Below, in pieces: positions 1 through 64,000 of a stretch of DNA of 64,000 bases. The DNA is from Candidatus Krumholzibacteriota bacterium (GTDB lineage Bacteria; Krumholzibacteriota; Krumholzibacteriia; JAJRXK01). The stretch is from NCBI GenBank assembly GCA_963727455.1, contig CAVSGG010000008.1, positions 160,001-224,000 of the forward strand, read 5' to 3'. How positions within the stretch are numbered: position 1 is the first letter of the stretch; every line of letters starts with the position of its first letter. Made by a program: the position numbers and the translations under genes. Under the pieces are notes generated by a model. That model did not search any database. It worked only from the letters and a program-made list of their open reading frames with translations, and was not told the DNA's origin.

Positions 1-825
1 GTGCGTCACCTCGCGCGACCCCTGGTCAAACAGCTGGCCCATCCTCAGCCCAATGCTTCGGTGCGATGCCTGCATCGCATCGCAGATCGTGCGCTCGAGC
101 CGGATTTTGGTAAGGACGCGGCGCGGCGCGCGGAGCGCGTGCTCATCAACTGCGTTCGGCACGATCTCCGCCCTTCGGTCAGAGGAGACGCCGTGGCGGC
201 GCTCGGCGAGATAGGAAGCAGAAGCGCGGTGCGCTGCCTGGTGGACATGCTCGCAAGAGAGGATGCGTCGCTCCATCGGGAAGTGGTGATTGCGCTGCGC
301 AAGATCCACCCCCAGCGGGCGCTCATGGCACTCCTTGGACTCTTGCAGAGCCGGGATCCAATCATTCGGGAAGAGGCGGCTAACGCGCTGGGAGCGATCG
401 GCAATCCCAGAGCGGTAAAGCGGCTGCGCGTTCTCCTGGACGACGAGAACGCAGACGTGAGACAAGAAGCGGTGCTGGCATTGGGACGACTGGGAGGACG
501 CGAGGTTCTGGTGAGTCTGGAGAAGGCCCTCCAAGATCCAGATCCCTCGGTGCGCATCTCCGCCTGCTCCGCCTTGGCCCTCAGTCTCGGCGATCGCGCA
601 CAAGGTAAGCTGATTCGCGCGCTCTACGACACCGCAGCAGGCGTTCGCTCGGAGGCCGCGTTCCATTTGGGGACCCTGGGAGACGAGGGAGTGCGAATTC
701 ATCTCGAGGGGAGACTGCTCGACCTGGAGCGCGACGAATTCGGGGAACCGGTGGCTCGGGAAGCCAGGCGTTCGATCTTCAGGATCGATCTCATGGCGGC
801 GCGCCGCAAACGCGCTCTCCGCTAG
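1..825 (+). CDS. HEAT-repeat (PBS lyase-like) protein, probably 5'-truncated by the window edge
   Basis: Repeated units such as VRGDAVAALGEIG, IREEAANALGAIG, VRQEAVLALGRLG, VRSEAAFHLGTLG. Confidence 0.85.
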   Translation: MRHLARPLVKQLAHPQPNASVRCLHRIADRALEPDFGKDAARRAERVLINCVRHDLRPSVRGDAVAALGEIGSRSAVRCLVDMLAREDASLHREVVIALRKIHPQRALMALLGLLQSRDPIIREEAANALGAIGNPRAVKRLRVLLDDENADVRQEAVLALGRLGGREVLVSLEKALQDPDPSVRISACSALALSLGDRAQGKLIRALYDTAAGVRSEAAFHLGTLGDEGVRIHLEGRLLDLERDEFGEPVAREARRSIFRIDLMAARRKRALR

Positions 826-1832
826 CGCTCCGAGTACATGCGTTGATAATAAGCGCGGTACTCCCCGCTGCGAACTTGCTCGAGCCACCCCTCGTGTTCC
901 AGATACCACTGAACGGTCTCCGCCAGTCCCTCCTCGAAGCGAATCCGCGGCCGCCATCCGAGTTCACGCTTGATCTTGCTGGCATCAATGGCGTAGCGGC
1001 GGTCGTGTCCGAGACGGTCACCGACGTAGCGGATGAGGCTCTCCGGCTTTCCCAGAATTTCCAGTAGGCGGCGCACGACTTCGATGTTTTCGCGCTGGCT
1101 ATCTCCCCCGATGTTGTAAATCTCGCCCGGTCGTCCCTTCTTCAGAACTGCCTCGATCGCGCTACAGTGGTCCTGTACGTAGAGCCAGTCCCGCACGTTC
1201 TTCCCGTCTCCGTACACCGGCAGTGGTTCATCCTCTAGGGCGTTGGATATCATCAGCGGAATGAGCTTTTCGGGAAACTGAAAGGGGCCGTAATTGTTGC
1301 TGCAGCGCGTAACGAGCACCGGTAGGCCGAAAGTGTGGTGATAGGCACGGCAGAGCAGATCGGCCGAGGCCTTCGAGGCCGAGTAAGGGCTGTTGGGAGC
1401 AAGTGGCGTGGTCTCGCTGAAGGCCTCGTCCTTCGGACCGAGGCTTCCGTACACCTCGTCGGTCGAGACCATGACGAAGCGCATTCCTCCCAGTTCCTTC
1501 GCTCGTTCCAGCAGAACTTGGGTCCCCAAGACGTTCGTCTCCAGAAAGATCCTGGCGCCTTCGATGGAACGATCCACGTGACTCTCGGCCGCGAAATGGA
1601 CAATCGCGTCGAAGCTGTCGTCGAGGACTTCTGTGACCTCCTGTGGATTGCTCACGTTTCCCTTCACGAAGCGGTAACGTGGATCGTCCTTGAGTTGGGC
1701 GAGGTTCTCCAGATTTCCCGCGTAGGTGAGAGCATCGAAGTTTACCAACTCCCAATCGGATTGGCCCGCGAGGAGATGATGGATGAAGTTGCTGCCGATG
1801 AATCCGGCACCACCGGTGACGAAGAGCTTCAT
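822..1832 (-). CDS. rfbB: dTDP-glucose 4,6-dehydratase
   Basis: VTGGAGFIGSNF, HFAAESHVDRS, STDEVYG, SPYSASKA, RCSNNYGP, DRLGHDRRY. Confidence 0.97.
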   Translation of the reverse strand: MKLFVTGGAGFIGSNFIHHLLAGQSDWELVNFDALTYAGNLENLAQLKDDPRYRFVKGNVSNPQEVTEVLDDSFDAIVHFAAESHVDRSIEGARIFLETNVLGTQVLLERAKELGGMRFVMVSTDEVYGSLGPKDEAFSETTPLAPNSPYSASKASADLLCRAYHHTFGLPVLVTRCSNNYGPFQFPEKLIPLMISNALEDEPLPVYGDGKNVRDWLYVQDHCSAIEAVLKKGRPGEIYNIGGDSQRENIEVVRRLLEILGKPESLIRYVGDRLGHDRRYAIDASKIKRELGWRPRIRFEEGLAETVQWYLEHEGWLEQVRSGEYRAYYQRMYSER

Positions 1833-1841
1833 GGGTTCTTC

Positions 1842-2573
1842 CTAGGGGTTGTTGGCCCCGGTCTCGGACACGAGTTTGCTGGCGCGAAGCAGTGAGTCGA
1901 AGGTACCCGCATCACTCCACCAGCCCTCGAGTTGCGCCCAGTGCATCTCGCCCAATTCGATGTAGGCATTGTTCACATCGGTAATCTCCAGCTCTCCGCG
2001 GTGGCTGGGCTTGAGAGTTTCGATGATCTGAAAGACGCGGTGGTCGAAGATGTAGATGCCGGTTACTGCGTAACTGCTCTTGGGCTCCTTCGGTTTTTCC
2101 TCGATGCCCACCACTTTTTCTTTCTCGAACACGGGAACACCGAAGCGTTGGGGATCATCGACTTTCTTGAGGAAGATCTGGGCACCCGTGCCGCCGCGTC
2201 GATTGTAAGCTTCGATGGCGGGACTTAAGCTCTTCTCGAAGATGTTGTCGCCCAGGATGACGCAAATGGGATCGTTCCCTGCGAAGTAACGCGCCAGCCT
2301 CAACGCGTCGGCGATACCGCCCTCCCCTTCCTGGTAGGTATAATTGATCGCGGGCAGTCCGAAGGTGCTACCGTTGCCGAGCAACTTCAGAAAGTCTCCC
2401 GCGCTGTTCCCTCCCGTCACCACCAGGATGTCCTTGATCCCCGCGGTGACCAGCGCCTCGATGGGATAGTAGATCATCGGTTTCTTGTAGATGGGCAAGA
2501 GGTGCTTGTTGGTCACCTTCGTCAGAGGGTGAAGCCGGGTTCCCAATCCGCCGGCCAGAATGACGCCTTTCAT
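1842..2573 (-). CDS. rfbA: Glucose-1-phosphate thymidylyltransferase (short RmlA/SpsI-like)
   Basis: KGVILAGGLGTRLHPLT, LGDNIF, RGELEITD, WWSDAGT; adjacent to rfbB. Confidence 0.9.
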   Translation of the reverse strand: MKGVILAGGLGTRLHPLTKVTNKHLLPIYKKPMIYYPIEALVTAGIKDILVVTGGNSAGDFLKLLGNGSTFGLPAINYTYQEGEGGIADALRLARYFAGNDPICVILGDNIFEKSLSPAIEAYNRRGGTGAQIFLKKVDDPQRFGVPVFEKEKVVGIEEKPKEPKSSYAVTGIYIFDHRVFQIIETLKPSHRGELEITDVNNAYIELGEMHWAQLEGWWSDAGTFDSLLRASKLVSETGANNP

Positions 2574-2604
2574 CGTTGTCTACTTCCTTGTCTCTTCTGA
2601 AGGA

Positions 2605-3432
2605 TTACGAAGCAGTGCTCCATGCTTCCATGAAATCTCGGGACCGCTTGGGATCGACGCCGGCTCCGGCACGACCGTCCCGCATCAATGCGCTCCCCAC
2701 GATCGCGCCATCGACGCGATTCGACCAGAAAGCCGCGTTCGTCGCATTGACTCCACTCGCCACCAAAATGGGGGCGTCGGGCAGAACCTCGCGCAGCTCC
2801 TCGGCCAGCGCGGGATCGGCCGGATAGCCTGTCCCCCCGCCCGTGACGAGAATGCAGTCGGCGCGGCCGCGCTCACGCAGCTCGAGAGCCTCTTCAGCCA
2901 AGGGCCTCGGGGCAAGGGATGCCGCGTGTTTGACCCGAAGGTCCGCCAAGACAAAAGTGGAGAGCTCGAGTTCCCGTCGCAGGCGCAAGGTCCGCGCGGC
3001 TCCTCCCTTCAGGATCCCCTGGTCAGTGAGCATCGCGCCGGTATGGACGTTGACGCGGATCGCCCAGGATCGCGTCGCGCACGCAATGCTGAGTGCCGAT
3101 CTGGCGTCGTTCCGCAGGCAGTTCACGCCCAACTTCAGCTCGGGCCACTCCTGCCGCAGACGATCCACGATCCGGGTCATCGCGGCCACGGTGACCGGGG
3201 GAATTCGCGCCCCGAAGAACGGCGCGTCCCCGAAGTTCTCCACGATCAGGGCCCGAAACCCGCTCTTCACCAGAATTTCCGCGTCAGTCAGGGCTCGCTC
3301 GAGCGCCGAGTCGGGATTCCCGTCGTAGGCGCTGGCCCCGGGCAGTGGCAGCAAATGGACCATTCCCACGAGCGGCGGGGAAAGCTGCTCGTGGAACTGA
3401 GTGCGAGTGAGAGGAGGCGCGGGAGTCTTCAT
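2605..3432 (-). CDS. BtpA/SgcQ family protein
   Basis: GMVHLLPLPG, IVENFGDAPF, GVNCLRND, ADLRVKHA, VTGGGTG, DGAIVGS. Confidence 0.92.
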   Translation of the reverse strand: MKTPAPPLTRTQFHEQLSPPLVGMVHLLPLPGASAYDGNPDSALERALTDAEILVKSGFRALIVENFGDAPFFGARIPPVTVAAMTRIVDRLRQEWPELKLGVNCLRNDARSALSIACATRSWAIRVNVHTGAMLTDQGILKGGAARTLRLRRELELSTFVLADLRVKHAASLAPRPLAEEALELRERGRADCILVTGGGTGYPADPALAEELREVLPDAPILVASGVNATNAAFWSNRVDGAIVGSALMRDGRAGAGVDPKRSRDFMEAWSTAS

Positions 3433-3487
3433 GACGCGGGCAGAATAGCACGGGAAAAGCCGCCGCTACCAGAGGCAGCTTGAGGGC

Positions 3488-3516
3488 TTGTGAAGCGCGC
3501 CCCCACTAGCTATGCT
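3488..3516 (+). promoter_or_regulatory. Putative sigma70 promoter of tdk
   Basis: TTGTGA-17 nt-TATGCT in the divergent intergenic gap. Confidence 0.5.
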
Positions 3517-3602
3517 CACAAATCGTGGGCGAGGCTCGCACTCGTCGTTTGCCGCTCTTTTGGGGCACACGATACCTCACATCTCAATCCGTGAGGTCGG
3601 CC

Positions 3603-4193
3603 ATGCAGCGGCCCTATCCCAAGTCCGGCTGGATCGAAGTCATCACCGGCAGCATGTTCAGTGGCAAGAGCGAGGAGCTGATCCGGCGTCTACGACGCGC
3701 GGAGATTGCCAGACAGAGAGTCCAGATCTTCAAGCCGGGCTTGGACGTCCGCTACGACGAGGATCATATCGTTTCGCACAGCCAGATGAAGCTCCGCTCG
3801 GAGGCCGTCGAGAACTCCCTGGCCCTGATGGAGAGAGTCGACGATCGGGTAGAGGTCATTGGAGTCGATGAAGCCCAGTTCTTCGACGCCGGGCTGGTCG
3901 AGGTCTGCAATCGTCTGGCCAATCAGGGCAAACGCGTGATCGTGGCCGGACTGGATCGGGACTTCCGTGGAGAACCTTTCGAGGTGATGGCGCAGCTCTT
4001 GGCCACCGCTGAGTACATCACCAAGAGCCTCGCCATCTGCATGGTATGCGGTGCACCCGCCGCCTACACCCAAAAGATCACTGGTGGGCACGACCGAATC
4101 GAGATCGGTGCGGCCGGAATGTATGAAGCACGTTGCCGCTATTGCTTCGAGCCCCCGGCGGAAGAGGCGGAGAAGAAGAGCGCAAAGAGCTGA
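3603..4193 (+). CDS. tdk: Thymidine kinase (alternative start GTG at 3525)
   Basis: GSMFSGKSEEL, FKPGLDVRY, VDEAQFF, AGLDRDFRGEPF, zinc site CMVC...YEARCRYC. Confidence 0.96.
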   Translation: MQRPYPKSGWIEVITGSMFSGKSEELIRRLRRAEIARQRVQIFKPGLDVRYDEDHIVSHSQMKLRSEAVENSLALMERVDDRVEVIGVDEAQFFDAGLVEVCNRLANQGKRVIVAGLDRDFRGEPFEVMAQLLATAEYITKSLAICMVCGAPAAYTQKITGGHDRIEIGAAGMYEARCRYCFEPPAEEAEKKSAKS

Positions 4194-4223
4194 GCGGGAC
4201 CCCCCGTCGCGCCACTCGTGCGA

Positions 4224-5561
4224 TCAACGGAACACTCCGAAGACATCCAGAAGCACCACGAAAATCACCACGGGGCAGATGTAGCGGATGAAGATACCCC
4301 AGAAGGCGATGCCCCTGTCGGTGATCCCGCTGCCGAGCTTCAGCTCCTCGCCCGCCCTCTTGACGCCCCAGATCCATCCCACGAACACGCTCAAGAGCAA
4401 CCCTCCAAGCGCGAGAGAGATGTTTCCCCAGATGTAGTCCATGATGCCGAGCACACTCGTCTTCCCAAAGAGACTCATGTTGCTGAGGCTTCCCACGGCT
4501 CCTTGGGAAAGCGCGGCTGGGAGACCAAGAAGAAACGTGACGAATCCTATCGTCCAGGCCGACTTCTTGCGCGACCAGTGACGCTCGTCCACGAAGTAGG
4601 CCACGACCACTTCGAGCAACGAGACGGTGGAAGTCAGCGCAGCGATGCCCAGAAGCACGAAGAACACCACCGAAACCAACTGTCCCATCGGCATGGAGGA
4701 GAAGACCTTGGGGAGAACCACGAACACCAAGGAGGGGCCGGCATCCGGGCTCTCCCCCATCGCGAAAACCGCGGGAAAAATCATGAAGCCGGCCAGAACC
4801 GCGACCAGGGTATCGAAGAAGGCCACGAATGCACCTGCCGTCCGCAGATCCGCGCCCTTGGGCAGGTAGGATCCGTAGGTGATCATGGCCCCCATTCCCA
4901 AACTCAGGGAAAAGAAGGCCTGCCCCAAGGCAGTCAGAAAGGTGTTCGTCGTCACTTGCGAGAAATCGGGCTTCAGGTAGAAGCTCAGACCCGCCATGGC
5001 TCCCGGCAGCGTCAGGCCGCGCAGAATCACGAGGAGCATGAGCACGAGAAGCACGGGCATGAGAACCTTCGCGGTGCGCTCGATCCCGCTCTCCACACCC
5101 CCCAAGACCACCCCGATGGTCAAGAGCATGAAGAGGGCGAAGAGTGGAATCGTCACCACGGCATCGCCGGTGAAGGTGCCGAATTCCATGTGGGGCGCCA
5201 CGAAGCTCTTGAAGATGAATCCGAGCGTCCAACCTGCGATGACCGCGTAGTAGCTCAGAATGCCCACACCAGTGAGAACTCCAAGGGCGCCGGCCCAGAC
5301 CCAGAGCGAGCGGCGGCCGCGAATGGCCTCGATGGCGCCGACCGGGTTCTTGTGGCTGTAGCGGCCCAGAACCAGTTCGGCGAAGAGGTAGGGCAGGCAG
5401 ATCAGGATCACGCAAGCCAGATAGAGCAGAACGAAGGCGGCGCCTCCGTTCTCGCCCGCCACATAGGGGAATCGCCAGATGTTGCCCAGCCCGATGGCCG
5501 AACCGGCCGCGGCGAGGATGAAGCCCGTGCTCGATCCCCACTGTCCACGCGCTTGCTCCAT
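4224..5561 (-). CDS. Sodium-dependent transporter, NSS/SNF family
   Basis: GSAIGLGNIWRFPY, GQAFFSLSLGMG, GPSLVF; many hydrophobic segments. Confidence 0.95.
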   Translation of the reverse strand: MEQARGQWGSSTGFILAAAGSAIGLGNIWRFPYVAGENGGAAFVLLYLACVILICLPYLFAELVLGRYSHKNPVGAIEAIRGRRSLWVWAGALGVLTGVGILSYYAVIAGWTLGFIFKSFVAPHMEFGTFTGDAVVTIPLFALFMLLTIGVVLGGVESGIERTAKVLMPVLLVLMLLVILRGLTLPGAMAGLSFYLKPDFSQVTTNTFLTALGQAFFSLSLGMGAMITYGSYLPKGADLRTAGAFVAFFDTLVAVLAGFMIFPAVFAMGESPDAGPSLVFVVLPKVFSSMPMGQLVSVVFFVLLGIAALTSTVSLLEVVVAYFVDERHWSRKKSAWTIGFVTFLLGLPAALSQGAVGSLSNMSLFGKTSVLGIMDYIWGNISLALGGLLLSVFVGWIWGVKRAGEELKLGSGITDRGIAFWGIFIRYICPVVIFVVLLDVFGVFR

Positions 5562-5675
5562 CGAGTTCTCCTGCTAGCTTGAGGACCTTGCCGTGCCGAA
5601 CTCTCTCTGGGGGTCACGGCACCGTTGGCGGGCAGTGTATGCAAGCGGCCGAGAGTGGGTCAAGGAGAGGCCTGA

Positions 5676-6044
5676 ATGAGAACTCGACTGGTGAAGGACT
5701 TTCAGTTCGAGGCGGCGCATCGCCTGCCGCGGGTCCCACAAGGGCACAAATGCGGCCGGCTGCACGGCCACAGCTTCAAGATCCAGGTGGAGGTCGAAGG
5801 AGAAATCGACCCTGATACCGGTTGGCTGCTCGACTACGCGGAGATCGGCGAGGCCTTTCGGCCGCTCCACGACACTCTCGACCACCGCTATCTCAACGAA
5901 ATCGAAGGACTGGAGAATCCCACTTCGGAAGTGCTCGCGGCCTGGATCTGGCAGCGCCTGATCGCCAGTTTGCCGCAGCTCGTCCGAGTAACGGTGCAGG
6001 AGACTTGCAGCGCGCGCTGCGTTTACGAGGGACCGACCGGCTGA
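5676..6044 (+). CDS. queD: 6-carboxy-5,6,7,8-tetrahydropterin synthase
   Basis: [34 protein letters not shown]; SD AAGGAG. Confidence 0.96.
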
Positions 6045-6050
6045 AACGGC

Positions 6051-6212
6051 TCAATGTCGCTTGCCCACCACCGCGGCAATAATGAGCCCAATGGGGCCCA
6101 GCAGAGCTCCCAAGACGAAAAAGCCGCAGCCGCTTCGGCCCTTGCTGGTGGCGATCCAAGCGGACAGGACTCCAAAGAGTAACCAGAGGGGAATTCCAAT
6201 TGCGAACTCCAA
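6051..6212 (-). CDS. Small (53 aa) two-helix membrane protein, absent from the ORF track
   Basis: Manual translation MEFAIGIPLWLLFGVLSAWIATSKGRSGCGFFVLGALLGPIGLIIAAVVGKRH*; TTG start with SD GAGGAGG 7 nt upstream; fills the gap after the HDAC gene. Confidence 0.8.
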   Translation of the reverse strand: MEFAIGIPLWLLFGVLSAWIATSKGRSGCGFFVLGALLGPIGLIIAAVVGKRH

Positions 6213-6235
6213 GGACGAACCTCCTCAGCCAGTGT

Positions 6236-7147
6236 TCATTGCCATTGATTTAGTACGTCCTGCGCGGCCCGCGCGGTTCCAAAATGAAGCCTTGCTGTCT
6301 CCTCCGCACTTTCCGCATATCCACCGGCCAAAAAAATGGCCACGGGCACTCGGACCTTCCGATAGCGGGAGAATACCAACTCATCACGACGCCTGAGGCC
6401 CTCCTCCGTGAGAGCCAAACCCCCGAGTCGATCGCGCTGGAAAGGATCCACCCCCGCGACGTAACAGACCAGCTGGGGGTCGGAGAATCTCCGATCGACC
6501 GTCTCGAGGTCCTCATGGAGTCTCTCGAGATATTCTTCGTCGCTCACACCATCGAGAAGACCGGTATCTAGGTCACTGCGCTGCTTCACCGGGTAGTTAT
6601 GCTCCTGATGAATGGAATAGGTGAAGGTGTCGTCATCCAATTTGTAGATGAGGGCCGTACCATTTCCCTGATGCACGTCGACATCGAGGAAGAGAACTCT
6701 CTCCAAGTCCGTTTCGGCGCGCGCCTTCTCCACCGCGATCGCCATGTCGTGATAGTAGCAGAAGCCTTCCGCGTGATCGGGAAACGCGTGGTGGAAACCA
6801 CCCCCGATGCAAAAGCCCATTCCCTTGTCCAGCGCGAGCCTCACCGTTTGCGCACTGGCCCCCAGCAATCGCCGAAAGGCCGAGATCACCTCTCGGGTGA
6901 CGGGAAGCTCACTGCTCGTGGTCGCCCAAGTCTCGCGAGCTTGCTCGAGATCCGACACGTATCGCGGGGTGTGGATGCGCGCGATGTCCTCGGCGCTCAC
7001 CTCGCTTGGATCGTGAAAGTAATCCTCTGGGGTATTCAGTTCCTCCTGAAGCAGGCGGGTGAGAATGGAATACTTCGCCAACGGAAAGGGATGATCTCCG
7101 ATGTCCAGAGACTCTTCCATGCCCCGCACGAACTCGAGTTCCGCCAT
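6236..7147 (-). CDS. Histone deacetylase family (AcuC/HDAC-like) Zn amidohydrolase
   Basis: GGFHHA, GFCYYHD, DVDVHQGNGT, GVDP..DRLG, AGGY. Confidence 0.93.
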   Translation of the reverse strand: MAELEFVRGMEESLDIGDHPFPLAKYSILTRLLQEELNTPEDYFHDPSEVSAEDIARIHTPRYVSDLEQARETWATTSSELPVTREVISAFRRLLGASAQTVRLALDKGMGFCIGGGFHHAFPDHAEGFCYYHDMAIAVEKARAETDLERVLFLDVDVHQGNGTALIYKLDDDTFTYSIHQEHNYPVKQRSDLDTGLLDGVSDEEYLERLHEDLETVDRRFSDPQLVCYVAGVDPFQRDRLGGLALTEEGLRRRDELVFSRYRKVRVPVAIFLAGGYAESAEETARLHFGTARAAQDVLNQWQ

Positions 7148-9990
7148 CAGGAGTACCGCCCCAGTTCGGCGGCCAAATAACGGCCTGTATGTGATTTCTT
7201 CACTCGTACCACCGCCTCGGGAGGACCCTCGGCGAGAATTCGTCCTCCACTCTCTCCCCCTTCGGGGCCCAGATCGATGATCCAGTCCGCAGTTTTGATG
7301 ACGTCCAGATTGTGCTCGATGATGACCACGGTGTTATTGGCATCGACGAGACGGTGCAGGACCGCCAGGAGTCGTTTGATATCGTGGGAATGAAGTCCGG
7401 TCGTAGGTTCGTCGAGCACGTAGAGGGTGCGACCGGTCGCTTTCCTCGCCAATTCCCGCGATAGTTTCACTCGCTGTGCCTCTCCTCCGCTCAGAGTGGT
7501 TGCCGGCTGTCCCAGCTTGATGTAATCGAGTCCCACGTCGTGGAGAGTCTGCAGAATCTTGCCGATCTTAGGCTGATTGGCGAAGAATTCCAACGCTTCC
7601 TGCACGTCCATGTCCAGGACGTCGGCGATCGATTTTCCTTTGTAACGGCACTCGAGCGTTTCCGCCTGGAATCGCTGCCCCTTGCAGACCTCGCAGCTGA
7701 CCCAAACGTCGGCCAAGAAGTGCATGGAAATCTTCTTCTGGCCGTGTCCTTCACAGGCTTCGCAACGCCCCCCCTTGACGTTGAAGGAGAATCGGCCCGG
7801 CTTGTAGCCGCGCGCCTTGGAGAGAGGAAGTTGGGCGAAGATCTCCCGGATCAGAGTGAAGACCTGCACGTACGTCGCCGGATTCGACCGGGGAGTACGA
7901 CCAATGGGGTCCTGGTTGATGTCGATCACCTTGTCGATGTTGTGCAGTCCGCTGATGCGTTTGAACGGACCCACCCGCAGCTGCCGATCCGAGAGGCGGT
8001 TGGCAAGGGCCGGATAGAGCGTCTCGTTCACGAGGGAACTCTTGCCGCTCCCCGATACACCCGTTACCGCGGTGAACACTCCCAAAGGAAAGGAAACGTC
8101 CAGATTCTTGAGATTGTTCAGCCGCGCGCCTCTCAGAGTGATGGCCGCGCGACTTGGCTTTCTCCGCCTCTCGGGAATCTCGATCCGCAGCTTACCCGTG
8201 AGATAGGCTCCGGTCAGGCTTCGCGAGGCGGCACGACGTAGCCTGGGTACGCTTCCCGAGAACACGATCTCTCCGCCATTCACGCCGGCCCCAGGTCCGA
8301 AGTCGATGACATGATCCGCGCTCGCGATAGTCTCGGCATCGTGCTCGACCACAATCACGGTGTTTCCCATGTCCCTCAGATCCGCCAAGGTGGTAAGAAG
8401 GCGCGCGTTGTCCCGCTGGTGTAGGCCGATCGAGGGCTCGTCCAGAATGTACAGCACTCCCACCAGATGCGATCCGATTTGGCTCGCGAGACGGATTCGT
8501 TGGCTCTCCCCTCCGCTGAGAGTTGGCGCGGCGCGATCGAGGGTCAAATATTCCAGGCCAACGTCGAGCAGGAACTTCAGGCGGGTTCTCACTTCCCGGA
8601 ACGCGTCCTCAGCCACCTGCGCTTTCGCTTTGGGAACCTTGAGCTTGGCGAAGTAACTGTGTGCCTCCTGAATGGAGAGCCGGTTCAATTCTGCGAGATT
8701 CAAGGTACCCAGTTTTACGGAAAGGCTCTCCGGGCGCAGCTTCCTTCCCTTGCACTCGGGGCAGACCCCTTCGTGGAGAAACTGCCCATAGTAGCGGCGA
8801 CGACGCTCGCTGCGTGTCTGGCGAACGAGACGCTCCACCTCCGTGGCTACCCCGACCACTCTTCCTTCGAAATCCCCACGAAACCTCTCGCTCTCGTATC
8901 GGTAGGTGAGTGTGGTCTTCTCGTCACCGTAGAGCAGGAGCTTGCGATCGCGCTTGGAGAGCTTCTTCCACGGGCGATTCAGGTCGATGGAATAGTGGGC
9001 CGCGATTTGGAGCAGACGTTGATTCCACCAGCCCAGGCTGTCCTTTTCCTCGAGATTGCCCATCAATGCCAACGCTCCGGCCATCACCGACTTCTCGGGA
9101 TCCAACACGAGACGATCGGGGTCGGCTTGCAGGAGTGTTCCCAGACCATTGCATCTGGGACACGCCCCCCTGGGAGAATTGAAGGAGAAGTGCTGCGGGA
9201 TTAACTCCTCGAAGGAGATTCCGCAGTGAACGCAAGCGTAATCCTCGCCCAGCAGAACCTCGTCTCCCGCCTCGCTCTCGGCCAGAAGCAGTCCCGAGGA
9301 AAGCCGCAAGGCGGTTTCGATACTGTCCACCAATCGCGACGAGCGGACTTTACCCACCACGACACGATCGATGAGAACCTCCACGTCGTGGGTCATAGTC
9401 TTGCTGAGTCGCGGGGCCTCTCTCTCTTGGAGATCGTGGTAGCCACCATCGATCCGCAAGCGGGTGAATCCCTCCCTGCGCAGTTTGCGCAGCAGTTCGC
9501 GGTACTCTCCCTTGCGTCCGCGCACCACGGGAGAGTAGAGGATGAGGCGCGTGCCGGACGGAAACTCCTGCAGACGCTGCGCCATCTGTCCCGGAGTCTG
9601 GCGACCCACCTTCCGACCACAGCGGTGGCAATGCTGCACGCCGAGTCTGGCGTAGATGACTCGGAGATAGTCATGGATCTCGGTGACGGTTCCAACCGTG
9701 GAACGGGGGTTCCGGCTTGGGGCCTTCTGATCGATGGAGATGGCTGGGCTGAGCCCTTCGATGTGGTCGACCTGCGGCTTCTCCATCTGTCCCAAAAATT
9801 GCCGCGCGTACGAGGACAGACTCTCCACGTAACGCCTCTGTCCTTCCGCGTAGAGAGTATCGAAGGCCAGCGAGGACTTGCCGCTTCCAGAGACGCCCGT
9901 AAACACCACGAGTTGATCACGGGGAATCTCGAGATCGATGTTCTTGAGATTGTGCTGGCGCGCCCCCCTGACGACGATTGACTTCCTCAT
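7147..9990 (-). CDS. uvrA: Excinuclease ABC subunit A (start placed at MRKSIVVRGARQHNLKN)
   Basis: Two GVSGSGKSS Walker A motifs, LSGGESQR and LSGGEAQR signatures, zinc fingers. Confidence 0.98.
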   Translation of the reverse strand: MRKSIVVRGARQHNLKNIDLEIPRDQLVVFTGVSGSGKSSLAFDTLYAEGQRRYVESLSSYARQFLGQMEKPQVDHIEGLSPAISIDQKAPSRNPRSTVGTVTEIHDYLRVIYARLGVQHCHRCGRKVGRQTPGQMAQRLQEFPSGTRLILYSPVVRGRKGEYRELLRKLRREGFTRLRIDGGYHDLQEREAPRLSKTMTHDVEVLIDRVVVGKVRSSRLVDSIETALRLSSGLLLAESEAGDEVLLGEDYACVHCGISFEELIPQHFSFNSPRGACPRCNGLGTLLQADPDRLVLDPEKSVMAGALALMGNLEEKDSLGWWNQRLLQIAAHYSIDLNRPWKKLSKRDRKLLLYGDEKTTLTYRYESERFRGDFEGRVVGVATEVERLVRQTRSERRRRYYGQFLHEGVCPECKGRKLRPESLSVKLGTLNLAELNRLSIQEAHSYFAKLKVPKAKAQVAEDAFREVRTRLKFLLDVGLEYLTLDRAAPTLSGGESQRIRLASQIGSHLVGVLYILDEPSIGLHQRDNARLLTTLADLRDMGNTVIVVEHDAETIASADHVIDFGPGAGVNGGEIVFSGSVPRLRRAASRSLTGAYLTGKLRIEIPERRRKPSRAAITLRGARLNNLKNLDVSFPLGVFTAVTGVSGSGKSSLVNETLYPALANRLSDRQLRVGPFKRISGLHNIDKVIDINQDPIGRTPRSNPATYVQVFTLIREIFAQLPLSKARGYKPGRFSFNVKGGRCEACEGHGQKKISMHFLADVWVSCEVCKGQRFQAETLECRYKGKSIADVLDMDVQEALEFFANQPKIGKILQTLHDVGLDYIKLGQPATTLSGGEAQRVKLSRELARKATGRTLYVLDEPTTGLHSHDIKRLLAVLHRLVDANNTVVIIEHNLDVIKTADWIIDLGPEGGESGGRILAEGPPEAVVRVKKSHTGRYLAAELGRYS

Positions 9991-11486
9991 TGCTGCGATT
10001 GAGACTGTCTCATCAGCTGCTCGTAGTTGGGGGGTCGCTCGCTTTCGGGAAGGAGATCGTACCAGCCCTGTCGGCGGGCGTAGCGGCAGATAGTTTCGTT
10101 TCTGGGATTTAGCTGAATCGCCCGTCTCACCCATTCACGCAGCTGCTGAACTTCTTCAGGGGTATCCGCTCCCCGTTGCATCAGAACCGTGGCCAGACCG
10201 GCGTATCCGTCGGCGATCGTGGGGTCAATCTTCAGTCCCTTACGGATGAGTTTTTCCCCCCCATCCAGATTGTTGTTTCCCGAGATTTCAGCAGCACCCA
10301 ATCCGACCATCGCGCTTGCATTGTCCGGATCACGGTTCAGTACACGAGTGAAACACATCCTGGCCGTGACGAAGTTCCCCAAGTGGAAGTTGGACCAGCC
10401 CACGCCCAATTCAGCCTCCACTGACTCGGGGCGGTCTCGAAGCATCCTCTTGTAGGCATCGGCAGCCAAAGTGTACTTCCGGTCCGCGAGGTAGAACTTG
10501 GCCTGTAGATTCCGGGCCTCCTCGTTCTTCGGATCATGCTCTAGAATCCACTTCAGCTCCTCGTGGGCGCCCTCGTCTTCCCGGTTTTCGAAGAGAGCTC
10601 GAGCATGCTGCATACGCAAGGAGATCTCCGCTTCGAGTAGGGCGTCGTCGGAGGTCCGAGTGAGAAAGGTGCCCAGGGCCAGGACGACGAGAACGCAGGC
10701 ACTGAGCGCAAGCAGTGCCTTGCGTTGGCCTGTGCGAAAGGAGGCGCTGAGCGCGGCAATGCATACGCCGGAGAGAAGTGCCAGCAGGGCGAGCACTGCC
10801 AAATCGAAATTCGAGCCCAGTGGCCAAAACCAAACCACGAACACGAGCACTAAGAGGAGGACTGCGATCGAGCGCGCCTCCTTCCGTCCTCGAAGAACCA
10901 GCAAACTGCTCAGACCCAGAGCGAAGAGCGGGATCACCCCCAGCGAGATGCCCGGCGCAAGCAGAGGAATCTGCCCGCGCCAGAAAAGAAGAATCGAATC
11001 GGTAGGATGCACAGGGAGTAGAACTGCCGAGCCCAGTTGTGTGCTCCTCAAAAGAGGGAGAGCAAGAAGCAGCGCGATGACGGCCCACAGTGCCCAGCCC
11101 AATCCCGACAACTTGCCACCGAAACAGACCAGGGCCAGACCAACTACCAGGACGAGAGTGAGCGCGACATTTCCCGTCTGCAAGCCGCTCAGAATGAGCG
11201 CAGGCCAACAGACGGCCAGAACGATCCCGGCGCTCAGACCAGCTATGGCACCGGCCACCGCCCGCGCACTCCACGCAACCGTGAGGACCAAGAGTCCAAA
11301 CAAGATGGCGGAGAGGGTCCGCGTCCCGTGAGCATCCGGGAAATATTGAAGATTCAGAGAAGCCGGCAGCGCCGCGAGGCGGAGGAAGATCGCCAGGACC
11401 AGCGGTACAACCAAGAGCCAGCGCGGTCCCTTTTGCAACGCAGCGCCAAACCCATGCTCTTGACTACTGGTTTCCTTTTCGCTCAT
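9987..11486 (-). CDS. Polytopic membrane protein with C-terminal TPR repeats
   Basis: About 270 aa of hydrophobic helices followed by TPR-like units (LEHDPKNEEA, LNRDPDNASA); stop overlaps the uvrA start. Confidence 0.75.
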   Translation of the reverse strand: MSEKETSSQEHGFGAALQKGPRWLLVVPLVLAIFLRLAALPASLNLQYFPDAHGTRTLSAILFGLLVLTVAWSARAVAGAIAGLSAGIVLAVCWPALILSGLQTGNVALTLVLVVGLALVCFGGKLSGLGWALWAVIALLLALPLLRSTQLGSAVLLPVHPTDSILLFWRGQIPLLAPGISLGVIPLFALGLSSLLVLRGRKEARSIAVLLLVLVFVVWFWPLGSNFDLAVLALLALLSGVCIAALSASFRTGQRKALLALSACVLVVLALGTFLTRTSDDALLEAEISLRMQHARALFENREDEGAHEELKWILEHDPKNEEARNLQAKFYLADRKYTLAADAYKRMLRDRPESVEAELGVGWSNFHLGNFVTARMCFTRVLNRDPDNASAMVGLGAAEISGNNNLDGGEKLIRKGLKIDPTIADGYAGLATVLMQRGADTPEEVQQLREWVRRAIQLNPRNETICRYARRQGWYDLLPESERPPNYEQLMRQSQSQQ

Positions 11487-11591
11487 ATCCGTTCTCTCTC
11501 CTCGGCTCGAGAAGCCGATTCTCGGATGTGGGAATTGGGGCCATGGAATGGCGAAGGTTGCACCTTGGCCTACAGCGACAGGACCGACAGC

Positions 11592-12368
11592 TTAGATCTC
11601 CTCGATCGATGAAGCCGGAACCCAGCCGATCAAGTCACCGCCAAGGTGGATCCGAGTCCATTGGCTCCTTCGCGTGTCCACGAAGACCCGCAGACCTTCG
11701 TGGATTTTAAAGGATAAATTGTAGTTCTCGCCAGGTCCACTCCGCACGTCGACTTCGGTTGCGGTGACAATTGCCGCCTGGTGTCGCAGTTGATTATCGG
11801 CATGAACGACCGTCATCACCGAGCACACGGCTAAAAGACAGCAGAGGGCCCAGATCACTCCGCGACCTCTGAGCCAGGACGGACGCCACCAGGCGCGCAG
11901 AGCACCCACAAGTGCCAACAGCAACCAAAATCCCAAGGCGCCTCCGGTCCATTCATCGAGGCTGAAATAGGAGTACAGCCAGACAACGGGCTTCAGGAAC
12001 AAGGGGATCGAGAGCGGAGCCAGGGCCTCGTCCTTGATCAGCGTCTTGGCCTGTGCGAGATTCTCGCGAGCGGCCGCGTCCCGCGGATTGCGCAGTAGGG
12101 CTCTGCGATAATAGAGGATCGCCTTGCCCACACTGCCCTTCTTGAACCAGGCGTTTCCCAGATTGTAGAAGATGATCTCGTGGTTGAGTCCAGCATCGAT
12201 CGCGGCTTGGTAGTTCTCGATTGCGCCGTCGTAATCTCCTGCTTCGTACGCATGATTTGCCTGCGCCGCCAGGGACTGTGCCTTTGCCAGGTCTCCCGCG
12301 CGGGCGCCGACGACGGCGACTGAAAGCAGAAGCAGAGCCAGCACAAGTCGCCGGGCTAGATCAACCAC
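11592..12368 (-). CDS. batE: BatE-like TPR + SH3-domain protein
   Basis: YNLGNAWFK, AILYYRRAL, VRSGPG...IHEG, GWVP; last gene of the Bat cluster; GTG start with AGGAG SD. Confidence 0.85.
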   Translation of the reverse strand: MVDLARRLVLALLLLSVAVVGARAGDLAKAQSLAAQANHAYEAGDYDGAIENYQAAIDAGLNHEIIFYNLGNAWFKKGSVGKAILYYRRALLRNPRDAAARENLAQAKTLIKDEALAPLSIPLFLKPVVWLYSYFSLDEWTGGALGFWLLLALVGALRAWWRPSWLRGRGVIWALCCLLAVCSVMTVVHADNQLRHQAAIVTATEVDVRSGPGENYNLSFKIHEGLRVFVDTRRSQWTRIHLGGDLIGWVPASSIEEI

Positions 12369-14175
12369 GGCCCAACTCCTTTTCCAAGTCGAGCAGAAGG
12401 GACTTCGCCTCAACGCTGAGTCCGGACCCTTCTGCGGTCGAGGCAAAGCGCGCTTGGTCACAGTGGTCAAGCAAGTTCGTCACCCTCGTTTTCAGTTCCT
12501 GAGCGGCGCCCTTGGATTCCAGCCACTCGAGTAGTTCGGAACGCGTGAGTCCGGAAACCGGCCGGCGAGCTTTGGCCCCGAACCAGATCATGAGTGCCTC
12601 GCTCGCCCGCTGAGCATCACTTCCATCGCCAGAGAGGCGGGAGTTGGCGAGCTTTCGCGCCTGGCTCGCGCGGTGGCCCAGGGGGTCGGCCAGAAGCCGC
12701 CTACGCCGCGTGGCCAGAGCGAGTGAAGCGAGCCAGAGCAGAGGAGCCAGAGCCGCGAGCACCCAGGTGGTTCGGCGCAGAATGAGCGGTCCGGGGTAGG
12801 ACCTTAGCTTTCCACTCACGGGCTGGATGTGCAGGATGTCCTGTCCCAGGATCGCAATCTCCGTCTTGCCCCCCGTGGCGAAGGACGAAATGGGAGCCTC
12901 GTCCGAGGGAGAAACCTCGACCTCGACTGGCTTGGTCCTCAAATGCAGATAGCGCCGTTTCTTGGTGTCGAAGTAGACATAATCGACCGGAGGAATGGTG
13001 TAGTTCCCCTCCTTCTGAGGAATGAGCAACTTCTCCACCTTGAGGCTGCCGCGCAGCACCCCTCCCGACGGCCCCGAATCCAAAGAGGAACCCGAGTCAT
13101 GCTGACGAAAGGTCGGCATCTGCGGAAGCTCCGGTTTGGTCGCGGCGGCCAGATAGCCGCTCCCTGAGAGGGTCAGCGAAACTGTGAGGGCGTCACCGAC
13201 CTTGAGACTCTTGCGATCGGTTTTCATACTCAGCTCCAGATCGCTCCCTACCGTGCCTTTGAACCCGTCCGGTGCGCCTGAAGGTAGCTCCTTCACGTAG
13301 ACCGGAATGGATGGCGCGCGCAAGGTAATGTCGCCGCGTGGCGTTTGCCGGCGAAAGAACGAGCCAAAGGGATCTCGGGGAATTCGAACTACTGCCTCGC
13401 CGATCGTGAGCGCACCGCTCCGCGTGGGAAAGAGTGCATAGAGAATCTGCGTAATGTCGTAGGGATACCCCTGAACGTTCATGGTGCTATGTCGCTCGGG
13501 CGGTAGGTCCTCGCGCCAAAAGCCCTCGGTGGTCGGTGGCGTGTATTGCGGGGAATCGAAAAGTCCCCCGCGCATGCCACGGTAAAAGGTGAAGGTGAGC
13601 ACGACTTGTTCCCCGACGACCACCGTGTCCCGATCTACCGTCATGCTCACGAAGTAGTCGTCTCCTGGCCCGCCCGAACTCGTGCTCTTCGTCCCTTTGG
13701 AATGGGGCGCGGTAGGCGAAGTGGAGGGAGTGCTCTTGTGGGCGGGCGCATTCGAAGATCCGGCCGGAAGGACCTCCAGCGGAATCTCCTTCGATTTGTA
13801 GGTGTTCCCATCCGCCACCACCGAGATCGGCTTCAGCTGGTACTTCCCCGGTTCCAGAGGTCTCAAATACCAAGTGTAGGTGTGGCTGGCGTGGACTTTG
13901 CCGTTCACGAAGCTGAAGCTCTGGCTCGTCCCGCCGCCGTAAACTTCGAAGGGACCAAAGTCGGGAAGCTGAGGATCCTCGATATTGCGCACGTCTCCTT
14001 CGATGGTGAGCGTCAAGACCGCCTGCTCCCCCACCGCGAGCTGCGAACGATTTACTGCGGCACTGCACGACACCGAAGCATGAGCGCGTGAGGAAACGCC
14101 GCTCAGGATGAGCGTGCTCAGCAGGAAGCCGAACAAGAGTCTCCTTTGATGGAGTGCGATCGCTCTACCAATCAT
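12361..14175 (-). CDS. batD: BatD family protein
   Basis: GTSQSFSFVNG, YALFP, GFKGTVG, YVYFD; signal peptide and C-terminal TM; Bat cluster position. Confidence 0.88.
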   Translation of the reverse strand: MIGRAIALHQRRLLFGFLLSTLILSGVSSRAHASVSCSAAVNRSQLAVGEQAVLTLTIEGDVRNIEDPQLPDFGPFEVYGGGTSQSFSFVNGKVHASHTYTWYLRPLEPGKYQLKPISVVADGNTYKSKEIPLEVLPAGSSNAPAHKSTPSTSPTAPHSKGTKSTSSGGPGDDYFVSMTVDRDTVVVGEQVVLTFTFYRGMRGGLFDSPQYTPPTTEGFWREDLPPERHSTMNVQGYPYDITQILYALFPTRSGALTIGEAVVRIPRDPFGSFFRRQTPRGDITLRAPSIPVYVKELPSGAPDGFKGTVGSDLELSMKTDRKSLKVGDALTVSLTLSGSGYLAAATKPELPQMPTFRQHDSGSSLDSGPSGGVLRGSLKVEKLLIPQKEGNYTIPPVDYVYFDTKKRRYLHLRTKPVEVEVSPSDEAPISSFATGGKTEIAILGQDILHIQPVSGKLRSYPGPLILRRTTWVLAALAPLLWLASLALATRRRRLLADPLGHRASQARKLANSRLSGDGSDAQRASEALMIWFGAKARRPVSGLTRSELLEWLESKGAAQELKTRVTNLLDHCDQARFASTAEGSGLSVEAKSLLLDLEKELGRG

Positions 14176-15076
14176 GTTTGCTCTTGTTCTCCGTCTTGCG
14201 CAGACGCCGTTGGATGGAACGTCGCAATTCTTCCTCGTCGTGATCGAGGGCATTGAGTAAGCGCAGGGCCTCGGCCGGAGTCATCACTCCCACCTTGCTC
14301 GCCATGCTATCGGACAAAGCGGCTTGCGTCGAGTCGGGGCGCGCGGGCTGTTGCATGGTGCTGTCCTGCGCCGCGGATTGCTGCTCCTGTCGCTTTTGGT
14401 CCTGTTCCTTGCTCTGCTCGTCCTGCTTGCCCTGCTCATTCTGCTGGGGATTCTCCTTCTGCTCCTGCTGCTTTTGGCTTTTTTGGGAGTCCCTCTGCTG
14501 TTCGGATTTGGAGTCCTTGCTCTGTTGTCGCTTTTGATCCTGGTTCTGGTCGCCCTTCTCATCCTTATTCTGCTTCTGATCCTTGCTCTGCTTCTGATCG
14601 GACTTTTGCTGCTGTTTCTTCTGCTTCTCGAGCAAACGCTGTGCGAGTTCCAGATTGTGCAGAAGGTCCGGGCTGGGCTTGCCGGCGAGCAGAGCTTTCT
14701 GATAGAGGGAGAGAGCCTGGGCAGGATCCTTCTTGGCCAGAGCGACATTCCCCGCATTGTAGAGAGCTTGCTGGGTCTGCTCGGGGTCCGCCGCACTGGA
14801 CGCGGCCAGGAACTGGCTCATTGCGCCCTTTAGATCCCCGTCGGCATAAAGGGCCTCTCCCATACCCATGCGATAGTCGGGGTCCTGCGGTCGGTAAGCC
14901 TGGGCGCGAGCGTAGTTTTCGATGGCGGCTTTCGAATCCCCTTGCCTCAACTTCTCGCCCGCCTTCTCCGCGGCGCGCCGGGCTTTCTGTAGCGGATCCC
15001 AGGCGCGCGCAGAAGTGCTCTGGAAAAGGCCGAGGATCAAGGCCAAAAGCAGGAGGTGCCGCGCTCGAAACTTCAT
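14165..15076 (-). CDS. batC: BatC-like TPR protein with Q/K-rich linker
   Basis: LYNAGN, HNLELA, Q/K/D-rich tract, EALRLLNAL, C-terminal DW. Confidence 0.85.
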   Translation of the reverse strand: MKFRARHLLLLALILGLFQSTSARAWDPLQKARRAAEKAGEKLRQGDSKAAIENYARAQAYRPQDPDYRMGMGEALYADGDLKGAMSQFLAASSAADPEQTQQALYNAGNVALAKKDPAQALSLYQKALLAGKPSPDLLHNLELAQRLLEKQKKQQQKSDQKQSKDQKQNKDEKGDQNQDQKRQQSKDSKSEQQRDSQKSQKQQEQKENPQQNEQGKQDEQSKEQDQKRQEQQSAAQDSTMQQPARPDSTQAALSDSMASKVGVMTPAEALRLLNALDHDEEELRRSIQRRLRKTENKSKHDW

Positions 15077-16077
15077 TCTCCTCTCCTTCGATCACTGAAC
15101 AGGGGCTCCAGGAGCAACAAGAGGAGCGCAGCTGACAATGGCCAAGCATAGCGCTCCTGATACGAGGTGACCCGTGTCGCTTGATACGCTCGGCTCTGCA
15201 GGGAGTTCAAACCGGCGCTCAAACGGGCCAGGTCCAGCCCTCCGCTCCCCGCTCGCACGTAAATACCCCCGGTGTCTCTCGCGAGTTTCACCAGAGGCTC
15301 TTCCTTCAGATGGGTCATCACCACCTGCTGGTTCTCGTCGCGCAGGAAACCCTGTCTCTGGTGATGATCGTCGTAGACGGGGATGGGCGCCCCCCCCGCG
15401 CTGCCCATGCCGATGGGAAACACCACGACCTGAGACTCCTGCAGCTTGCGGGTGATTTCGTCCAGACCGCCGGCGAAGTCCTCGCCGTCGGTCACCAGGA
15501 TGACCGCCCGATAGCCTCCCTTTTCTTCCCGAAACAGCTCGAGAGCAGTGCGCATGGCGGCTTCGATGTTCGTGCCCTGACTTCCGATCATGGTGGGATC
15601 GGCCTGGGACAAAAAGAGCCGAGCCGCCGAGTAGTCCACAGTGAGGGGACACTGGGGAAAAGCGGCACCGGCGAAAAAGACGAGTCCCACGCGGTCCCCG
15701 TGAAGGCCGTCCATGAGATCCGACAATTCGGCTTTGGCTCGTGCCAGGCGGCTCGGTTTGATGTCTTCGGCCAGCATGGACTGTGAAATATCCAGCGCGA
15801 TCACCACATCGCTGCCCTTTTGTTCCACTTCCACCTTGTTCGCTCCCCACTGGGGACGCGCGGCAGCCAGAATCAGCTGAGAGAGAACCAATAGGAGTAG
15901 AGCCGCCCGTGCCGTACGGCGCCGTTCCCTCCGACCCAGAACGAGCTGCTGTTCGAGCGCGGAGCCCGTGAAGGCAATGGTCCTGCGGTGAGCGGACTGC
16001 CGCGCGAAGTAGTAGACCAGCACGAGCAAGGGTAACGCCCACAAGAGCCATAGAATTTCAGGATGCGCGAATCGCAT
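15073..16077 (-). CDS. batB: BatB-like vWA domain protein
   Basis: AARPQWG, MIDAS DISQSM, DRVGLVFFAG, PLTVDY, TDGED. Confidence 0.9.
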   Translation of the reverse strand: MRFAHPEILWLLWALPLLVLVYYFARQSAHRRTIAFTGSALEQQLVLGRRERRRTARAALLLLVLSQLILAAARPQWGANKVEVEQKGSDVVIALDISQSMLAEDIKPSRLARAKAELSDLMDGLHGDRVGLVFFAGAAFPQCPLTVDYSAARLFLSQADPTMIGSQGTNIEAAMRTALELFREEKGGYRAVILVTDGEDFAGGLDEITRKLQESQVVVFPIGMGSAGGAPIPVYDDHHQRQGFLRDENQQVVMTHLKEEPLVKLARDTGGIYVRAGSGGLDLARLSAGLNSLQSRAYQATRVTSYQERYAWPLSAALLLLLLEPLFSDRRRGE

Positions 16078-16084
16078 GGCTCTC

Positions 16085-17071
16085 CTAGGGCAATACGCGA
16101 TAGACGGTGGCGGAGAGAATCAACTCCAGCACCAAGAGCGCGATCGCCGGCAAGAGGAACAGGCTCGCCAGCTGCCGATAATTCGTGTAAATGGTCGTCT
16201 CCACTTTGCTCTTCGCGAGCGAATCGATGACTTCGAAAATCTGCGCGAGGCTTTCGCCGCTTCGGGCGCGGAAATACTGTCCGCCCGTTTGCTTCGAAAT
16301 TTTCCGCAAGAGTGCCTCATCGATCTGTGTCTTGATCTGGGTATAACGCCGCCCGAGCACGGGATGATCCACCGGATACGGTGCGGTACCTTCCTTTCCG
16401 ATGCCGATAGAGTAGATCTTCACGCCCAAGCTCCGCGCCGCCTCTGCTGCGGTGCTTGGATCGACGGTGGGTACGTTGTTCACACCGTCGGTCAGAAGGA
16501 TGAGGATGCGGCTCTTGGCATCGCTGCGCGCCAGACGCTTGACCCCGGTGGCGATGCCCAGTCCGATCGCGGTCCCGTCCTCGATGAGTCCGACCTGCAC
16601 TTCGTCCAGAAATCTCTTCAGGACCCCATAATCCAGGGTGAGAGGGCACTGGGTGAAGGCCTTGGCCGCGAAGACCACCAGTCCGATACGATCCTGTTTG
16701 CGCCCGTCGATGAACTTTCGAATGACATCCTTGGCGACGGCAAGGCGGTCGTCTGGCTGGAAATCCAGAGCGCGCATGCTTCCACTGATGTCCAGGACCA
16801 GTACAATATCGATTCCCTTGCCCTCGATGACCTGTGTGTGATTCGCGATGACCGGACGAGCCAGGGCCCCCACAGCCAAGGTGACCGCCAACAGCCGCAG
16901 TGCGAACGGGAGTCCACTGGTCTTGGCGCGGCGTCCCGCGGGGAGAGAGGAAAACAAGGTGAGTCCGCTGTAGCTTATGGTGGCCCGGTGTCCGGCGACG
17001 CGGCGCAGAAACCACAGGAGGAACCACGCGACTGGAATCAAGAGCAGGAGCCAAGGATGCAGGAAACTCAT
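16085..17071 (-). CDS. batA: BatA-like vWA domain protein (start at MSFLHPW)
   Basis: ALARP, MIDAS DISGSM, DRIGLVVFA, DGTAIG, LTDGVNN, TGGQYFRA. Confidence 0.92.
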   Translation of the reverse strand: MSFLHPWLLLLIPVAWFLLWFLRRVAGHRATISYSGLTLFSSLPAGRRAKTSGLPFALRLLAVTLAVGALARPVIANHTQVIEGKGIDIVLVLDISGSMRALDFQPDDRLAVAKDVIRKFIDGRKQDRIGLVVFAAKAFTQCPLTLDYGVLKRFLDEVQVGLIEDGTAIGLGIATGVKRLARSDAKSRILILLTDGVNNVPTVDPSTAAEAARSLGVKIYSIGIGKEGTAPYPVDHPVLGRRYTQIKTQIDEALLRKISKQTGGQYFRARSGESLAQIFEVIDSLAKSKVETTIYTNYRQLASLFLLPAIALLVLELILSATVYRVLP

Positions 17072-17928
17072 CCGGACACCTCCTGCAACCTTACCAGGGC
17101 TCGTACGCTCTCTTGCGTCGTGTAGACGGGCTCCACTTTCGTGTCGTGAATATAGCCTCGGGCCGCCTCGAGCCATTCTCTCGCTTGGTGTTCCGTCGGA
17201 CGGCCGCGGGCGAACTTGATTTCGTCTGCCTGTCTCAAGAGTCCGAGTGCGCTGGTAAACAACTCGGGTTCGTATCCGGCTGCCACGAGGCGTTCCTTGA
17301 TCTCGTTGACGGTCCAATCCAGAGCAGGGACTCGGAACCTGCCCGCAAGATAGGCCCGCAGTGCATGACTCACCGCCACGTAATAGGCGTCGAATTTCCC
17401 CTCCCGCAGCAGACTAGAATCTTCGATCTCTTGCAGTTTGCGTAGCGCAGTAAGGTGCACCGCCTCCGCCACCAGAGGGAACGCGACGGTTCTGCTCTTG
17501 CCACGACGCAACCAGCGCGTCGCCAAATACGCCAGCGGACTCAAGAGCAACAGGATTCCCGCGATGGTTGGCCACCACTTGGGCCGCAGAATTCCGATGC
17601 TCTGCAGCGGCCGGGGCGCCGGCAGGGAATCGGGGTCCATGGTGGCAGGAACCGCGAAAAACAGAGTGTCGCTGCTCCCCGGGAGGGTGGTCCCCACCAT
17701 TCCCACCTGCAGGGGAATCAAGGTGAAAACCGCGGGATCCTCGGTGGGCCGGATCGCGGCGTGAATTCCCACGGGAAATTCGGTGCTGTCCTTGGCCGCA
17801 TGATCGAGGCTAAGGGTCGCGCGTTCACCCAGATGAGGAACGGGTGGATCCAGGCGCATCTTTTCCTGCCCAGCGGCACCGAGCACGATGGAAAGCAGCA
17901 CCAAGAGGACGGATGGCACTCTTCTCAT
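17068..17928 (-). CDS. Bat-cluster-associated membrane protein (hypothetical)
   Basis: Signal peptide, one TM, then LRAYLAGRF...ADEIKFA as in the gene usually found between DUF58 and batA; translationally coupled on both sides. Confidence 0.75.
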   Translation of the reverse strand: MRRVPSVLLVLLSIVLGAAGQEKMRLDPPVPHLGERATLSLDHAAKDSTEFPVGIHAAIRPTEDPAVFTLIPLQVGMVGTTLPGSSDTLFFAVPATMDPDSLPAPRPLQSIGILRPKWWPTIAGILLLLSPLAYLATRWLRRGKSRTVAFPLVAEAVHLTALRKLQEIEDSSLLREGKFDAYYVAVSHALRAYLAGRFRVPALDWTVNEIKERLVAAGYEPELFTSALGLLRQADEIKFARGRPTEHQAREWLEAARGYIHDTKVEPVYTTQESVRALVRLQEVSG

Positions 17929-18842
17929 CAGCGTCGCTTTCCCCGCCGCGCGAAGAAACGCAGGAGCGGATCGATGACCGGTTGGGTCACGTCGATCTCG
18001 ATGAGGTCACAACCGGCACGTCGCAGACCGCGTTTGATCTCCTGCTGCCGTTCTTGGGCCAGCTCCGCAAATTTCGAGCGCAGCTTCGCATCGGTCGAAT
18101 CCACCAGCAGGAGTTCTCCGGTCTCCGCATCTTCCACCTGGATGAGACCAACGGAGGGAATTTCCCGTTCGCGGGGATCCACCAGATGGATTGCGGTGAG
18201 ATCGTGGCGTCGCGCGGAAACCAGCAGGTCTTTTTCGTAGTCATTCGCCAAGAAATCGCTCATCAGAAAGCAGACGGCCTTGCGCTTTTGAACTCGGTTG
18301 AGAGTCTGAAGCGCGACGCGCAAATCGGTGCCCTTGGCCGTGGGCTCAAAGTAGAGCAGATCGCGGAGAAGCCTGAGGGCGTGGCGCCGTCCCTTGGCCG
18401 GAGGTACGTACAGCTCGACTTTGTCGCTGAAGAGAATCAGGCCGACCTTGTCCCCGTTGCTCACCGCCGAGAAGGCCAAGAGGGCCCCCATTTCTGCCAA
18501 CACCGCGCCCTTGCTGCGCCGTCCGCTACCGAAGCCTTCCGAGGCTGAAAGGTCGGCGAGAAGGAGAATGGTCAGCTCACGCTCTTCTTCGAACTGCTTC
18601 ACGAACGGTGAACCCTGACGCGCCGTCACGTTCCAATCGATGGAGCGCACGTCGTCGCCGGGTTCGTATTCCCTTACCTCCCGGAACTCCACTCCCCTTC
18701 CCTTGAAAACGGAGTGGTACTCCCCGCCAAAGAGCTCCTCGACCGTACGGCGCGTGCGGATCTCGAGACGCCGCACTTGGTCTAGTAGGTCGGCAGGAAT
18801 CCCACTGCCGTGTTGTTTCGTGTCGGGCGAATGGCGCTCCAC
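17928..18842 (-). CDS. DUF58 domain protein
   Basis: GEYHSVFKGRGVEFREVREYEPGDDVRSIDWNVTAR, FEEEREL. Confidence 0.95.
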   Translation of the reverse strand: MERHSPDTKQHGSGIPADLLDQVRRLEIRTRRTVEELFGGEYHSVFKGRGVEFREVREYEPGDDVRSIDWNVTARQGSPFVKQFEEERELTILLLADLSASEGFGSGRRSKGAVLAEMGALLAFSAVSNGDKVGLILFSDKVELYVPPAKGRRHALRLLRDLLYFEPTAKGTDLRVALQTLNRVQKRKAVCFLMSDFLANDYEKDLLVSARRHDLTAIHLVDPREREIPSVGLIQVEDAETGELLLVDSTDAKLRSKFAELAQERQQEIKRGLRRAGCDLIEIDVTQPVIDPLLRFFARRGKRR

Positions 18843-18860
18843 CTTGGGGTCCTGTCGCGA

Positions 18861-19847
18861 CTAGGGTACTTCGATGTGATCGAACAGCGAGCGAACGATG
18901 TCCTCACTGGTGAGATCCTCTGCCTCTGCTTCGTAGCTCACCGAAATGCGGTGTCTCAGCACCGAGGGGCCCACCGTTTTCACGTCTTCGGGGGTGACGA
19001 AGCCCCGGCCGCGCAAAAAGGCGTGCGCTTTCGCGGCTCGCGCGAGGTAGATCGAAGCGCGTGGGCTAGCACCGTAGGAAATGAGCGCGGTGAGGGAGAG
19101 ATTGTATTCCTTGGGATCGCGGCTCGCTCTCACGATGTCCAGGATGTATTCCTTGATCTTGTCGTCCACATAGATCTCATGAACCAGCTCTCGGGCTTTC
19201 AGAAGCTGGTCGCGCTGCAATACGGGCTGAATTTGTGGAGGATCGGCGCCCACCATGAGATCCATGATGCGCCGTTCCTCGTCGCGCTTGGGATAGTCCA
19301 CGAGAATCTTGAGCATGAAGCGATCGACCTGAGCTTCGGGAAGGGGATAGGTTCCCTCTTGCTCGATCGGGTTTTGGGTGGCGAGAACGAGGAACGGCTC
19401 TTCCAACTTGTAGGTTGTCTCGCCAAGCGTGACCTGAAGCTCCTGCATCGACTCCAGCAGTGCCGATTGCACTTTTGCCGGAGCGCGATTGATCTCGTCC
19501 GCCAGAATGATGTGCGAGAAAATGGGTCCCTTCTTGACCGTGAATTCGCCGCGTTTCTGGTCGAAAATCAGCGTTCCCAAGAGGTCCGCGGGCAAAAGAT
19601 CGGGAGTGAATTGAATCCGCTGGAAATCGGTGCCCAGCGAGGCAGCCAGCGATCGAACGGCCAGCGTCTTCGCCAAGCCCGGGACCCCCTCGAGCAGGAT
19701 GTGCCCTCCGGTGAGCAAGCCGAGCAACAATCCTTCGATCATCGTCCTCTGCCCGACGACCGCCCGACCCACCTGGTCCATGACCTCCTGCACGAAAACG
19801 CCTTCGGATTCGACCCTTGATTGGATCTCCTTTACCTGATTATCCAC
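18861..19847 (-). CDS. moxR: MoxR family AAA+ ATPase (start at GTG, VDNQVK)
   Basis: EGVPGLAKT, RIQFTPDLLPAD, ADEINRAPAKVQSALLE, ATQNPIEQEGTYPLPEAQVDRF. Confidence 0.96.
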   Translation of the reverse strand: MDNQVKEIQSRVESEGVFVQEVMDQVGRAVVGQRTMIEGLLLGLLTGGHILLEGVPGLAKTLAVRSLAASLGTDFQRIQFTPDLLPADLLGTLIFDQKRGEFTVKKGPIFSHIILADEINRAPAKVQSALLESMQELQVTLGETTYKLEEPFLVLATQNPIEQEGTYPLPEAQVDRFMLKILVDYPKRDEERRIMDLMVGADPPQIQPVLQRDQLLKARELVHEIYVDDKIKEYILDIVRASRDPKEYNLSLTALISYGASPRASIYLARAAKAHAFLRGRGFVTPEDVKTVGPSVLRHRISVSYEAEAEDLTSEDIVRSLFDHIEVP

Positions 19848-20052
19848 CTTGCAAGCGCCTCCACTGGCTGTGAGAGAAAAACGACGAGGGACCGAAGCTA
19901 TACGCCTCTTCGATCGATGAGGTTCCGATGGCCGGGGGGACAAATTGGGACCTGACGATCCGAATCGTCTCTGGAACTACCGCCGCCCAGGATGGTACTC
20001 TAAACTTCGAATTGCGCGTCGGCAACGTCTGCCGGCCAAGAGGAGCTCTCGC

Positions 20053-20334
20053 ATGCGTATGAGACCCGATAAAATCCAGGATCTCGCCTCGAAAGTGGTG
20101 GAAATGCTACGCGAGGACCCGCGCGTCGAACTCCTCGCCACCGAAAACGCGATTCGGGTCGCCGTGGGTAGTGCGATCCGCGACGATTTGCAGGAAGAGG
20201 ACGAAATCGACCGCGAGGTGGAAAAACTGCTTAGTCGCCACGCGCGCGAGATCGAAAAAGAAGACATGGATCTGAGCGAGCTCCGCCTCAAGTTCAAGAA
20301 GCAGATCGCCAAACAACGTGGCTTCATCATTTGA
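20053..20334 (+). CDS. DUF507-like small protein
   Basis: MRMRPDKI...EEDEIDREVEKLL...KKQIAKQRGFII; AGGAG SD. Confidence 0.75.
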   Translation: MRMRPDKIQDLASKVVEMLREDPRVELLATENAIRVAVGSAIRDDLQEEDEIDREVEKLLSRHAREIEKEDMDLSELRLKFKKQIAKQRGFII

Positions 20335-20342
20335 GGGTGCCC

Positions 20343-20627
20343 ATGCGTTTCAGCGAGGAGAGAATCGAGAAGATCGCCAACGACATCGTCGACCGGCTTG
20401 CGGAAGAAGAGTTGGTGGATCTCACCATTGAAGAGGAAGAATTGGCCAACTTGGTCGGCGCGCTCCTCCTCTCGGATCTCGAGATGGAAAGCAAGATCCG
20501 ACGTGAGGCGATCGAATGGCTGGAGCGGAACCGTCCACATCTCGAGCCGGGGACCGACGACTGGTCGATCGAGCTGGAGAAGAAACTGGAAGACCTCGCG
20601 ATCTCCAAGGCCTACGTACTGCCCTAG
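20343..20627 (+). CDS. DUF507-like small protein (second, divergent copy)
   Basis: MRFSEERIEKIANDIVDRL...ESKIRREA...LAISKAYVLP; tandem with the previous gene. Confidence 0.65.
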   Translation: MRFSEERIEKIANDIVDRLAEEELVDLTIEEEELANLVGALLLSDLEMESKIRREAIEWLERNRPHLEPGTDDWSIELEKKLEDLAISKAYVLP

Positions 20628-20641
20628 GCCTCGAAGGTTCA

Positions 20642-21892
20642 ATGCGTATCCTCTTCGTCTCGCCCTATCTCCCTCACGGCACCATCGGTCACGGAGGCGG
20701 CACGGTCGTCTTCGAACTCATTCGCTGTCTCGCCCGCTCCCACGAAATTTGCCTACTCTGCTTTCAACGTGAAGGTGAGCAGGGGAAGGAGCGCGAACTC
20801 CTCGATGCGGGAGTGAGAGTGGAGCTGATTCCCTACCGCTCCGGTCAGGACAGAGGGCTGAAGCGAGCCCTTACCGTTCTCGATCGATTGCCGCGAATCG
20901 TGGTTTCCGCACTCGGTGGCCAACCCTACCGTTCGGTGCGCTACTCACACTCGAAGATGAAACGGCGCCTTCTTCAGCTCGTGCGCGAATGGAAACCGGA
21001 TGCGGTACAAGTGGAGTTCTTCGCCATGGCGCCCTACGCGCGAAAGATCATGCAGTACAAGCGGGAGACCTCAGGGAAGGTCCCCCTGGTGGTCTTGAGC
21101 ACGCACGAAGTCGAGACCCTGGTGCGGCTCCGTCGCCTGCTGGACGCCAAGAACTGGCTGTCGCGCAGCATGGCCTCGATACGACTGCGGCGCATTCGTC
21201 GTTACGAATCCAAGGCGAGCATGTGGGCGGATCGCGTGCTGTGCGTTTCGGAACAGGACCGTCAGGTGCTAGTGGGTATCACCGGGTCTGACCGACTCTT
21301 CACCCTGCCGCTGGGAGTGCCCCTCTCGCGGCTGCCCGAGGCGGACCCGAGCTTCGAAGCTCCCCCACGGATCCTCTTCGTGGGCAGCTTTTCGCATCCT
21401 CCCAACCGGCAGGCCGCCAGCTTCATCGTCAAGGAGCTGGTTCCGGCCCTTCGCCGGGACCATCCCACCCTGGTCTGCGAAATCGTGGGAAGAAACCCAT
21501 CCGCTGAGCTGAGGTCTGCGGCCGAAGCCACCCGAGGAGCGGTGATGATCCACGGCTTCGTTCCCGAACTCGAACCCATCTTTGCGCGAACCTGGCTCTT
21601 CGTGGCCCCACTCTTTTCCGGCGGAGGGATCAAAATCAAGATTCTCGAAGCCCTGGGCCGTGGAGCACCGGTGCTCACCACTCCCATCGGCCTGGACGGA
21701 ATCGCCGCGCCGGCGGGAGAGACCGTAGGCTGTGCGCGCGACGCTTCGGAGTTCATCCAGCAGTGTTCGCGGCTCCTGTCCCATCCGGAGATTCTCTCCT
21801 CGTGGGGAGGCAAGGGACGCGAGTACATCGCACACAATCATGACTGGCCGCGTCTGGCCGACAGGCTTTGTGAGATTCTGGCTGGAAAATGA
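20642..21892 (+). CDS. Glycosyltransferase family 4 (GT-B)
   Basis: MRILFVSPYLP, FVGSFSHPPN, APLFSGGGIKIKILEAL. Confidence 0.92.
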   Translation: MRILFVSPYLPHGTIGHGGGTVVFELIRCLARSHEICLLCFQREGEQGKERELLDAGVRVELIPYRSGQDRGLKRALTVLDRLPRIVVSALGGQPYRSVRYSHSKMKRRLLQLVREWKPDAVQVEFFAMAPYARKIMQYKRETSGKVPLVVLSTHEVETLVRLRRLLDAKNWLSRSMASIRLRRIRRYESKASMWADRVLCVSEQDRQVLVGITGSDRLFTLPLGVPLSRLPEADPSFEAPPRILFVGSFSHPPNRQAASFIVKELVPALRRDHPTLVCEIVGRNPSAELRSAAEATRGAVMIHGFVPELEPIFARTWLFVAPLFSGGGIKIKILEALGRGAPVLTTPIGLDGIAAPAGETVGCARDASEFIQQCSRLLSHPEILSSWGGKGREYIAHNHDWPRLADRLCEILAGK

Positions 21893-21922
21893 AAAGGGGC
21901 CGGCGACTCCGGCGCCGACCCC
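21892..21922 (-). terminator. Intrinsic terminator between convergent GT4 and PD40 genes
   Basis: Minus strand GGGGTCGGCG-CCGGAGT-CGCCGGCCCC followed by TTTT. Confidence 0.7.
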
Positions 21923-21954
21923 GCGTTATCGAACGAAACCGAAATAGTCGGCGT

Positions 21955-23187
21955 TTACTGAAAATCGTAGTCGAGCCAGATGTCGTTGCGCTGTCCCTTG
22001 AAGGCTTCGATCGGACTGTTGGCCGAGGCGTAGACCAGCCGGTTGGAGTTGTTGGGATCGAAGGACGGGTTGACTTCGTCCTGACGCGAGAACACGAGTT
22101 CGCTCTGGTTGCTTCCATCGCTGTCCATGATCCACAACGAGCGATCGCGTACTGAGGTGGTCATGTTCCTACGCGTGCTCACGAAGACGATCGACCCACC
22201 ATCGGGAGACCAGGTGGGGTCGAAGTTTTCCTCGGGGAGAAAACTGGGTCCGATCCCGTCGTTGTTGGCGTAGGTGAGCCGGCGCATGTTGAAATCGAGA
22301 ACTGCACCGGGCGAGGCGGGATCGAAGTCGATCACGTAGAGATCGCGCCCATTCGTCCCACCGATCCCGCGATTGGAAGCGAAAACGATGCTCCCCCCGC
22401 TGGGGGACCAGGCGCAGTCACCTTCCTTGGAAGAACCCGAGGTGAGCTGGTAGATTTCCTCCGTACTCACGTTCATGGCGAACAGGGCTTGCGGTTCGTA
22501 GACGTCGGGAATGGGCGGAACCGCAGTTGGACTGCCCGGCTTGAAGAAGTAACGACTGAAGAGAAGCCACTGGCCGTCATGCGACCAGGCGGGATCGTTG
22601 AAGAAGTACTCTTCCCCTTGCGGATCGCCAATGAAGTGCGCGCTCGTCACAGGGACTTCATCGCTCTGCGAGAGATCAACATCGCAAATATAAATCCGGT
22701 CACGGCGATCGAAATTCTGGATGACCACCGCGAACTGCGAACCGTTGGTGGGATTCCAGACCGGCTGGGACTTGCCCCGGATGTTGGGGTCGAACTGAAC
22801 CGTGCCCCCCGAGGAGATGTCCGAGTTCAAGGTTCCGAAGACCACTTTGCGGAAAGCTGCATCGCTCAGCGTATCGGGCATGCTAGTCGTCGGGTACGGC
22901 CTTAGATCGGATGGGATGTTGATGACCGCGATGTCCCGCGCGTTCTTGTCATCATCGATCTCGGGTACGAACGGCCAATCGGTGGAGAAGATGACGGTGA
23001 ACCCATCTGGATTGAGCGAGGGCTCGCGGTGAAAGATCGTTGAAGTGTCGGGAGTGACGATCAGCTGGGTCCCGCGTTGAGTGTAGGTTTCCTCCGTGGT
23101 ATCTGCGCAGCCGCTCGCGATCCAGGCCACTGCCGCCCCCAAGACAAGACACACGCCGAGGCGCCCCAAGCGCTCCGCTCTCCACAT
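21955..23187 (-). CDS. TolB-like PD40 beta-propeller lipoprotein
   Basis: Lipobox-like IASG-C; repeats PAWSHDG, AWSPSG.SIVFASNR, PTWSPDG.SIVFVSTR. Confidence 0.85.
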   Translation of the reverse strand: MWRAERLGRLGVCLVLGAAVAWIASGCADTTEETYTQRGTQLIVTPDTSTIFHREPSLNPDGFTVIFSTDWPFVPEIDDDKNARDIAVINIPSDLRPYPTTSMPDTLSDAAFRKVVFGTLNSDISSGGTVQFDPNIRGKSQPVWNPTNGSQFAVVIQNFDRRDRIYICDVDLSQSDEVPVTSAHFIGDPQGEEYFFNDPAWSHDGQWLLFSRYFFKPGSPTAVPPIPDVYEPQALFAMNVSTEEIYQLTSGSSKEGDCAWSPSGGSIVFASNRGIGGTNGRDLYVIDFDPASPGAVLDFNMRRLTYANNDGIGPSFLPEENFDPTWSPDGGSIVFVSTRRNMTTSVRDRSLWIMDSDGSNQSELVFSRQDEVNPSFDPNNSNRLVYASANSPIEAFKGQRNDIWLDYDFQ

Positions 23188-23257
23188 GGTGGCTCTCCAT
23201 CTTCGCTGAAGTGGTGCGGGACGCACCTCCGCGTCCCAATCCGCCCAAAGGCACTAC

Positions 23258-23287
23258 AAATTAAGGGATCGCGACCTAGCTTGTAAA
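23258..23287 (-). promoter_or_regulatory. Putative sigma70 promoter of the PD40 gene
   Basis: Minus strand TTTACA-18 nt-TAATTT. Confidence 0.4.
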
Positions 23288-23302
23288 CCCGTAGCTAGAA
23301 CT

Positions 23303-24604
23303 CTATCGCGCTTGCTCGAGATTGGACTTGGCCAGCGCGTTTCCCGGGTCCTTTTCCAGGATTCGACGCCAAATCCGCTTGGCTTCCTCTTTTTTCCCCA
23401 GCTCGAGCAGAATCACCGCCTCCAAGTTGGCCAGCTTCAGGTCCTCCGGATCCAATTCCACTCCTTTTTGCGCCGCGCTCAGGGCCAGAGCCAGATCTCC
23501 GCCCTCCCTCCGCACCAGAGCGAGGACCCCCCAGCTCTGGGCGAGCTGCGGTGGATGGCGCTTGGCGAGGGCCTCGATGGAGTCGGGCTGTCCCAGGCTC
23601 TGCCAGGCTAGAAGAAGGTTGTAGAGCGACTTCTGAGAGGGCGGTTTGCCGGCCACAGACTTCTGAAGCCAGGGTAGGGCCTGCTTCGCCTTCCCCTGTC
23701 TCAAAAGCAGGCTCCCCGCCGCGGCGGCGCAGTCCAGGGCGGAGCTGTCGCGCTGCGCGCAGCTCTCATACCAAGAGATGGCGGCATCCACGGACTTGGT
23801 GCGAGAGAGCTCGGCCAGCCGTCGGGCTGAATCAGCGTCGGGATGCGCCTCCTCGAGCTGCGTCCATAGCTTCCATGCTTCCGTGGTGTCCTGGCGCGCG
23901 TCGGCCAGGCGGGCCCGCTGGCGCAGCACGCGCAAGTCGCCCTTGGCTATGCGCCACGCTTCCTCCAACTCTTCCTTCGCCTCGTCAAGGCGATGGTAGT
24001 CCAGGTAGCCGGTGCCCAGGGCGAGCCTGGGTTCCAGCTCGTCCGGTGCCAGCTGTACCGCACGTTGGTACTCCGCCATGGCGCGACCGGTGCGGTCCAA
24101 GGCCTGCAGAGACTTCGCCAGGTTCATGTGCAGTTCGTAGAGGGAATCCTCCGCGCGGAGCCCCTCCTCGTAGGCTCCGACCGCATCGCGGTAGCGCGAG
24201 AGCTGCGCGAGCACCAGACCTTTCAAATTCCATAGCCGGGGCGTGGTGTCTTCGCTCCGCAGGGAATCCTGAAAGACTGTGAGGACCTGAGCGTAGTGAC
24301 CCGCCTCGAACTCCCCGGTGAGACGGGCCAGCAGCGCTTCGCGAGCACGCGCCGCATCGTAGCGATCCCCTGCCGAGGCCGGCCCCGATGCAAAGAAAAT
24401 GAGAAAATAGAGCCCAAGGAGCCCAAGAACCGCGCGTCGGCCGCTAGGCCTGGGACGGCCCGGTTTGACCCTCGAGGAGCGGCTCGTGTGCACTTGGTTC
24501 GTCTTCTCTCTGGGGGCCCGGGGAGAACTGGAATCGCGATCCTTCCATGACTGAAACCCAGGACATAGGGCGTGGGCGGTGCCGGTGGGTTCCGTCGTGC
24601 GCAA
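23303..24604 (-). CDS. Exported TPR-repeat protein (true start probably downstream of 24604)
   Basis: Signal-peptide-like segment LGLLGLYFLIFFASGPASA then TPR units (LWNLKGLVLAQL, LHMNLAKSL, ILEKDPGNALA). Confidence 0.8.
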   Translation of the reverse strand: MRTTEPTGTAHALCPGFQSWKDRDSSSPRAPREKTNQVHTSRSSRVKPGRPRPSGRRAVLGLLGLYFLIFFASGPASAGDRYDAARAREALLARLTGEFEAGHYAQVLTVFQDSLRSEDTTPRLWNLKGLVLAQLSRYRDAVGAYEEGLRAEDSLYELHMNLAKSLQALDRTGRAMAEYQRAVQLAPDELEPRLALGTGYLDYHRLDEAKEELEEAWRIAKGDLRVLRQRARLADARQDTTEAWKLWTQLEEAHPDADSARRLAELSRTKSVDAAISWYESCAQRDSSALDCAAAAGSLLLRQGKAKQALPWLQKSVAGKPPSQKSLYNLLLAWQSLGQPDSIEALAKRHPPQLAQSWGVLALVRREGGDLALALSAAQKGVELDPEDLKLANLEAVILLELGKKEEAKRIWRRILEKDPGNALAKSNLEQAR

Positions 24605-24735
24605 TTTACGCCTTGCTGCTGCTTCTGGCGAGCGGCGCTCAGCGGGTGGTTCTGCGTTTGGACGGAAAGCTCGTCGACAGTCGCGCCATCACTCTGCTTC
24701 GCTGAGCAACCCTCCCCAGGGCAAAGCACGCTCCC

Positions 24736-25287
24736 TCAGGCGCTCTGAGGAAAGAGATATTGGTTCCAGCTCTCGGAGGTCCGCCCCTTGCCCCAGGGGA
24801 GTGCCAGGACCCAACGCGGGCGTTGGGGCGCCCTCATCAGCTTCATTCCCGCTTCCTCGGGAAGTCGATTTCCTTTGCGATTGTTGCACGGCAGGCAGGC
24901 GGCGACGCAGTTCTCCCAACTGTGTGCTCCGCCGTGAGGATAACGTTTGGTCTTTCGACTTCGAGGCACGACGTGATCCACCGTGAGCGCCATGTCGGTG
25001 GCGCCGCAGTACTGACAGGTCCACGAGTCGCGCGCCAGGATGTTGCGCTTGTTGAAACGCACACGCAGGGTTCGATAGACGCGATGAGCGATGGCGATGA
25101 GCAGCCGGATGATCACCGGACAATTCAACTCGAGATGCTCGCTGTGCAGAATCCTCCCCGATTCCGATTCCACCACGACCGCCTTCCCCAGAGCGAGCAA
25201 ACTCAGGGCACGACGAACCGGCACCACGTTCACCGCCTGGTAACCCGCGTCGAGAACGAGAACTGGAGTGCTCAGGTCGCCGATCAT
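24736..25287 (-). CDS. HNH endonuclease family protein
   Basis: VLVLDAGY, NILARDSWTCQYCG, TVDHVVPRSR, WENCVAACLPCNNRKG. Confidence 0.93.
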   Translation of the reverse strand: MIGDLSTPVLVLDAGYQAVNVVPVRRALSLLALGKAVVVESESGRILHSEHLELNCPVIIRLLIAIAHRVYRTLRVRFNKRNILARDSWTCQYCGATDMALTVDHVVPRSRKTKRYPHGGAHSWENCVAACLPCNNRKGNRLPEEAGMKLMRAPQRPRWVLALPWGKGRTSESWNQYLFPQSA

Positions 25288-25353
25288 GAGGAGTATCCTA
25301 GCTCGATTTTCAACGAGTCCGCAAGAGTGAGACTTGCTCCAAACGGGCCTCCC

Positions 25354-26907
25354 TTAGCGCTCGTGGGGCATTCGCTCCTCTGGGGCAATGAAGTAGGTGT
25401 TCCCGGAGTAGGCCAGAAAGTTGGACACCCGACTGGTGTAAATACAAGCGAACTCCCTGACCTGCCGGCCAAAACGGCTGTTCTCGTTTCCCTCGCGAAA
25501 GAGCGAACCCCAATGCGGATTGTGTCCTTCCGTGATGACCCTCGAGAGTTCAGCCATGCGCCCGCGGTACTGTGCGCTCATGTAGTCGAGCCCCTCGAGC
25601 ACGCGTTTCATCCCCTCGCGGTGACGTTTTCGTTCCTTGGGGTCCAGCCCGATCCAGGTGTCCATCTCGGGCAAGCGATAGGCCAGGTGCCGGCCGGAAT
25701 CCTCGCCTGTTCCGTTCTCCTGATCGCCATCTAGGGTTTCCAAGAGGAAGCGCAGGTGATCGCGGTCGAGGGCCAGGTCCTGTTGCCGGGCCATGAGTCC
25801 GTTGAGTTCGCGTCGTTGATAGAGGAGTCGGCGATTGGCCGCGATTTCTTGCTCGAGTTCCTGCACGATCATCGCGGTGCGCCAGCCCACCGTCTTCTTG
25901 CTCTTGAGGATGTCCCCGTAGGTATGGTCACCGAAGTACAGAACTTGGTCGCCATTGGCATCGAGGAAACGTTCGACCCAGTTTGCGTTTCCCCCGCTGA
26001 AGTAGAACTCCCCTCTACCCGGACACTCGGGAGCGGGAATGACCTCCGGCTGGCGCTTTTCCAGAAAGAAGCCGGGTTTCTTGGCGCTGACTACGACCAA
26101 ATCGAAGAGCTGCTTCCAATTGCCCTCGGCTAGGCCGAGCAGATAATCCATGACCGCTTCGGTGTAGGAATGCTCGCTGTTGGTGAGCAGGAAGACCTTT
26201 TTCCCCAAGGCTCGAAAGCGCAGCAGCGTGGCGGCGAGGTCGGGGTCCCACACGAAATAGCGCGAGAGGTCTTTGACGATGATGGACTTGAGGGAACCGT
26301 CCCGGTGCGTCTTGTCCACGCAGGCCCGAACGTCATCGAAAATCTGGTTCGGTTTGAGGTGAGACAATTGGCTGTTGGGATCGGAGCGCCTGAGATCCAT
26401 GAGCGCCGAATACAGCGATCCCTCGGGCATGCTGAATAGAGTATCGAAGCTCTGGTAGCGGTCGCTCCTGAGATTCACCCGTGAACGTCGGTAGAGCTTC
26501 TTGCGCTCGTCTCGGTCCAGCGTGTGCCCGCCGTGCATCGCCTTGGCGATGTAACCATGGAAGTCCATTTTCAGGATGTTGCCGTGCCGCTTGTCCACGA
26601 TGAGTCCACGGATGATGCAGTCGGGATCGTACTTGATGCCGCGAATTCCGTCCGGGTAGCCGCGCCATTCGACCAGATTTTGTACGGCCAGGTCGTGGGT
26701 CAGCTGCTCGAACGACGCGCGATTGTACAGGGCCAGGGTGTGGTCCATGTCGAAGCCGAGTGCCCGAACTCCTTCCATACGCAGGTTGCGGTTCACGAAC
26801 ACGCGTCGCTCTCGGGGAATGTGCTTTTCCCCGGGGAGCAGGTGCTGGATGGCGGTGGAGAAGAGGGTCTTCTCGCGGGCGAGCGATTCGCTCTCGTGAT
26901 TCGACAT
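25354..26907 (-). CDS. HAD-IG family 5'-nucleotidase (cN-II-like)
   Basis: GFDMDHTL, LLTNS, AKKPGFF, YFGDHTYGDI, ACIYTSRVSN. Confidence 0.93.
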   Translation of the reverse strand: MSNHESESLAREKTLFSTAIQHLLPGEKHIPRERRVFVNRNLRMEGVRALGFDMDHTLALYNRASFEQLTHDLAVQNLVEWRGYPDGIRGIKYDPDCIIRGLIVDKRHGNILKMDFHGYIAKAMHGGHTLDRDERKKLYRRSRVNLRSDRYQSFDTLFSMPEGSLYSALMDLRRSDPNSQLSHLKPNQIFDDVRACVDKTHRDGSLKSIIVKDLSRYFVWDPDLAATLLRFRALGKKVFLLTNSEHSYTEAVMDYLLGLAEGNWKQLFDLVVVSAKKPGFFLEKRQPEVIPAPECPGRGEFYFSGGNANWVERFLDANGDQVLYFGDHTYGDILKSKKTVGWRTAMIVQELEQEIAANRRLLYQRRELNGLMARQQDLALDRDHLRFLLETLDGDQENGTGEDSGRHLAYRLPEMDTWIGLDPKERKRHREGMKRVLEGLDYMSAQYRGRMAELSRVITEGHNPHWGSLFREGNENSRFGRQVREFACIYTSRVSNFLAYSGNTYFIAPEERMPHER

Positions 26908-26994
26908 GAAATACCGTCCTGGGCGGCTTGAAATCCGTGTGAGCCATGATCGGCCACGAATGCGCCGCTCGCAATGGCGGAACTCTATTCTCGA

Positions 26995-28365
26995 TCAGAC
27001 TTCGGCCGCGACCTCACCACTGAGCTTGGCGCTGAGCCGCGAGAGGTGCGGGTTTTCCGGCAGGAGCACCGTAAGCCTTCGCAGCCAACTCAGGGCATTG
27101 TCCACGAATCCCAGTCGGGCGAGAACTTCAATACCACCCTCCCAGGAGCCGCCGTGCGCCGGTTCCTGTTCCATGGCTTTCAGATAGAGTTGCAGGGCAT
27201 CGTAGTCGCGGCCCTCGAGTTCCGCCGCGCGAGCAAGACCGTGCCACGCGGCGGCCTCTTTGGGGTTCTCCTCCAGAGCCTGCCGGAAGAAGCTCCGCGC
27301 TTCCTCCAGCTTCCTCTCGGCCAGCGCGCAATTACCCAGCCAGATCCGTGGGAGGCGGTGGAAGTAACTCTCGTGGATCTCGTTGACTTCGATTCTCTCG
27401 GGACCGTCGAGCAAAGACTCGAACTGTCGGCGGGACAAGTCACGGAACCGGCTCCCCTTCTGGCCCTCCCCCGCGCAGAGCAGCAGCGTGGCGCCGTGCT
27501 CGAAGCGAAGGGGCGAGCTCTCACCATGGCGTTCGAGGCCCTGCTCGACCAATTCGAGGGCCTCCTCGGGGCGGTCGACGGTACGAAGCGCCTTGGAGTA
27601 GAGCGCATAGAGCCCACCTGCCCAGCCGACACCGTCCAGGGCTTCCTCATCGAGTTGTTCCAGAAGACCTACGGATTCCTGGGCCTGCCGCATCACCTGC
27701 GAGAATCCACGCACGGCGGAAATCTCCCCGCCGTCTTCCCGCGCCAGATGACGCGCGAGTTGGTAGCGCAACCACGCCTCACCCGGCTGCTCGCGCACCG
27801 CCTGTCGCAAGAGCCGAAGACCTTCGGTCGCAGGCTCATCGCCCCCGAAGGCACTGCGAACCCTGAGAGAACTCGGCAAGCACTCCCCTCCGCTCTCACG
27901 CGAAATTTCGTCCAGGGAGGGTTCGATCTGCTCGCAGACACGCTGGCGATACTTCACTCGCGGGAGATTTCGAAAGAGTCGCAACTCGTCGCGCACCAGG
28001 TTTGCCCCACCCCGGTCTTCGCGGCGGACGCGGCAGTAGTACGCCAGGGCATCGGGGTCGGCCAAGAGCCGACCCAAATCGACCGGCCTCACCTGCTCGA
28101 GTACTTCGCCGGGGTTCAGGACCAGTATCCAGTCGCCGTAGGCCGCCGCCAAACCGGCATTTCGCGCACGCGCGTGGTCGTCGCCGAAGGAGCCGTCTAT
28201 CACCCGCGCTCCGTAGCCTTCGACGATGAGTCGTGTGTTGTCGTGGGATTCGAAGTCGACTGCCACCACCTCGTCCACGTGGGACAGCACTGACTTCAAG
28301 GTGCGGCCGATGGTCTCCTCTTCATCCCGCATGATGAGACAGAGACTCAGGGAGTGCTTCTGCAT
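26995..28365 (-). CDS. GT2-like domain + TPR protein (DxD motif degenerate)
   Basis: LSLCLIMRDEE, VDEVVAVD, ARARNAGL, WILVLNPGE; C-terminal TPRs. Confidence 0.8.
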   Translation of the reverse strand: MQKHSLSLCLIMRDEEETIGRTLKSVLSHVDEVVAVDFESHDNTRLIVEGYGARVIDGSFGDDHARARNAGLAAAYGDWILVLNPGEVLEQVRPVDLGRLLADPDALAYYCRVRREDRGGANLVRDELRLFRNLPRVKYRQRVCEQIEPSLDEISRESGGECLPSSLRVRSAFGGDEPATEGLRLLRQAVREQPGEAWLRYQLARHLAREDGGEISAVRGFSQVMRQAQESVGLLEQLDEEALDGVGWAGGLYALYSKALRTVDRPEEALELVEQGLERHGESSPLRFEHGATLLLCAGEGQKGSRFRDLSRRQFESLLDGPERIEVNEIHESYFHRLPRIWLGNCALAERKLEEARSFFRQALEENPKEAAAWHGLARAAELEGRDYDALQLYLKAMEQEPAHGGSWEGGIEVLARLGFVDNALSWLRRLTVLLPENPHLSRLSAKLSGEVAAEV

Positions 28366-28486
28366 GGCTCGGATCGATCCTCCCGGAACATGAGCCCGCG
28401 TTTGCTCCAACCGGGAGCGTGGTCGAGCCCGGGAGGATGCAGGGAACGATGGGAAAAGGCCGAGAGCGAGAGGGTACCTTGCAGAT

Positions 28487-28735
28487 CTAGAGGGCACGAT
28501 CGTGCATCTTGCGAACACGACCGAGATGCTCGTTTCCCTGCTGCTTCAATTTGAGCAGCCGGTGGCCCGTACTCTGACACCAAGCGGGAAGGTCGAAGGC
28601 GATGGCCGCATCGTCACTGTGGACGACGATCACCGTCCCCACCTCCTGCAGGGCAATCAACTGCGCAAGCTCCAGGATCGGGGCAGGACACAGCTTCCCC
28701 CTGACATCCAGCACGATTTCCCGAGCCTGAGTCAT
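28487..28735 (-). CDS. tusA: TusA/SirA family sulfur carrier
   Basis: LDVRGKLCPAP (CPxP), DD...DLPAWC; ATGA overlap with the upstream gene. Confidence 0.88.
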   Translation of the reverse strand: MTQAREIVLDVRGKLCPAPILELAQLIALQEVGTVIVVHSDDAAIAFDLPAWCQSTGHRLLKLKQQGNEHLGRVRKMHDRAL

Positions 28736-29811
28736 CGCAACAACCATGCCTCGGCTTCTTCGGGCCTCAGAGGCGCCACCTCGAGTGTACGCACGTTTTG
28801 TCCCTCGGTCAGCCGGATGCGGACCCGTGGCTCCGCGTGACCATCGCAGTAGCGGGCGGTGATTCGGGCGGCGCGCGTGAGCACTTCCTCGTCGATCTCG
28901 CCGTCCACCAGAGTCAGAGGGCCCACGTGGTCCACCGCCTCCAGGGAGGGGCGAGTGAGACCGAAATTGCGCAGGAAGGCGTTCTCCTCCTCGAAGCGGC
29001 CCACGATGACCTTGGCGTTCTCGCTGATCCGAAAATGTCGTCCCAGCTTGCACAGAAGCAGGTCTTCGTGCGAGGCCTGCGCCTTCATTCCGTGATCGAA
29101 GAGGTCGAATACCCTGCGGGCGTAGTTGGGATCGGTGAGATAACAGCAACCCCCGGCCGGTTGCGGATACTCCGTCAGCTCGAACTCTTTCGCCAGGCGT
29201 TCCTGGGGCCTGCGGCTGCGACCGTGGAAGGCCAGGAGCCGCTCGCGATCCACGAGTCCTTCCCGTTCCACGACGGTGGGAGGAAGAAGCTTCGCGGAGA
29301 GCGGTCGCAACAAGCGCCCTTCCAAACCGCTCTCGCGTTCGATCAGAGCGAGCGTGCGTCGATGTTGGCTCTTGGGCCGTTGCCCGAGGACTTCCCCCGT
29401 GAACACGAAGGACGCGCCGATCTCTTGCATGAACTCACGCGCCTTGCTCATCATCATGATCCTACAATCGACACAGGGGTTGACGTTTTTCCCATAGCCG
29501 TAGCGCGGGTACTTCAGGACATCCAGATACTCTTGGGAGATGTCGATGATCTTGACCGGGATATCGGTTTCCGCGCCCAGACGGAGCGCCTGGTTCCGCA
29601 GTTTTTTGGGATCTTGCCCCTTACGGGCAACCCGGCGTTGATAGTCGGTTAGACAGAATCCCGTGGAGAAATTCACCGCCACAACCTCTATCCCCTGCTG
29701 CAGAATCAGGCGGACTGCCAGGCTGCTGTCGAGACCACCGGAGATCATCGCGACGGCTTTGGCTGAAGTCCGATCCTGGGGCCCGGCAAGCGGTTCGGCT
29801 GGCTGAATCAA
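28732..29811 (-). CDS. ThiI/MnmA-like PP-loop putative tRNA thiolase, no THUMP domain
   Basis: SGGLDS PP-loop, NPCVDC, TGEVLGQRPKSQ, PAGGCCYLTD; TTG start with GAGGAG SD. Confidence 0.85.
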   Translation of the reverse strand: MIQPAEPLAGPQDRTSAKAVAMISGGLDSSLAVRLILQQGIEVVAVNFSTGFCLTDYQRRVARKGQDPKKLRNQALRLGAETDIPVKIIDISQEYLDVLKYPRYGYGKNVNPCVDCRIMMMSKAREFMQEIGASFVFTGEVLGQRPKSQHRRTLALIERESGLEGRLLRPLSAKLLPPTVVEREGLVDRERLLAFHGRSRRPQERLAKEFELTEYPQPAGGCCYLTDPNYARRVFDLFDHGMKAQASHEDLLLCKLGRHFRISENAKVIVGRFEEENAFLRNFGLTRPSLEAVDHVGPLTLVDGEIDEEVLTRAARITARYCDGHAEPRVRIRLTEGQNVRTLEVAPLRPEEAEAWLLR

Positions 29812-29935
29812 GGCTTTTCTCCTCTTGCAATTGCCTTGCGAAGCTACCATTAAGGCGGCGAAGCACGCATCTCTTGGTGATGATAGGGCGAATGGGGACT
29901 CGACGCCTCTGTCCAAGCAGTTTAGTTTGGACTCC

Positions 29936-30514
29936 ATGAATTCTCAAACTCGCACGCTCGCAGAGCACACTCCCGCCGGCCGCCGGCTCAACTCCAACGA
30001 ACTCAAAGCTCTGCACCCTTCCGCCCCGGAACTCCTCGAACTGCCGCGAAGGCCAGTCCTGGGAGTGCTGGAGAACATCCGCAGTTTGGGCAATGTCGGG
30101 AGTATTTTTCGCAGCGCCGATGCGGTCCGCTTCGAGCAACTCTACCTCTGCGGGTACACCGGCCATCCCCCCCGGCCCGAGATCGAAAAGACGGCCCTCG
30201 GAGCGACCCAGAGCGTGCCCTGGAGTTATTGGAGCAAGAGCGCCGAGGCGCTGCTCTGGTTGAAGGACTCCGGCTATCAGCTTCTCGCCTTGGAGATCAC
30301 CACGAAGAGCACTCCGCTCGACGAGATCGATCTGAGATCGCCTGTCGCCATCGTCATGGGGAATGAAGTGACCGGCATCGACCCCGAGACACTCGCGCTC
30401 TGCGAGCACGCCGTGGAGCTGCCCATGCAGGGGCTCAAGGAGAGTCTCAACGTTGCGGTGGCCTTCGGAGTGATCGCCTACCAGTTGGCAGCGCGGGTGC
30501 CCCTCCCGGCCTAG
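29936..30514 (+). CDS. TrmH/SpoU family RNA methyltransferase
   Basis: LENIRSLGNVGSIFRSAD, GNEVTG, SLNVAVA. Confidence 0.93.
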   Translation: MNSQTRTLAEHTPAGRRLNSNELKALHPSAPELLELPRRPVLGVLENIRSLGNVGSIFRSADAVRFEQLYLCGYTGHPPRPEIEKTALGATQSVPWSYWSKSAEALLWLKDSGYQLLALEITTKSTPLDEIDLRSPVAIVMGNEVTGIDPETLALCEHAVELPMQGLKESLNVAVAFGVIAYQLAARVPLPA

Positions 30515-31587
30515 ATGTTCACGCGCCGGCGGCGAGAGATTTCCTGCGCGTAGGGAATGCCCAGGGCTCTGAGCTGGGTAAAGACTTCCTCGAGAAGTTT
30601 GATCTTCGTCCCCAGAGGCAAGAAGGCGCTCTTGAAGCCGGCGACCACCAGGTCGACGATTTCCTCCAGACCAAAACCGAAGACCCTGGCCACCGTCCTC
30701 AGCTCGTTGGTCGAGTCCGTATTGCTGATGAGGCGATTGTCCGTGTTGATGGTTACCCGGAGCCCCTCCTCCATGAAGCGCGGCAAGGGATGGTCCTCGA
30801 AGGATCCCACGGCCTTGGTCTGGACGTTCGAGGTCGGGCAGATTTCCAGCGGAATACGGTGGTCGTTGACGTACTGCAGCAGGTCGGGATCTTCCAGAAG
30901 CCTGGTACCATGCCCGATTCTATGCGCACCACAGTAGTGCAGGGCCTGCGCGATGCTGGCCGGACCGAAGGCCTCCCCCGCGTGAATGGTGATGTTCACG
31001 TTGGCGTTGAGCACCTTGTAGAATGCTTCGCGATGATGCTTGGCGGGATAGTCCCTCTCCGCTCCTGCCAGATCGAAGCCCACCACGCCGCGGTCCTTCC
31101 ACGCCACAGCATGCTCGGCCAATTCCAGAGAATCCTCGGGAGTGAGATGGCGAATGCCGCAGAGAATTTGTCCGGTGCGGATTCCGTATCGATCTTCCGC
31201 ATGCTGCAGCCCCTTTGCCACAGCCGCAATCACTTCATCCATGCTCATCCCGCGCGTGCGATGCAAGAGAGGAGAGTAACGAATCTCCGCATACAGCACA
31301 TTCTCGCGGTGCGCATCCTCGGCAAGCTCGAAAGCGCTGCGCGCGAGCGCTTCGGCGTCTTGCAGCAAGGGAAGAGTGATATCGAAAACCCTGAGATACT
31401 CGACGAGACTCTCGCAATCCAATCCGACTTCGAGAATGGAGCGCAGCTCCTCGGGCTTCTTGCTCGGTAGCTTGATTCCCCGTTCCTTGGCCAAGTCCAG
31501 AACCGTTTCCACTCTGAGACTTCCGTCCAAGTGCAAATGCAGGTCCGTCTTGGGAAGACGGTGCAGAATGTCCTCACTCAATTTCAC
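30511..31587 (-). CDS. add: Adenosine deaminase (start at GTG, VKLSED)
   Basis: LPKTDLHLHLDGS, GFDLAG, HAGE, RIGHG, CPTSN, NTDN; SD GGAGG. Confidence 0.95.
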   Translation of the reverse strand: MKLSEDILHRLPKTDLHLHLDGSLRVETVLDLAKERGIKLPSKKPEELRSILEVGLDCESLVEYLRVFDITLPLLQDAEALARSAFELAEDAHRENVLYAEIRYSPLLHRTRGMSMDEVIAAVAKGLQHAEDRYGIRTGQILCGIRHLTPEDSLELAEHAVAWKDRGVVGFDLAGAERDYPAKHHREAFYKVLNANVNITIHAGEAFGPASIAQALHYCGAHRIGHGTRLLEDPDLLQYVNDHRIPLEICPTSNVQTKAVGSFEDHPLPRFMEEGLRVTINTDNRLISNTDSTNELRTVARVFGFGLEEIVDLVVAGFKSAFLPLGTKIKLLEEVFTQLRALGIPYAQEISRRRRVNI

Positions 31588-31711
31588 GCTCTCACCTCCC
31601 GGCTCACTCGCGCGGAATTCTAACGAACCTAGCACCACGAACTCGCCAGCGCTATGAAAGGAAGCAGGCGGCGTGAGCGCGGCGTTTGTCATTTGGGGTG
31701 CGAGGAAAAGT

Positions 31712-31855
31712 GCCGATGCGGTGGGTTGACCTCCCTCCACGCCACAGAGCGACTCAAACCCGTGAACGCGAAGCTGTCCCACCCAACGCGGGGCTATACG
31801 AGGCCAGTCGCCAACCCCGCTCCGCATCGGCCTTGGACCCGCGATCGCGGGTCAT
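31712..31855 (-). ncRNA. Putative structured non-coding RNA, family unknown
   Basis: Nested stems GCCGATGCGG/CCGCATCGGC, GGGTTG/CAACCC, GCGACT/AGTCGC; followed by ACTTTT on the minus strand; promoter immediately upstream. Confidence 0.45.
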
Positions 31856-31860
31856 GCTGT

Positions 31861-31890
31861 AGTATATCGTATGCTATGGCCGATCTCCAA
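31861..31890 (-). promoter_or_regulatory. Putative sigma70 promoter pointing into the structured element and add
   Basis: Minus strand TTGGAG-18 nt-TATACT. Confidence 0.5.
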
Positions 31891-31896
31891 ATGCCC

Positions 31897-33156
31897 TCAG
31901 CTCGAAAGGAGTCCGGCCAGGTACACCGCCAAGTGGACGACCTCGCGTCGATCCCGCCTCTCCCGCAGTCCGGACTCGAGAAAAAGCTCGCAACCAGGGT
32001 TGGCGGTGAGGATGAGTTCCGCCCCCGTCTCCTGAAGAGAATCCAGCTTTTGCTCGCGGACCCTCTCTGCCATTTCCGGCTGCAGGAGGCTGAAGGCTCC
32101 GGCGCTCCCGCAGCAGCTCTGCGCATCGAGAGCCTGGAGGACCGTGAGCTCGGGCACGCATTGGAGGACCCGGAGAGGCTCGTCCACGATGCCTTGGGCA
32201 TGGGTGTGATGACAGGGGGGATGGTAAGCGATTCGCCGTGAATCGGCGCGGAAACGCAGCAAATCGCGGTTTGCATCGAGCCAAACCACCAGGTCGACGG
32301 TGGCGTTTGCGACCTTCCTCGCCTTCTCCGCGTAGGCCGGCTCGTCGGCGAAGATACGTCCGTACTGGCGCATGTGAGCCGAGCAGCCCGCGCTCGGCAC
32401 TACGATCGTCTCTTGCTCACAGAGAGCGTCGATGAGACTTCGAGCCAAGGCCTTGCCCCGCTCCACCGAACCCGCGTGATGGCTCAGAGCGCCACAACAA
32501 GTTTGTCCGCGGGGAAGGCAGGCCTCGAAGCCTGCAGCCTTGACCAGAGCCGCCGTGGACGGCAGAACCTCCGGGCCGAAGACCTGCTGGGCACAGCCGG
32601 CCAAGAGAGCAACCTCACCCCGCTCCGGCAGCTCCACTCGCGGCGGACGGGAGGGCGCGCGGGCTGGAAGACTGGCCAGAAGCTTTCCCAGTGGAGGAAC
32701 TGCTCTCCCCAAAAGCGGCACTTTACGGAGGAGACGAGCGCAGGTGGCGGCAGGGCCGAGAACGGCTGGTTTGCTCATCACACGATCGACCAGCTGAATC
32801 GAGAGTCGAGCGTGTGCGGTGGGGCTCGGTCCCAGAGTCTCCCGCGTATTCTCCAGCAGCTCACCGTAGAGAACACCGGAGGGACAGACCGTTTCGCAGT
32901 TGCGGCATCCGAGACAACGATCCAATCCCTCTCGAGCCGGCTCGCTTTCCTCAAACGGGCTTTCGCCGTGAGCTCTGGAATAGACCTCATTCGCAGCACT
33001 CAGTTCTGCCATGACCATGAGGCGTCCGCGTGGGGAGTCAAGCTCGTCACCGCTGACGAGGTAGGTCGGGCAGGACCCCAAGCACAGTCCGCAGTGAATG
33101 CAGCTGCGAAGAAGCTCGTCGAGTCTCAGAGTATCGTTGGCCAGCGGCTGACTCAC
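31897..33156 (-). CDS. glcF: Glycolate oxidase iron-sulfur subunit GlcF-like
   Basis: CIHCGLCLGSCP, CLGCRNCETVCPSGV, CCG domains (TCCGA, CCGSAG, TANPGC). Confidence 0.88.
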   Translation of the reverse strand: MSQPLANDTLRLDELLRSCIHCGLCLGSCPTYLVSGDELDSPRGRLMVMAELSAANEVYSRAHGESPFEESEPAREGLDRCLGCRNCETVCPSGVLYGELLENTRETLGPSPTAHARLSIQLVDRVMSKPAVLGPAATCARLLRKVPLLGRAVPPLGKLLASLPARAPSRPPRVELPERGEVALLAGCAQQVFGPEVLPSTAALVKAAGFEACLPRGQTCCGALSHHAGSVERGKALARSLIDALCEQETIVVPSAGCSAHMRQYGRIFADEPAYAEKARKVANATVDLVVWLDANRDLLRFRADSRRIAYHPPCHHTHAQGIVDEPLRVLQCVPELTVLQALDAQSCCGSAGAFSLLQPEMAERVREQKLDSLQETGAELILTANPGCELFLESGLRERRDRREVVHLAVYLAGLLSS

Positions 33157-34364
33157 TTGCCACCCCCCAGCTCGACCGGCGCTTGCGGCAAGAGGCTCTC
33201 GGGATCGAAGGCATCCTTCAGCCGCTTTTCGATCCCCGCCCGCGCGGGCGGAGTTTTGGCCGGACCCACGATTCGCTTCTTGCCGAGCGAATGCAATACG
33301 GCGCCACCCACTACACTCTCGCGCGCGAGTTCGGTCACCGCTCCCAGCAAACGGAAGTCGTCTCCGGTCAAAAAGAGCTCGGCCCGTCCGCTGGCGAAGT
33401 CGAGAACGAGCGCGACGTTGAGTCCTCGCTGGCGCCAGCGAGCCGCAAAGTCCGGCCAGCCGTTTTCGATCAAACCCAAGGGTGAGAGAACCGCGCCCCG
33501 CCACTGCTCATCGTTTTGGAACGAAGCCATGCACGCATCGAGCTCCACTTCGAACGCAGATTCTCCGACGCTCGCGCTCCAACCGCGGACGCTCTCCGCG
33601 CCTCCTTCGGCGGCCAAAACGAGCGCACCGTTTGCGGGAAGTCCGCTGGGGTGTCCCACGCCCACGTCGATCCAGAGTTGCACTACCGGTTCGAGAACGG
33701 CGCGCGGAAGTCGCAACTCCGTGAGTTTTCGCTTCGCCGCTTCGAAATCGGCGACAAGGCCGAAAGTGGCGCTGCATTCGGGGAGGGGAGAAAGTTTGAC
33801 GGTCAGATCGGTGATCAAGCCGAAAGCACCGCGAGCGCCGAAATGCAAACGAACTAGGTCGTATCCCGCGACATTTTTCACCACGCGTCCGCCACCTTTG
33901 AGCACGCGCCCGGTCCCGTCCACCGCGCTGAGGCCCAAGCTCGATTCTCTCAGACCCTGGTTGGGGCCGCTGCGCCAGCCGCGACTGCCTGAGCCAAACA
34001 GTGCGCCCAGACTCGTTTCCTCGGGCTTGTTGGCAGTCGCCGGAAAACGCATCGACTCCTCTGCCAAACGAACTTGAAGAGATGCAAGGGAGCTTCCCGC
34101 CGCCACGCGAGCCACGAAATCCTCGCGGTACAAATCGATGAGGCCGCTGAAACGTTCGGTGGAGAGCCCCACCCAACCCATCTCCGCCGCCCCAAAACCG
34201 ACTGGTTGCCAGGGGACCTTCTCCTCATAGAGCATACGCGCCGCGAGACGAAATCCTTCCAGTCCACTGGGGCTGATTCTGGAACTGGTCAGCTCGACCG
34301 CTTCTTCACCGAGCGCGGCCTGCAATTGCAGCGCGAACTTCTCCCGCAGCACCCGAACGTTCAC
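33153..34364 (-). CDS. glcE: Glycolate oxidase FAD-binding subunit GlcE-like
   Basis: GGRVVKNVAGYDL, LKDAFDP; between glcD and glcF. Confidence 0.85.
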   Translation of the reverse strand: MNVRVLREKFALQLQAALGEEAVELTSSRISPSGLEGFRLAARMLYEEKVPWQPVGFGAAEMGWVGLSTERFSGLIDLYREDFVARVAAGSSLASLQVRLAEESMRFPATANKPEETSLGALFGSGSRGWRSGPNQGLRESSLGLSAVDGTGRVLKGGGRVVKNVAGYDLVRLHFGARGAFGLITDLTVKLSPLPECSATFGLVADFEAAKRKLTELRLPRAVLEPVVQLWIDVGVGHPSGLPANGALVLAAEGGAESVRGWSASVGESAFEVELDACMASFQNDEQWRGAVLSPLGLIENGWPDFAARWRQRGLNVALVLDFASGRAELFLTGDDFRLLGAVTELARESVVGGAVLHSLGKKRIVGPAKTPPARAGIEKRLKDAFDPESLLPQAPVELGGGK

Positions 34365-35791
34365 AAGGCCACCTGCCTGCCGGCAACGCGCAGCTCTGCG
34401 CACTCGCCTCCTGTGGGAAGCACCTTGAGAGGATTGCACAGTCCGGTGGAATCGAGCGCCTCACGAATCTGCCACTGTGCGTCCATCTCGTCCGCGGAAA
34501 AGATGAGAGGCAGAAACTCTCTCTTCTCCATTCCCACGCCATGCTCTCCGGTGGGACTGCCACCCATGTCGATACAGGCCTGCAGGATTTCTCCTCCCAC
34601 CCTCAAGGCACGCTCCACCGAATCGGCGTCGCGTCGATCGTAGAGAATGGCGGGATGGATGTTGCCGTCACCTGCATGGAGCACCACTCCCACCGTGAGG
34701 CCGTAACGTCGGGCCGCGTCGGCGATGAAATCGCAAATCGCGGGGACCATGGCGCGCGGCACTACTCCGTCCTGGGTGGCGTAATCAGGTGAGATCCTTC
34801 CCACTGCACCGAAGGCGTGCTTGCGCGCCTTCCACAGGAGGGCGCGCTCGCGTTCGTTCTTGGCAACTTCCAGCTGACGGCATCCGTACTGGCGGCAGAC
34901 TTCTTCCACCACCCTCTCCTGGGCCGGGAGATCTTCGGCCGCGCCGTCGAGCTCGATCAAGAGCACCGCGCCAGCATCCTGGGGAAAGCCCAGCTGAAAT
35001 GCCCGTTCGACCGCGCGAATCATCACCGCGTCGATGAGCTCCATCGCTGCAGGAATGACACCGCGTGCGATCACTCGGCTCACGCTGTGCGCAGCTGCGG
35101 TGACGGTGGGAAAGACCGCGAGCAGAGTCCGAACCGCCTTAGGCAAGGGAGTGAGCCGCAGAGTGAGTTCCACCGCGAGACCTGCCGTTCCCTCCGAGCC
35201 CACCAGCAGTCCCAGAAGATCTACACCGGGTCCGGGATCGTGCCGTCCTCCCAGCTTCAACAGCTCTCCTTCGGGAGTGACCACCGTGGCGCCCAGTATG
35301 TGGGGAAGCGTGACCCCGTATTTCAGACAGTGCGGGCCGCCACTGTTGCCGGCGAAGTTTCCCCCCAGAGTGCACGCCGCTTGCGAAGAGGGATCGGGCG
35401 CGAAGGTGAGCCCGTGCGCCGCGGCCGCGTTCCCCAAATCGAGGTTCACCACTCCCGGCTCAACTCGCGCTACCCGGAGAAAGGGATCAATTTCCAGGAT
35501 GCGGCGCATACGAGCCAAGCCGATCTGCAGACCGCCCCTCAGCGTCAGACACCCCCCTGAGAGCCCCGTTCCCGCACCACGCGGAGCGTAGGGAATTTGG
35601 TGCCTATTGCACCAGCGAACGACTTCTAGCACCTGATCTTGTTCGCGAGGCAGCACGATCGCATCGGGAGTGAAGCGATCGAGAGTATAGGCGTCTCCGT
35701 CGTAGATCCGGCGGTGGGTCGGGTCGTCCAAAACGCCATCCTCACCCAGGATGGCGACGAGCTGGCGCCGCTGCTCGCGCGTGAGTGCCAA
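34361..35791 (-). CDS. glcD: Glycolate oxidase subunit GlcD-like FAD-linked oxidase
   Basis: RGAGTGLSGG, APDPSSQ, GGPHCLKYG, GSEGT, HAGDGNIH, GEHGVGMEK. Confidence 0.92.
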   Translation of the reverse strand: MALTREQRRQLVAILGEDGVLDDPTHRRIYDGDAYTLDRFTPDAIVLPREQDQVLEVVRWCNRHQIPYAPRGAGTGLSGGCLTLRGGLQIGLARMRRILEIDPFLRVARVEPGVVNLDLGNAAAAHGLTFAPDPSSQAACTLGGNFAGNSGGPHCLKYGVTLPHILGATVVTPEGELLKLGGRHDPGPGVDLLGLLVGSEGTAGLAVELTLRLTPLPKAVRTLLAVFPTVTAAAHSVSRVIARGVIPAAMELIDAVMIRAVERAFQLGFPQDAGAVLLIELDGAAEDLPAQERVVEEVCRQYGCRQLEVAKNERERALLWKARKHAFGAVGRISPDYATQDGVVPRAMVPAICDFIADAARRYGLTVGVVLHAGDGNIHPAILYDRRDADSVERALRVGGEILQACIDMGGSPTGEHGVGMEKREFLPLIFSADEMDAQWQIREALDSTGLCNPLKVLPTGGECAELRVAGRQVAL

Positions 35792-35795
35792 GGGA

Positions 35796-37454
35796 CTAGA
35801 CCTCCTCCACCCTGCTCACGGAACTACGCAGGCGCAGGATGGCCTCGAGGACGAGCCACAGTGCGAGCGAAAGCAACAAGAGGCCGACGATGAGCAGCGG
35901 CCAGTTGTGAGCCCGATAGAAGTCGCGCGCTTTGAGAATCATCGCGTAGAGCGTGACGCCGAGGAGGAAGATCATGGGAAGCAGAGTCACCCAGAAGTTT
36001 CGGCCGCGTTGCTGCAGGTACAGAGTGACCGCCAAAAGAGTGAGTCCCCCCAGAACCTGGTTGGTGGTGCCGAAGAGTTGCCAAAGCGCCAGACCGGCCG
36101 CTCTCCCGCCGATCTGGTAGAAGGCAAAAAATGCGATGGCCCCGCAGGCCAAAGCTCCGGCAAGATAGCGATTCCGCAGGGGCTTGAAGTGAATCGTCTC
36201 GCCCACCTCGCTCAAATTGAAGCGCAAGAGGCGTGTGGCCGAGTCGAGGCTGGTGAGCGCGAAGCTCACCACCACGAGCGCGATGAAGGCGGCGCCGATA
36301 TCGTGGGGCACTCCCAGCGAGGACAGGAAGTTAGCCGTGCCGTTGATGAATGCATCGATGCGGTCGCCCAGGTCCATTGCGGAGTGCCAGTTTGCATAGT
36401 GTGTGCTCCAGGACAATCGGTTGCTGAATCCCGCAGTGCAGGCGAGCACCGCCAGGAGACCCAGCAGCGATTCGCCGATCATTGCGCCATAGCCGATGGG
36501 ACGGGCGTCGGTCTCCCGGTTGATTTGCTTGGCCGTGGTCCCGCTGCTCACCAGTCCGTGGAAGCCACTCACCGCCCCACACGCGATCACGATGAACACG
36601 AAGGGAAATATGGGAGGCGCTCCCTGGGGTGCAGCCACCACCGCCGGAGCTTGAAAGGATGGACGCAGCGCGAAAAATCCGAGATAGGCCAGGATCAGGC
36701 CTAGATAGAGCAGCATCGAATTCACGTAGTCTCGTGGTTGCAGAAGGAGCCAGACGGGCAGGACCGAAGCCAAGAACGCATAGCCCAAGAGCAGCCATTT
36801 CCAGGTGTCCAGCGGAAGATCGGGAGAGGGGATCTTCAAGCCGGCCCAGATGAGCAGGATGGTGGCAAGGAATGCGACCGCGCTGAGGCGGCCCAAGGGA
36901 GCGTTCGCCTTGTAGGCCGCCAAACCCACCAGGACAGCGACGAGCATGAGCCCAAAGGTGGGAATGACCGCTTCCGGATGGAAGATGGAGGTGAAGAGCA
37001 GGGCCACCACGTGCACGAATACGCCCATGCCCAGCGCGATGAGAAAGAAGATGATGGCATGGAAGAGCGACTTCGCTCGCGGGCCGATGATGTCTTCTGC
37101 TACCTTGCCGATGCTCATGCCCTTCGCGCGCATGCTCACCACCAGAGCGCTGAAGTCGTGCACCGCGCCGATGAGAAGCGTACCCAATACCACCCAGAGC
37201 AGTGCGGGCAACCAGCCCCAGATCACCGCGATGGCGGGCCCCAGCATCGGGCTCAAGCCGGCGATCGAAGCATAGTGATGACCGAAGAGGATTTCCCGCC
37301 GGGTGGGCACGTAGTCCATGCCATCCGTCAGGGCATGGGCGGGAGTGACTCTGTCCGGGTCGAGACGAAAAACGCGTCGAGCGAGATAAGCGGAGTACAC
37401 GCGATAGCCGATGAAATAGCCTAGCATGCACAAGATTCCAACCAGGACCGGCAA
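35796..37454 (-). CDS. cstA: Carbon starvation protein A family transporter
   Basis: LFGHHYASIAG, GAVHDF, LLQPRDY, IACGAVSGFH, SLDSATRL, LFGTTNQ; TTG start inferred. Confidence 0.93.
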   Translation of the reverse strand: MPVLVGILCMLGYFIGYRVYSAYLARRVFRLDPDRVTPAHALTDGMDYVPTRREILFGHHYASIAGLSPMLGPAIAVIWGWLPALLWVVLGTLLIGAVHDFSALVVSMRAKGMSIGKVAEDIIGPRAKSLFHAIIFFLIALGMGVFVHVVALLFTSIFHPEAVIPTFGLMLVAVLVGLAAYKANAPLGRLSAVAFLATILLIWAGLKIPSPDLPLDTWKWLLLGYAFLASVLPVWLLLQPRDYVNSMLLYLGLILAYLGFFALRPSFQAPAVVAAPQGAPPIFPFVFIVIACGAVSGFHGLVSSGTTAKQINRETDARPIGYGAMIGESLLGLLAVLACTAGFSNRLSWSTHYANWHSAMDLGDRIDAFINGTANFLSSLGVPHDIGAAFIALVVVSFALTSLDSATRLLRFNLSEVGETIHFKPLRNRYLAGALACGAIAFFAFYQIGGRAAGLALWQLFGTTNQVLGGLTLLAVTLYLQQRGRNFWVTLLPMIFLLGVTLYAMILKARDFYRAHNWPLLIVGLLLLSLALWLVLEAILRLRSSVSRVEEV

Positions 37455-37631
37455 GACGAACCATCCTTCGGGGGGATCGTTCTGCAGGCTAGTCCCATTC
37501 GCCTGGCCTTGGCAAGCAGGCAGAGATCGTTGCCGGGCATTCGCCCGTTTTGGTTCTCGGAGAGCGCCCTGTGCTGGGGTATTCTGGCGAAGCCGGGAAT
37601 ACGGCACCGGCCCAGCGAGTAGAGAGAGAGA

Positions 37632-38294
37632 ATGGCAAGAACACCCGAGAGCCCCCCTTCGAAAGCGCGGCCCGCCCGCGATTCGAACGAGAGCGAAACG
37701 CAGCGGCTCGACCGCGAGGCACTGCGTGCGATTCGCCTCGGGGACTCGTCGGCCTTTGCCTCGCTGGTGAGGCGGCACGGTCCGCCGCTGCATGCTCTGC
37801 TTTCCCGCATGCTTCGCGACGAGCAAGCGGCCCAGGATGCGGTCCAGGAGAGCTTCATCAAGGCCTGGAAAGCGCTGGCGAAGTTCGATTCTTCTCGCGC
37901 GTTTTTCCCTTGGCTGAGGACCATCGGAGTGAACACGGCCCTGGACGAAATCGAACGCAAACGGCGTCAGCCGGTAGCGGAAAACTCCGAGGAGATTCTC
38001 ACCCGGATGCCGGCGCACCAGGACAGCGAGGAGGGGCTACACCGCCGCGAGCTGATGGAGCTGGTGGAGGAAGAATTGTCCAAGATGCCTTGCGAATTCG
38101 AAGCAGTGTTCCGCTTGCGCGTACAGGAAGATCTCAGTTACGCCGAGATCGCGCAGACCCTCCGGATCCCCCTGGGAACGGTAATGTCTCGCCTCGCACG
38201 CGCGCGCCTGCAACTGGCGCAGGCACTGCGGTCCCGTCTGGCGCCGGACGTGCTACATGCTCTACAGGAGGGCGACGATGACGGACAGGTCTGA
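37632..38294 (+). CDS. ECF RNA polymerase sigma factor
   Basis: DAVQESFIKAW, FFPWLRTI, LSYAEIA...GTVMSRLARAR. Confidence 0.94.
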   Translation: MARTPESPPSKARPARDSNESETQRLDREALRAIRLGDSSAFASLVRRHGPPLHALLSRMLRDEQAAQDAVQESFIKAWKALAKFDSSRAFFPWLRTIGVNTALDEIERKRRQPVAENSEEILTRMPAHQDSEEGLHRRELMELVEEELSKMPCEFEAVFRLRVQEDLSYAEIAQTLRIPLGTVMSRLARARLQLAQALRSRLAPDVLHALQEGDDDGQV

Positions 38295-39153
38295 ATGTCG
38301 GCGCTTTCAGTTACTGCTCTCCGAGCGGCTGGACCGCGAATTGCGCCCGGAAGAACTCGAAGCACTGGGCTCGCATCTCAGCTCCTGTGCGGCCTGCCGG
38401 GAAGTGGCCACCGCCCTGCGCCTCAGCGATACCCTGGCTCGGGAAGCTCCTGCGCCCGCCCCCCTCGCCGGAGATCGTTTGGAACAGCTGGTCGATGGGG
38501 TGATGGCAGATGTGGAGGCGGAGAAGGACGATGCCTTCCCGACGCCACTTCGAGGCATGCCCAACTGGAGAGAGTTGCTCGGAAGCTGGGCCTTTCCCTC
38601 GGTAGCGGGAGTGGTGGCCCTGGCGGTGCTGGCCTTCTTCCTTTTGCGTTCGCCGCAAGCTCCCTTGCCGACCACCACGGGCGGAAGCGTAGACAAGGAC
38701 CTGCTCGTACCCGCGGAAAATTCTCCGCAAACCGCGGGGGACGCGGAGTTGCCGGCACGAGAGGAAAACGAGAAGCGCGAGTTCTTCGGCACAGAGAAGA
38801 GTGCGCCTGCCGATCAGGGAGTGCGCAAGGAGCAAGCGGCTCCGCAAGCGAAAGAAATGGCCGAGGCGAAGCCCTCGTCGCGGGAGTCCCTCAACCAGCA
38901 GCAGCCTGTGAGTCTGGACGAACAGTCCAATTCGAAGATCGCGGCGGCGGGCTCCTTTCGCGCCGCCCAACTACCTGACTCCCTCGCGGTGCTGCATGCT
39001 CTGGGAGTCCGCCTCCCGCTCAGCGAGGCACAGAGGGACTCGCTGCGCGCCGCCTGGAACGCACGGCTGAAGGAGAGCGCCGATTCCACGGAACAGGAGC
39101 AGCTGCGGGCGGCGCTCGAGGCCCTGAAGAAGCTGCCCCCGCCGCAGGACTAG
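38278..39153 (+). CDS. Zinc-finger (zf-HC2) membrane anti-sigma factor
   Basis: C...LLSERLD.EL...HLSSCAAC (HxxxCxxC), one TM; overlaps the sigma gene. Confidence 0.85.
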   Translation: MTDRSECRRFQLLLSERLDRELRPEELEALGSHLSSCAACREVATALRLSDTLAREAPAPAPLAGDRLEQLVDGVMADVEAEKDDAFPTPLRGMPNWRELLGSWAFPSVAGVVALAVLAFFLLRSPQAPLPTTTGGSVDKDLLVPAENSPQTAGDAELPAREENEKREFFGTEKSAPADQGVRKEQAAPQAKEMAEAKPSSRESLNQQQPVSLDEQSNSKIAAAGSFRAAQLPDSLAVLHALGVRLPLSEAQRDSLRAAWNARLKESADSTEQEQLRAALEALKKLPPPQD

Positions 39154-39161
39154 AAGCGCAA

Positions 39162-40016
39162 TTAGGCCATTGCGTCCTCGAACATCCGCCGCAGACGCAC
39201 CGCGGTGGCCGGCGCGTGGCCCGCATAGTGGTTGTTGACAAAAACCAGGACGGGAACGCCGTCCTTTACCCGCCGCACGAGAAAGGTGACCCAGCGATCC
39301 AGGCGCTCGCTCTGGTCGATCACTTCCTTCCCCCAGCTCTTGGTGATGGCCTCGATCCGCTGGCGATCGCCGAGCAGCCGCACATAGACCGGCTTAGCCG
39401 TGACCAGCTCCAGTTTTCCCTCGAGCTCGTCGCCGTGGGGCATCCAGGCCTGATCCACCACCGTCAAACTCACATCGCGCGCGCGTAGGAGAGAAACGTA
39501 TTCCGGCACGAGCCAGCTCTTGTTGCGGATCTCCACCGCGTAGCGAAACTCGCTTGGCAGATCCTCGAGAAATCGTTCGAGGCGTTCGAAGAAGTCACCA
39601 CGCCGAGCGAAGGTCCGCCGGTTGAAGTAGGGAAACTGCAGAAGGAGCGGGCCCAGTTTGTCTCCCAGTAGCGCCATGTTCGCCAGGAATGCGTCGCGAT
39701 CGCGATAGCAGTGCTCGGCGCTCAAAAGTCGCGAAGCATCGGGCTGCGCCCCCTTCCCCGCGTGCACGATGCTGCGTGGGAACTTGGCGCACACGAGGAA
39801 GCCCTCGGGTGTTTTCTCGTCCCAACCCTGCACGGTACGGCGATCGGGGACCGCGTAGTAGCTCGCATCGATCTCGACCGCGTCAAAATGCCGGGAGTAG
39901 ATCGAGAGGAACTCCCCGGGCGGTGTCTTGGGCGGATAGAAAGGTCCCACCCAGTCCTTACTGGAGAAGGACGAGCAGCCGAAGCGAACGAGATCGAGGG
40001 GTGAAGGTGTAGCCAT
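39162..40016 (-). CDS. DUF72 domain protein
   Basis: DWVGPFYP, VEIDASYY, LGPLLLQFP, AVEIRN, YVRLLG, NNHYAGHAP. Confidence 0.93.
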   Translation of the reverse strand: MATPSPLDLVRFGCSSFSSKDWVGPFYPPKTPPGEFLSIYSRHFDAVEIDASYYAVPDRRTVQGWDEKTPEGFLVCAKFPRSIVHAGKGAQPDASRLLSAEHCYRDRDAFLANMALLGDKLGPLLLQFPYFNRRTFARRGDFFERLERFLEDLPSEFRYAVEIRNKSWLVPEYVSLLRARDVSLTVVDQAWMPHGDELEGKLELVTAKPVYVRLLGDRQRIEAITKSWGKEVIDQSERLDRWVTFLVRRVKDGVPVLVFVNNHYAGHAPATAVRLRRMFEDAMA

Positions 40017-40068
40017 GACGCTCCCAGGATAGCGGAGAAACGAGCGAATGGGGAGGATCAGGCCTCCC

Positions 40069-40097
40069 TTGCACCAAAGCGGGGCCTGGAATACACT
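40069..40097 (+). promoter_or_regulatory. Putative sigma70 promoter of the peptide transporter
   Basis: TTGCAC-17 nt-TACACT. Confidence 0.55.
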
Positions 40098-40198
40098 CGC
40101 GCGACTCCATGCCCGTGTCTCGCCCTTGGGCTGGGAGTTCTTGCGCGAAGGCGGACCAAGCCTTCACTCACCTTCTCCTCTCCCAGGAGCCCTGCCGC

Positions 40199-41704
40199 AT
40201 GAGCGACATGACCGCCGAGGATCACAAGTACGACCGCGCCTTTTTTGGCCACCCCCGGGGCCTGAGCACCCTCTTCTTCACTGAGTTGTGGGAACGCTTC
40301 AGTTACTACGGCATGCGCGCCTTGCTGCTCCTGTTCATGACCGACACGGCCCGACACGGCTTCGGCTGGGACACCGCCAAGTCGGCCGCGGTCTACGGTC
40401 TCTACACTTTCGGGGTGTACGCGGTAGCCCTACCCGGTGGCTGGATTGCCGACCGGGTCCTGGGACAAAAACGGTCGGTGCTTTGGGGCGGAATCATCAT
40501 TGCCTTGGGACACTATACTCTGGCACTTCCCGCCCTCGTTCCCTCGACCTCGGTCAGCGCTTTCTACGCCGGGCTCTTTCTCATCGTGATGGGAACCGGT
40601 CTGTTGAAACCCAACGTGAGTGCCATCGTGGGCGAGCTGTATCCGGAGGGCGGGGGACGTCGCGATGCCGGTTTTTCGATTTTCTACATGGGAATCAATA
40701 TTGGCGCTTTCGCCGGTCCGCTGATCTGCTCCTATCTGGGGGAGAAGGTCGACTGGCACCTGGGCTTTTCTGCGGCCGGCATCGGCATGACCCTGGGACT
40801 CATCCAGTACGTCTACGGCTGGAAGTTCCTGCACGGGAAGGGAGAGCTCGGTCCCGAGCAGTCCGAACCGGCTGCCATGAGCGAGGGCAGACGGCGTCTC
40901 ACTCTGGGTGTGGGCATCATTTGTCTGCTCATCCTGTTGTTGGTGGGGCTGAAGTGGCTAGGAATCGTCTCGTTCACGCTGGTATCCTTCGTACGCGGCA
41001 CGGGGGTTCTACTTCTCGCACTGGCGGTACTCTACTTCGCCTACATGATCTTCATTGCTTGCAAGACCCGGGAGGAGAAGGGGCGCGTCTTCGTGATCTT
41101 CCTGCTCTTCTTGGGAGCGGCGATGTTCTGGAGCGGCTTCGAGCAGGCCGGCTCCTCGATGAATCTCTTCGCGAAGGAATACACCAATCGCGTGGTCTTC
41201 GGCTGGGAGGCACCTGCCGGGTATCTCCAATCGGTGAACCCGCTCTTCATCGTGCTTCTCGCTCCGGTAATCGGCGCTCTGTGGGTGAAGCTGGGTGCGA
41301 GCAATCCCTCCATCCCTACGAAATTCGCCATGGGGCTCGTGCTCCTGGGAGTGGGCTTCTTGGTGATGGCCTGGGGCAGCCAGTACATCCAGGCGGGTAA
41401 GGTGAGCCCGATGTGGCTGGTGACCACCTACTTCTTCCACACCGTGGGCGAGCTCTGTCTCTCCCCGGTGGGTTTGAGTTCGATCACCAAGCTCTCGCCC
41501 CACCGCTTGGTGAGCCAGATGATGGGGACCTGGTTCCTGGGCGCCGCCCTGGGCAATCTCATCGCAGGACTCGTGGCGGGCTACATCGACGAGCTCCCCA
41601 AGGACGAGCTCTTCGGAGTGGTGGCAGCTATCGTCATCGTGACCGGTCTACTTTTCTTCATCTTCCACAAGCCGATCGATCGGATGTGTCACGGCATCAA
41701 GTAG
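40199..41704 (+). CDS. POT/PTR family proton-dependent di/tripeptide transporter
   Basis: ELWERFSYYGMR (ExxERFxYY), GTGLLKPN, FYMGINIG, GELCLSPVGLS. Confidence 0.96.
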   Translation: MSDMTAEDHKYDRAFFGHPRGLSTLFFTELWERFSYYGMRALLLLFMTDTARHGFGWDTAKSAAVYGLYTFGVYAVALPGGWIADRVLGQKRSVLWGGIIIALGHYTLALPALVPSTSVSAFYAGLFLIVMGTGLLKPNVSAIVGELYPEGGGRRDAGFSIFYMGINIGAFAGPLICSYLGEKVDWHLGFSAAGIGMTLGLIQYVYGWKFLHGKGELGPEQSEPAAMSEGRRRLTLGVGIICLLILLLVGLKWLGIVSFTLVSFVRGTGVLLLALAVLYFAYMIFIACKTREEKGRVFVIFLLFLGAAMFWSGFEQAGSSMNLFAKEYTNRVVFGWEAPAGYLQSVNPLFIVLLAPVIGALWVKLGASNPSIPTKFAMGLVLLGVGFLVMAWGSQYIQAGKVSPMWLVTTYFFHTVGELCLSPVGLSSITKLSPHRLVSQMMGTWFLGAALGNLIAGLVAGYIDELPKDELFGVVAAIVIVTGLLFFIFHKPIDRMCHGIK

Positions 41705-41729
41705 CGCAGGGGAATAGCGAGCGCAGGAC

Positions 41730-43277
41730 ATGACGCGCCAGATGGCCATCCTCATCATCCCGGCGATGCTCGTCGTCCTCGGGCTGGTCTTTCATTCGCT
41801 GCGCACGCGAGGCAAGCGCGACACCCTGGAGTTTTTTGGGGCCGCGCTCATTTTCGGGGTGCTGCGCGGCAACATCATCTGGTGGATCACCACCGTCCAC
41901 TTCGAGGGCAAGTTCCCCTACATCTTCGCCAAGCAGGTGCTGGGGATCTACCACGATTCCTTCACCGCCGACGCGGGCTGGATCCTCTGTCTCTATCTGG
42001 GAATGGTGCTGGCCTCGCGTATCCTGCAGCGCATCCCCGCGCTTCAGGGCCGCGTCTTTCCCCTGCTGTCCCTGGCCTGTCTCTTCCATCTCTGCCTGGC
42101 CTACGCGGTGGAGTCGACCGCGATCACCATGGGCTGGTGGCAGTGGACCCTGTCGACCAAGAGCTCGGTGCTGCGCGACGTTCCCACCACCGGGCTGTGG
42201 GCCTGGTTCTCGGTGGGCTTCGATTTCTGGATGCCCTATCTGCTGATTCGCTACTGCGCCCGGCCAGGGAGAACGTGGCCTTATCTTACGATCCTCATCT
42301 TCCCCTTGCACATGCTCACCCACTTGAGCAACGAGCGCGCGGGACACCTTCTGCCCATCACCCCCTACGGGATCTACCACTGGCTGATGCTGCTGGCGGT
42401 CATGATTCTCCCCTTTGCCAGCGCTCTGCGTCTGGAGCGGCCGTGGCTCGGTGAGGCTTTGCCGGCGAGCCAAGGGACGAAGGGCAAGAAGGGAAGGGAA
42501 GGGGTCGCGCGCGCGGCGGGCCCCGTGATTCGCGCCATCCCCACTCTGGGCCTTTTGGTGGTGGTCGCGGTCCTACTCTATTGCGATCTCATCCTGCACC
42601 ACGCGCCCGGTCTGCTGACCGCCAAGCTGCCCCTGCTCCTCTACTTCCTGCTCACCCTCAGCTTCGTTCCCGCCCTGGTCGTGTTGGTGCTGGCCGCCTT
42701 GGCCGCCATTTTCGGCGGAGTCTTCTTCGTGGCGCCCTTGGGGATTCCCCTCTTCTACTTCGCGCTGAAGGGCAAGGAGCGTTTCGAGAAGTGGCCCTGG
42801 CTCAAGTGGGCCTACCTGCTGGTGCCGATCGTGCTCAGCGTGTGGCATTACCAGTGGAGCGTGGCCAAGGACCGCCTGGACATGCGCTACTGGGCGCTCA
42901 TCGACCAGGGAACCGCTCTGGCCAAGCACGACAGCGCGGGAGCGATCGCCCACTTCAAGAGCGCGAGCGAGCTGAAGCCCTACAGCATTCCGGCCTACGA
43001 AAGATTGGTCATCATCTACACCCAGCAGCGGGACCTGGACGACGCGGAAGCGGTCTTGAAGAAGCTGATGGAATTGCGACCCGCGAGCGCGGAAGTAAGG
43101 GCCAACTTCGGCACCATCGCGATCATGCGCGGCAACTACGACGAGGCCCAGGAGTGGTTCGAAAAGGCGCTCAAGCTGGACCCGCACCACCGCTACAGCC
43201 GACGGATGCTCGCCAACCTCGACAAGTTGCGCCAGGGCGGAAAGTGGAAGGACGCGACCTCGCTTCCCGATCAATAG
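41730..43277 (+). CDS. Polytopic membrane protein with C-terminal TPR; N-terminus resembles DUF422/CruF-like proteins
   Basis: Many TM segments, GWWQW...DVPTTGLWAWF; TPR ANFGTIAIMRGNYDEAQEWFEKALKLDP. Confidence 0.7.
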   Translation: MTRQMAILIIPAMLVVLGLVFHSLRTRGKRDTLEFFGAALIFGVLRGNIIWWITTVHFEGKFPYIFAKQVLGIYHDSFTADAGWILCLYLGMVLASRILQRIPALQGRVFPLLSLACLFHLCLAYAVESTAITMGWWQWTLSTKSSVLRDVPTTGLWAWFSVGFDFWMPYLLIRYCARPGRTWPYLTILIFPLHMLTHLSNERAGHLLPITPYGIYHWLMLLAVMILPFASALRLERPWLGEALPASQGTKGKKGREGVARAAGPVIRAIPTLGLLVVVAVLLYCDLILHHAPGLLTAKLPLLLYFLLTLSFVPALVVLVLAALAAIFGGVFFVAPLGIPLFYFALKGKERFEKWPWLKWAYLLVPIVLSVWHYQWSVAKDRLDMRYWALIDQGTALAKHDSAGAIAHFKSASELKPYSIPAYERLVIIYTQQRDLDDAEAVLKKLMELRPASAEVRANFGTIAIMRGNYDEAQEWFEKALKLDPHHRYSRRMLANLDKLRQGGKWKDATSLPDQ

Positions 43278-43292
43278 CGGTAGCGAGGTTCC

Positions 43293-44333
43293 TCAGGAGA
43301 CCTTGCTGCCCATGTCGTGGTAGCGCCGCTTCATGTCTTCGAGGGTGAGCGCCGGGACTTTGTCCGCGTTTCCCGCCTGTCCAAAGGCGATCATGCGTGC
43401 CTTGACGACCTCTTTCATGGCGGCCCGCGCCGGCTTCAGGTAGTCGCGCGGGTCGAACTTGCCGCCGTCTTCGGCGAAGACCTTGCGGATGGCACCGGTG
43501 ATGGCCAGACGGTTGTCGGTGTCGACGTTGATCTTGCGCACCCCGTGGCGAATCCCCTCTTGAATTTCCTCGACCGGTACTCCGTAGGTCTCGCGAATCT
43601 GACCGCCGTACTGATTGATGATGTCGACCAGTTCCTTGGGCACCGAGGAGCTGCCGTGCATCACCATGTGGGTGTTGGGCAGGCGCCGATGGATTTCGGC
43701 GATGATGTCCATCTTGAGGACTTCCCCGGTGGGCTTCTTGGTGAATTTGTAGGCGCCGTGGCTGGTGCCGATGGCCACCGCGAGGGCGTCACAACCGGTC
43801 TGCGCCACGAATTCCTCGGCCTGCGCCGGATCGGTCAGGTGGGCCAGGGCTTCCTCCCCGCTCAGTCCGGCTCCATGACCGTCCTCGATCCCACCCAGAC
43901 AGCCCAACTCCGCCTCCACCGTGACGCCCTTGGCGTGCGCGGCGTCCACGACCTTTTGCGTGACCTCGACGTTGTACTCGTAGCTCGAGGGTGTCTTGCC
44001 GTCCTCCTGCAGGGAGCCATCCATCATCACCGAGGTAAATCCCATCTCGATGGCGGAGAAGCAGGTCTGGGGCGAATTGCCGTGGTCCTGGTGCATGGCG
44101 ATGGGGATCTTGGGGTTGAGCTCGGAGGCCGCGAGCATCAAATGGCGCAGGTAGTTGTCATTGGAGTACGCCCGCGCCCCGCGGCTGGCCTGCACGATCA
44201 CCGGAGAATTGGTTTCCCGCGCCGCCTCCATGATGGCCTGAATCTGTTCCATGTTGTTCACGTTGAACGCGCCCACTCCGTAGTCGTTCTCGGCCGCGTG
44301 ATCGAGCAGTACGCGCATGGGTACCAGTGCCAT
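43293..44333 (-). CDS. fba: Fructose-bisphosphate aldolase class II
   Basis: [43 protein letters not shown]. Confidence 0.97.
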
Positions 44334-44489
44334 CGTTCATCCTCCTGTTTCCGCGAAAAAGTCCGCCTTCTCCGCTCGATTCCCTTCGTCCCGCTCAAGG
44401 AGCGGGCGTCGATGCATGTGCGCCTTGTGATTCCGTTCGTCGCTGAAAAGATGACGCCTTCTCATCGGCTCGCCAGTTTCGTTTCGCTT

Positions 44490-45719
44490 TCAGGCGGGCC
44501 TGGTCTCTTTCAAGCAGCGCAGAAGCTCGTCGATGTCCGCTTCGGTGTGGGCCGCGTTGATTTGCACGCGAATCGTCTCGTCCCCGCGCGGCACCACAGG
44601 AAAGGTGAGTCCCACCACGAGGATGCCCCTCGCAAAGAGCTGGCTCACCCAGCGTCGCGTCTTCTCGGTGTCACGCACCAAGAGCGGGACTACCGGATGG
44701 GGCCCCGGAATGGACTCCAACCCCAAGAGCGCCACCCCGCGCCGGAACTGAGCCACCCGCTCGTGCAGGTGCTTCAGGCGCTTTTGACCCTCGGGCGAGG
44801 CGGCCAGTTCGACCGCGGCCAGCGCGGCCGCGCAGTCGGCCACTCCGAGCGGGTTCGTGTAGATGTAGGTGTCGGCCTTCTGACGTACCGCTTCGATGAG
44901 CTGGGCGCTCCCCGCGATGAAACCGCCGTTCACCCCGAAGGCCTTGCCGAAGGTCCCCACCACCACGTCCGCCTTTGCCTGGGTGAATTCCTCGGTGCCG
45001 CGAGCCGTATCCCCGTAGGCTCCGATCCCGTGCGAATCGTCCACGATGATGAGGATTCCCTCCTCGAAGCGCCCCTCGTGCGCAGCCACGATCTCACGGA
45101 TCTTCGCCAAGGGCGCGAAGTCGCCGCGCATACTGAAGATTCCGTCGCAGATCACCAGGACGCGCTTCATCCCCGCAGGCACCGCCTCCAGGCACTTTCT
45201 GAGTTCGGCCATGTCGTTATGGGCATAGATGGCCCGCTGTTGCGAAGGCACTCCGGCGATGCGCATTCCGCGGATGATGCAGTTGTGGTTGAGAGCGTCG
45301 CCAATCCAGTAGCTCTGTTTCCCGGCCAGGGTGAGGGCCAGGCCCAGATTGCTGGTATAGGCGGAATTGAAGATCTTGGCGGCTGGCTTGCCCAGGTACC
45401 GGGCAATCGCAGTCTCGAGTTGGCGGTGGTGGCGGAAGGTGCCGTCGATGAAGCGCACCGCGCCCGGCCCGACACCGAATTCGTGGGTGGCGCGGTCAGC
45501 GGCCTCCACCAGCTTGGGGTGATCGGAAAGGGAGAGGTAGGAATTGGAGTTCATGCGCAGGAATTCCTGCTCGCTTTCCTGCAGCCTATAGCGCGGTCCC
45601 CGCTTTCCCTTGGCGGGGAGATACCCCACGATCACTCTCTCGGGCGCCTTGGCCCGACCCTCATCCTTCAGGCCCTGCAGCTCCTTGGCCAATGCCTCGT
45701 CGATCTTCTGCATGCTCAT
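44490..45719 (-). CDS. kbl: Alpha-oxoamine synthase family PLP enzyme (glycine C-acetyltransferase / BioF-like)
   Basis: SNSYL, GPGAVRFIDGT, DALNHNCII, DGIFSMRG, DDSHG, GTFGKAFG, RVQINA. Confidence 0.8.
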   Translation of the reverse strand: MSMQKIDEALAKELQGLKDEGRAKAPERVIVGYLPAKGKRGPRYRLQESEQEFLRMNSNSYLSLSDHPKLVEAADRATHEFGVGPGAVRFIDGTFRHHRQLETAIARYLGKPAAKIFNSAYTSNLGLALTLAGKQSYWIGDALNHNCIIRGMRIAGVPSQQRAIYAHNDMAELRKCLEAVPAGMKRVLVICDGIFSMRGDFAPLAKIREIVAAHEGRFEEGILIIVDDSHGIGAYGDTARGTEEFTQAKADVVVGTFGKAFGVNGGFIAGSAQLIEAVRQKADTYIYTNPLGVADCAAALAAVELAASPEGQKRLKHLHERVAQFRRGVALLGLESIPGPHPVVPLLVRDTEKTRRWVSQLFARGILVVGLTFPVVPRGDETIRVQINAAHTEADIDELLRCLKETRPA

Positions 45720-45969
45720 AACGGGTCCCTCCTCCAGCGTTCCGCGCCCTTCTCGCTCGGCGCGGGCAGTGTAGTGCAGGGCTCCTCGCGCTCGCAAGCA
45801 GACAGCGACCAGGGGGCGGGCACAAAAAAGTTGGGCTCGAGGCAAAAAAGTCAAGCGGAGGATGCTGCGCGACTAGGGTATTTGACCTATTATGAGGTCT
45901 ATCAACACGCTGTCGAGCCCTACGCCGGCTCGACCCCATCGATTGGTTCCAAGTCGCGGAGTTCGCGCC

Positions 45970-46110
45970 ATGAAGACGAGACACGACGCTGGCCAGAAGC
46001 GTCGCCCCTACAGTCCACCCGTAGTCAAGCGGCAGAGTAATCTCAAGTTGATCACGCTTTTCACCCAGATGGGTCCGGATTCGAAGCGGACGGCGAACGG
46101 TTCCCACTAG
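45970..46110 (+). CDS. Putative RiPP precursor with lasso-type leader (46 aa)
   Basis: MKTRHDAGQKRRPYSPPVVKRQSNLKLITLFTQMGPDSKRTANGSH; GGAG SD; lies in an otherwise empty gap; spacing matches YxxPxLxxxGxxxxxTx. Confidence 0.65.
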   Translation: MKTRHDAGQKRRPYSPPVVKRQSNLKLITLFTQMGPDSKRTANGSH

Positions 46111-46134
46111 GGCCGCTCACAAAGCGCCCGGCCC

Positions 46135-47028
46135 CTACAACTTTTGCTCGACTGGAACGTGCCGCTCTGCGTGATAAGAGGAGCGCACGAAGACGCCACT
46201 TTCGACATGCGCGAAGCCCAGGGTTTCCGCATGCGCACCGATTTGCTCGAATTCCTCCGGCGGAACCCAGCGTTCCACTGGCAAATGGCGCGCACTGGGT
46301 TGTAAATACTGCCCGATAGTCAAAATGTCGACCTCAGCTTCGCGCAAGCGTTCACAGACTTCGTAGATCTCGTCCAAGCTCTCTCCCAGCCCCAGCATCA
46401 AGCCACTCTTCGTCCGTAAAACCTTTTCCCCCTTGGCCTTGGCAGCGCGGGCCAGCAACTGGAGGCTGCGCGGAAAGTCCGAGCCGTGGCGTACCCGCGA
46501 GTAGAGCCGGGGCACCGTCTCCACGTTGTGGTTGAGGATCTCGGGCCGGGCGGCGAGGACGGTCTTCAAAGCCTCTTCGCTGCCCCCGAAATCGGGGATG
46601 AGAACTTCCACCGTACAGCCGGGGTTTTCGCGCCGGATGGCGGCGATGGTGGCCGCGAAGTGGGCCGCGCCCCCGTCCGGCAGATCGTCGCGATTGACGC
46701 TGGTGACCACGGCGTGGCCGAGACCCAGCTCCTGTACTGCTTGCGCCACATGCTCGGGCTCTGCGGGATCGAGCAGGGCGGTGGAGCCCTTCTTCACCGC
46801 GCAGAATCCGCAATGCCGCGTGCACACCTCCCCCATGAGCATGAAAGTGGCGGTCCGGGCCGACCAGCATTCGAAGAGGTTGGGGCACTGGGCTTCCTCG
46901 CAGACAGTGGTCAGATGCAGCGAGCGCATCATGGAGCTGACGCCCTTCACCGCCTCGGAATCGCGCAGACGCAGGCGCAGCCACGGCGGACGCTGCGCGA
47001 TGCGTTCCTTCAAGCTCTCCCTGGGCAT
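46135..47028 (-). CDS. lipA: Lipoyl synthase
   Basis: CEEAQCPNLFEC, CTRHCGFC, NHNVETV, GQYLQP, VRSSYHA. Confidence 0.97.
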   Translation of the reverse strand: MPRESLKERIAQRPPWLRLRLRDSEAVKGVSSMMRSLHLTTVCEEAQCPNLFECWSARTATFMLMGEVCTRHCGFCAVKKGSTALLDPAEPEHVAQAVQELGLGHAVVTSVNRDDLPDGGAAHFAATIAAIRRENPGCTVEVLIPDFGGSEEALKTVLAARPEILNHNVETVPRLYSRVRHGSDFPRSLQLLARAAKAKGEKVLRTKSGLMLGLGESLDEIYEVCERLREAEVDILTIGQYLQPSARHLPVERWVPPEEFEQIGAHAETLGFAHVESGVFVRSSYHAERHVPVEQKL

Positions 47029-47030
47029 GA

Positions 47031-47693
47031 TCAGCTCACCCCTTCCACCATCTCGCGTTCGAAGACCGCGCCGAACTCGGGAACGAGTGCACGGGTGACC
47101 CGCTCCAGGCTCAGCTCCGAAAGCCCGAGCTCCTCAAGGGAGCTGACTCGTTTGTCCTGAATCCCGCAGGGCACGATGGTTCCGAAAAAGCGCAGGTCAC
47201 AGTTCACGTTCAGCGCGAAACCGTGGCTGGTGACCCAATGGCTGAGACGCACTCCGATGGCGGCTACTTTGGCGTCAGCCACCCACACCCCGGTGTAGCT
47301 CGGATGCCGTCCCGCCTGGATTTGGAACTTAGCCAGCACTCGGATCAAAACCTCCTCGAGACGCCGTAGGTAGCGGTGCGCGTCCCGTTCCCCTTCCCGC
47401 AATTGCAGGATAGGATAGCCCACGAGCTGTCCGGGGCCGTGATAGGTCACGTCGCCTCCCCGCCCGGATTCGTGCACCGTGAGATGGAGCCGTTCGCGCG
47501 CCGCCGGGTCCACTAGAATGTGTTCCTCACTCGCACGGCTTCCTTTGGTGAGAACGTGCGGATGCTCGAGCAACAGGAGCTGATCGGGGATCTCTCCCTG
47601 CCGACGCCGGCGCACCAGTTCCTCTTGCAAGCGGACGGCTTCCTCGTACCCCATGCAGCCGAGTGAGCGATAGTGACACGGAGGAAGTGGCAT
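47031..47693 (-). CDS. lipB: Octanoyltransferase
   Basis: LLEHPHV, RGGDVTYHGPGQLVGYP, KVAAIG, HGFALN, IVPCGI. Confidence 0.97.
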   Translation of the reverse strand: MPLPPCHYRSLGCMGYEEAVRLQEELVRRRRQGEIPDQLLLLEHPHVLTKGSRASEEHILVDPAARERLHLTVHESGRGGDVTYHGPGQLVGYPILQLREGERDAHRYLRRLEEVLIRVLAKFQIQAGRHPSYTGVWVADAKVAAIGVRLSHWVTSHGFALNVNCDLRFFGTIVPCGIQDKRVSSLEELGLSELSLERVTRALVPEFGAVFEREMVEGVS

Positions 47694-47706
47694 TTCCGCC
47701 CTACCC

Positions 47707-49160
47707 TCAGAGTGCGGTCTCGTCGAAGTTCTCCAGGGTCCTCTTCACCGAGCTCAAGAACACCTCCGCGGTGGCGCCGTCGACCAGTCGATGATCGTAG
47801 CCCAGCGTCATGTACATCTTGGGCCGAATGGCGATGGCGTCGTCGACGACGCAGACCCTCTTCTCCACGCTTCCCATCCCCAAAATCGCGACGTTTGGCT
47901 GTGAGATCACCGGGAAGCCGATGAGTCCGCCGAAGGAGCCGGGATTGGTGATGGAGAAGGTTGAGCCCTGGATCTCACTCAAATCCAGCTTGCGATCCCT
48001 TGCTCGCTTGGCCAGGTCGTCGATGGCTCGCGCGATTCCGGTCATGGAGAGATCCTGCGCGCGGCGAATCACCGGCACGATGAGACCCTGTTCCAGGGCG
48101 ACGGCGATCCCGACGTTGATGTCACCATGGAGAATGGCCTCGTCCCCCACCAGCGATGCGTTGACCACGGGCGTCGCGCGGAGCGCGTCGACCACTGCCT
48201 TCACCATGAACACGGTGTAGCTGAGCTTGGCGCCGCCCGCCGCCTTCATGAACTCCTCGCGGTGAGCCTTGCGCAGCTGATCGATGCGGCTCATGTCCAC
48301 TTCGTACAGCGTGTGCACGTGCGGCGAAAGCGCCTTGGAGATGACCATGTGCTCGGCAATCTTCTTGCGCATCTGCGAGAGCGGTTCGACTGTGTCGTTC
48401 TCGCCCTTGCCGGAGAGATAGGCCTGGACGGTCTTGGCCGGCCATCCGCTGACTCCCAGCATGGCGGAGCCCTCTACCGCGGGGGGACCCCCGTTTCCTG
48501 CGGGGCGCCCTGCGCGGCAGACTGGGCGAGAACTACTGGCGGCTGCGGCTGCAGGCTTGGCACCGCCCTCCTCGATGTAGGCCAGGATATCCTTCTTGGT
48601 CACCCGGCCCTGGATTCCACTGCCTTCGATCTTGTGATGTCGATCTCGTGCTCGGCCGCGATCTTGCGGACCACCGGCGAACTCTTGGTCCGGATCCGCT
48701 CCTCCCGAGACGCCGTCCCCTTGTCGCCGGCCGCGCCGGAGACCTTGGACTCCTCGGACCGTGCCGGAACTGAGGGTGTGGCCTCAGCCGTACTGGATTC
48801 TTTGGTGGCCGCGGAGACCTCGGGCCCTTCACTTTTGGAGGCCTCGCTCTCTTGCGACTTCTCGTTCGCGGGCGTCGGGGAGGGTTCGGGCTCCTTGCTC
48901 TCGGACTTGGCGCCGGCGCCATCCTCTTCGCCGATTCGCGCGACGACGGTGTTGATTTCCACCGTTTCCCCTTCCCCAACCAGAATCTCCAGCAGAGTCC
49001 CCGCCTGGGGCGCGGGAATCTCCGCGTCCACCTTATCGGTGGAGATCTCGAATAGGGGCTCGTCGTGCTCGACCACATCGCCCACTTTCTTGAGCCACTT
49101 GGTGATGGTGCCCTCGGCGATGCTCTCGCCCATCTGAGGCATGATCACTTCGCTTGCCAT
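47707..49160 (-). CDS. 2-oxoacid dehydrogenase E2 (dihydrolipoamide acyltransferase), frameshifted in this assembly
   Basis: Lipoyl domain MPQMGESIAEG...EISTDKVDAEIP, binding domain SPVVRKIA, catalytic DHRLVDG; split near 48600-48640. Confidence 0.9.
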
Positions 49161-49224
49161 GGATCCTCCCGGCCAGCATTGGCAACTGGCGCTCGTAGAG
49201 ATTTCGAAAGGAAAGCTCGAACTT

Positions 49225-50205
49225 TCAGTATCGTACCAAAGTCCGGGCTTTCGCCACCACCTGAGCCGCTTGAGGCAGGAATGCCTCTTCCAGGGGGGGA
49301 CTGTAGGGCACCGCGCTATCCGGGGACGCAAGCCGCATCAAGGGTGCATCCAACCACTCGAAGGCTCTCTCGGAGATTCGCGCGGCGAGTTCACCTCCGA
49401 AGCCACCGTTCAGTGTCGCTTCGTGCAACAACAACACTCGACCGCTGCGCCGCGCCGCCGCGAGTACCGCCTCTTCATCCAGAGGAACGAGACTGCGCAG
49501 ATCCACAACTTGCGCCTCGATCCCGTCTTCTTCGGACAGCTGGCCCGCAGCCCGCAGTGCGGTGTGTACCATCGCTCCGTAGGTGATGATCGCCAGATCC
49601 CCGCCCTCTCGCAAAGTTGCAGCCTTCCCCAGCGGAGTAAGGATCTCCTCGTCCTCGGGAAGCTCCTCTTTGATCCGGCGGTAGAGGTACTTGTGCTCCA
49701 AAAAGAGTACTGGATCGTCGTCGCGGATCGCCGCTTTCAGAAGACCTTTCGCGTCGCGTGCGGTCGCCGGCTGCACGATTTTCAATCCCGGCGTGGAGCT
49801 AAAGAAGTTCTCCACGTTTTGGCTGTGGAATGGACCTCCGTGGACACCGCCCCCCGAAGGTCCCCGAATGACGATGGGCACCGAATAGCCCAGTCGGTAG
49901 CGCGCCTTCGCGGCCCAGTTGACGATCATGTTGAAGGCACAGGCGATGAAGTCGATGAACTGCATCTCGACCACCGGCCGCATGCCCTCCAGCCCCAGTC
50001 CGATGGCGCATCCCACGATTGCCGATTCGGAAATCGGAGTGTCCAGAATGCGCTTGGGTCCGAAATGTTCGAGCAGGCCCGAGGTTGCGCGAAATGCTCC
50101 GCCGTAGTGTCCGACGTCTTCTCCCATGAGCAGCACCGATTCGTCGCGCTCCATCTCCTCCCACAGCCCGTCATGAATGGCCTCGATGTAGCTCCGTTCC
50201 GCCAT
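49225..50205 (-). CDS. 2-oxoacid dehydrogenase E1 beta subunit
   Basis: MAERSYIEAI, GEDVG, DTPISE, EMQFIDF, GGPFHSQ; strong SD GGAGGAGG. Confidence 0.93.
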   Translation of the reverse strand: MAERSYIEAIHDGLWEEMERDESVLLMGEDVGHYGGAFRATSGLLEHFGPKRILDTPISESAIVGCAIGLGLEGMRPVVEMQFIDFIACAFNMIVNWAAKARYRLGYSVPIVIRGPSGGGVHGGPFHSQNVENFFSSTPGLKIVQPATARDAKGLLKAAIRDDDPVLFLEHKYLYRRIKEELPEDEEILTPLGKAATLREGGDLAIITYGAMVHTALRAAGQLSEEDGIEAQVVDLRSLVPLDEEAVLAAARRSGRVLLLHEATLNGGFGGELAARISERAFEWLDAPLMRLASPDSAVPYSPPLEEAFLPQAAQVVAKARTLVRY

Positions 50206-51256
50206 CACCCCTCCTCCCTTTGTCCGCGGCGAGGATCGTCGTCCTCCGCGTAGACTCCACCGAAGGCCAGCGAGGGATCGGGCATGGGCGAGTTCTGGGC
50301 ATACTCCGCGTCCTCCTCGAGTTCCTTGGCGATGGGTTCGCGCATTTCGTCCAGCTGCGAGCTGGGTGACCAGGCCTTCTCCCAAGAGGTAGTTCCGCAA
50401 GCGATCGATGGGATCGCGCGCCTCCCAGTACTTGCGAAGGTCCTGCGGCACGTAGCCGGCATCGTCGTGCTCGGCGTGTCCTCGACGGCGGAAGGTGAGC
50501 ATTTCCAACAAGATGGGGCCCTCTCCCTTGCGACATCGGCGCACGGCGCGCGCGGTCGAGTGATAGACTGCGATGACGTCGTTGCCGTCGACCCGCTCTC
50601 CCTTGATGCCATAGGCCTTGGCCCGGTCGGCGAAACGTGGATTGCCCGTTTGAGATGCGGTCGGAGTGCTGTACGCATAGCCGTTGTTCTCGCAGACGAG
50701 GATCAAGGGGAGCTTCCAGACCGCAGCCAGATTCAGGGCTTCGTGGAAATCTCCGGTGGAAGACCCACCGTCGCCGATGTAATTCATCGCCACGTTCTTC
50801 TTCCCGCGCAGCTTGGCGGCGAGAGCCGTTCCGGCGAGCACCGGAATCATCGCCCCCAGCATGGAAATGGGCGCCACGAGATCTCGTTCGATCGATCCGA
50901 AGTGGGTGTTGCCGTCACGACCGAAAGTAGGGACTTGTGGCGCGGGCCAGATACTGGGTGAAGATCTCCCGGGGACGAACGCCCTTGACCAGGAGCGATC
51001 CCAGGTTACGAATGAGCGCGCCCATTCGGTCGCCCTTTTCCAGGGCATAAGCGGTCCCCACCGCCACTGCTTCCTGTCCCAACGAACTGTAGAGACCGCC
51101 GACGACTTGGCCCTGACGGTAAAGCTTGCTCAAGCGGTCCTCGGTCATGCGCGTAAGGATCATGTACCGGTACAGTTCGAGAAGTTGTTTCTTGCCCAAA
51201 CGGGCAGTGGTATGGCGCAAGAGCGGAGGTACCGGATCAGCAGCATTGAACGCCAT
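50205..51256 (-). CDS. 2-oxoacid dehydrogenase E1 alpha subunit, two frameshifts (~50940, ~50360)
   Basis: GQEA, TPP motif GDGGSSTGDFHEALN...ENNGYAYS, RRRGHAEHD spread over three frames. Confidence 0.88.
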
Positions 51257-51259
51257 GGC

Positions 51260-52690
<1,431 letters not shown>

Positions 52691-52846
52691 CTACCACGCG
52701 GAGAGGGAAAAGTAGCACAAGTCCACGGTTTGCCCACCCGAAGCCCCAATTCCTTCGCCCAAACCCCCGCCGTGGGGCGCCGATTCATGGATTCAAATGT
52801 TTGGGTTTGATCGTCAAATGGTCTTACGGTGCGCGTGCCTCGGCGA

Positions 52847-52875
52847 TTGACAGCGCCAAGCGCCAACCGTAACCT
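52847..52875 (+). promoter_or_regulatory. Near-consensus sigma70 promoter of the PqqD gene
   Basis: TTGACA-17 nt-TAACCT. Confidence 0.65.
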
Positions 52876-52911
52876 CTTCTCCCGACCGGTCCTATGCCCC
52901 TTGGAGGAACC

Positions 52912-53205
52912 GTGGTCTTCAACCCCGACTTTCGCCCGAGCCGAAACGATCAGGTCCGTTGGCAGGCTGTCGACGAAGAGGGCATCCTCGTGAATCTCGA
53001 GACGGGCTTTTACTTCAGTTTGAATCCAGTGGCCCTGTTCATCTGGGACCTCTGCGATGGCGAAGCTTCCAACGCGCAGATTCTGGAGAAGATCGTGGAG
53101 AACTTCGACGTGGTCGAGGAGACGGCCCGTCAAGATTTCGAGGCATTTCTGGAGGCCCTGGAGAACGAGAACCTCCTCGTCGTGTCTCCTCCCAGGGCGA
53201 GCTAG
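52912..53205 (+). CDS. PqqD family protein (stand-alone RiPP recognition element)
   Basis: VDEEGILVNLETGFYFSLNPVALFIWDLCDG...FDVVEETARQDFEAFLEALENENLL; GGAGG SD before GTG. Confidence 0.9.
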   Translation: MVFNPDFRPSRNDQVRWQAVDEEGILVNLETGFYFSLNPVALFIWDLCDGEASNAQILEKIVENFDVVEETARQDFEAFLEALENENLLVVSPPRAS

Positions 53206-54308
53206 CCGCGAAAGTCCTCTCTTCGCGGATGCACAAACCCCCTCCCCCCAAGCGTGGATTGACGAAGCACGGGTCGCGCCAAGAGCGTGAGTACCTGTGG
53301 ACCCAGGATTTCGACCGCAGGAATACCTCCGTCGCATAGTTGAGATACCAGATCGGGACCACGCCACTTCTTCGGCGCTGCCATAGCGTACGCGCGACCA
53401 GACCGCGCCAAATCCGTGATCGAAGCGTCCCGGACCCGCCAGACTCTGGGTAGGCCCGCGGGGCCCTGGAGACCAAGGAGCAAACTGGCAGTCCGCAGCA
53501 CCCGGCTCAGCTCCTATTGCACTCCCATTTCCCTCGCGCGCGCGGAGAGGGTATGCCCATCGACCCTTCTCCGGCGCGCGAAGGCCAGCGTCTCCACACG
53601 GCCGGATCATGCCGGCGTAGTTCTCGTCATGGTCGATGCGGAGGCACGAATGGATGAGTGAATCGTAATCGTCCAGGCGCCTCATCTTCTCGTAATCGGG
53701 GCGAGAGAGGAAGGGAACGCGTCCACATCCCGTCCAGATCGAGATGAAAGGGATGCGGGGGACGAACCATGATCCCAGTGCAAGTTGAGCCTGAGTGCGG
53801 GACAGCTGGGTAAATAACGTGGCTCGGCGCGGTGATGGTGCAGGTAATATTCCTGCGGAAGCTTGCCGAGGCGCAGAAAGCCACAAGCATCGACCAAGCG
53901 TTCAGCCTCTTCCATCGCGGCGCGGCCGAGCAGGAGATCCATTTCGCCCGGACCGCGCAGCCAGCCCCGAGGCTCGTAGAGCAAGATGCGCAGGGCGGTC
54001 CCGTTCAGAGCGATCGCGGGAATGGAAGCTTCGGCGAATTTCTCAGCCAGCCGCCGTGTCGAGTCCCCGGCGACCAGATCGAAGGCAGCCGTGAGTTCGT
54101 GTGCCTCCTGCATCCTCAACTTGAGCAGTGGGGGAAGCTCGTCGTAGACGCCTTCGTCCTTTAGTACTCGGTAGAGCAAGGGGAGAATGCCGTTGTCGTT
54201 GGCCAGCTCCAAACCGGAGGCGTCGGGAGCCAGAAGGGGACAGCTCGTCTCGTCTTTGGCCATGAGACGAGCGATCCAGTGCAGCAGCTGATGAGGGGCG
54301 CGGTTCAC
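53202..54308 (-). CDS. Uncharacterised nucleotidyltransferase family protein (NTP_transf_5-like), frameshifted in the 3' half
   Basis: GILPLLY, IALNGTAL...Y...LRGPGEMDLLL, LNLHW (family pattern LKG..L...Y...R...DIDLL, ELHW); continuation in other frames to 53202. Confidence 0.7.
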
Positions 54309-54329
54309 GCTAGGCTCCGAGGAGGGGAT

Positions 54330-55286
54330 CTAGTGTCGATACACGTAGATGGAAAAGACGATGTACAGAGTCAAGAGCATCGCGGCTTCCGGCCGCTCCA
54401 CGCGGCCGTGGCGACGCATGATGGGAATGACCGCCAGCGTGAACAAGAGCATCACCATGAGCAAGAACCCAGTGGATCCGGATTCGTAAGGAATCTCAGC
54501 TCCTCCGAAGCACGCACTGATACCCAGCACGAAGAGCAAGTTGAGGATGTTCGAGCCAAGGATGTTGCCCACACCGATCTCATGCTGTCCTCTCAGTACC
54601 GCCACCACCGAAGCCGCAAGCTCGGGAAGGGAGGTGCCCTACGGCAACCATGGTGGCGCCGATCACACTCTCGTCGATTCCCAATTGCAAGGCGATGGCC
54701 CTGGCGCCCGTCACGAGCACTGTCGCACCGCCCACCAAGAAGGCCAGACCCAACACGACCATGAGCGAAGGAAGCAGCATACCTCCCTCGCCAGGATCGA
54801 TTACTCCCTCCAACGGTGTCTCCTTGATGGCATGTCCGCTTCTGACGTAGTACCAGGTGAAGAGAACGAGGCCCAGGAGGAGGATGATCCCGTCGTAGAC
54901 GGAATAACCCGCGCGGAAAGAGGGCCAGCGCGATTCCCAGGAGAGTCATCGCAACCAGGATCTTGACCTCCGCGCTCACCCGCGCCCAGGGCACATGGAT
55001 GGGCCGAAGCAGTCCCAGGATGCCCAAAATGAGTCCAATATTGGCGATATTGGATCCCAATACGTTTCCCAGGGCCAAACCGCCCGAACCCATTCGTGCC
55101 GCGGTGAGCGATGCGACCGCTTCGGGAGCACTGGTCCCGAAGGCCACGATCGTCATCCCCACCACCATGGGACGGACCCCCATGCGGAAGGCAATGCGAG
55201 ATCGAGCCCCGAACGAGGATCTCGGCACCGAACCAGGTACCGATCGCCCCACCCACCAGGTATGCGATAGCCAGGAAGCCATGCAC
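54330..55286 (-). CDS. Calcium/sodium antiporter (CaCA, YrbG-like), frameshifted
   Basis: Alpha repeats VAFGTSAPE...GNVLGSNIANI and IGATMVAVG...GNILGSNILN across frames. Confidence 0.88.
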
Positions 55287-55359
55287 TTGGATCCGTCTCC
55301 TTTGCGAATGGGGCCTCACGGAGCGAGCCCGCGCCGCCTTCGTTCGCGGCGGCGCTCCG

Positions 55360-55388
55360 TTGACCGCTGATCGGCTTCACCGTATCCT
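55360..55388 (+). promoter_or_regulatory. Putative sigma70 promoter of the sugar operon
   Basis: TTGACC-17 nt-TATCCT. Confidence 0.55.
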
Positions 55389-55459
55389 TGCTTCTCCTTC
55401 ATGCCAAGACTCAGCTTGCCATGTCGCCCTCAAGGACGAACTACAGGAGAACGCGGATA

Positions 55460-56434
55460 ATGCGCGCATTGATCACCGGGTACACGGGTTTCGTGGGTAG
55501 CCATCTCGCGGAGGCCCTTCTCGAGCGCGGCACCGAAGTGTACGGGCTCTATCGCTGGCGGAGCCGGCTCGAGAACGTCAAACACCTCCAGGGCCGCGTT
55601 CACCTGGTCGAGGGAGACATCGCCGACGCGGCGGCGATGCGCCACGCCGTGGCGCTCTCGCGTCCGGACGAAATCTACCATCTGGCGGCACAGTCTTTCG
55701 TTCCGACCTCGTGGACGAGCCCGGGCGCCACTCTGGATACCAACATCCAGGGTGAGCTCAATCTTTTCGAAGCAGTGCGGCAGCTCGAAGATCTCCCCAC
55801 GAATTCAAATCGCCGGTAGCAGCGAGGAGTACGGACTCGTTCGTGAGGATGAACTGCCGATCACCGAGGAGCAACCGCTCCGCCCCCTCTCCCCCTACGC
55901 GGTGAGCAAGGTGGCCCAAGATCTCTTGGCACATCAGTACTTTCGCTCGTACGGACTCGATGTGGTTCGCACGCGCGGATTCAATCACACCGGACCCCGC
56001 CGCGGTCAGGTCTTCGTGTGTTCCAATTTTGCCTGGCAGATCGTCCGAATCGAGCGCGGCAGGCGGAGCCCATCATCCGCGTGGGCAACCTCGAAGCCCG
56101 CAGGGATTTCACGGACGTAAGGGACATCGTGAGGGGCTATCAGCTCGCCTTGCAAAAGGGCGAGGCCGGCGAGGTCTACAATCTGTGTTCCGGCCGCGAT
56201 TGGAGCATTCAGCAGATCCTGGATCACCTGCTCTCGCGCAGCGAGGTCGAGGTGAAAGTCGAATTCGATCCTGCGCGCGCTCGACCCAGCGACGTGCCCG
56301 TCCTTCAGGGCAGTGCCGCGAAATTTCATGCTGTCTCCGGATGGAAACCCGAAATTCCCTTCGAGAGAACCCTCGATCAGATTCTGGACCACTGGCGGCA
56401 AGATCTTGCGTCCGCAAGAGGCTCCGACTCTTGA
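55460..56434 (+). CDS. GDP-mannose 4,6-dehydratase / Rmd-like extended SDR, two frameshifts
   Basis: ITGYTGFVGSHL, HLAAQSFV, GSSEEYG, SPYAVSK, FNHTGPRR, GNLEARRDFTDVRD. Confidence 0.85.
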
Positions 56435-57403
56435 AGCGCGCTTGGGTCACGGGGAGTCATGGCTTCGTTGCGCCATGGTTGATTCGTGAGCTCACACGGC
56501 GAAGAATCGAGGTCTTCGGGATCGACCGTCCCGGCCGTCCGCCCCGCACAAGAAGGCGAATACGAGGGACTCGAGCTGGACCTTCTCGACCCAGGCCGTA
56601 GATCGCGCCCTGCGGAAACATCGGCCCGACGCAATTTTCCATCTCGCCGCGCAGAGTAGCGCCGCGCGTTCCTTCCAGCATCCCGCAGAGACCCTGCACG
56701 TGAACGTGCAGACCACGGTGAGTTGCTCGAGGGAATCAGGCGTTCGGCAAGAGACGAAATGGTGTTGCTCTCGGTGGGTTCCTGCGAAGAGTACGGGCCG
56801 ATTCATGACGAGCAGGAGATTCCAGTGCGCGAGGATCACGCGCTGCGTCCAGCATCGCCCTACGCCGTGAGCAAAGTGGCGCAGACGCTGCTGTGCCTAC
56901 AGTACCACGAGGCCTATGCTCTGCCCGTGGTCTGCACGCGATCCTTCACTCACAGTGGCCCCGGCCAGAGCGACCGCTTCGTGTTCTCGAGCTTTGCCCG
57001 CCAGATCGCCGAGCAAGAGAAGGAAGGCCAAAGGGGACCAGGTGAGCTCCTCGTGGGAAACCTGGCGGCAGTGCGCGACTTGAGCGACGTGCGAGACGTT
57101 GCGCGCGCCTATGTGGAATTGGCCGAGAAGGGTAAACGCGGCGAGGTGTACAACGTGTGCTCCGGGAGGGGTATCGCGATCGAAGATGGGCTCTCGATTC
57201 TCCGCTCGCTCTCCAAGCGCGAAGTCGAGGTCAAGGTCGATCCGAAACGGCTCCGGCCGCTCGACGTTCCCGTCCTAGTGGGAGACGTGAGCAAGTTGCG
57301 CTCTCTCTTGGGTTGGTCCCCCTCCACGCCGGTCGAGCAAACTCTCGGTGATCTGCTCCAAGATTGGCGCATGCAGCTTCAGAGAGGAGAGCCCAATGGC
57401 TAG
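56431..57403 (+). CDS. Second Gmd/Rmd-like extended SDR, frameshift near 56550
   Basis: VTGSHGFV, HLAAQSS, GSCEEYG, SPYAVSK, GNLAAVRDLSDVRD. Confidence 0.83.
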
Positions 57404-58703
57404 GATTTGCATGGTGGGGACCGGCTACGTCGGGCTGGTGTCGGGCGCCTGCTTCGCGGACTTCGGTCACGAAGTTCACTGCGTGGACATCGACGAAAAG
57501 CGCATCGAGGCCCTGAAGCGTCACGAAATTCCCTTCTTCGAGCCGGGTCTCGATCAGCTCGTGCTCCGTAACCATCAGTCAGGCAGACTCCACTTCAGCA
57601 CGAAGCTCGAGGCGGGTATCCGCGCCTGTGAGGTCATCATGATCGCGGTCCAGACTCCGAGCGGAGAGCGCGGTGAAGCCGACTTGCGTCACGTTTTGAG
57701 CGTGGCACGGGAGGTGGGACGGCATCTCTTGCCGAAGGAACGGAAGCTGATCGTGACCAAGAGTACGGTTCCCGTGGGCACCTCACGCCGAGTCAAGGCG
57801 GAGATCGCGGAGAGCGCGCCTTCGGGCTCGGTATTCGAAGTCGCTTCGAATCCCGAGTTCCTGCGCGAAGGCAGCGCGATTGAGGATTTCATGCGACCGG
57901 ACCGCGTGGTTCTCGGGGTTGAGTCCGAGGAGGCGGAGCGAGTGCTGCGCGAACTCTATCGGCCGCTCTTTCTGCTCGAGACGCCGATGGTCGCTTGCGA
58001 CATCTCCACCAGCGAGCTGATCAAGTACGCGAGCAATGCGTTTCTGGCTTTGAAGATCTCCTACATCAACGAGCTTGCCGATCTCTGCGAGCGGACCGGG
58101 GCCAACATCTCTGCCGTGGCTAAAGCCATGGGACTGGATGGCCGCATCGGCCCCAAATTCCTCCATCCCGGGCTGGGATTCGGAGGATCCTGCCTTCCCA
58201 AGGACACCAGAGCGATCGTGAACATGGCAAAGGAACACGGAGAGGAATTATCGATCATCTCGGCCGCGATCCGGGTGAACATGATGCGCGTCCCCCGAGC
58301 GGTACAAAAGCTCGAGGGGCTTCTGGGAAAGATCGAAGGCAAGCGCGTGGCCCTTTTGGGACTTGCGTTCAAACCCAACACCGATGACGTGCGGGAGGCC
58401 CCCGCGATCGAGCTGGTAAAAGTCCTGCGCGAGAGAGGCGCTAGTGTGGTGGGATTCGATCCCCAGGCCGCCGAGAGCTTTCGCCGAGTCGTGAGGGACA
58501 TGGAGACGGCGCAGGACGCTTACGCCTGCGCTGAAGCTGCGGACGCCCTCGTTCTGGTCACCGAGTGGAATTCCTTCCGTACCCTCGATCTACTGCGTTT
58601 GAAGTCCTCAATGCGGACCGCCGTATTCCTGGATTGCCGCAACGTCTACGAGCGTGCGCGCATGGAGAGTTTGGGATTCGCCTACGATTGCTTTGGACGG
58701 TGA
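57396..58703 (+). CDS. ugd: UDP-glucose/GDP-mannose 6-dehydrogenase
   Basis: GTGYVGL, KSTVPVG, NPEFLREG, KYASNAFLA, GFGGSCLPKD, FKPNTDD. Confidence 0.94.
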   Translation: MARICMVGTGYVGLVSGACFADFGHEVHCVDIDEKRIEALKRHEIPFFEPGLDQLVLRNHQSGRLHFSTKLEAGIRACEVIMIAVQTPSGERGEADLRHVLSVAREVGRHLLPKERKLIVTKSTVPVGTSRRVKAEIAESAPSGSVFEVASNPEFLREGSAIEDFMRPDRVVLGVESEEAERVLRELYRPLFLLETPMVACDISTSELIKYASNAFLALKISYINELADLCERTGANISAVAKAMGLDGRIGPKFLHPGLGFGGSCLPKDTRAIVNMAKEHGEELSIISAAIRVNMMRVPRAVQKLEGLLGKIEGKRVALLGLAFKPNTDDVREAPAIELVKVLRERGASVVGFDPQAAESFRRVVRDMETAQDAYACAEAADALVLVTEWNSFRTLDLLRLKSSMRTAVFLDCRNVYERARMESLGFAYDCFGR

Positions 58704-58713
58704 TTCCGTGGAG

Positions 58714-59976
58714 ATGAAGGCACGGAGCGGCTTCGCTGCGGGCATGGCCTGGAACCTGGCCTCCGCCGCTCTTCCCCTCGTCGCGTCGTTCTTGGTTTCG
58801 GTGCTCCTCTTCCCCTACCTCGGACGAGAAGCGACCGGGCAATACATCCTGGTCATGTCGGCCGCCACCGTGCTCCTCATCGTGGCCAAGTTCGGGGTGC
58901 AGTCAGCGGCCAGCCGACTGATCACCGAGAACCAAGAAGACCCGGGAGTTTGGATCAGGGCCGGTATCGCGGTGCGGAGTCTTTTCACGCTCCCAACCGC
59001 TTTGCTCGCACTAGTGATCTCCCCTTTTCTGGCGCGAGCGATCGACGGGCCTTCGCTCATACCTCCCTTCTGGTTGGTGGCTCCCGTTCTCTTGGCGGCC
59101 TCGGCCTATGAGCTCGCTAGCGAATCCCTGGTCGGGCTGAGGCGCTTCTCCGCGATCTTCTTGGTTCGCCTGTTGTTTCTCGTGCTGCGGGTGGCCGCGG
59201 TGCTCGTCGTGCGCTCGTCTGCCCTGGGTGTCGTGGCCTTTCTCGTCGGACACGTACTGTCCCAGCTTCTGACCTCCGCGGCAGCCTGGGGCTGGATCCT
59301 GCGGCACTTTCCCTCCCGTGCAACTCAGGAGGAGAAAACGCGGGCGCGCAAACGTGTATTGGCGGTGAGCGCCCCTTTGGCGCTGTCTTCGGCGTCCTTT
59401 CTCATCTACGCCCAAACCGACAAGCTCATGGTGGGTTGGTTGCGTGACGCGGCGACCGCAGGAGATTTTGGGGTGGCGCGCACGGTGCTCGACGCGGCTC
59501 TGTTTCCGACCTTTGCGCTCGCCTGGACGCTCAGACCAGCCCTGGTGAGCGCGTTCCAGTCGCGAGACGTCCAGGAGACACGCGCGCGTCTCTTGGAGGG
59601 ATTGCGCTGGTCGGTGGCCTATGCACTGCTGGGTGGACTCCTGCTGTATTGGTTGGGACCGGCCGTTCTGGTGCGGCTGTTTACGCGCGACTTTTCCGCC
59701 TCCGGACCCCTCCTGCGCATCATGGTGCCCATATTGGTGCTGCGCGGGATTGGCACTGTCATTTTCCCCAGCCTGCTCGCCGCTGACCGTCAAACTACCT
59801 ATGCCCGACTCATGGTCCTCACGGCTCTCTTGAACGTGGCGGCCAACTTCCTTCTCATTCCCCCCTTGGGGGCAGAAGGCGCGATCCTGGCCACCATCGC
59901 CAGCTTGCTCCCTTTGACCGTGGGTGGATTGTGGATCGTGGCGAAGCTCTTCTTGAGAAGTGAGCAAAGCCGCTGA
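58714..59976 (+). CDS. Wzx-type polysaccharide flippase (MOP superfamily)
   Basis: About 12 TM segments, TDKLMVG, LNVAANFLLIPPLGAEGAILAT. Confidence 0.87.
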   Translation: MKARSGFAAGMAWNLASAALPLVASFLVSVLLFPYLGREATGQYILVMSAATVLLIVAKFGVQSAASRLITENQEDPGVWIRAGIAVRSLFTLPTALLALVISPFLARAIDGPSLIPPFWLVAPVLLAASAYELASESLVGLRRFSAIFLVRLLFLVLRVAAVLVVRSSALGVVAFLVGHVLSQLLTSAAAWGWILRHFPSRATQEEKTRARKRVLAVSAPLALSSASFLIYAQTDKLMVGWLRDAATAGDFGVARTVLDAALFPTFALAWTLRPALVSAFQSRDVQETRARLLEGLRWSVAYALLGGLLLYWLGPAVLVRLFTRDFSASGPLLRIMVPILVLRGIGTVIFPSLLAADRQTTYARLMVLTALLNVAANFLLIPPLGAEGAILATIASLLPLTVGGLWIVAKLFLRSEQSR

Positions 59977-60143
59977 GAGTTCACGCTCTTCGGCCGCGGA
60001 TGCCCGAAAGACTCCGAACTCCAAGGTGAGAGTCCGCAGCATCGATAATGCTTGACCTGTTCGCCGGGGAACGGTAAACGAAGGGCAGCGCCGCGATTCG
60101 CCGCACTTGCGCCTTGCCTCCTCGACTTCGGAGAAGCGCGAAC

Positions 60144-61238
60144 ATGTCCATCCTGTCGACAATTTTCGGCTTTAGTCTCGCGTGCCTGGTTTGTCTCGCT
60201 CTCACTCCTCTGGTCGCTCGCCTGGCAATCTCGGATGGACTTCGCAGCTCGACACCGCGCCGTTCCGGCTTGGCACCCGAGGTGCGGCCCCGGATCGGTG
60301 GGCTCGCGATCTATGGGGCGGTAGTACTCACCCTCCTCCTCTCGGCCTTCGCGTTCCCCGCGCTACAGAACCCCGCTGCAACGCGCTTCTTGAGCGGAGT
60401 CATCCTCTCCGGTGGACTGGTCGTCATCTTAGGACTGATCGACGATTTGCAGGAGAGCCTTCCCTGGAAGAAGTTGATCACTCAGGCGCTGGCCGTGCTG
60501 GTGCTGCAGTTCTACATGGACGTTCTGGGTTTCGCGATGGCCATGGGTCCCTGGTTGCACTTGGTGGTCTCACTGGTGCTTTTGCTCTGGATGCTGGGCC
60601 TGAGCAATGCCATGAACCTCATCGACGGTCTGGATGGACTGGCAGCTTCCATCGCGGCGCTGATCGGCTTGGGCATGTCCGTCGTGGCGCTCGCCCTTCA
60701 TCTGCCTTTGGCCGCATTGACCGCGGCCGTAATCTCAGGGGCGAGCTTCGCCTTTTTGCGCAAGAATGCACCGCCCGCGTCCATCATCATGGGCGATACT
60801 GGCTCGATGTTCACCGGATTCGCGCTTGCCGCGGTAGGAGTCGCGATCTTCGGAGCCCGTCCTTCCGCGCGGACTCTCCTGGGCCTACTTCTCATCTCCT
60901 GGGTTCCTGCATTGGACACCTTCTACGCGGTTCTGCGGCGCTGGGCGCGCAGGAGCAGCATCTTCCATGGCGATCTCGGACATCTGCACCACCGCCTGCT
61001 CGATGCCGGCTTTTCGCAGAAAAGCGCAGGGCTCGGTCTGAGCGCACTCACACTCTTGGGAGCAGTCACTGGAGCGGCGGTAATCCTGGGCCGCCACGCT
61101 CTTCTCTTTACAACTGCCCTCCTGCTTGCCACCTTCTTGCTGGTGTGGATCGTACTGCCGCACCTTTTCTCGCGCTTGGATGAGTCGAGCGCGAAGAGCC
61201 GGCGTGTCGACGCCGTTTCGCATGACAAAGCCGCCTGA
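60144..61238 (+). CDS. WecA/TagO-like polyprenyl-phosphate sugar-1-phosphate transferase (MraY family)
   Basis: PRIGGLAI, GLIDD, NAMNLIDGLDGL, MGDTGS, DLGHLHHRL. Confidence 0.92.
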   Translation: MSILSTIFGFSLACLVCLALTPLVARLAISDGLRSSTPRRSGLAPEVRPRIGGLAIYGAVVLTLLLSAFAFPALQNPAATRFLSGVILSGGLVVILGLIDDLQESLPWKKLITQALAVLVLQFYMDVLGFAMAMGPWLHLVVSLVLLLWMLGLSNAMNLIDGLDGLAASIAALIGLGMSVVALALHLPLAALTAAVISGASFAFLRKNAPPASIIMGDTGSMFTGFALAAVGVAIFGARPSARTLLGLLLISWVPALDTFYAVLRRWARRSSIFHGDLGHLHHRLLDAGFSQKSAGLGLSALTLLGAVTGAAVILGRHALLFTTALLLATFLLVWIVLPHLFSRLDESSAKSRRVDAVSHDKAA

Positions 61239-61241
61239 TCC

Positions 61242-62324
61242 ATGGTTCAGCCACTCACCATTGGGACGAGAGAGGATGGTCTCGCGAGAGCTCAGGCTGA
61301 GCTTTTCATGGAGCAGTTGCGGGAGTATGAACCCCCCTATCCAGTTCATCTGGAACTAGTCCGTCCTTCACAGGACCGGCCAATCGCGGTCCACGTCGAT
61401 CACATCGCGGAGAACCGCCGCAACATCCAGCTTCTTCATCACATTCTGCGCGAAGGTGATTGCGACGTCGTCATCCATCGTGGCTTCGATTTACGGGACA
61501 AGTTGCCCCCCGATCTCGCCATTGCCGCGATTCCAAAGCGGTGTTCACCCTACGATGCGCTTCTCTCACCTTCGGGGCTCACTCTCGACGAGCTGGAACC
61601 AGGAACTCCCGTAGGGGTAGTCCAACTCCGTGCGCGGGTACAGATGCTCCAGTACCGCCACGATCTCGACTGGACTCTCATGTCGGGAGACGTCGCCACC
61701 TGGCTGGCTGATCTACTGGATCAGAAAATCGAAGCGCTCGTCATGCCCAACGCGGCCATCGAGCAGTTGGGACTGCAGGAGCGTGTGAGTGAAATATTTC
61801 CCGCCGACCTGGTGATTCCCGCCCCGTGCTCGGGTATCCTCGTCTGCATTACCCGCCGCGATGACGAACTGGCACGGGGGCGCCTCTCTTGCATCCACCA
61901 CAAGGAGACCGCGCGTGAGTACGCGGCAGAACGCTCCATGATGGACGCACTGGACTGCGAGTGGGATTCTCCGGTGGCCGCACTCGCGCAGTGCAAGGGA
62001 CGCAGGCTTCTACTTCTGGGTATGGTCGCCGATACCGACGGCTACCGACTGATCAGGGAAGGAGTGGAAGGCAAGTCCTCCGAGTCGATCGAGGTGGGCG
62101 AGGCTGTCGCGGAGCTTTTATCACGCGGTCTCAGGCAGTCCGCGGAGGAATGGGACAGCGAAGAGTTCTCCGAGTCGCAAGTGGAGACGGATGAAGTCGC
62201 GGACGAACTAACTGCGCTCTTACTGGCGACCAACTTGAACGACCTCGAGGACGACTACCCCGAGAGCGACGAAGAGAAAGAGAAAGATCCAGACGATTTT
62301 GAAGAGGAGGAGTTTCTCGAATGA
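61242..62324 (+). CDS. Porphobilinogen deaminase (HemC)-like protein, catalytically degenerate, acidic C-terminal tail
   Basis: HemC scaffold IGTR..LARAQA, LAIAAIPKR..PYDAL, LDELEPG..VG, IPAPCSG, AERSMM, SPVAALA; key motifs altered. Confidence 0.8.
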   Translation: MVQPLTIGTREDGLARAQAELFMEQLREYEPPYPVHLELVRPSQDRPIAVHVDHIAENRRNIQLLHHILREGDCDVVIHRGFDLRDKLPPDLAIAAIPKRCSPYDALLSPSGLTLDELEPGTPVGVVQLRARVQMLQYRHDLDWTLMSGDVATWLADLLDQKIEALVMPNAAIEQLGLQERVSEIFPADLVIPAPCSGILVCITRRDDELARGRLSCIHHKETAREYAAERSMMDALDCEWDSPVAALAQCKGRRLLLLGMVADTDGYRLIREGVEGKSSESIEVGEAVAELLSRGLRQSAEEWDSEEFSESQVETDEVADELTALLLATNLNDLEDDYPESDEEKEKDPDDFEEEEFLE

Positions 62325-63313
62325 CTAAGCCCCTGCCCACCCTCTTGCTAACCGCCCTTCCAGCCTCGGGCAAGTCCGAGGTCCGGCGCTACCTCGAACA
62401 TCTCAGTCCCGAGGAGGTCACGCGCGATTTCCATCTGGGCGAGACGGTCCAGCTGGATGACTACCCCTATGTCCATGCCATGCGTCGCATCTCGGAAGAG
62501 TTGGTATCGCGGGGACGCGACGGGATCTTCTTCACCTCACAGCTCGAGCCCTTCAAGGAACCGCTGGACTGGGGAACTCTGATGCACCTGCTCAACGAGG
62601 ACTATCGCGACCTCCACGAGCCGCCGAAGATCGAAGTCGATTCCGCGGCGAACTGGCTCTTCGACCGTCTCGATCGCTGTCGCTCCGCCGTGGGCGCACC
62701 GGCCGAACTGGGGGCTCTGGAGCCCGGCTTGCGCAAAGAGCTGAGCGAGGCACTCGAAGACGAAGCACGCTCCCTTCTGAACGACAAGCTGGCCGGTATC
62801 CCCGAGGATCTTAGGGGCAAGACGATCGTCATCGAGTTTGCCCGTGGAGGCGCCGATGGCTCCTCGATGCCTCTTCCCGCTCCCTTCGGCTATGCTTTTG
62901 GATTCGCCCAGTTAAGCGACGAAATTCTGAAGGACGCCAGCGTCCTCTACATTTGGGTTTCGCCCGAGGAGAGCAGACGCAAGAACGAGGAGCGCGCCAA
63001 GCCGGGTCGCAGCGGTGATGCGTCGATTCTCAACCACGGCGTGCCCATCAAAGTCATGCTAGGCGATTACGGCTGTGACGACATCGAGTGGTTGCTTGAG
63101 CAGAGCGACCGCCGCGACACCGTCCGCATCGAGACCCGCGGCAGGGTCTTCCATCTTCCTCTGGCCCGTTTCGACAACCGCGAGGACCTTACAACTTTCG
63201 TCCGAAAGGACCCCCAGCAGTGGACGAAGGAGGAAGTGAGTGCGCTTCACTCGGGTCTGAAGGACGCATTCGAACATCTTCTACGGGCGCGCCGGGAGTC
63301 GCCCGAGGCCTAG
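62321..63313 (+). CDS. Hypothetical P-loop (nucleoside monophosphate kinase-like) protein
   Basis: N-terminal LLLTALPASGKSE Walker A-like motif; IVIEFARG; LYIWVSPEESRRKN; ATGA overlap with the HemC-like gene. Confidence 0.7.
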   Translation: MTKPLPTLLLTALPASGKSEVRRYLEHLSPEEVTRDFHLGETVQLDDYPYVHAMRRISEELVSRGRDGIFFTSQLEPFKEPLDWGTLMHLLNEDYRDLHEPPKIEVDSAANWLFDRLDRCRSAVGAPAELGALEPGLRKELSEALEDEARSLLNDKLAGIPEDLRGKTIVIEFARGGADGSSMPLPAPFGYAFGFAQLSDEILKDASVLYIWVSPEESRRKNEERAKPGRSGDASILNHGVPIKVMLGDYGCDDIEWLLEQSDRRDTVRIETRGRVFHLPLARFDNREDLTTFVRKDPQQWTKEEVSALHSGLKDAFEHLLRARRESPEA

Positions 63314-63810
63314 GGAGTCGAGGAGCCCTCGCAGCGGCCGGGCTGCCGGCCGCTGAGCTTCCACTCCCCCTGCACCTTCCGGTACAACTCCACCCAGGGC
63401 TCGAAGCTGTCGATCGCGGTCTCCACTCCGTTCTCGTCCTTCTTTGTCCCTACGAGGTGTATGCGCGTGATCAACCAGGCGAGAGATCCGTCGTTGGCGA
63501 CCTCCACCACGGGATCTGAGGTATCCTCGTAGCGCTGAATGGCGAGGGACCCCAACCAAAGGGAACGCTGAGCGCGACGCTCTGAAACACTGGATTCACG
63601 GATTTTTCCCTCGCTGCACTCCACGAAGTCCTCCGTCTCCAGCGCCAACCAAGCATCGAGATCGCCCTGGCGCACCGCCCGTAGTAGTTCCTGGTGACGT
63701 TGGAGCAGCTCTTGCTTTTCCAGCTCTATGGGCCGTCCCGGAGAGAGCCCGCGTATCAGTACGAAGAGAGCGGCGGGAATTAGCAGCAACCAAGGCCAAT
63801 GGCGTGACAA
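63310..63810 (-). CDS. NTF2/SnoaL-like (DUF4440-like) protein with N-terminal membrane anchor
   Basis: AVRQGDLDAW...EDFV, DGSLAW, YRKVQGEWK. Confidence 0.7.
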   Translation of the reverse strand: MSRHWPWLLLIPAALFVLIRGLSPGRPIELEKQELLQRHQELLRAVRQGDLDAWLALETEDFVECSEGKIRESSVSERRAQRSLWLGSLAIQRYEDTSDPVVEVANDGSLAWLITRIHLVGTKKDENGVETAIDSFEPWVELYRKVQGEWKLSGRQPGRCEGSSTP

Positions 63811-63824
63811 AGCGAACCTCCGGT

Positions 63825-64000
63825 CTAATGCAATGACTCAGAACGCAGCTCTGCGGGGCTTCTTGCCCCTCTGGACGCCAGAGCCGCCGCCAGTTCATGA
63901 AGAAGAGTATGTGCCAGATCCGGCCGTGGAAAGAGCGCGGTCCCCAGCTGGACTGCGCAGGCGCCGACCACGAAGAATTCCAGGATATCCTCGATACTCG
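63825..64000 (-). CDS. pyrD: Dihydroorotate dehydrogenase family 1, 3' end only (runs off the window)
   Basis: Manual translation SIEDILEFFVVGACAVQLGTALFPRP...SLH* matches the PyrD C-terminal pattern EDALEF..AGA.AVQVGTA. Confidence 0.75.
   Translation of the reverse strand, partial: SIEDILEFFVVGACAVQLGTALFPRPDLAHTLLHELAAALASRGARSPAELRSESLH

Follow-up and report, generated by a model that had tools for sequence, protein, structure and literature searches.

The locus analysed here raised the question of whether three dispersed genes, encoding a small peptide, a stand-alone PqqD-family RRE and a nucleotidyltransferase, belong to one peptide modification system, and what that system might still make. 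The window was a stretch of 64,000 nucleotides from a wetland bacterium of Candidatus Krumholzibacteriota (genome G000, a MAG of 3.46 Mb that is 88.85% complete), and all three genes were verified in it. The small ORF (45970–46110, + strand), the precursor-peptide gene, encoded 46 aa followed by a stop codon, with GGAG located 8 nt 5' of its ATG. It was separated from the RRE by a minus-strand block composed of lipA (46135–47028), lipB (47031–47693), E2 (47707–49331), E1 alpha/beta (49225–51256) and lpdA (51160–52718). The RRE, a B1-type stand-alone protein of 103 aa (52894–53205, + strand), matched PF05402 with an E value of 2.8e-19. The convergent NTP_transf_5 nucleotidyltransferase (53202–54308, − strand), which was LppN/PsmN-like, matched PF14907 through its N-terminal piece (E value 5.6e-17), and the palindrome CTAG at 53202–53205 was common to both stop codons. 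The transferase was followed by a CaCA antiporter (− strand), two GDP-mannose-dehydratase-like genes, ugd and a Wzx-type flippase, and further on by a WecA-type GT4, a HemC homologue and a P-loop protein that belongs to no known family and gave no match at E ≤ 1 in a PDB sequence search. The HemC-like gene was a second, weaker paralogue (176.7 bits, versus 296 bits for the copy on contig C11). ORF and family searches reproduced the gene content and order of the original prediction, which had linked the glycan genes by proximity only; this was right, and these genes were conserved as neighbours of the locus in one family only.

The window leader contained Y14-x-x-P17, L25, K26, T29 and L30, and the YxxP-type leader motif is defined as [Y/W]xxPx[L/V/I/A/F/Y]. 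No protein family model matched the peptide. A profile built from five copies detected the peptide family in 16 of 208 Candidatus Krumholzibacteriota genomes, and because these relatives adjoined PqqD or kinase genes in unrelated contexts, the ORF was more than a chance frame. Across the 23 aligned copies, Y14, P17 and L25 were invariant, T29 was present in 20, and position 32 was Ser or Thr in all 20 non-degenerate copies. The start was ATG in 21 of the 23, with a purine-rich stretch before most of them. Cleavage after T29 and an acceptor at T32 were predicted for the window precursor by analogy with LppA. A search of the window genome with its own peptide alone gave weak extra matches, one of which was recovered by the profile as a degenerate second copy.

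The PqqD and NTP_transf_5 proteins of the window were the sole PqqD and PF14907 matches in their genome, and three loci were found with the PqqD as a query against genome contigs. The window PqqD scored below the cut-off of every NCBIfam PqqD subfamily, with ScmD and lasso B1 models at the top. PqqD proper of PQQ biosynthesis was rejected, with a TIGR03859 score of 32.5 bits under the cut-off of 46. The HprK-related kinase A/B (TIGR04352, TIGR04355) and SynChlorMet (TIGR04249 ScmC, TIGR04248 ScmD) systems pair a P-loop kinase with a PqqD-family protein, as the relatives of this locus do. Within NCBIfam, the relatives' kinases and the window PqqD matched these models best, with scores far below the cut-offs (kinases 33–56 bits versus 200, window PqqD 49.8 versus 100). 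Unlike those systems, no radical SAM/SPASM partner was present at the locus, and the single SPASM match in the genome was on contig C5.

In relatives, a full cassette was composed of the precursor, the RRE, a B2 cysteine peptidase, an HprK-like kinase, an ABC-2 exporter and the nucleotidyltransferase. The kinase profile, with conserved Walker A and DD motifs, matched 12 of the 208 genomes at E ≤ 1e-10, and 11 of the 12 at E ≤ 1e-100. All 11 strong-kinase genomes had a PqqD match directly upstream of the kinase, a peptide match and PF14907, and 10 had a short PF13471 protein. The peptide was located within 5 kb of the PqqD and kinase pair in eight of the 11. The cassettes of G090 and G050 contained B2, NTP_transf_5, ABC ATPase, ABC-2 permease, peptide, PqqD and kinase genes, flanked by unrelated genes, and their B2 proteins scored 39.6 and 42.7 bits with NF033537 (cut-off 33). 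Orthologues of the window PqqD in G002, G004 and G005 were followed by B2 and the kinase, and in G002 and G004 ABC and ABC-2 genes were added, then the convergent transferase. In metagenomes, the kinase subfamily had 718 representatives at E ≤ 1e-30.

This co-occurrence across relatives favoured the functional link originally proposed between peptide, PqqD and nucleotidyltransferase. The three-gene system itself stood, but the kinase, B2 peptidase and ABC-2 exporter, its defining partners in relatives, had been missed. The precursor and RRE were 7 kb apart in the window and adjacent in eight of 11 kinase-bearing relatives. The synteny comparison suggested earlier placed the peptide beside PqqD, with no lip/dehydrogenase block at the cassette, in seven genomes (G008, G009, G050, G057, G075, G090 and G091); in G005 the peptide was on the cassette's side of the block. 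The position of the precursor across the block was common to G000, G001, G002 and G004, all of genus g1. Among the matches listed in a literature search on Krumholzibacteriota and RiPPs, none of the titles and abstract openings concerned this cassette.

The three genes of the window are probably the remnant of a RiPP cassette, cyclase-free and lasso-derived, which is native to Krumholzibacteriota and LPP-like in its working. Gene identities, synteny, co-occurrence, the lack of a cyclase and selection were read from the genomes, and we infer each biochemical step of the following scheme. In the full cassette, the stand-alone RRE would bind the YxxP leader motif, and the HprK-like kinase would phosphorylate the Ser or Thr three residues past the final Thr of the leader. 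The nucleotidyltransferase would then decorate the phosphate, the B2 cysteine peptidase would cut off the leader, and the ABC-2 pump would export the linear product. In the G000/G001 lineage, a single deletion would have taken out the B2, kinase and pump genes, so that PqqD and the transferase now meet stop-to-stop.

Among described systems, the linear LPP family comes closest, rather than the lasso peptides. The LPP clusters of Bacillota have the order lppA-K-B-S-D-N, and the LPP characters compared here are those given in their description (Popov et al. 2026, Nat Commun 17:6633, PMC13381572), where LPPs are called restricted to Bacillota. Both systems share a discrete RRE, a kinase of the HprK-like type, an NTP transferase that is uncharacterised, an exporter and the lack of a macrolactam cyclase, as well as a precursor whose N-terminal leader is conserved and whose C-terminus varies, and both often adjoin polysaccharide genes. 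The LPP leader motif, YxxPxVLxHQxIxFETxxS, is cut after T(−1), and S3 is polyphosphorylated (PMC13381572). When Krumholzibacteriota leaders were compared with this motif, they corresponded at Y, P and V/I, at +11 (a hydrophobic residue), at +15 (T) and at +18 (S/T); YxxPxV appeared to be shared, with 15 residues from Y to T and 18 from Y to S/T in both. The cassette resembles the LPP clusters in motif spacing and gene content, on which homology would rest.

Several features differed from the published LPP clusters. The F-E before Thr was not kept in Krumholzibacteriota leaders. The leader peptidase was a B2 transglutaminase-like cysteine peptidase instead of a SipW-like signal peptidase, and Pfam scans of the cassette genes of G090 and G050 gave no SipW-like signal peptidase, the peptidase being B2. 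The exporter was of the two-gene ABC-2 type instead of MsbA-like, the precursors of the cassette family were 36–57 aa long, the phylum was Krumholzibacteriota instead of Bacillota, and the window had no kinase, peptidase or exporter. Core position 3 was Thr in the precursors of family f1, whereas it is Ser in LPPs. An S3T change in LppA abolished phosphorylation (PMC13381572), and this counts against the LPP-like reading.

The original prediction had cited paeninodin/pseudomycoidin-type clusters, and its statement agrees with passages in a review (PMC8498205). As described there, these clusters share with the cassettes split B1 (RRE) and B2 proteins, an HprK-like kinase, leader-dependent phosphorylation before processing, and a nucleotidyltransferase between B2 and the transporter, which is the order of G090 and G050. 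They differ in that no cyclase, and so no lariat, was present in the genomes checked here, and in that the acceptor predicted here is close to the site of cleavage instead of being the C-terminal Ser. Bacillota lasso leaders typically have Trp where the cassette leader has Tyr. Since they use the lasso-type B2 peptidase, the Krumholzibacteriota cassettes appear to stand midway from phosphorylated lasso peptides to LPPs.

Within genus g1, the cassette was graded: it was full in G002 and G004, G000 and its nearest relative G001 had three genes, and G003 had a degenerate peptide copy only. In G002 and G004, about 3.3 kb with B2, the kinase, the ABC ATPase and the ABC-2 permease lay between PqqD and the transferase, whereas in G000 and G001 these were missing and the PqqD and transferase stops overlapped. 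The window locus is a reduced form, because the B2, kinase and exporter genes of these same-genus relatives are absent from it. The whole-genome search for HPr-kinase-like and B2 genes that had been suggested found neither an HprK-like kinase nor PF13471 (B2 peptidase, 0 matches) in the entire G000 MAG, and neither was found in G001 (96% complete). Since G000 is 88.85% complete, a kinase may be present elsewhere in the organism. A phosphorylated product is not expected in the window organism.

When G000 was compared with G001, amino acid identity was 90% for PqqD, 78% for the peptide and 63% for the transferase, which was the fastest-evolving of the set (78–93% in the other genes compared). 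The dN/dS values were 0.048 for PqqD, the lowest of 13 genes compared, 0.21 for the peptide (46 codons) and 0.19 for the transferase (179 in-frame codons), with 0.056–0.134 for ten neighbouring genes; these ratios are rough because dS was 0.5–1.5 in most genes. The peptide, PqqD and transferase were still under purifying selection. The precursor and RRE are read as a leader-binding pair that probably still functions, because both genes are kept by selection. The RRE may instead serve something other than the peptide, since a lone PqqD persists beside lpdA in G006 and G007, both of which had no peptide, kinase or B2 match.

The transferase was in a different state. In this assembly, frame changes broke E2, E1 alpha, lpdA, the transferase, the antiporter and both Gmd-like genes. 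Because G000/G001 nucleotide alignment (~78–80% identity) was too noisy for indels, protein-guided mapping and short-read contigs were used instead. The frame changes checked in genes around the transferase were assembly errors according to the short-read contigs, and the frameshifts at 47.7–57 kb were mostly assembly indel errors. With the unbroken G001 frame of 407 aa as a guide, the transferase of this assembly could be read as about five pieces in changing frames, and it had one in-frame stop. The contigs of runs X1–X3 had no cover over about 52718–53920 and very little on the remaining transferase; with its frame breaks and in-frame stop, the gene may be a true pseudogene. The conserved columns, K-G and D-x-D in all seven other copies, were N-G and E-x-D in the window and N-G and G-x-D in G001. 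These changes speak against an unchanged transferase activity, and the enzyme appears to be either altered in function or fading. As the catalytic columns are changed, the nucleotidylated or glycosylated product proposed originally seems less likely here.

A first alternative to the remnant reading, which we regard as unlikely but worth weighing and which was the second option of the original prediction, is a minimal system in which the RRE and nucleotidyltransferase alone modify a linear peptide without prior phosphorylation, through O-nucleotidylylation of T32 or phosphoglycosylation/sugar-phosphate transfer to it, possibly using sugar nucleotides from the neighbouring genes. It is consistent with the purifying selection on all three genes since the G000/G001 split, after the shared deletion, and with the a-type peptide, whose T29 and T32 are retained in the two genomes that lack the kinase. 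In family f2, PqqD and NTP_transf_5 were neighbours in many genomes without this kinase subfamily, but in the f2 loci the two genes were separated by one for a distant P-loop protein. The LPP and paeninodin clusters of Bacilli are frequently in capsule loci and the pseudomycoidin transferase adds hexoses; the characterised transferase, however, acts on a kinase-installed phosphate (PMC8498205), and LppN had no activity in a heterologous host (PMC13381572). Furthermore, N-G with ExD or GxD was confined to exactly the two kinase-less genomes, this transferase evolves fastest, and a leader peptidase and exporter were not found.

Quite improbable is a decaying relic, in which all three genes became functionless after the loss of the kinase, B2 and exporter and are not yet erased. 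The absent partner genes and the graded loss in genus g1 are in line with decay, as are the transferase, with its disrupted assembled frame and altered conserved columns, and the second (b-type) peptide locus, where the T29-region motif is gone from G000, G001 and G003 but retained in G002 and G004. PqqD, with its lowest dN/dS, argues against it, as do the neighbouring frame changes that proved to be assembly errors. The peptide ORF was intact in G000, G001 and independent contigs, and the X1 contig (45942–47924) spanned the gene with no gaps. In addition, the G000/G001 peptide differences were located at the N-terminal end of the leader and in the core, with one within the conserved leader stretch.

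A lasso peptide pathway with its cyclase and B2 peptidase elsewhere in the genome, the other option of the original prediction, is very hard to sustain. The MAG is incomplete, a B1-type RRE and a YxxP leader are both present as in lasso systems, and the PqqD has its top scores with ScmD and lasso B1 models. However, the whole-MAG search confirmed that the window has no asparagine-synthetase-like cyclase, B2 peptidase or SPASM enzyme. All six PF00733 matches in G000 were on contigs other than that of the window, and the four full Asn-synthase homologues passed TIGR01536 as ordinary glutamine-dependent enzymes, the best NF033535 score being 242.6 bits against a lasso cyclase cut-off of 525. None of five cassette-bearing genomes checked had a lasso cyclase above cut-off, in agreement with the cyclase-free option of that prediction. 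In a lasso core, position 1 is occupied by a small residue and one of positions 7–9 by an acidic one, and the tail is long enough for threading. With F31 taken as position 1, residue 7 of the window core is Asp, but an A>G at 46079 in the X2 and X3 contigs changed this Asp to Gly. In several relatives, the cores were 7–10 residues past the Thr without an acidic residue at 7–9, and no acidic position was conserved.

That the small ORF is no gene, but either a frame left open by chance in GC-rich spacer DNA or conserved regulatory DNA upstream of kbl, is scarcely credible. In favour of this reading, the genome has 61% GC with numerous spurious frames, a sigma-70-like kbl promoter lies at 45916–45889 on the opposite strand, and the peptide has no family match. 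Against it, same-motif homologues stand beside PqqD and kinase genes in other contexts and families, including genomes of 43–45% GC, SD-like sequences precede the starts, the dN/dS is 0.21, and Rfam gave no match in 45000–55000 of the window. A sigma-70/terminator scan, which is not informative for this phylum, gave no + strand promoter or terminator for the ORF.

If true, a minimal modification of Thr32 by the RRE and transferase would be RiPP chemistry not yet described. On a broader view, the linear phosphopeptide family would have a B2-processed branch in Krumholzibacteriota, linking lasso peptides and LPPs. The LPPs described in 2026 were called restricted to Bacillota and used a signal-peptidase-like enzyme to remove the leader, whereas the Krumholzibacteriota cassettes use B2. 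These cassettes provide a second, independent enzyme set with short precursors for working out the role of the transferase. Finally, the full cassette, the three-gene remnant and nothing at all within one genus form a natural knock-out series, which may be used to ask what role the RRE and peptide have without the enzymes.

All the genes named in the original prediction were present in the window (~61% GC) on annotation. The fba and kbl-like aminotransferase genes, on the minus strand, were followed by a small ORF of 46 codons on the plus strand (45970–46110), with GGAG 8 nt 5′ of its ATG. Beyond the minus-strand lipA-lipB-E2-E1-lpdA block lay the gene for PqqD, a stand-alone RRE protein of 103 aa (52894–53205, plus strand; PF05402, E = 2.8e-19), and a convergent NTP_transf_5 gene (53202–54308, minus strand; PF14907), referred to here as the transferase. 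The stop codons of these two genes overlapped in the palindrome CTAG. The further genes were, in order, those of a CaCA antiporter, two GDP-mannose-dehydratase-like proteins, Ugd, a Wzx-type flippase, a GT4 protein (WecA-type), a HemC homologue, and a P-loop protein.

The source MAG comprised 3.46 Mb in 18 contigs (88.85% complete, 6.68% contamination), and the window spans 160001–224000 of contig C8. About 17 frame changes were located between positions 47700 and 57000, breaking E2, E1 alpha, lpdA, the transferase, the antiporter, and both Gmd-like genes; E1 beta in this stretch and ten genes outside it were intact. Short-read contigs from four public wetland and salt-marsh runs, aligned to 45500–57500, differed from the window by indels of 1–4 bases at 16 places, of which the 12 listed were all within 48481–56723, including 48631 (E2), 50358 (E1 alpha), 51483 and 52415 (lpdA), 55788 and 56060 (first Gmd-like gene), and 56548, 56591, and 56723 (second Gmd-like gene). 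These positions coincided with the frame changes, and the indels were seen in contigs of one to four runs. Because the short-read contigs carried indels at those places, the frame breaks there are consensus errors, or at least missing from near-identical populations. Polishing of the assembly was poor over 47700–57000. As assembled, the transferase shifted frame about five times and had one in-frame stop, and the short-read cover excluded the PqqD gene and most of the transferase. The peptide ORF was covered gap-free by a contig of one run (X1). At position 46079, contigs of two runs (X2 and X3) had G versus A in the window, a substitution of Gly for Asp37 in the peptide core of related populations.

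The small ORF is a gene that belongs with PqqD. In G001, a genome of the same genus, the synteny was the same as in the window, all genes were intact, and the peptide was 78% identical. Across the phylum (one class here), a profile built from five peptide copies matched 16 of 208 genomes, including 7/9 in family f1, 4/43 in f4, and 4/8 in f7. In 23 aligned copies, Tyr14, Pro17, and Leu25 were invariant, Lys26 and Leu30 were nearly invariant, Thr29 was kept in 20, and the C-termini varied freely; position 32 was Thr or Ser in all 20 non-degenerate copies. The start codon was ATG in 21 of the 23, with a purine-rich stretch ahead of most. The peptide gene was located directly upstream of the PqqD and HprK-like kinase genes in five relatives (G090, G091, G075, G050, and G057) and just 3′ of the kinase in G008 and G009, and two copies followed the cassette in G005. 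In four of the five genomes of the window's genus (the window's own, G001, G002, and G004), it lay upstream of kbl, separated from PqqD by the lip/dehydrogenase block, and G003 had no such copy. A second (b-type) copy of the peptide family, 40 aa long, was found outside the window (contig C18 of the same genome, 11594–11686, minus strand; L050, 1492–1611), with synteny in G001, G003, and G004. It was intact in G002 and G004, and had lost the motif around Thr29 in exactly the three kinase-less genomes of the genus (the window's own, G001, and G003).

The full cassette was found in relatives. In G090 and G050, the gene order was B2 (a cysteine leader peptidase), transferase, ABC ATPase, ABC-2 permease, peptide, PqqD, and kinase. 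The B2 proteins had 167–168 aa and matched PF13471 and NF033537 (39.6 and 42.7 bits; cut-off 33). The flanks were unrelated: BatD/TPR, C1 peptidase, HIT, thioredoxin, and V-ATPase genes in G090, and radical SAM and RNase G genes in G050. In G002 and G004, PqqD, B2, kinase, ABC ATPase, and ABC-2 permease were followed by the convergent transferase. The relatives' kinases kept the Walker A motif and a DD pair, and matched the HprK-related kinase A model weakly (33–56 bits; cut-off 200). A kinase profile matched 12 of the 208 genomes at E ≤ 1e-10; in 11 of these the match also reached E ≤ 1e-100. The profile gave 718 matches at E ≤ 1e-30 among 1.84 billion representatives. All 11 genomes with the stronger match had PqqD directly upstream of the kinase, a peptide match, and PF14907, and at least 10 had a short PF13471 protein (the matches listed did not include G075), although these genomes are kin and the counts are not independent. 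The proposed linkage of peptide, RRE, and transferase was supported.

Within or flanking PqqD/kinase cassettes, several unrelated contexts contained large secreted proteins that carried C-terminal sorting domains for type IX secretion (PKD, BNR/sortilin, FG-GAP; L025, 11730–15002; L056, 9903–12194; L068, 3308–9779 and 11453–18133; L082, 3865–6177). The proximity may be functional, or it may be fortuitous given how common such proteins are in the phylum. Many genomes of family f2 had another arrangement, in which PqqD was accompanied by a P-loop protein of 284–388 aa and a divergent NTP_transf_5 gene (L082, 6620–9699; L083, 6246–9281; L084, 5855–8749; L085, 5960–8848). The P-loop protein aligned with the kinase P-loop region at an hhalign probability of 76%. 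Two of these four loci contained a 166–199 aa protein of no family, two had a protein with a type IX sorting tail beside PqqD, and a search there for the family peptide found none.

In the window and G001, PqqD abutted the transferase, with no B2, kinase, ABC ATPase, or ABC-2 permease gene at the locus. HPr-kinase-like and B2 genes, whose presence elsewhere in the genome had been considered, were not found in genome-wide searches of either genome. Since PqqD-B2-kinase or PqqD-kinase adjacency held in 11/11 kinase-bearing genomes from three families, this state is most simply explained by a deletion of the four genes. Profile searches of G003 found no PqqD, transferase, or kbl-side peptide. When 13 genes were compared between the window and G001 (Nei-Gojobori), PqqD had the lowest dN/dS, 0.048, followed by ten neighbouring genes at 0.056–0.134, the transferase at 0.19 (179 in-frame codons), and the peptide at 0.21 (46 codons); dS was 0.5–1.5, and the ratios are rough. 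The transferase was the most diverged of the gene set, with 63% identity. Its K-G and D-x-D columns, the catalytic motif of Pol-beta-type nucleotidyltransferases, were kept in 7/7 other copies and read N-G and E-x-D in the window and N-G and G-x-D in G001. These changes, with the low identity, argue against an unchanged transferase. A lone intact PqqD gene was also observed beside lpdA in G007 (L026, 9846–10187) and G006 (L027, 9919–10218), neither with a peptide, kinase, or B2 match, which hints at an RRE role beyond the cassette.

The original prediction had offered a lasso pathway with its cyclase elsewhere, or a cyclase-free system; the latter was favoured. Its account of paeninodin-type lasso clusters agreed with a review (PMC8498205), where an HPr-kinase homologue phosphorylates the C-terminal Ser of the precursor, B2 and the transporter are separated by a nucleotidyltransferase gene, and the pseudomycoidin version of that enzyme attaches one or two hexoses to this phosphate. 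The lasso pathway was not supported here: the whole genome of the window had no PF13471 match, its four full-length Asn-synthase homologues passed the asparagine synthase model and reached at most 242.6 bits against the lasso-cyclase model (cut-off 525), and several peptide cores were too short for a lariat, with no conserved acidic position. Five cassette-bearing genomes likewise had no match above the cyclase cut-off, their best matches being far from the cassettes. The window indeed lacked a SPASM enzyme, the sole one of the genome being on contig C5. There, two XrtA/PEP-CTERM-type amidotransferase-like Asn synthases and this SPASM protein lay within ~32 kb (525578–557170); this is probably a locus for exopolysaccharide, with no relation to the PqqD gene.

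The order lpdA, PqqD, antiporter, Gmd, Gmd, ugd, Wzx, WecA, HemC-like, and P-loop was kept in the seven f1 genomes examined at the locus, among them G006 and G007, which had no peptide, kinase, or local transferase. Because the cassettes of G008, G009, G050, G075, and G090 had no such glycan neighbours, the link is synteny within one family, in keeping with the proximity originally claimed. A functional link, by parallel with capsule-embedded Linear Polyphosphorylated Peptide (LPP) clusters, is possible but unsupported. The HemC homologue (61242–62324, plus strand; 176.7 bits, cut-off 164) had an acidic C-terminal tail and was a second, divergent paralogue; the higher-scoring hemC (296 bits) was on contig C11. 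The P-loop protein (62321–63313) had no Pfam, NCBIfam, or PDB match. Both were kept after WecA in G001, G006, and G007.

In the literature searched, the LPP name occurred only in Popov et al. 2026 (PMC13381572), and the listed matches for Krumholzibacteriota and RiPPs, in their available text, held nothing on the cassette. According to Popov et al., LPP clusters often lie in capsule loci and are Bacillota-restricted; the leader motif is YxxPxVLxHQxIxFETxxS, in which cleavage follows T(-1) and S3 carries the polyphosphate. In both that motif and the Krumholzibacteriota family, Tyr precedes a conserved Thr by 15 residues and a conserved Ser/Thr by 18. The Krumholzibacteriota cassettes differ in having a B2 peptidase and an ABC-2 exporter, and belong to another phylum. 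By analogy with this spacing, cleavage is predicted after Thr29, and Thr32 would be modified where a kinase exists, although phosphorylation of LppA was lost on an S3T change. The locus is likely a reduced form of a cyclase-free phosphopeptide cassette with B2 processing, predicted to work like the LPP systems.

Follow-up and report, generated by a model that had tools for sequence, protein, structure and literature searches.

The closest known system to the one described here is that of the linear polyphosphorylated peptides (LPPs) of Bacillota, kinase/NTP-transferase RiPPs encoded by LppA/B/K/N/S/D in Paenibacillus alginolyticus (Popov et al., Nat Commun 2026; PMC13381572). With these peptides, linear relatives of lasso peptides that depend on a kinase became known in 2026, and that report calls them restricted to Bacillota. 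The LPP leader takes the form YxxPxV...T/xxS (the slash marking cleavage) with the consensus YxxPxVLxHQxIxFETxxS, and LppA is reported there to be cut after T16 and phosphorylated at S19 (Ser3). In the sole LPP expression study, as given in the same source, deletion of the N homologue had no visible effect. For lasso peptides, the leader is described as carrying YxxPxL at positions −17 to −12 and T at −2 (PMC10368454). K and N are reported to act on lasso precursors, K acting on the precursor and needing B1 (Bsf, Ser3), with Thr or Ile at −2 (PMC8498205, PMC10368454).

The window analyzed here is the whole 64,000-nt stretch at positions 160,001 to 224,000 (forward strand) of contig CAVSGG010000008.1 of a Candidatus Krumholzibacteriota bacterium (assembly GCA_963727455.1; genome G000, 88.85% complete). 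The nearest relative, G001, belongs to the same genus and is 96% complete in nine contigs. With a probability of about 0.6, the small peptide encoded in the window is of the precursor type, belongs to a lasso-leader family served by a gene set without cyclase, and is still bound by the remaining RRE, which passes it on to the nucleotidyltransferase N (Table 1). The initial annotation had placed a 46-aa reading frame, with its ATG at 45970 behind a GGAG Shine-Dalgarno site, between kbl and lipA. Sequence, stop (TAG, 46108-46110) and translation all match this description, and the flanks are indeed a Kbl/BioF-family gene and a lipoyl synthase-like gene. The best NCBIfam scores of the former, on glycine C-acetyltransferase (308.8 bits, cut-off 460) and BioF (292 bits, cut-off 426), were both below cut-off. 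The peptide gene lies 7 kb from the PqqD gene, with a 2-oxoacid dehydrogenase/lipoate operon between them. A link between peptide and aminotransferase, prompted by an orphan copy of the peptide gene beside an aminotransferase gene in genome G041, was rejected, the two enzymes not being orthologous (26 bits).

Table 1. Features of the peptide locus and its surroundings, numbered from the first nucleotide of the window.
Feature	Position	Strand	Basis
Kbl/BioF-family PLP enzyme	44490..45719	-	PF00155, 147 bits
Stretch under one 283-nt RNA-library contig, run X7	45931..46213		X7 contig, record 25
Shine-Dalgarno site GGAG	45958..45961	+	Read from sequence; ATG 8 nt further on
Peptide gene, 46-aa precursor-type, type A of the genus	45970..46110	+	Translation, orthologue in G001, DNA contigs
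Leader recognition and cleavage motif Y14-x-x-P17-x-V19 ... L25-K26-x-I28-T29-L30	46009..46059	+	16-sequence alignment
Putative core F31-H46; Thr32 at the family-invariant Ser/Thr position	46060..46107	+	Alignment of 16 members
Lipoyl synthase-like	46135..47028	-	Radical_SAM, 66 bits, and LIAS_N
PqqD-family RRE (lasso B1 type), sole PqqD in the genome	52894..53205	+	PF05402, 69.6 bits
N, PF14907 (NTP_transf_5) nucleotidyltransferase, convergent with PqqD; five frame switches in the assembly	53208..54308	-	PF14907, 62.6 bits, first open piece
Sugar-nucleotide/polysaccharide genes beyond N and a Na/Ca exchanger	55388..61238	+	Pfam

The stretch 45970..46110 is a genuine small conserved peptide gene. 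Start, stop and length are all kept in the G001 orthologue at 80% nucleotide identity, a longer frame is broken by a 2-bp indel just upstream, and the block upstream of the gene is conserved between the two genomes. Conservation of the frame, of YxxP and of Thr in relatives, named in the initial annotation as a point to be checked, was found in this orthologue and in the family alignment described below. Among family members, 10 of 13 candidate starts have an SD-type GGAG/GGGAGG site ahead of the ATG. Two independent DNA assemblies span the frame without gaps (contigs X1, record 3, and X2, record 10). One RNA-library contig of run X7 also covers it, revealing neither strand nor ends and leaving DNA carry-over possible. 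This contig differs from the window in two letters, one of them 46079 A>G (Asp37 to Gly); the same change occurs in one X2 DNA contig and in P0002, a 98%-identical database variant. Over an 11-kb stretch, X7 yielded besides the 283-nt contig just scraps of 19-47 nt, a gap in cover that is not counted as evidence on the expression of the neighbors. The peptide and three relatives matched no NCBIfam or Pfam family, even at E ≤ 10 or 0.1, and a search of solved structures by sequence with the peptide profile gave a chance match to S21 (E = 5.2). Rfam returned a single chance-level match on 45600-46250 (E = 0.12). The terminator and promoter scan found no terminator-like site, and its sole promoter-like site, on the minus strand at 45916..45889, faces the kbl-like gene.

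Between G000 and G001 the peptide gene has a dN/dS of 0.21 at a dS of 0.55, and 14 of its 24 differences fall on the third position of a codon; the other five frames gave 0.43 to 3.0. These values bear on the reading of the gene as a decaying relic, that is, a precursor orphaned by the deletion of the B2, kinase and exporter genes, unbroken yet functionless. The cluster has lost three of its six genes, position 37 is polymorphic (D37G), and in the close relative P0027 the cleavage-site residues are altered, Ser replacing Thr(−2) and Leu-Pro replacing Phe-Thr, which hints at relaxed constraint on the cleavage/modification site in this lineage. However, a dS of 0.55 is enough for a neutral 46-codon frame to gain stops or indels, and start, stop and length are unchanged in each of the five close sequences containing the frame (window, P0002-P0004 and P0027). 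Since the frame also lies under the RNA-library contig and PqqD and N are likewise constrained, we regard a relic as quite improbable.

The peptide belongs to a family that is found mainly in Krumholzibacteria and whose members are 33-60 aa long. In the alignment of 16 members, Y14, P17, L25, T29 and L30 are invariant, K26 and I28 are at least 90% conserved, and S or T stands two residues past T-L (position Y+18) in 16 of 16. With cleavage taken after L30, there is little or no variation at Y(−17), P(−14), V(−12) and T(−2), and Y14, P17, V19 and T29 fit the lasso-leader pattern YxxPx[L/V/I] at −17 to −12 plus Thr at −2. The initial annotation was right on the spacing of Y, P, V, S and T (Y14, P17, V19, S23, T29), and its assignment of the leader to the lasso/RRE type also stands, given the near-invariant motif, the RRE nearest to TbiB1 and, in relatives, the position of the peptide gene directly upstream of the PqqD gene. 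Among 76,773 stop-to-stop pieces of the own genome (at least 20 aa, six frames), Y..P.[LVI]...[GS].....T. occurs in 5 and the looser Y..P.[LVIAF].{9}T. in 66. An HMM of seven cluster-adjacent peptides, taken from other genera only and hence non-circular, ranked the window frame first among the same 76,773 pieces (E = 6e-8) and a paralogue second (3e-7), the next match having E = 2.3. It is thus homology that sets the peptide apart from chance, and not the motif alone, which, though rare, occurs elsewhere as well. Of 1.84 billion cluster representatives, 62 match the family at E ≤ 0.001, 60 of them 33-78 aa long. Family precursors often lie kilobases to hundreds of kilobases from their enzymes. 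Thermoleophilia-type MAGs carry a related family that is multi-copy and Cys-containing.

The initial annotation had further proposed a lasso core closed by a ring from Phe1 to Asp7, with another RRE-dependent class as fallback. A genuine lasso precursor would require its cyclase and B2 to fall within the ~11% of the genome that did not assemble. The genome is incomplete, the leader spacing is exactly that of a lasso peptide, the RRE is nearest to TbiB1, and Asp does occupy core position 7 in G000, G001 and P0003. Yet this Asp is Gly in P0002 and in the X2 and X7 contigs, and several family members stop 7-8 residues past T-L with no acidic residue there; neither a conserved Asp/Glu acceptor at core positions 7-9 nor a threadable tail was therefore found. 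Within about 7 kb of the peptide, no lasso cyclase gene (PF00733) occurs in relatives' loci L030, L032, L034 and L035, and in genome G054 the best PF00733 match is a partial one, over model positions 2-131 (31 bits), on a different contig. In G000, at its 88.85% completeness, no lasso cyclase was found: its four PF00733 Asn-synthase genes are AsnB-type, scoring 433-492 bits on TIGR01536 (cut-off 267) and 198-243 bits on the lasso cyclase model NF033535 (cut-off 525). G001 is also without B2. A lasso product is accordingly very improbable, and the fallback is favored in the form of a cyclase-less kinase/NTP-transferase system like the LPPs, whose linear product agrees with the lack of a macrolactam cyclase.

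The complete gene set in relatives comprises a discrete PqqD-type RRE, a lasso-type B2, an HprK-like kinase, the PF14907 protein N and an ABC-2 exporter, and no cyclase. Loci L032 (G041) and L034 (G053) carry the peptide, PqqD, a 324-333-aa kinase, an ABC ATPase, PF14907 and B2; the ABC-2 permease is present in L032, and no permease family scored in L034. Their kinases reach 37-51 bits on TIGR04352, below cut-off, and their B2 proteins 39.6 bits on NF033537, exceeding the cut-off of 33. L035 holds the peptide, PqqD, kinase and both ABC genes until the contig end, and L030 the peptide, PqqD and kinase. B2 (PF13471/NF033537) was found in G002, G004, G005, G041 and G053. In G002, the genes for PqqD, B2, kinase, ABC, ABC-2 and N are consecutive; in G000 and G001, PqqD is directly convergent with N. 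Neither B2 (PF13471) nor the kinase profile had a match in these two genomes, so that the HprK-like kinase beside a discrete RRE seen in relatives is missing from both, and the only HprK-like kinase of G000 is the housekeeping HprK (204.6 bits). Distant K, N and B2 proteins used as tblastn queries found nothing in the own genome, and profile searches were needed. In G000 and G001 a clean deletion thus eliminated the genes for B2, for the kinase and for both transporter components. Lacking its dedicated kinase, peptidase and exporter, the canonical pathway is unable to operate here.

In a survey of 201 genomes of the phylum, the peptide was found in 14 and a strong kinase match (E ≤ 6.5e-24) in 11, all within those 14, with models that had been built from nine of the former and four of the latter genomes. 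Peptide without kinase occurs in three genomes, G000, G001 and G003, all of one genus. PqqD, N and the type-A peptide were all not found in G003, and phyletic co-occurrence over five genomes of one genus is the sole tie between peptide and RRE.

The discrete PqqD-type RRE (B1) is retained in the own genome. PqqD is 90% identical between G000 and G001, with a dN/dS of 0.045, and scores 42.3 bits on NF033536 and 36.6 bits on NF033530, both below cut-off. N has a dN/dS of 0.20 between the same genomes; as controls, lipA gave 0.127, lipB 0.125 and the kbl-like gene 0.12. The frameshifts in N are taken as probable assembly indels, because an intact 367-aa database protein (P0067) shows 100% identity across residues 1-179 and stays collinear, in six pieces, as far as residue 366, and X1 contigs are without single or double bases at 53267, 53301, 53439, 53693 and 53772. 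By sequence, N had chance-level matches only to solved structures (E ≥ 0.085), and the kinase none. The polysaccharide genes beyond N encode two GDP-mannose-dehydratase-family proteins, a UDP-glucose/GDP-mannose dehydrogenase, a Wzx-like flippase and a GT4, and such neighbors of N recur in G001, G002 and G004. By analogy with LPP loci, as described in PMC13381572, these genes may be linked to the peptide system.

The own genome contains a second Y-x-x-P family peptide, the type-B paralogue (G000:C18:11585-11716), in which Thr(−2) and the conserved core are no longer present. Type B is nonetheless constrained among G000, G001 and G003 (dN/dS 0.09-0.16), and G003 is without PqqD and N; purifying selection on such a peptide therefore needs no RiPP machinery. 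This opens the reading that the type-A peptide, too, is now an independent small protein (e.g., a regulatory or structural micropeptide), a former RiPP precursor that depends on neither RRE nor N, and its distance from PqqD, its own SD site and the upstream block shared with G001 fit such a role. However, the RRE motif of type A is complete, and its I-T-L-F-T intact, in G000, G001, P0002 and P0003, and types A and B are the sole Y-x-x-P family peptides in a genome whose PqqD is strongly constrained. Moreover, type A was not found in G003, which alone in the genus has neither PqqD nor N. An independent micropeptide is thus unlikely in our estimate.

Continued service of the peptide to the remaining RRE is the preferred reading, as peptide, RRE and N are all retained under purifying selection. 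In complete systems, by analogy with Bsf/paeninodin lasso peptides and LPPs, the RRE would bind the leader at Y-x-x-P-x-V and present the peptide to the kinase, and the invariant Ser/Thr just past I-T-L would be phosphorylated. N may then add a further decoration, B2 would take off the leader, and a short linear product would be exported. In this genome, the remaining RRE would hand the peptide to N, and Thr32 is by the same analogy the candidate residue for modification. With no dedicated kinase, peptidase or exporter, the product here is most probably a cell-bound peptide, either uncleaved or processed in some other way, and not a secreted lasso.

A more specific proposal, which we put forward tentatively and hold to be rather unlikely, is that precursor, discrete RRE and PF14907 N form a minimal trio kept by selection after the losses, with N acting directly on the RRE-bound peptide. 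Thr32 or Ser45 could then be nucleotidylylated or sugar-phosphorylated, perhaps with a sugar nucleotide from the adjacent polysaccharide locus. If true, this would be an undescribed kind of RiPP-like system with a cell-bound modified peptide, and a setting in which to learn the activity of PF14907.

Independent of that proposal, the window presents a natural reduced state of peptide, RRE and NTP transferase, with purifying selection on all three, and may serve as a test bed for PF14907 activity. For genome mining, the lesson is that even a perfect lasso leader is no guarantee of a lasso product and that precursors may sit far from their enzymes. The literature search returned no paper on this peptide family in Krumholzibacteria, and nothing relevant on HPr-rel-A kinases, TIGR04352 or PF14907 (NTP_transf_5); the supplementary tables of PMC13381572 may record B2-only, cyclase-less clusters.

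The RREs TbiB1 and TfuB1 serve lasso pathways that contain a cyclase. They are the nearest solved relatives of the window PqqD family by sequence, at E = 1.5e-16 for TbiB1 (best; PDB 5v1u) and 5.3e-8 for TfuB1 (PDB 6jx3). Like the PQQ system (PqqA/PqqD) as described in PMC13381572, the present one pairs an RRE of the PqqD fold with a small peptide whose RRE-binding motif is lasso-like, but the window PqqD scores 32.5 bits on TIGR03859 (cut-off 46) and its neighbors are lpd and PF14907, not pqqB/C/E. Phosphorylated and phosphoglycosylated lasso peptides (paeninodin, pseudomycoidin, Bsf) share a B1 RRE, B2, an HprK-like K and N with the present family, according to PMC8498205 and PMC10368454. 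Paeninodin-type clusters are described there with a cyclase C and a core Asp/Glu at 7-9, whereas the present family is without cyclase or conserved acceptor.

From the LPPs, as far as PMC13381572 describes them, the systems of Krumholzibacteria and Eisenbacteria differ first in their hosts, which are not Bacillota. A lasso-type B2 (PF13471/NF033537) takes the place of the SpI/SipW-like signal-peptidase homologue, no signal-peptidase family being found among the Pfam-scanned cluster genes of L030, L032, L034, L035 and L051. The exporter is a two-gene ABC-2 system and not MsbA-like, and the cores are very short, at 7-27 aa compared with 45 in LPPs; the LPP consensus residues L7, Q10, F14 and E15 are not shared. 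In the window, kinase, peptidase and exporter are absent. A PF14907 gene adjoins PqqD here; the main text of PMC13381572 leaves the family of LppN unstated. The likeness, within the account given by the same source, lies in one to several small precursors per genome, in a locus adjoining polysaccharide genes and in the leader register, in which Y1, P4, V6, H/Q9, an aliphatic residue at 12, T16 and S/T19 are common to both, and the S/T at Y+18 of the present family falls in the register of the phosphorylated Ser3 of LppA (PMC13381572).

The open reading frame (ORF) at 45970..46110 is a real gene. Its start, stop (TAG 46108-46110) and preceding GGAG agreed with the initial annotation, and its translation is MKTRHDAGQKRRPYSPPVVKRQSNLKLITLFTQMGPDSKRTANGSH. 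The gap between kbl and lipA was also proposed there: this plus-strand ORF lies between two minus-strand genes, one of the Kbl/BioF family and one lipoyl-synthase-like (lipA). In NCBIfam the former scored best with glycine C-acetyltransferase (308.8 bits), then BioF (292 bits), and reached the cut-off of neither model. The intergenic region was 80% identical in G001, a genome of the same genus, where start, stop, and length of the ORF were all equal; a 2-bp indel just 5′ of the ORF disrupts the longer frame from ATG 45892, and the alignment breaks down 3′ of the stop. Third codon positions held 14 of the 24 differences within the ORF, and dN/dS was 0.21 (dN 0.117, dS 0.548), the remaining five frames giving 0.43, 1.5, 1.7, 1.9, and 3.0. 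Gap-free DNA contigs from two runs covered the ORF (X1 record 3, 45942-47924; X2 record 10, 45899-46410). One 283-nt contig of RNA library X7 spans 45931-46213 with two differences; since its strand and ends are not given and DNA carry-over is possible, it is only a hint of expression. In a word-based comparison with 5.8 billion proteins, only three relatives of the peptide came up (98, 83, and 80% identity).

The stretch of 140 nt preceding the ORF (45830-45969) was well kept in G001 and matched no Rfam family; a sigma-70-like site (45916..45889, minus strand) is directed toward the kbl-like gene. Past lipA, the window continues with lipB and the E2, E1, and lpd genes of a 2-oxoacid dehydrogenase, followed by PqqD, a RiPP recognition element (RRE) gene, and N, a PF14907 nucleotidyltransferase gene, after which sugar-nucleotide and polysaccharide genes come.

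Features of the window (genome G000) and of related loci, with dN/dS between G000 and G001
Feature	Location	Strand	Description	dN/dS
Kbl/BioF-family PLP enzyme	44490..45719	-	PF00155, 147 bits	0.12
Shine-Dalgarno GGAG	45958-45961	+	8 nt 5′ of ATG 45970	
Type-A peptide	45970..46110	+	46 aa	0.21
lipA, lipoyl-synthase-like radical SAM gene	46135..47028	-	Pfam	0.127
lipB				0.125
lpd	51160-52718		frameshifted	
PqqD	52894..53205	+	PF05402, 69.6 bits; convergent with N	0.045
N	53208-54308	-	PF14907; convergent with PqqD; frameshifted	0.20 (5′ part)
Na/Ca exchanger	54330-55282		frameshifted	
GDP-mannose-dehydratase family	55388-56434		frameshifted	
Peptide locus	L032 (G041)		peptide, PqqD, kinase, ABC ATPase, ABC-2 permease, PF14907 (425 aa), B2	
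Peptide locus	L034 (G053)		peptide, PqqD, kinase, ABC ATPase, PF14907 (429 aa), B2; no permease family scored	
Peptide locus	L035 (G054)		peptide, PqqD, kinase, both ABC genes, as far as contig end	
Peptide locus	L030 (G145)		peptide, PqqD, kinase	
Sortilin/BNR-repeat protein	L030 11253-13484			
Sortilin/BNR-repeat protein	L034 9903-12197			
Sortilin/BNR-repeat protein	L080 2205-4406			
Sortilin/BNR-repeat protein	L123 1697-3892			

By itself, the leader motif first recognized is rare, not unique: of the genome's 76,773 six-frame pieces, 5 contained it and 66 a looser version. When 201 genomes of the phylum were searched as six-frame protein translations and the loci inspected, 16 peptides of 36-57 aa were obtained, most with a Shine-Dalgarno-like site 5′ of the ATG. 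Y14, P17, L25, T29, and L30 were invariant in their alignment, and K26 and I28 were at least 90% conserved. A cut after L30 would place the family residues at Y(-17), P(-14), V/L(-12), and T(-2), which is the lasso leader spacing in PMC10368454; the lasso-type spacing noted initially was thus confirmed, with Y, P, and T invariant (n = 16). Following I-T-L, an aromatic residue or Leu and then Ser or Thr were found in 16/16 members, mostly with F-x-P-P next. The 16-sequence profile matched 62 representatives of 1.84 billion at E ≤ 0.001 (14 at ≤ 1e-10), all but two being small peptides (33-78 aa); none of ten looked up had an informative name. With a non-circular HMM, built only from seven peptides in or adjoining clusters of other genera, the window ORF ranked first among the 76,773 own-genome pieces (E = 6e-8) and a paralogue on contig C18 (type B) second (E = 3e-7), the third match reaching only E = 2.3.

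Using a degenerate DNA pattern of the leader, 75 loci were found in contigs of one genome per species. Eleven were of the Krumholzibacteria type, Eisenbacteria and MAGs titled without phylum being among the carriers, and 55 (among L063-L135; e.g. L087 2144, 6176) were of a sister type (core x-C-x-x-W-x-C), hosted by Thermoleophilia, Gaiellales, and other Actinomycetota MAGs and frequently multi-copy; the rest were seven of other types and two unmatched in translation. The sister type has the same leader, and its core reads x-C-x-x-W-x-C...PPPP. An Hpr_kinase_C-like gene was present in three of the four Cys-type loci scanned (L087, L116, L133); large proteins without a Pfam family also adjoined the peptides in three of the four. 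Eisenbacteria locus L097 held peptide, kinase, and PF14907.

In other genera of the phylum the peptide is accompanied by further genes (Table). Their kinase (324-333 aa) scored 37-51 bits with TIGR04352 (HprK-related kinase A), far below the cut-off of 200, and had no Pfam match at 1e-5; the small PF13471 protein, a lasso-type leader peptidase (B2), exceeded the NCBIfam lasso B2 cut-off (39.6 vs 33 bits). No Asn-synthase-like gene was found among the genes scanned within ∼7 kb on either side of the peptide in L030, L032, L034, and L035. The best genome-wide PF00733 match of G054 was partial (model positions 2-131, 31 bits) and on another contig, and the sole full-length match of G041 also lay on another contig. 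The peptide profile matched 14 of the 201 genomes and the kinase profile 15 at E ≤ 1e-5, 11 of them strongly (E ≤ 6.5e-24); all 11 strong kinase genomes carried the peptide and none of the four weak ones did (E 4.6e-8 to 1.6e-6), counts to be read with the caveats that the models had been built in part from these same genomes (9 of the 14 with the peptide, 4 of the 11 with the kinase) and that related genomes are not independent samples. G041:C2 holds a second, orphan member (L031, ∼593.8 kb) about 490 kb from its cluster (L032, ∼103.4 kb); therefore, remote precursors are usual in the family. In four Krumholzibacteria/Eisenbacteria loci a Sortilin/BNR-repeat protein of 730-765 aa comes after either the peptide or its unit with PqqD and kinase; three have a FlgD_ig domain (L034, L080, L123), and that of L034 also a Por_Secre_tail (T9SS).

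Within the genus, G002 has the order lpd, PqqD, B2, kinase, ABC, ABC-2, then on the opposite strand N and a Na/Ca exchanger; G004 has B2, kinase, ABC, ABC-2, and N likewise. In G000 and G001, PqqD is immediately convergent with N. Because genome searches of both gave no kinase-profile or PF13471 match, and G001 is 96% complete with a contiguous PqqD-N locus, this is a clean loss of ∼3.3 kb with B2, kinase, and both transporter genes. The housekeeping HprK is the sole HprK left in G000. In four genomes of the genus the type-A peptide lies next to the kbl-like gene, across the dehydrogenase/lipoate operon from PqqD; in the fifth member, G003 (93% complete), PqqD, N, kinase, and type-A peptide were all not found. 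The remaining PqqD, N, and peptide are constrained between G000 and G001. This constraint does not fit a decaying relic, which we consider improbable, although the losses of B2, kinase, and transporters and the altered cleavage site of P0027, a database relative, would fit.

The window assembly probably carries indel errors. Many of its genes, housekeeping ones too, are split by frameshifts. N contains five frame switches; an intact database protein, P0067 (367 aa), shows 100% identity with it over residues 1-179 and stays collinear as far as residue 366, and X1 contigs lack bases precisely at the switch sites. Sites in lpd and the exchanger are alike, and at 51483 and 54905 the base is missing in both X1 and X2 contigs. 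Altogether, single or double bases were missing in independent-run contigs at 51483, 52676, 53267, 53301, 53439, 53693, 53772, 54636, and 54905. Because P0067 is intact and collinear and the run contigs lack these bases, the frameshifts in N, lpd, and the exchanger are read as assembly indel errors or strain differences, not gene decay. A 607-aa frame (49225-51048, minus strand) joins E1-alpha (E1_dh) and E1-beta (Transket_pyr, Transketolase_C) domains, unlike G001, where E1-beta is a separate 327-aa gene; the joined frame reflects a genuine fusion or else one more indel of the assembly.

The Phe1-Asp7 lasso core suggested in the initial annotation did not hold. Gly replaces Asp37 in P0002 (98% identical) and in X2 and X7 contigs (46079 A>G), and some family members stop 7-8 residues past T-L, without an acidic residue. 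The four Asn-synthase homologues of G000 are AsnB-type, passing the glutamine-hydrolysing asparagine synthase model (433-492 bits, cut-off 267); against the lasso cyclase model (cut-off 525) they score only 198-243 bits. These results speak against a lasso product, and a true lasso peptide with its enzymes unassembled is highly improbable. The fallback, another RRE-dependent class, fared better, given the cyclase-less loci of relatives and the leader register described below.

With a probability of about 0.6, the remaining RRE still binds the leader, presumably at Y14-x-x-P17-x-V19, and hands the peptide on to N, which would add a presumed group to a presumed residue. As the dedicated kinase, peptidase, and exporter are missing, the peptide would end up cell-bound and either uncleaved or otherwise processed. 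Searched by sequence against solved structures, the RRE matched the lasso RRE TbiB1 best (E = 1.5e-16), followed by two 2026 PqqD-family entries and TfuB1. The main caution about this reading is type B, from which Thr(-2) and the core motif have gone although its dN/dS is 0.09-0.16 (G000, G001, G003). It is kept in G003, which is without any RRE, so RiPP chemistry need not be the source of selection on peptides of this sort. That lends some weight to an unlikely rival, in which the peptide acts on its own as a micropeptide. Type B of G000 (C18:11585-11716, minus strand; locus L061) lies 3′ of an MFS transporter gene, and the F-T-N-F-G-P-P core kept by its G002 and G004 counterparts is gone from it.

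Returning to RRE-guided transfer to N, related chemistry is known. According to a review (PMC8498205), HprK-like kinases phosphorylate lasso precursors, and in pseudomycoidin a nucleotidyltransferase puts hexoses on the phosphate; in the Bsf system, as outlined in PMC10368454, the kinase requires the RRE and phosphorylates Ser3. Popov et al. 2026 (PMC13381572) describe linear polyphosphorylated peptides (LPPs) with the leader YxxPxVLxHQxIxFETxxS, cleavage after T, and phosphorylated Ser3, by the authors' account in Bacillota only and often beside capsule loci. Like these, the family has the leader register Y1, P4, V6, H/Q9, aliphatic 12, T16, S/T19, and the window has polysaccharide genes past N. 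Unlike LPPs so described, the family has B2 as peptidase, an ABC-2 exporter, very short cores, and hosts other than Bacillota. Because peptidase, exporter, core length, and hosts differ, the complete system is filed as a putative variant of the LPP/phospho-lasso kind belonging to neither family, and the window peptide as an orphan precursor of such a system in a reduced genome.

Follow-up and report, generated by a model that had tools for sequence, protein, structure and literature searches.

An apparently repurposed hydroxymethylbilane synthase homologue in envelope-glycan operons of Candidatus Krumholzibacteriota

We report an intact HemC-like gene of Candidatus Krumholzibacteriota that lies in a glycan operon, lacks the cofactor cysteine of hydroxymethylbilane synthase (HMBS; porphobilinogen deaminase, HemC) and is maintained by purifying selection. 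Its product is very probably not an HMBS and functionally part of the glycan operon. The fuller reading, in which an HMBS-derived, cytoplasmic and cofactor-free acidic protein serves the envelope-glycan precursor pathway as an accessory component, binding mechanism included, comes near to an even call and falls slightly short of one. The spread of HemC-like genes across the glycan operons of the phylum is a new result.

The HemC-like gene and its operon

The window analysed here is a stretch of 64,000 nucleotides. The operon that contains the HemC-like gene, and the P-loop gene that follows it, comprise these features, all on the forward strand.

55388..56431, +, first SDR gene (GDP-mannose 4,6-dehydratase/LegB-like; PF16363/PF01370 on ORF pieces 55752-56120 and 56018-56434)
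56431..57403, +, second SDR gene (Pfam matches on 56723-57403)
57348..58703, +, NDP-sugar 6-dehydrogenase, Ugd/TuaD-like (PF03721, PF00984, PF03720)
58654..59976, +, Wzx-type polysaccharide flippase-like membrane protein (PF01943, PF13440)
60114..61238, +, WecA/MraY-family polyprenyl-phosphate sugar-1-phosphate transferase (PF00953, 92.7 bits)
61242..62141, +, folded part of the HemC-like protein, residues 1-300 (three-domain HMBS fold)
61485-61487, +, F82 codon of the HemC-like gene (checked)
61488-61490, +, D83 codon (checked)
61629-61631, +, R130 codon (checked)
61701-61703, +, W154 codon (checked)
61962-61964, +, W241 codon (checked)
62142..62324, +, acidic disordered tail, residues 301-360, with the stop codon (composition, pLDDT, dN/dS)
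62321..63313, +, P-loop protein (Walker A LPASGKS) of a large uncharacterised family, its start overlapping the HemC-like stop (ATGA)

The HemC-like ORF (61242-62324, +) encodes 360 aa without a frame break, and its product matches PF01379 over residues 5-210 (115.1 bits, cut-off 22.1) and PF03900 (34.8 bits, cut-off 26). With 176.3 bits it narrowly exceeds the cut-off (164) of the NCBIfam hemC model TIGR00212, for which the canonical HemC of the same genome scores 296.2 bits. These matches bear out the initial annotation, made from the sequence alone, in describing an unbroken HemC homologue of this length. Among solved structures the closest, HMBS chains 4mlq and 1pda, match at E ~1e-28; sequence identity to HMBS is ~28-31%. 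An AlphaFold2 model of the protein (mean pLDDT 82.2) has the three-domain HMBS fold; all top Foldseek matches in the PDB are HMBS, including 1pda, 4mlq, 5h6o and human HMBS (TM 0.67-0.90, E ~1e-29), and above TM ~0.5 only HMBS was matched. No fusion of the HemC-like protein was found among proteins of 631-2000 aa, which is weak evidence. By their ORF coordinates, two long open frames of 590 and 774 aa overlie the WecA gene in alternative frames and do not represent fusions. Scans for promoters and terminators gave results at chance level.

Both SDR genes at the start of the operon are disrupted in the window. Frame changes break the ORF of the first, over which an intact 348-aa L003 orthologue spans 55388-56431 by tblastn at an identity of just 67%; the second carries a frame change near 56530-56549, where its L003 orthologue passes from frame 1 (residues 1-32) to frame 2 (residues 40-324). 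These changes indicate assembly errors nearby, and they are what could be said for treating the HemC-like gene as a neutrally decaying pseudogene or an assembly artefact. Against this stand its intact frame, 44 relatives at 43-100% identity, synteny at seven of seven loci of related genomes, and the selection on the gene. Measured against the L003 orthologue, which is 85% identical to the window protein, dN/dS is 0.073 overall, 0.041 in the fold and 0.39 in the tail, and the operon neighbours range from 0.063 to 0.125. The gene is therefore not decaying; the check for neutral decay that the initial annotation had proposed returned purifying selection, and we discount decay or artefact as next to impossible.

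The L003 orthologue of the dehydrogenase scores 448 bits with TIGR03026 and 492 bits with the TuaD-like model, under the TuaD cut-off, and the WecA-type protein stays under the cut-off of TIGR02380 (66 bits). Nine families of Candidatus Krumholzibacteriota were sampled (labelled f1, f2 and f4-f9 in the counts below). In seven of the nine, a HemC-like orthologue is the terminal gene of a conserved operon, SDR-SDR-NDP-sugar dehydrogenase-(SDR-WecB)-Wzx-WecA-type transferase-HemC-like; an eighth has a variant order. SDR-SDR-Ugd and WecA-HemC-like are found at 7/7 f1 loci, with Wzx at 6/7. Across f2, f4, f6, f7, f8 and f9 the gene lies inside the Ugd operon at 8/8 loci and immediately 3' of the WecA-type gene at 7/8. 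The f5 loci carry Ugd-DegT-HemC-like (8/8, with an upstream SDR at 7/8, plus L010), and no WecA gene was seen there within 8 kb of the HemC-like gene. Two lineages retain the operon without the HemC-like gene: G025 and G044 read ...WecB-WecA-serS where G019 reads ...WecA-HemC-like-serS, and the gene is also missing from G002.

Coupling to both neighbours had been noted at the outset. Read directly, a 3-nt gap separates the WecA-like stop from the HemC-like start, and the ATGA overlap joins the HemC-like and P-loop genes. The WecA link is widely conserved, but the P-loop link is local to one family, being present at five of seven f1 loci, while in f5 the P-loop gene lies elsewhere in the genome (5/5 genomes). 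The P-loop protein, which matched no Pfam family, has at least 3632 relatives, and its model (pLDDT 88.5) gives weak matches to nucleoside/NMP-kinase-like folds (TM 0.3-0.48). We rejected it as a general partner on account of its absence from two of seven f1 loci and its location in f5, and its family, with at least 3632 members, is in addition far wider than the HemC-like clade.

Loss of HMBS residues and the haem pathway

Residues were compared through a gap-free alignment of the HemC-like protein to E. coli HMBS chain 1pda. For E. coli HMBS we take C242 to be the cysteine carrying the dipyrromethane cofactor, D84 the catalytic aspartate, and R11, K83, R131, R132, R149 and R155 the acetate- and propionate-binding basic residues. 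The alignment, with codons checked, reproduces every motif change first noted. Besides TREDGLA, these are HRGFD, in which K83 becomes F82 and D84 is retained as D83; GVVQLRA, in which R131 is retained as R130 and R132 becomes A131; SGDVATWL, with R149 replaced by S148 and R155 by W154; and LDCEWDSP, in which C242 becomes W241, with Cys239 two residues upstream. The initial annotation had thus read correctly both the replacement of Cys242 by Trp with a Cys two residues earlier, and the loss of K83, R132, R149 and R155 with D84 kept.

These losses are not peculiar to the window. The C242 column holds Cys in none of 73 orthologues, against 42 of 42 canonical HemCs. The six carboxylate-binding residues are all invariant or near-invariant in the 42 canonical sequences, and the window protein retains only two of them, R10 (R11) and R130 (R131). 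The K83 column is Phe and the R155 column Trp in 34/34 f1-type sequences, and F82, W154 and W241 are fixed in 32/32 clade members, so that these substitutions are not due to chance. The window protein also keeps Asp84, Arg131, Gln19, Gly199 and Glu231 of HMBS. Asp84 is retained in 34/34 f1-type and 14/14 f5-type sequences, and together with Arg131 in all 48, but not in f2, f4, f6 and f8 orthologues. By orthologue group, position 84 is D in f1 and f5, E in f2 and A/H/Y in f6/f8; the groups have W, A, R or V/I/L at position 155 and W, Q, P or P/E/S at position 242. Residues kept in all groups are mostly structural and common to canonical HemCs too.

A working HMBS that holds its cofactor through Cys239 or non-covalently is, on this evidence, highly improbable. 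It would be in keeping with the TIGR00212 score and with the retention of Asp84 and Arg131, but four carboxylate-binding residues are lost, and Cys239 occurs in only 9/32 clade members, which argues against cofactor attachment through this residue; we rejected that route. The genomic context also speaks against a working enzyme. The search for a second, canonical hemC proposed by the initial annotation located one in the same genome, on contig C11 (257 bits), adjoining hemB-like and protoporphyrinogen-oxidase-like ORFs; with that canonical copy next to hemB on a separate contig, the HemC-like gene is not the HemC of the cell. In f5, a canonical hemC beside hemB and a divergent copy are both present in 5/5 genomes. 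Within the window, no other haem gene was detected among the 55 ORFs scanned with Pfam, limited in 1-39.5 kb to those of at least 150 aa; over that set, this agrees with the earlier statement that the window holds no other hem gene.

Conversely, HemC-like genes persist where the pathway is gone. Haem-pathway genes were sought with PF00490, PF02602 and PF01208, and none of the three profiles matched in G006, G019 (a single contig) or G036, genomes that are 96-98% complete. These three genomes are without hemB, hemD, hemE and canonical hemC, and they keep the HemC-like gene, which is hence present in all three genomes tested that lack hemB, hemD and hemE and does not follow the tetrapyrrole pathway. 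The protein combines homology to an enzyme family and the loss of residues essential to the chemistry of that family with purifying selection and conservation across species (syntenic in eight of nine families sampled), which are two of the marks of a pseudoenzyme. The canonical hemC, the purifying selection, the unconserved Cys239 and the haem-less genomes together support the original proposal of an intact, HMBS-dead and repurposed homologue.

Charge, cleft and candidate functions

The very acidic C-terminus of about 60 residues noted initially is confirmed by composition, with 28 D/E and 2 K/R in the last 60 residues, and the tail is modelled as disordered (pLDDT <50 across nearly all of 307-360). 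The net charge of the protein is -15 in the body and -26 in the tail. Orthologues from f2, f4, f6 and f8 have no such tail; the acidity of the fold, in turn, is the single trait common to all orthologue groups, with a median net charge of -12 to -22 in each. Canonical HemCs of the same class stand at -6.5, and other canonical HemCs at 0. Two tail motifs were examined and rejected: the strict pattern [DE][LIVM][ASTV]G.. occurs in just 9/48 tails (shuffled mean 1.28, maximum 5) and is not a general feature, and LLEADFPDGLP of f5 proteins matches the final helix of canonical HemCs and is thus no new tail motif.

In f1 the cleft is lined by Phe82, Trp154, Trp241, Asp83, Arg130 and Arg132, with a conserved HDDHxAENR lid. 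Positions matching the HMBS cleft (n=20) were compared with the rest (n=280) for the fraction at least 90% conserved, using the Fisher test. The cleft is the most conserved part in the f1 type (14/20 vs 71/280, p 7.5e-5) and in the f5 type (9/20 vs 52/280, p 0.009), where the sequences are related and both p values overstate the effect, and it shows no greater conservation than other positions in f6/f8 (8/20 vs 83/280) or f2 (9/20 vs 110/280). The orthologue groups have entirely different cleft residues, which, together with the unexceptional f6/f8 and f2 clefts, makes a single shared ligand unlikely; the cleft may matter in some families only.

The conservation in f1 and f5 lends itself to another explanation, namely that the protein is a neofunctionalised enzyme whose rebuilt cleft modifies a nucleotide sugar or lipid-linked sugar in a non-essential tailoring step, using Asp83, Arg130 and the new invariant residues H51, H54, E57, R59, R85 and D150. 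Such an enzyme would account for the retention of Asp84 and Arg131 in 48/48 f1 and f5 sequences, for the clade-specific invariant His, Asp, Glu and Arg of the lid and cleft floor, and for the f5 gene lying directly 3' of a sugar aminotransferase gene, and the loss of the gene in some lineages is typical of tailoring enzymes. Yet no candidate catalytic residue is common to the orthologue groups, as positions 84, 155 and 242 vary, conservation across all groups is mostly that of structural residues which canonical HemCs have as well, and structural matches above TM ~0.5 were confined to HMBS. We consider this explanation unlikely, though a serious one. We know of no enzyme other than HMBS in the HMBS fold family.

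The same cleft might instead be empty. The protein would then be a structural relic, an inert acidic scaffold or a solubility or chaperone module for the product of a neighbouring gene, in which the f1 Phe and Trp residues merely occupy the room left by the missing cofactor. F82, W154 and W241 do sit exactly at cofactor-contacting positions, the f6/f8 and f2 clefts are not specially conserved, acidity is the one trait of all groups, and some lineages dispense with the gene. Many polar f1 cleft residues are nonetheless invariant across sequences ~40-50% identical, and at 0.041 the dN/dS of the fold matches the low values of the operon enzymes, leaving this explanation improbable.

The reading that we prefer is that the HemC-like protein has lost tetrapyrrole making and acts as an accessory component of the envelope-glycan precursor pathway. 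Its acidic body and tail would dock on a basic partner, the likeliest candidate being the WecA-type transferase translated just upstream, at its cytoplasmic face, and the remodelled interdomain cleft would bind a ligand from the pathway, be it a UDP-sugar or a polyprenyl-phosphate-linked intermediate. Ligand binding may then tune the start of glycan synthesis, as opposed to catalysing an obligatory step. In its most specific form, the HMBS fold would have been recruited as a dedicated soluble partner of the WecA-type transferase, an acidic clamp without cofactor that binds a pathway intermediate in the old cofactor cleft and so gates the first membrane step of envelope-glycan synthesis. This form is tentative and rather doubtful. 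In f5, the HemC-like gene follows a DegT aminotransferase gene with no WecA found within 8 kb, which makes it less likely that WecA is the partner in every family. The options put forward initially, a pseudoenzyme, a ligand sensor or an enzyme for a different substrate, are narrowed, with none singled out.

Relation to known systems and significance

Compared with HMBS (PF01379, PF03900; TIGR00212), the HemC-like protein has the same fold, but it lacks the cofactor Cys (Trp241), has K83, R132, R149 and R155 replaced, and combines an acidic fold with an added acidic tail. Its gene is grouped with glycan genes instead of hem genes, shares its genome with a true hemC, and has orthologues that occur without the haem pathway. 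The two-lobe cleft in domains 1 and 2 recalls type II periplasmic-binding-protein-like binders (MetQ, TauA) and enzymes of that fold (Thi5), which are the next Foldseek matches after HMBS, though weak (TM 0.28-0.51). The HemC-like protein differs from these in its extra HMBS domain 3 and in being probably cytoplasmic, as judged from an N-terminus that reads as having no signal peptide.

Dead enzyme paralogues may serve as partners or regulators of their own active paralogue, and we take HisZ to be one. Another is the trypanosomatid AdoMetDC 'prozyme', reported to be a catalytically dead paralogue that regulates its own active paralogue (PMC5201418, PMC6221367). The HemC-like protein is similar in being an enzyme paralogue with key catalytic residues lost and under purifying selection. 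It differs in that its gene is unlinked to canonical hemC and persists in genomes lacking it, which implies that any partner is a different protein. In the open literature covered by full-text search, no paper described a bacterial HemC paralogue of this kind, Cys-less or HemC-like; the papers returned were all unrelated.

The finding bears on annotation. Four of seven HemC-like proteins tested pass the NCBI hemC equivalog cut-off, one of them encoded in a genome of a single contig that lacks hemB, hemD and hemE, and several clade members already carry the source name hydroxymethylbilane synthase. Since the TIGR00212 equivalog model accepts the window protein, mis-annotation is possible, and metabolic reconstructions can wrongly assign a haem-pathway step to these uncultured bacteria.

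To our knowledge, HemC is treated as a single-function family. A conserved and selected Cys-less branch of it would alter this picture. The branch described here lies in a glycan operon and persists in some bacteria that lack the haem pathway, which raises the question of other uses of the HMBS clamp fold. The HemC-like gene also marks an undescribed, putative accessory component of the WecA-type initiation module. If the partnership with the WecA-type transferase were true, it would represent the first non-tetrapyrrole function in the HemC family and the first soluble accessory subunit described for the WecA-type transferase family.

The HemC-like protein and its operon

The HemC-like protein, a relative of hydroxymethylbilane synthase (HMBS), is encoded by the sixth of seven co-directional genes in the window, ordered as SDR, SDR, NDP-sugar 6-dehydrogenase (Ugd), Wzx-like flippase, WecA/MraY-family transferase, HemC-like protein and P-loop protein. 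The tight coupling described in the initial annotation is seen at both junctions: upstream, TGA is followed by 3 nt and the ATG of the HemC-like gene, and downstream the stop of this gene overlaps the start of the P-loop gene as ATGA. Its statement that the window holds no other hem gene also stands, none being found among the 55 window ORFs scanned. The operon features discussed here and other observations in the window are as follows.

55388-57403 (+), two SDR genes at the operon head, broken up by frame changes in the present assembly
61242-62324 (+), intact ORF for the HemC-like protein, 360 aa
62321-63313 (+), P-loop protein, 330 aa, Walker A LPASGKS
12364-19943 (-), BatA/BatD-VWA-DUF58-MoxR (AAA_3) gene row, like a Bat aerotolerance operon
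43317-46037 (+), ORF of 907 aa with no Pfam match
52672-53883 (-), ORF of 403 aa with no Pfam match
32374-34074 (+), ORF of 567 aa with no Pfam match

Some of the three Pfam-less ORFs may be spurious frames, the DNA being about 61% G+C. The SDR frame changes may be either assembly errors or real inactivation; the orthologues of both genes at L003, a related locus, are intact (348 and 324 aa). The P-loop protein matches no Pfam or NCBIfam model and is a member of a very large family that is highly conserved (at least 3632 relatives, the best 120 listed being 60-100% identical to it); named sources call these relatives hypothetical proteins of Eisenbacteria and Latescibacterota. Its structural model is confident (pLDDT 88.5), with only weak, nucleoside/NMP-kinase-like fold matches. 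Because the P-loop gene is sited elsewhere in the genome in 5/5 genomes of another family of the phylum (f5), the link between it and the HemC-like gene is specific to the window's own family (f1).

The HemC-like protein matches both HMBS Pfam domains (PF01379, 115.1 bits; PF03900, 34.8 bits), and among solved structures it is nearest to 4mlq and 1pda, both bacterial HMBS chains (E about 1e-28). Its AlphaFold2 model, for which 32 relatives were used, averages a pLDDT of 82.2, with values below 50 for residues 47-52 and for almost the whole of 307-360; all strong Foldseek matches in the PDB are HMBS (TM 0.67-0.90), followed by weak periplasmic-binding-protein-like matches (Thi5, TauA, MetQ). 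A database entry for the same protein (P0004, 338 aa) begins at Met23 of the 360-aa frame, but the longer start is the better one, since HMBS homology reaches up to residue 4-5 and the orthologues have MVQPLTIG at their start.

Aligned without gaps to chain 1pda of E. coli, the protein shows the motif substitutions listed in the initial annotation, at residues that we take to serve in cofactor attachment, as the catalytic Asp and in carboxylate binding.

E. coli HemC residues and their counterparts in the window protein
R11: R10 (kept); S13: D12
K83: F82; D84: D83 (kept)
R131: R130 (kept); R132: A131
R149: S148; R155: W154
C242: W241, with a Cys present at 239

The very acidic tail is likewise real, residues 301-360 carrying 28 D/E and 2 K/R. 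A protein search with the window protein gave 48 matches among 7999 candidates scored, with 44 relatives at 43-100% identity and then a drop to four ordinary HemCs at 31-33%. We aligned the window protein with 31 of the 44 (32 sequences), leaving out by eye 13 near-duplicates or fragments (P0004, 6, 8, 22, 32, 35, 37, 39, 40, 42, 43, 45 and 47). F82, D83, R130, D150, W154, P169 and W241 are invariant in this alignment, and Cys239 occurs in only 9/32 sequences.

Proteins lacking the cofactor Cys straddle the cut-off (164 bits) of the NCBIfam hemC equivalog model TIGR00212, which four of the seven tested pass, the window protein narrowly. Several clade members are already called hydroxymethylbilane synthase by one source.

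TIGR00212 scores of Cys-less proteins
Window protein: 176.3 bits, above
G019 orthologue (L045): 172.2 bits, above
G006 orthologue (L046): 167.0 bits, above
P0017: 166.5 bits, above
P0023: 162.2 bits, below
P0056: 154.3 bits, below
P0062: 132.5 bits, below

The HemC-like gene is neither decaying nor the cell's HemC. Against the 85%-identical L003 orthologue its dN/dS is 0.073 (0.041 over residues 1-300, 0.386 in the tail), and four operon neighbours give 0.063-0.125, all of these ratios being rough, with dS about 1.5 and near saturation; the initial annotation, which had proposed a repurposed protein, is thus upheld in that no decay is seen. A second, canonical hemC is present on another contig of the genome, C11 (PF01379, 257 bits; TIGR00212, 296.2 bits). 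It has the full set of canonical motifs and is flanked by hemB-like and protoporphyrinogen-oxidase-like ORFs, both assigned from translations, hemB being Pfam-confirmed only in relatives.

Distribution and divergence in the phylum

The relatives are labelled Candidatus Krumholzibacteriota or Krumholzibacteriia. The order SDR-SDR-Ugd-...-WecA-HemC-like recurs in 7/7 related loci (L003-L009), with Wzx detected in six and the P-loop gene in five. When 201 genomes from the phylum, every one labelled as the same class, were searched with a profile, matches above 460 bits were confined to f1, where 9/10 genomes have one and G052 (93% complete) gave none. A second type of HemC-like protein, scoring about 200-226 bits against the f1-type alignment, characterizes f5, whose 8/8 loci read SDR-Ugd-DegT aminotransferase-HemC-like with pyrD convergent downstream (SDR and pyrD each detected in 7/8); a canonical hemC (225-238 bits) near hemB is also present in the 5/5 f5 genomes tested. 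More degenerate, tail-less orthologues occur in f2, f4, f6, f7, f8 and f9, with the gene in the Ugd operon at 8/8 loci; in each of these families but f2 it comes directly after the WecA-type gene. The fullest order is SDR-SDR-Ugd-SDR-WecB-Wzx-WecA-HemC-like. One single-contig f8 genome, G079, carries two canonical hemC genes (272 and 263 bits) and two hemB genes in addition to a degenerate HemC-like gene. At a locus labelled uncultured Fibrobacteraceae (L010) the genes run in an f5-like order, SDR-SDR-Ugd-DegT-HemC-like, with both pyrK and pyrD in convergent orientation. This locus matches f5 Krumholzibacteriota in its gene order, its HemC-like gene and its place in the tree, and its taxonomic label may be off.

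We assembled 73 orthologues (34 of f1 type, 14 f5, 5 f2, 19 f6/f8 and 1 f4; 20 of the f2 and f6/f8 members were placed by similarity only, just 1.6 kb being fetched around each) and compared them with 42 canonical HemCs, eight from the same class. Cys at the C242 column is found in 0/73 orthologues versus 42/42 canonical HemCs. D84 is retained in f1 (34/34) and f5 (14/14), replaced by Glu in f2 (5/5) and by Ala, His or Tyr in f6/f8; the R155 column varies by group (W, A, R or V/I/L), and R131 is retained in 68/73. Few residues (E174, Q179, E184) are common to every orthologue group and variable in canonical HemCs.

Among 146 further top representatives from a library of 1.84 billion proteins, 133 carry Cys at the C242 column together with Asp at the D84 column, so Cys loss is rare, at least among top-scoring representatives; most of the 13 without Cys are, by their residues, members of these HemC-like clades. 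A library protein of 315 aa, P0055, is a HemC homologue with Pro aligned at the cofactor Cys; it keeps K83, D84, R131, R132 and R155, has no acidic tail and scores 223.5 bits against TIGR00212.

In a quick maximum-likelihood tree of 67 of 115 rows (f1, f6/f8 and outside-canonical rows thinned), a branch with SH-aLRT 82 separates the HemC-like orthologues from canonical HemCs. Families f1 and f5 are sisters (SH-aLRT 99), and f4 groups with f6/f8 (100). Taken with the synteny, the tree fits a single old duplication and subsequent divergence.

Haem independence and dispensability

Each of three nearly complete genomes, G006 (f2, 98% complete), G019 (f6, 96%, one contig) and G036 (f4, 96%), has just one PF01379 match, a weak one (107, 118 and 57.5 bits, respectively), and in all three it is a HemC-like gene within the operon. 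Searches for hemB (PF00490), hemD (PF02602) and hemE (PF01208) gave no match in them at E up to 0.001; matches to all three were present in two f8 genomes searched alongside.

The gene can be missing. Two f7 genomes of genus g19 (G025, G044) showed no HemC-family match in the profile search and carry ...Ugd-SDR-WecB-WecA-serS, versus ...WecA-HemC-like-serS in G019. In two 100% complete f3 genomes (G002, G063) the only match is at canonical level (249 bits), and no HemC-like gene was seen at the G002 operon locus. At the f7 loci L076, L079 and L081, Wzx is missing between WecB and WecA; the HemC-like gene is kept in L076 and gone in the other two, so that the two losses are uncoupled.

Acidity, cleft and proposed role

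The fold itself is acidic, with a median net charge of -12 to -22 in the orthologue groups versus 0 in outside canonical and -6.5 in same-class canonical HemCs. Acidic tails are added only in f1 and f5 (median 51 aa with net charge -16 in f1, 58 aa with -21 in f5). We compared conservation (at least 90%) at 20 HMBS-cleft positions with that at 280 others, a test in which p-values are overstated because the sequences are related. Cleft positions are enriched in f1 (14/20 vs 71/280) and f5 (9/20 vs 52/280), with no enrichment in f6/f8 (8/20 vs 83/280) or f2 (9/20 vs 110/280); canonical HemCs give 19/20 vs 32/280. The f1 cleft has gained Phe82, Trp154 and Trp241, its arginines have moved to R80, R85 and R132, and its lid (residues 51-59) is invariant and rich in His, Asp and Glu. 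In f1 and f5 the cleft is probably a ligand-binding site, and a serious rival reading is that the forms in these two families are a new tailoring enzyme.

We favour an accessory or regulatory function that is not obligatory, because some lineages keep the operon intact after losing the gene, the orthologues have no catalytic residue in common, and the trait they share is acidity. The order of the genes and the chemistry of the residues suggest that the partner would be the WecA-type transferase and the cleft ligand a pathway intermediate. The open full-text literature, which leaves most subscription journals outside, yielded nothing relevant on HemC-like paralogues, on HemC pseudoenzymes or on a soluble partner of WecA/MraY, and only ecological papers under the phylum name. 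Overall, the evidence supports well a descendant of HMBS that is unable to work as HMBS, is maintained by selection, and is tied to an envelope-glycan precursor operon independently of haem.
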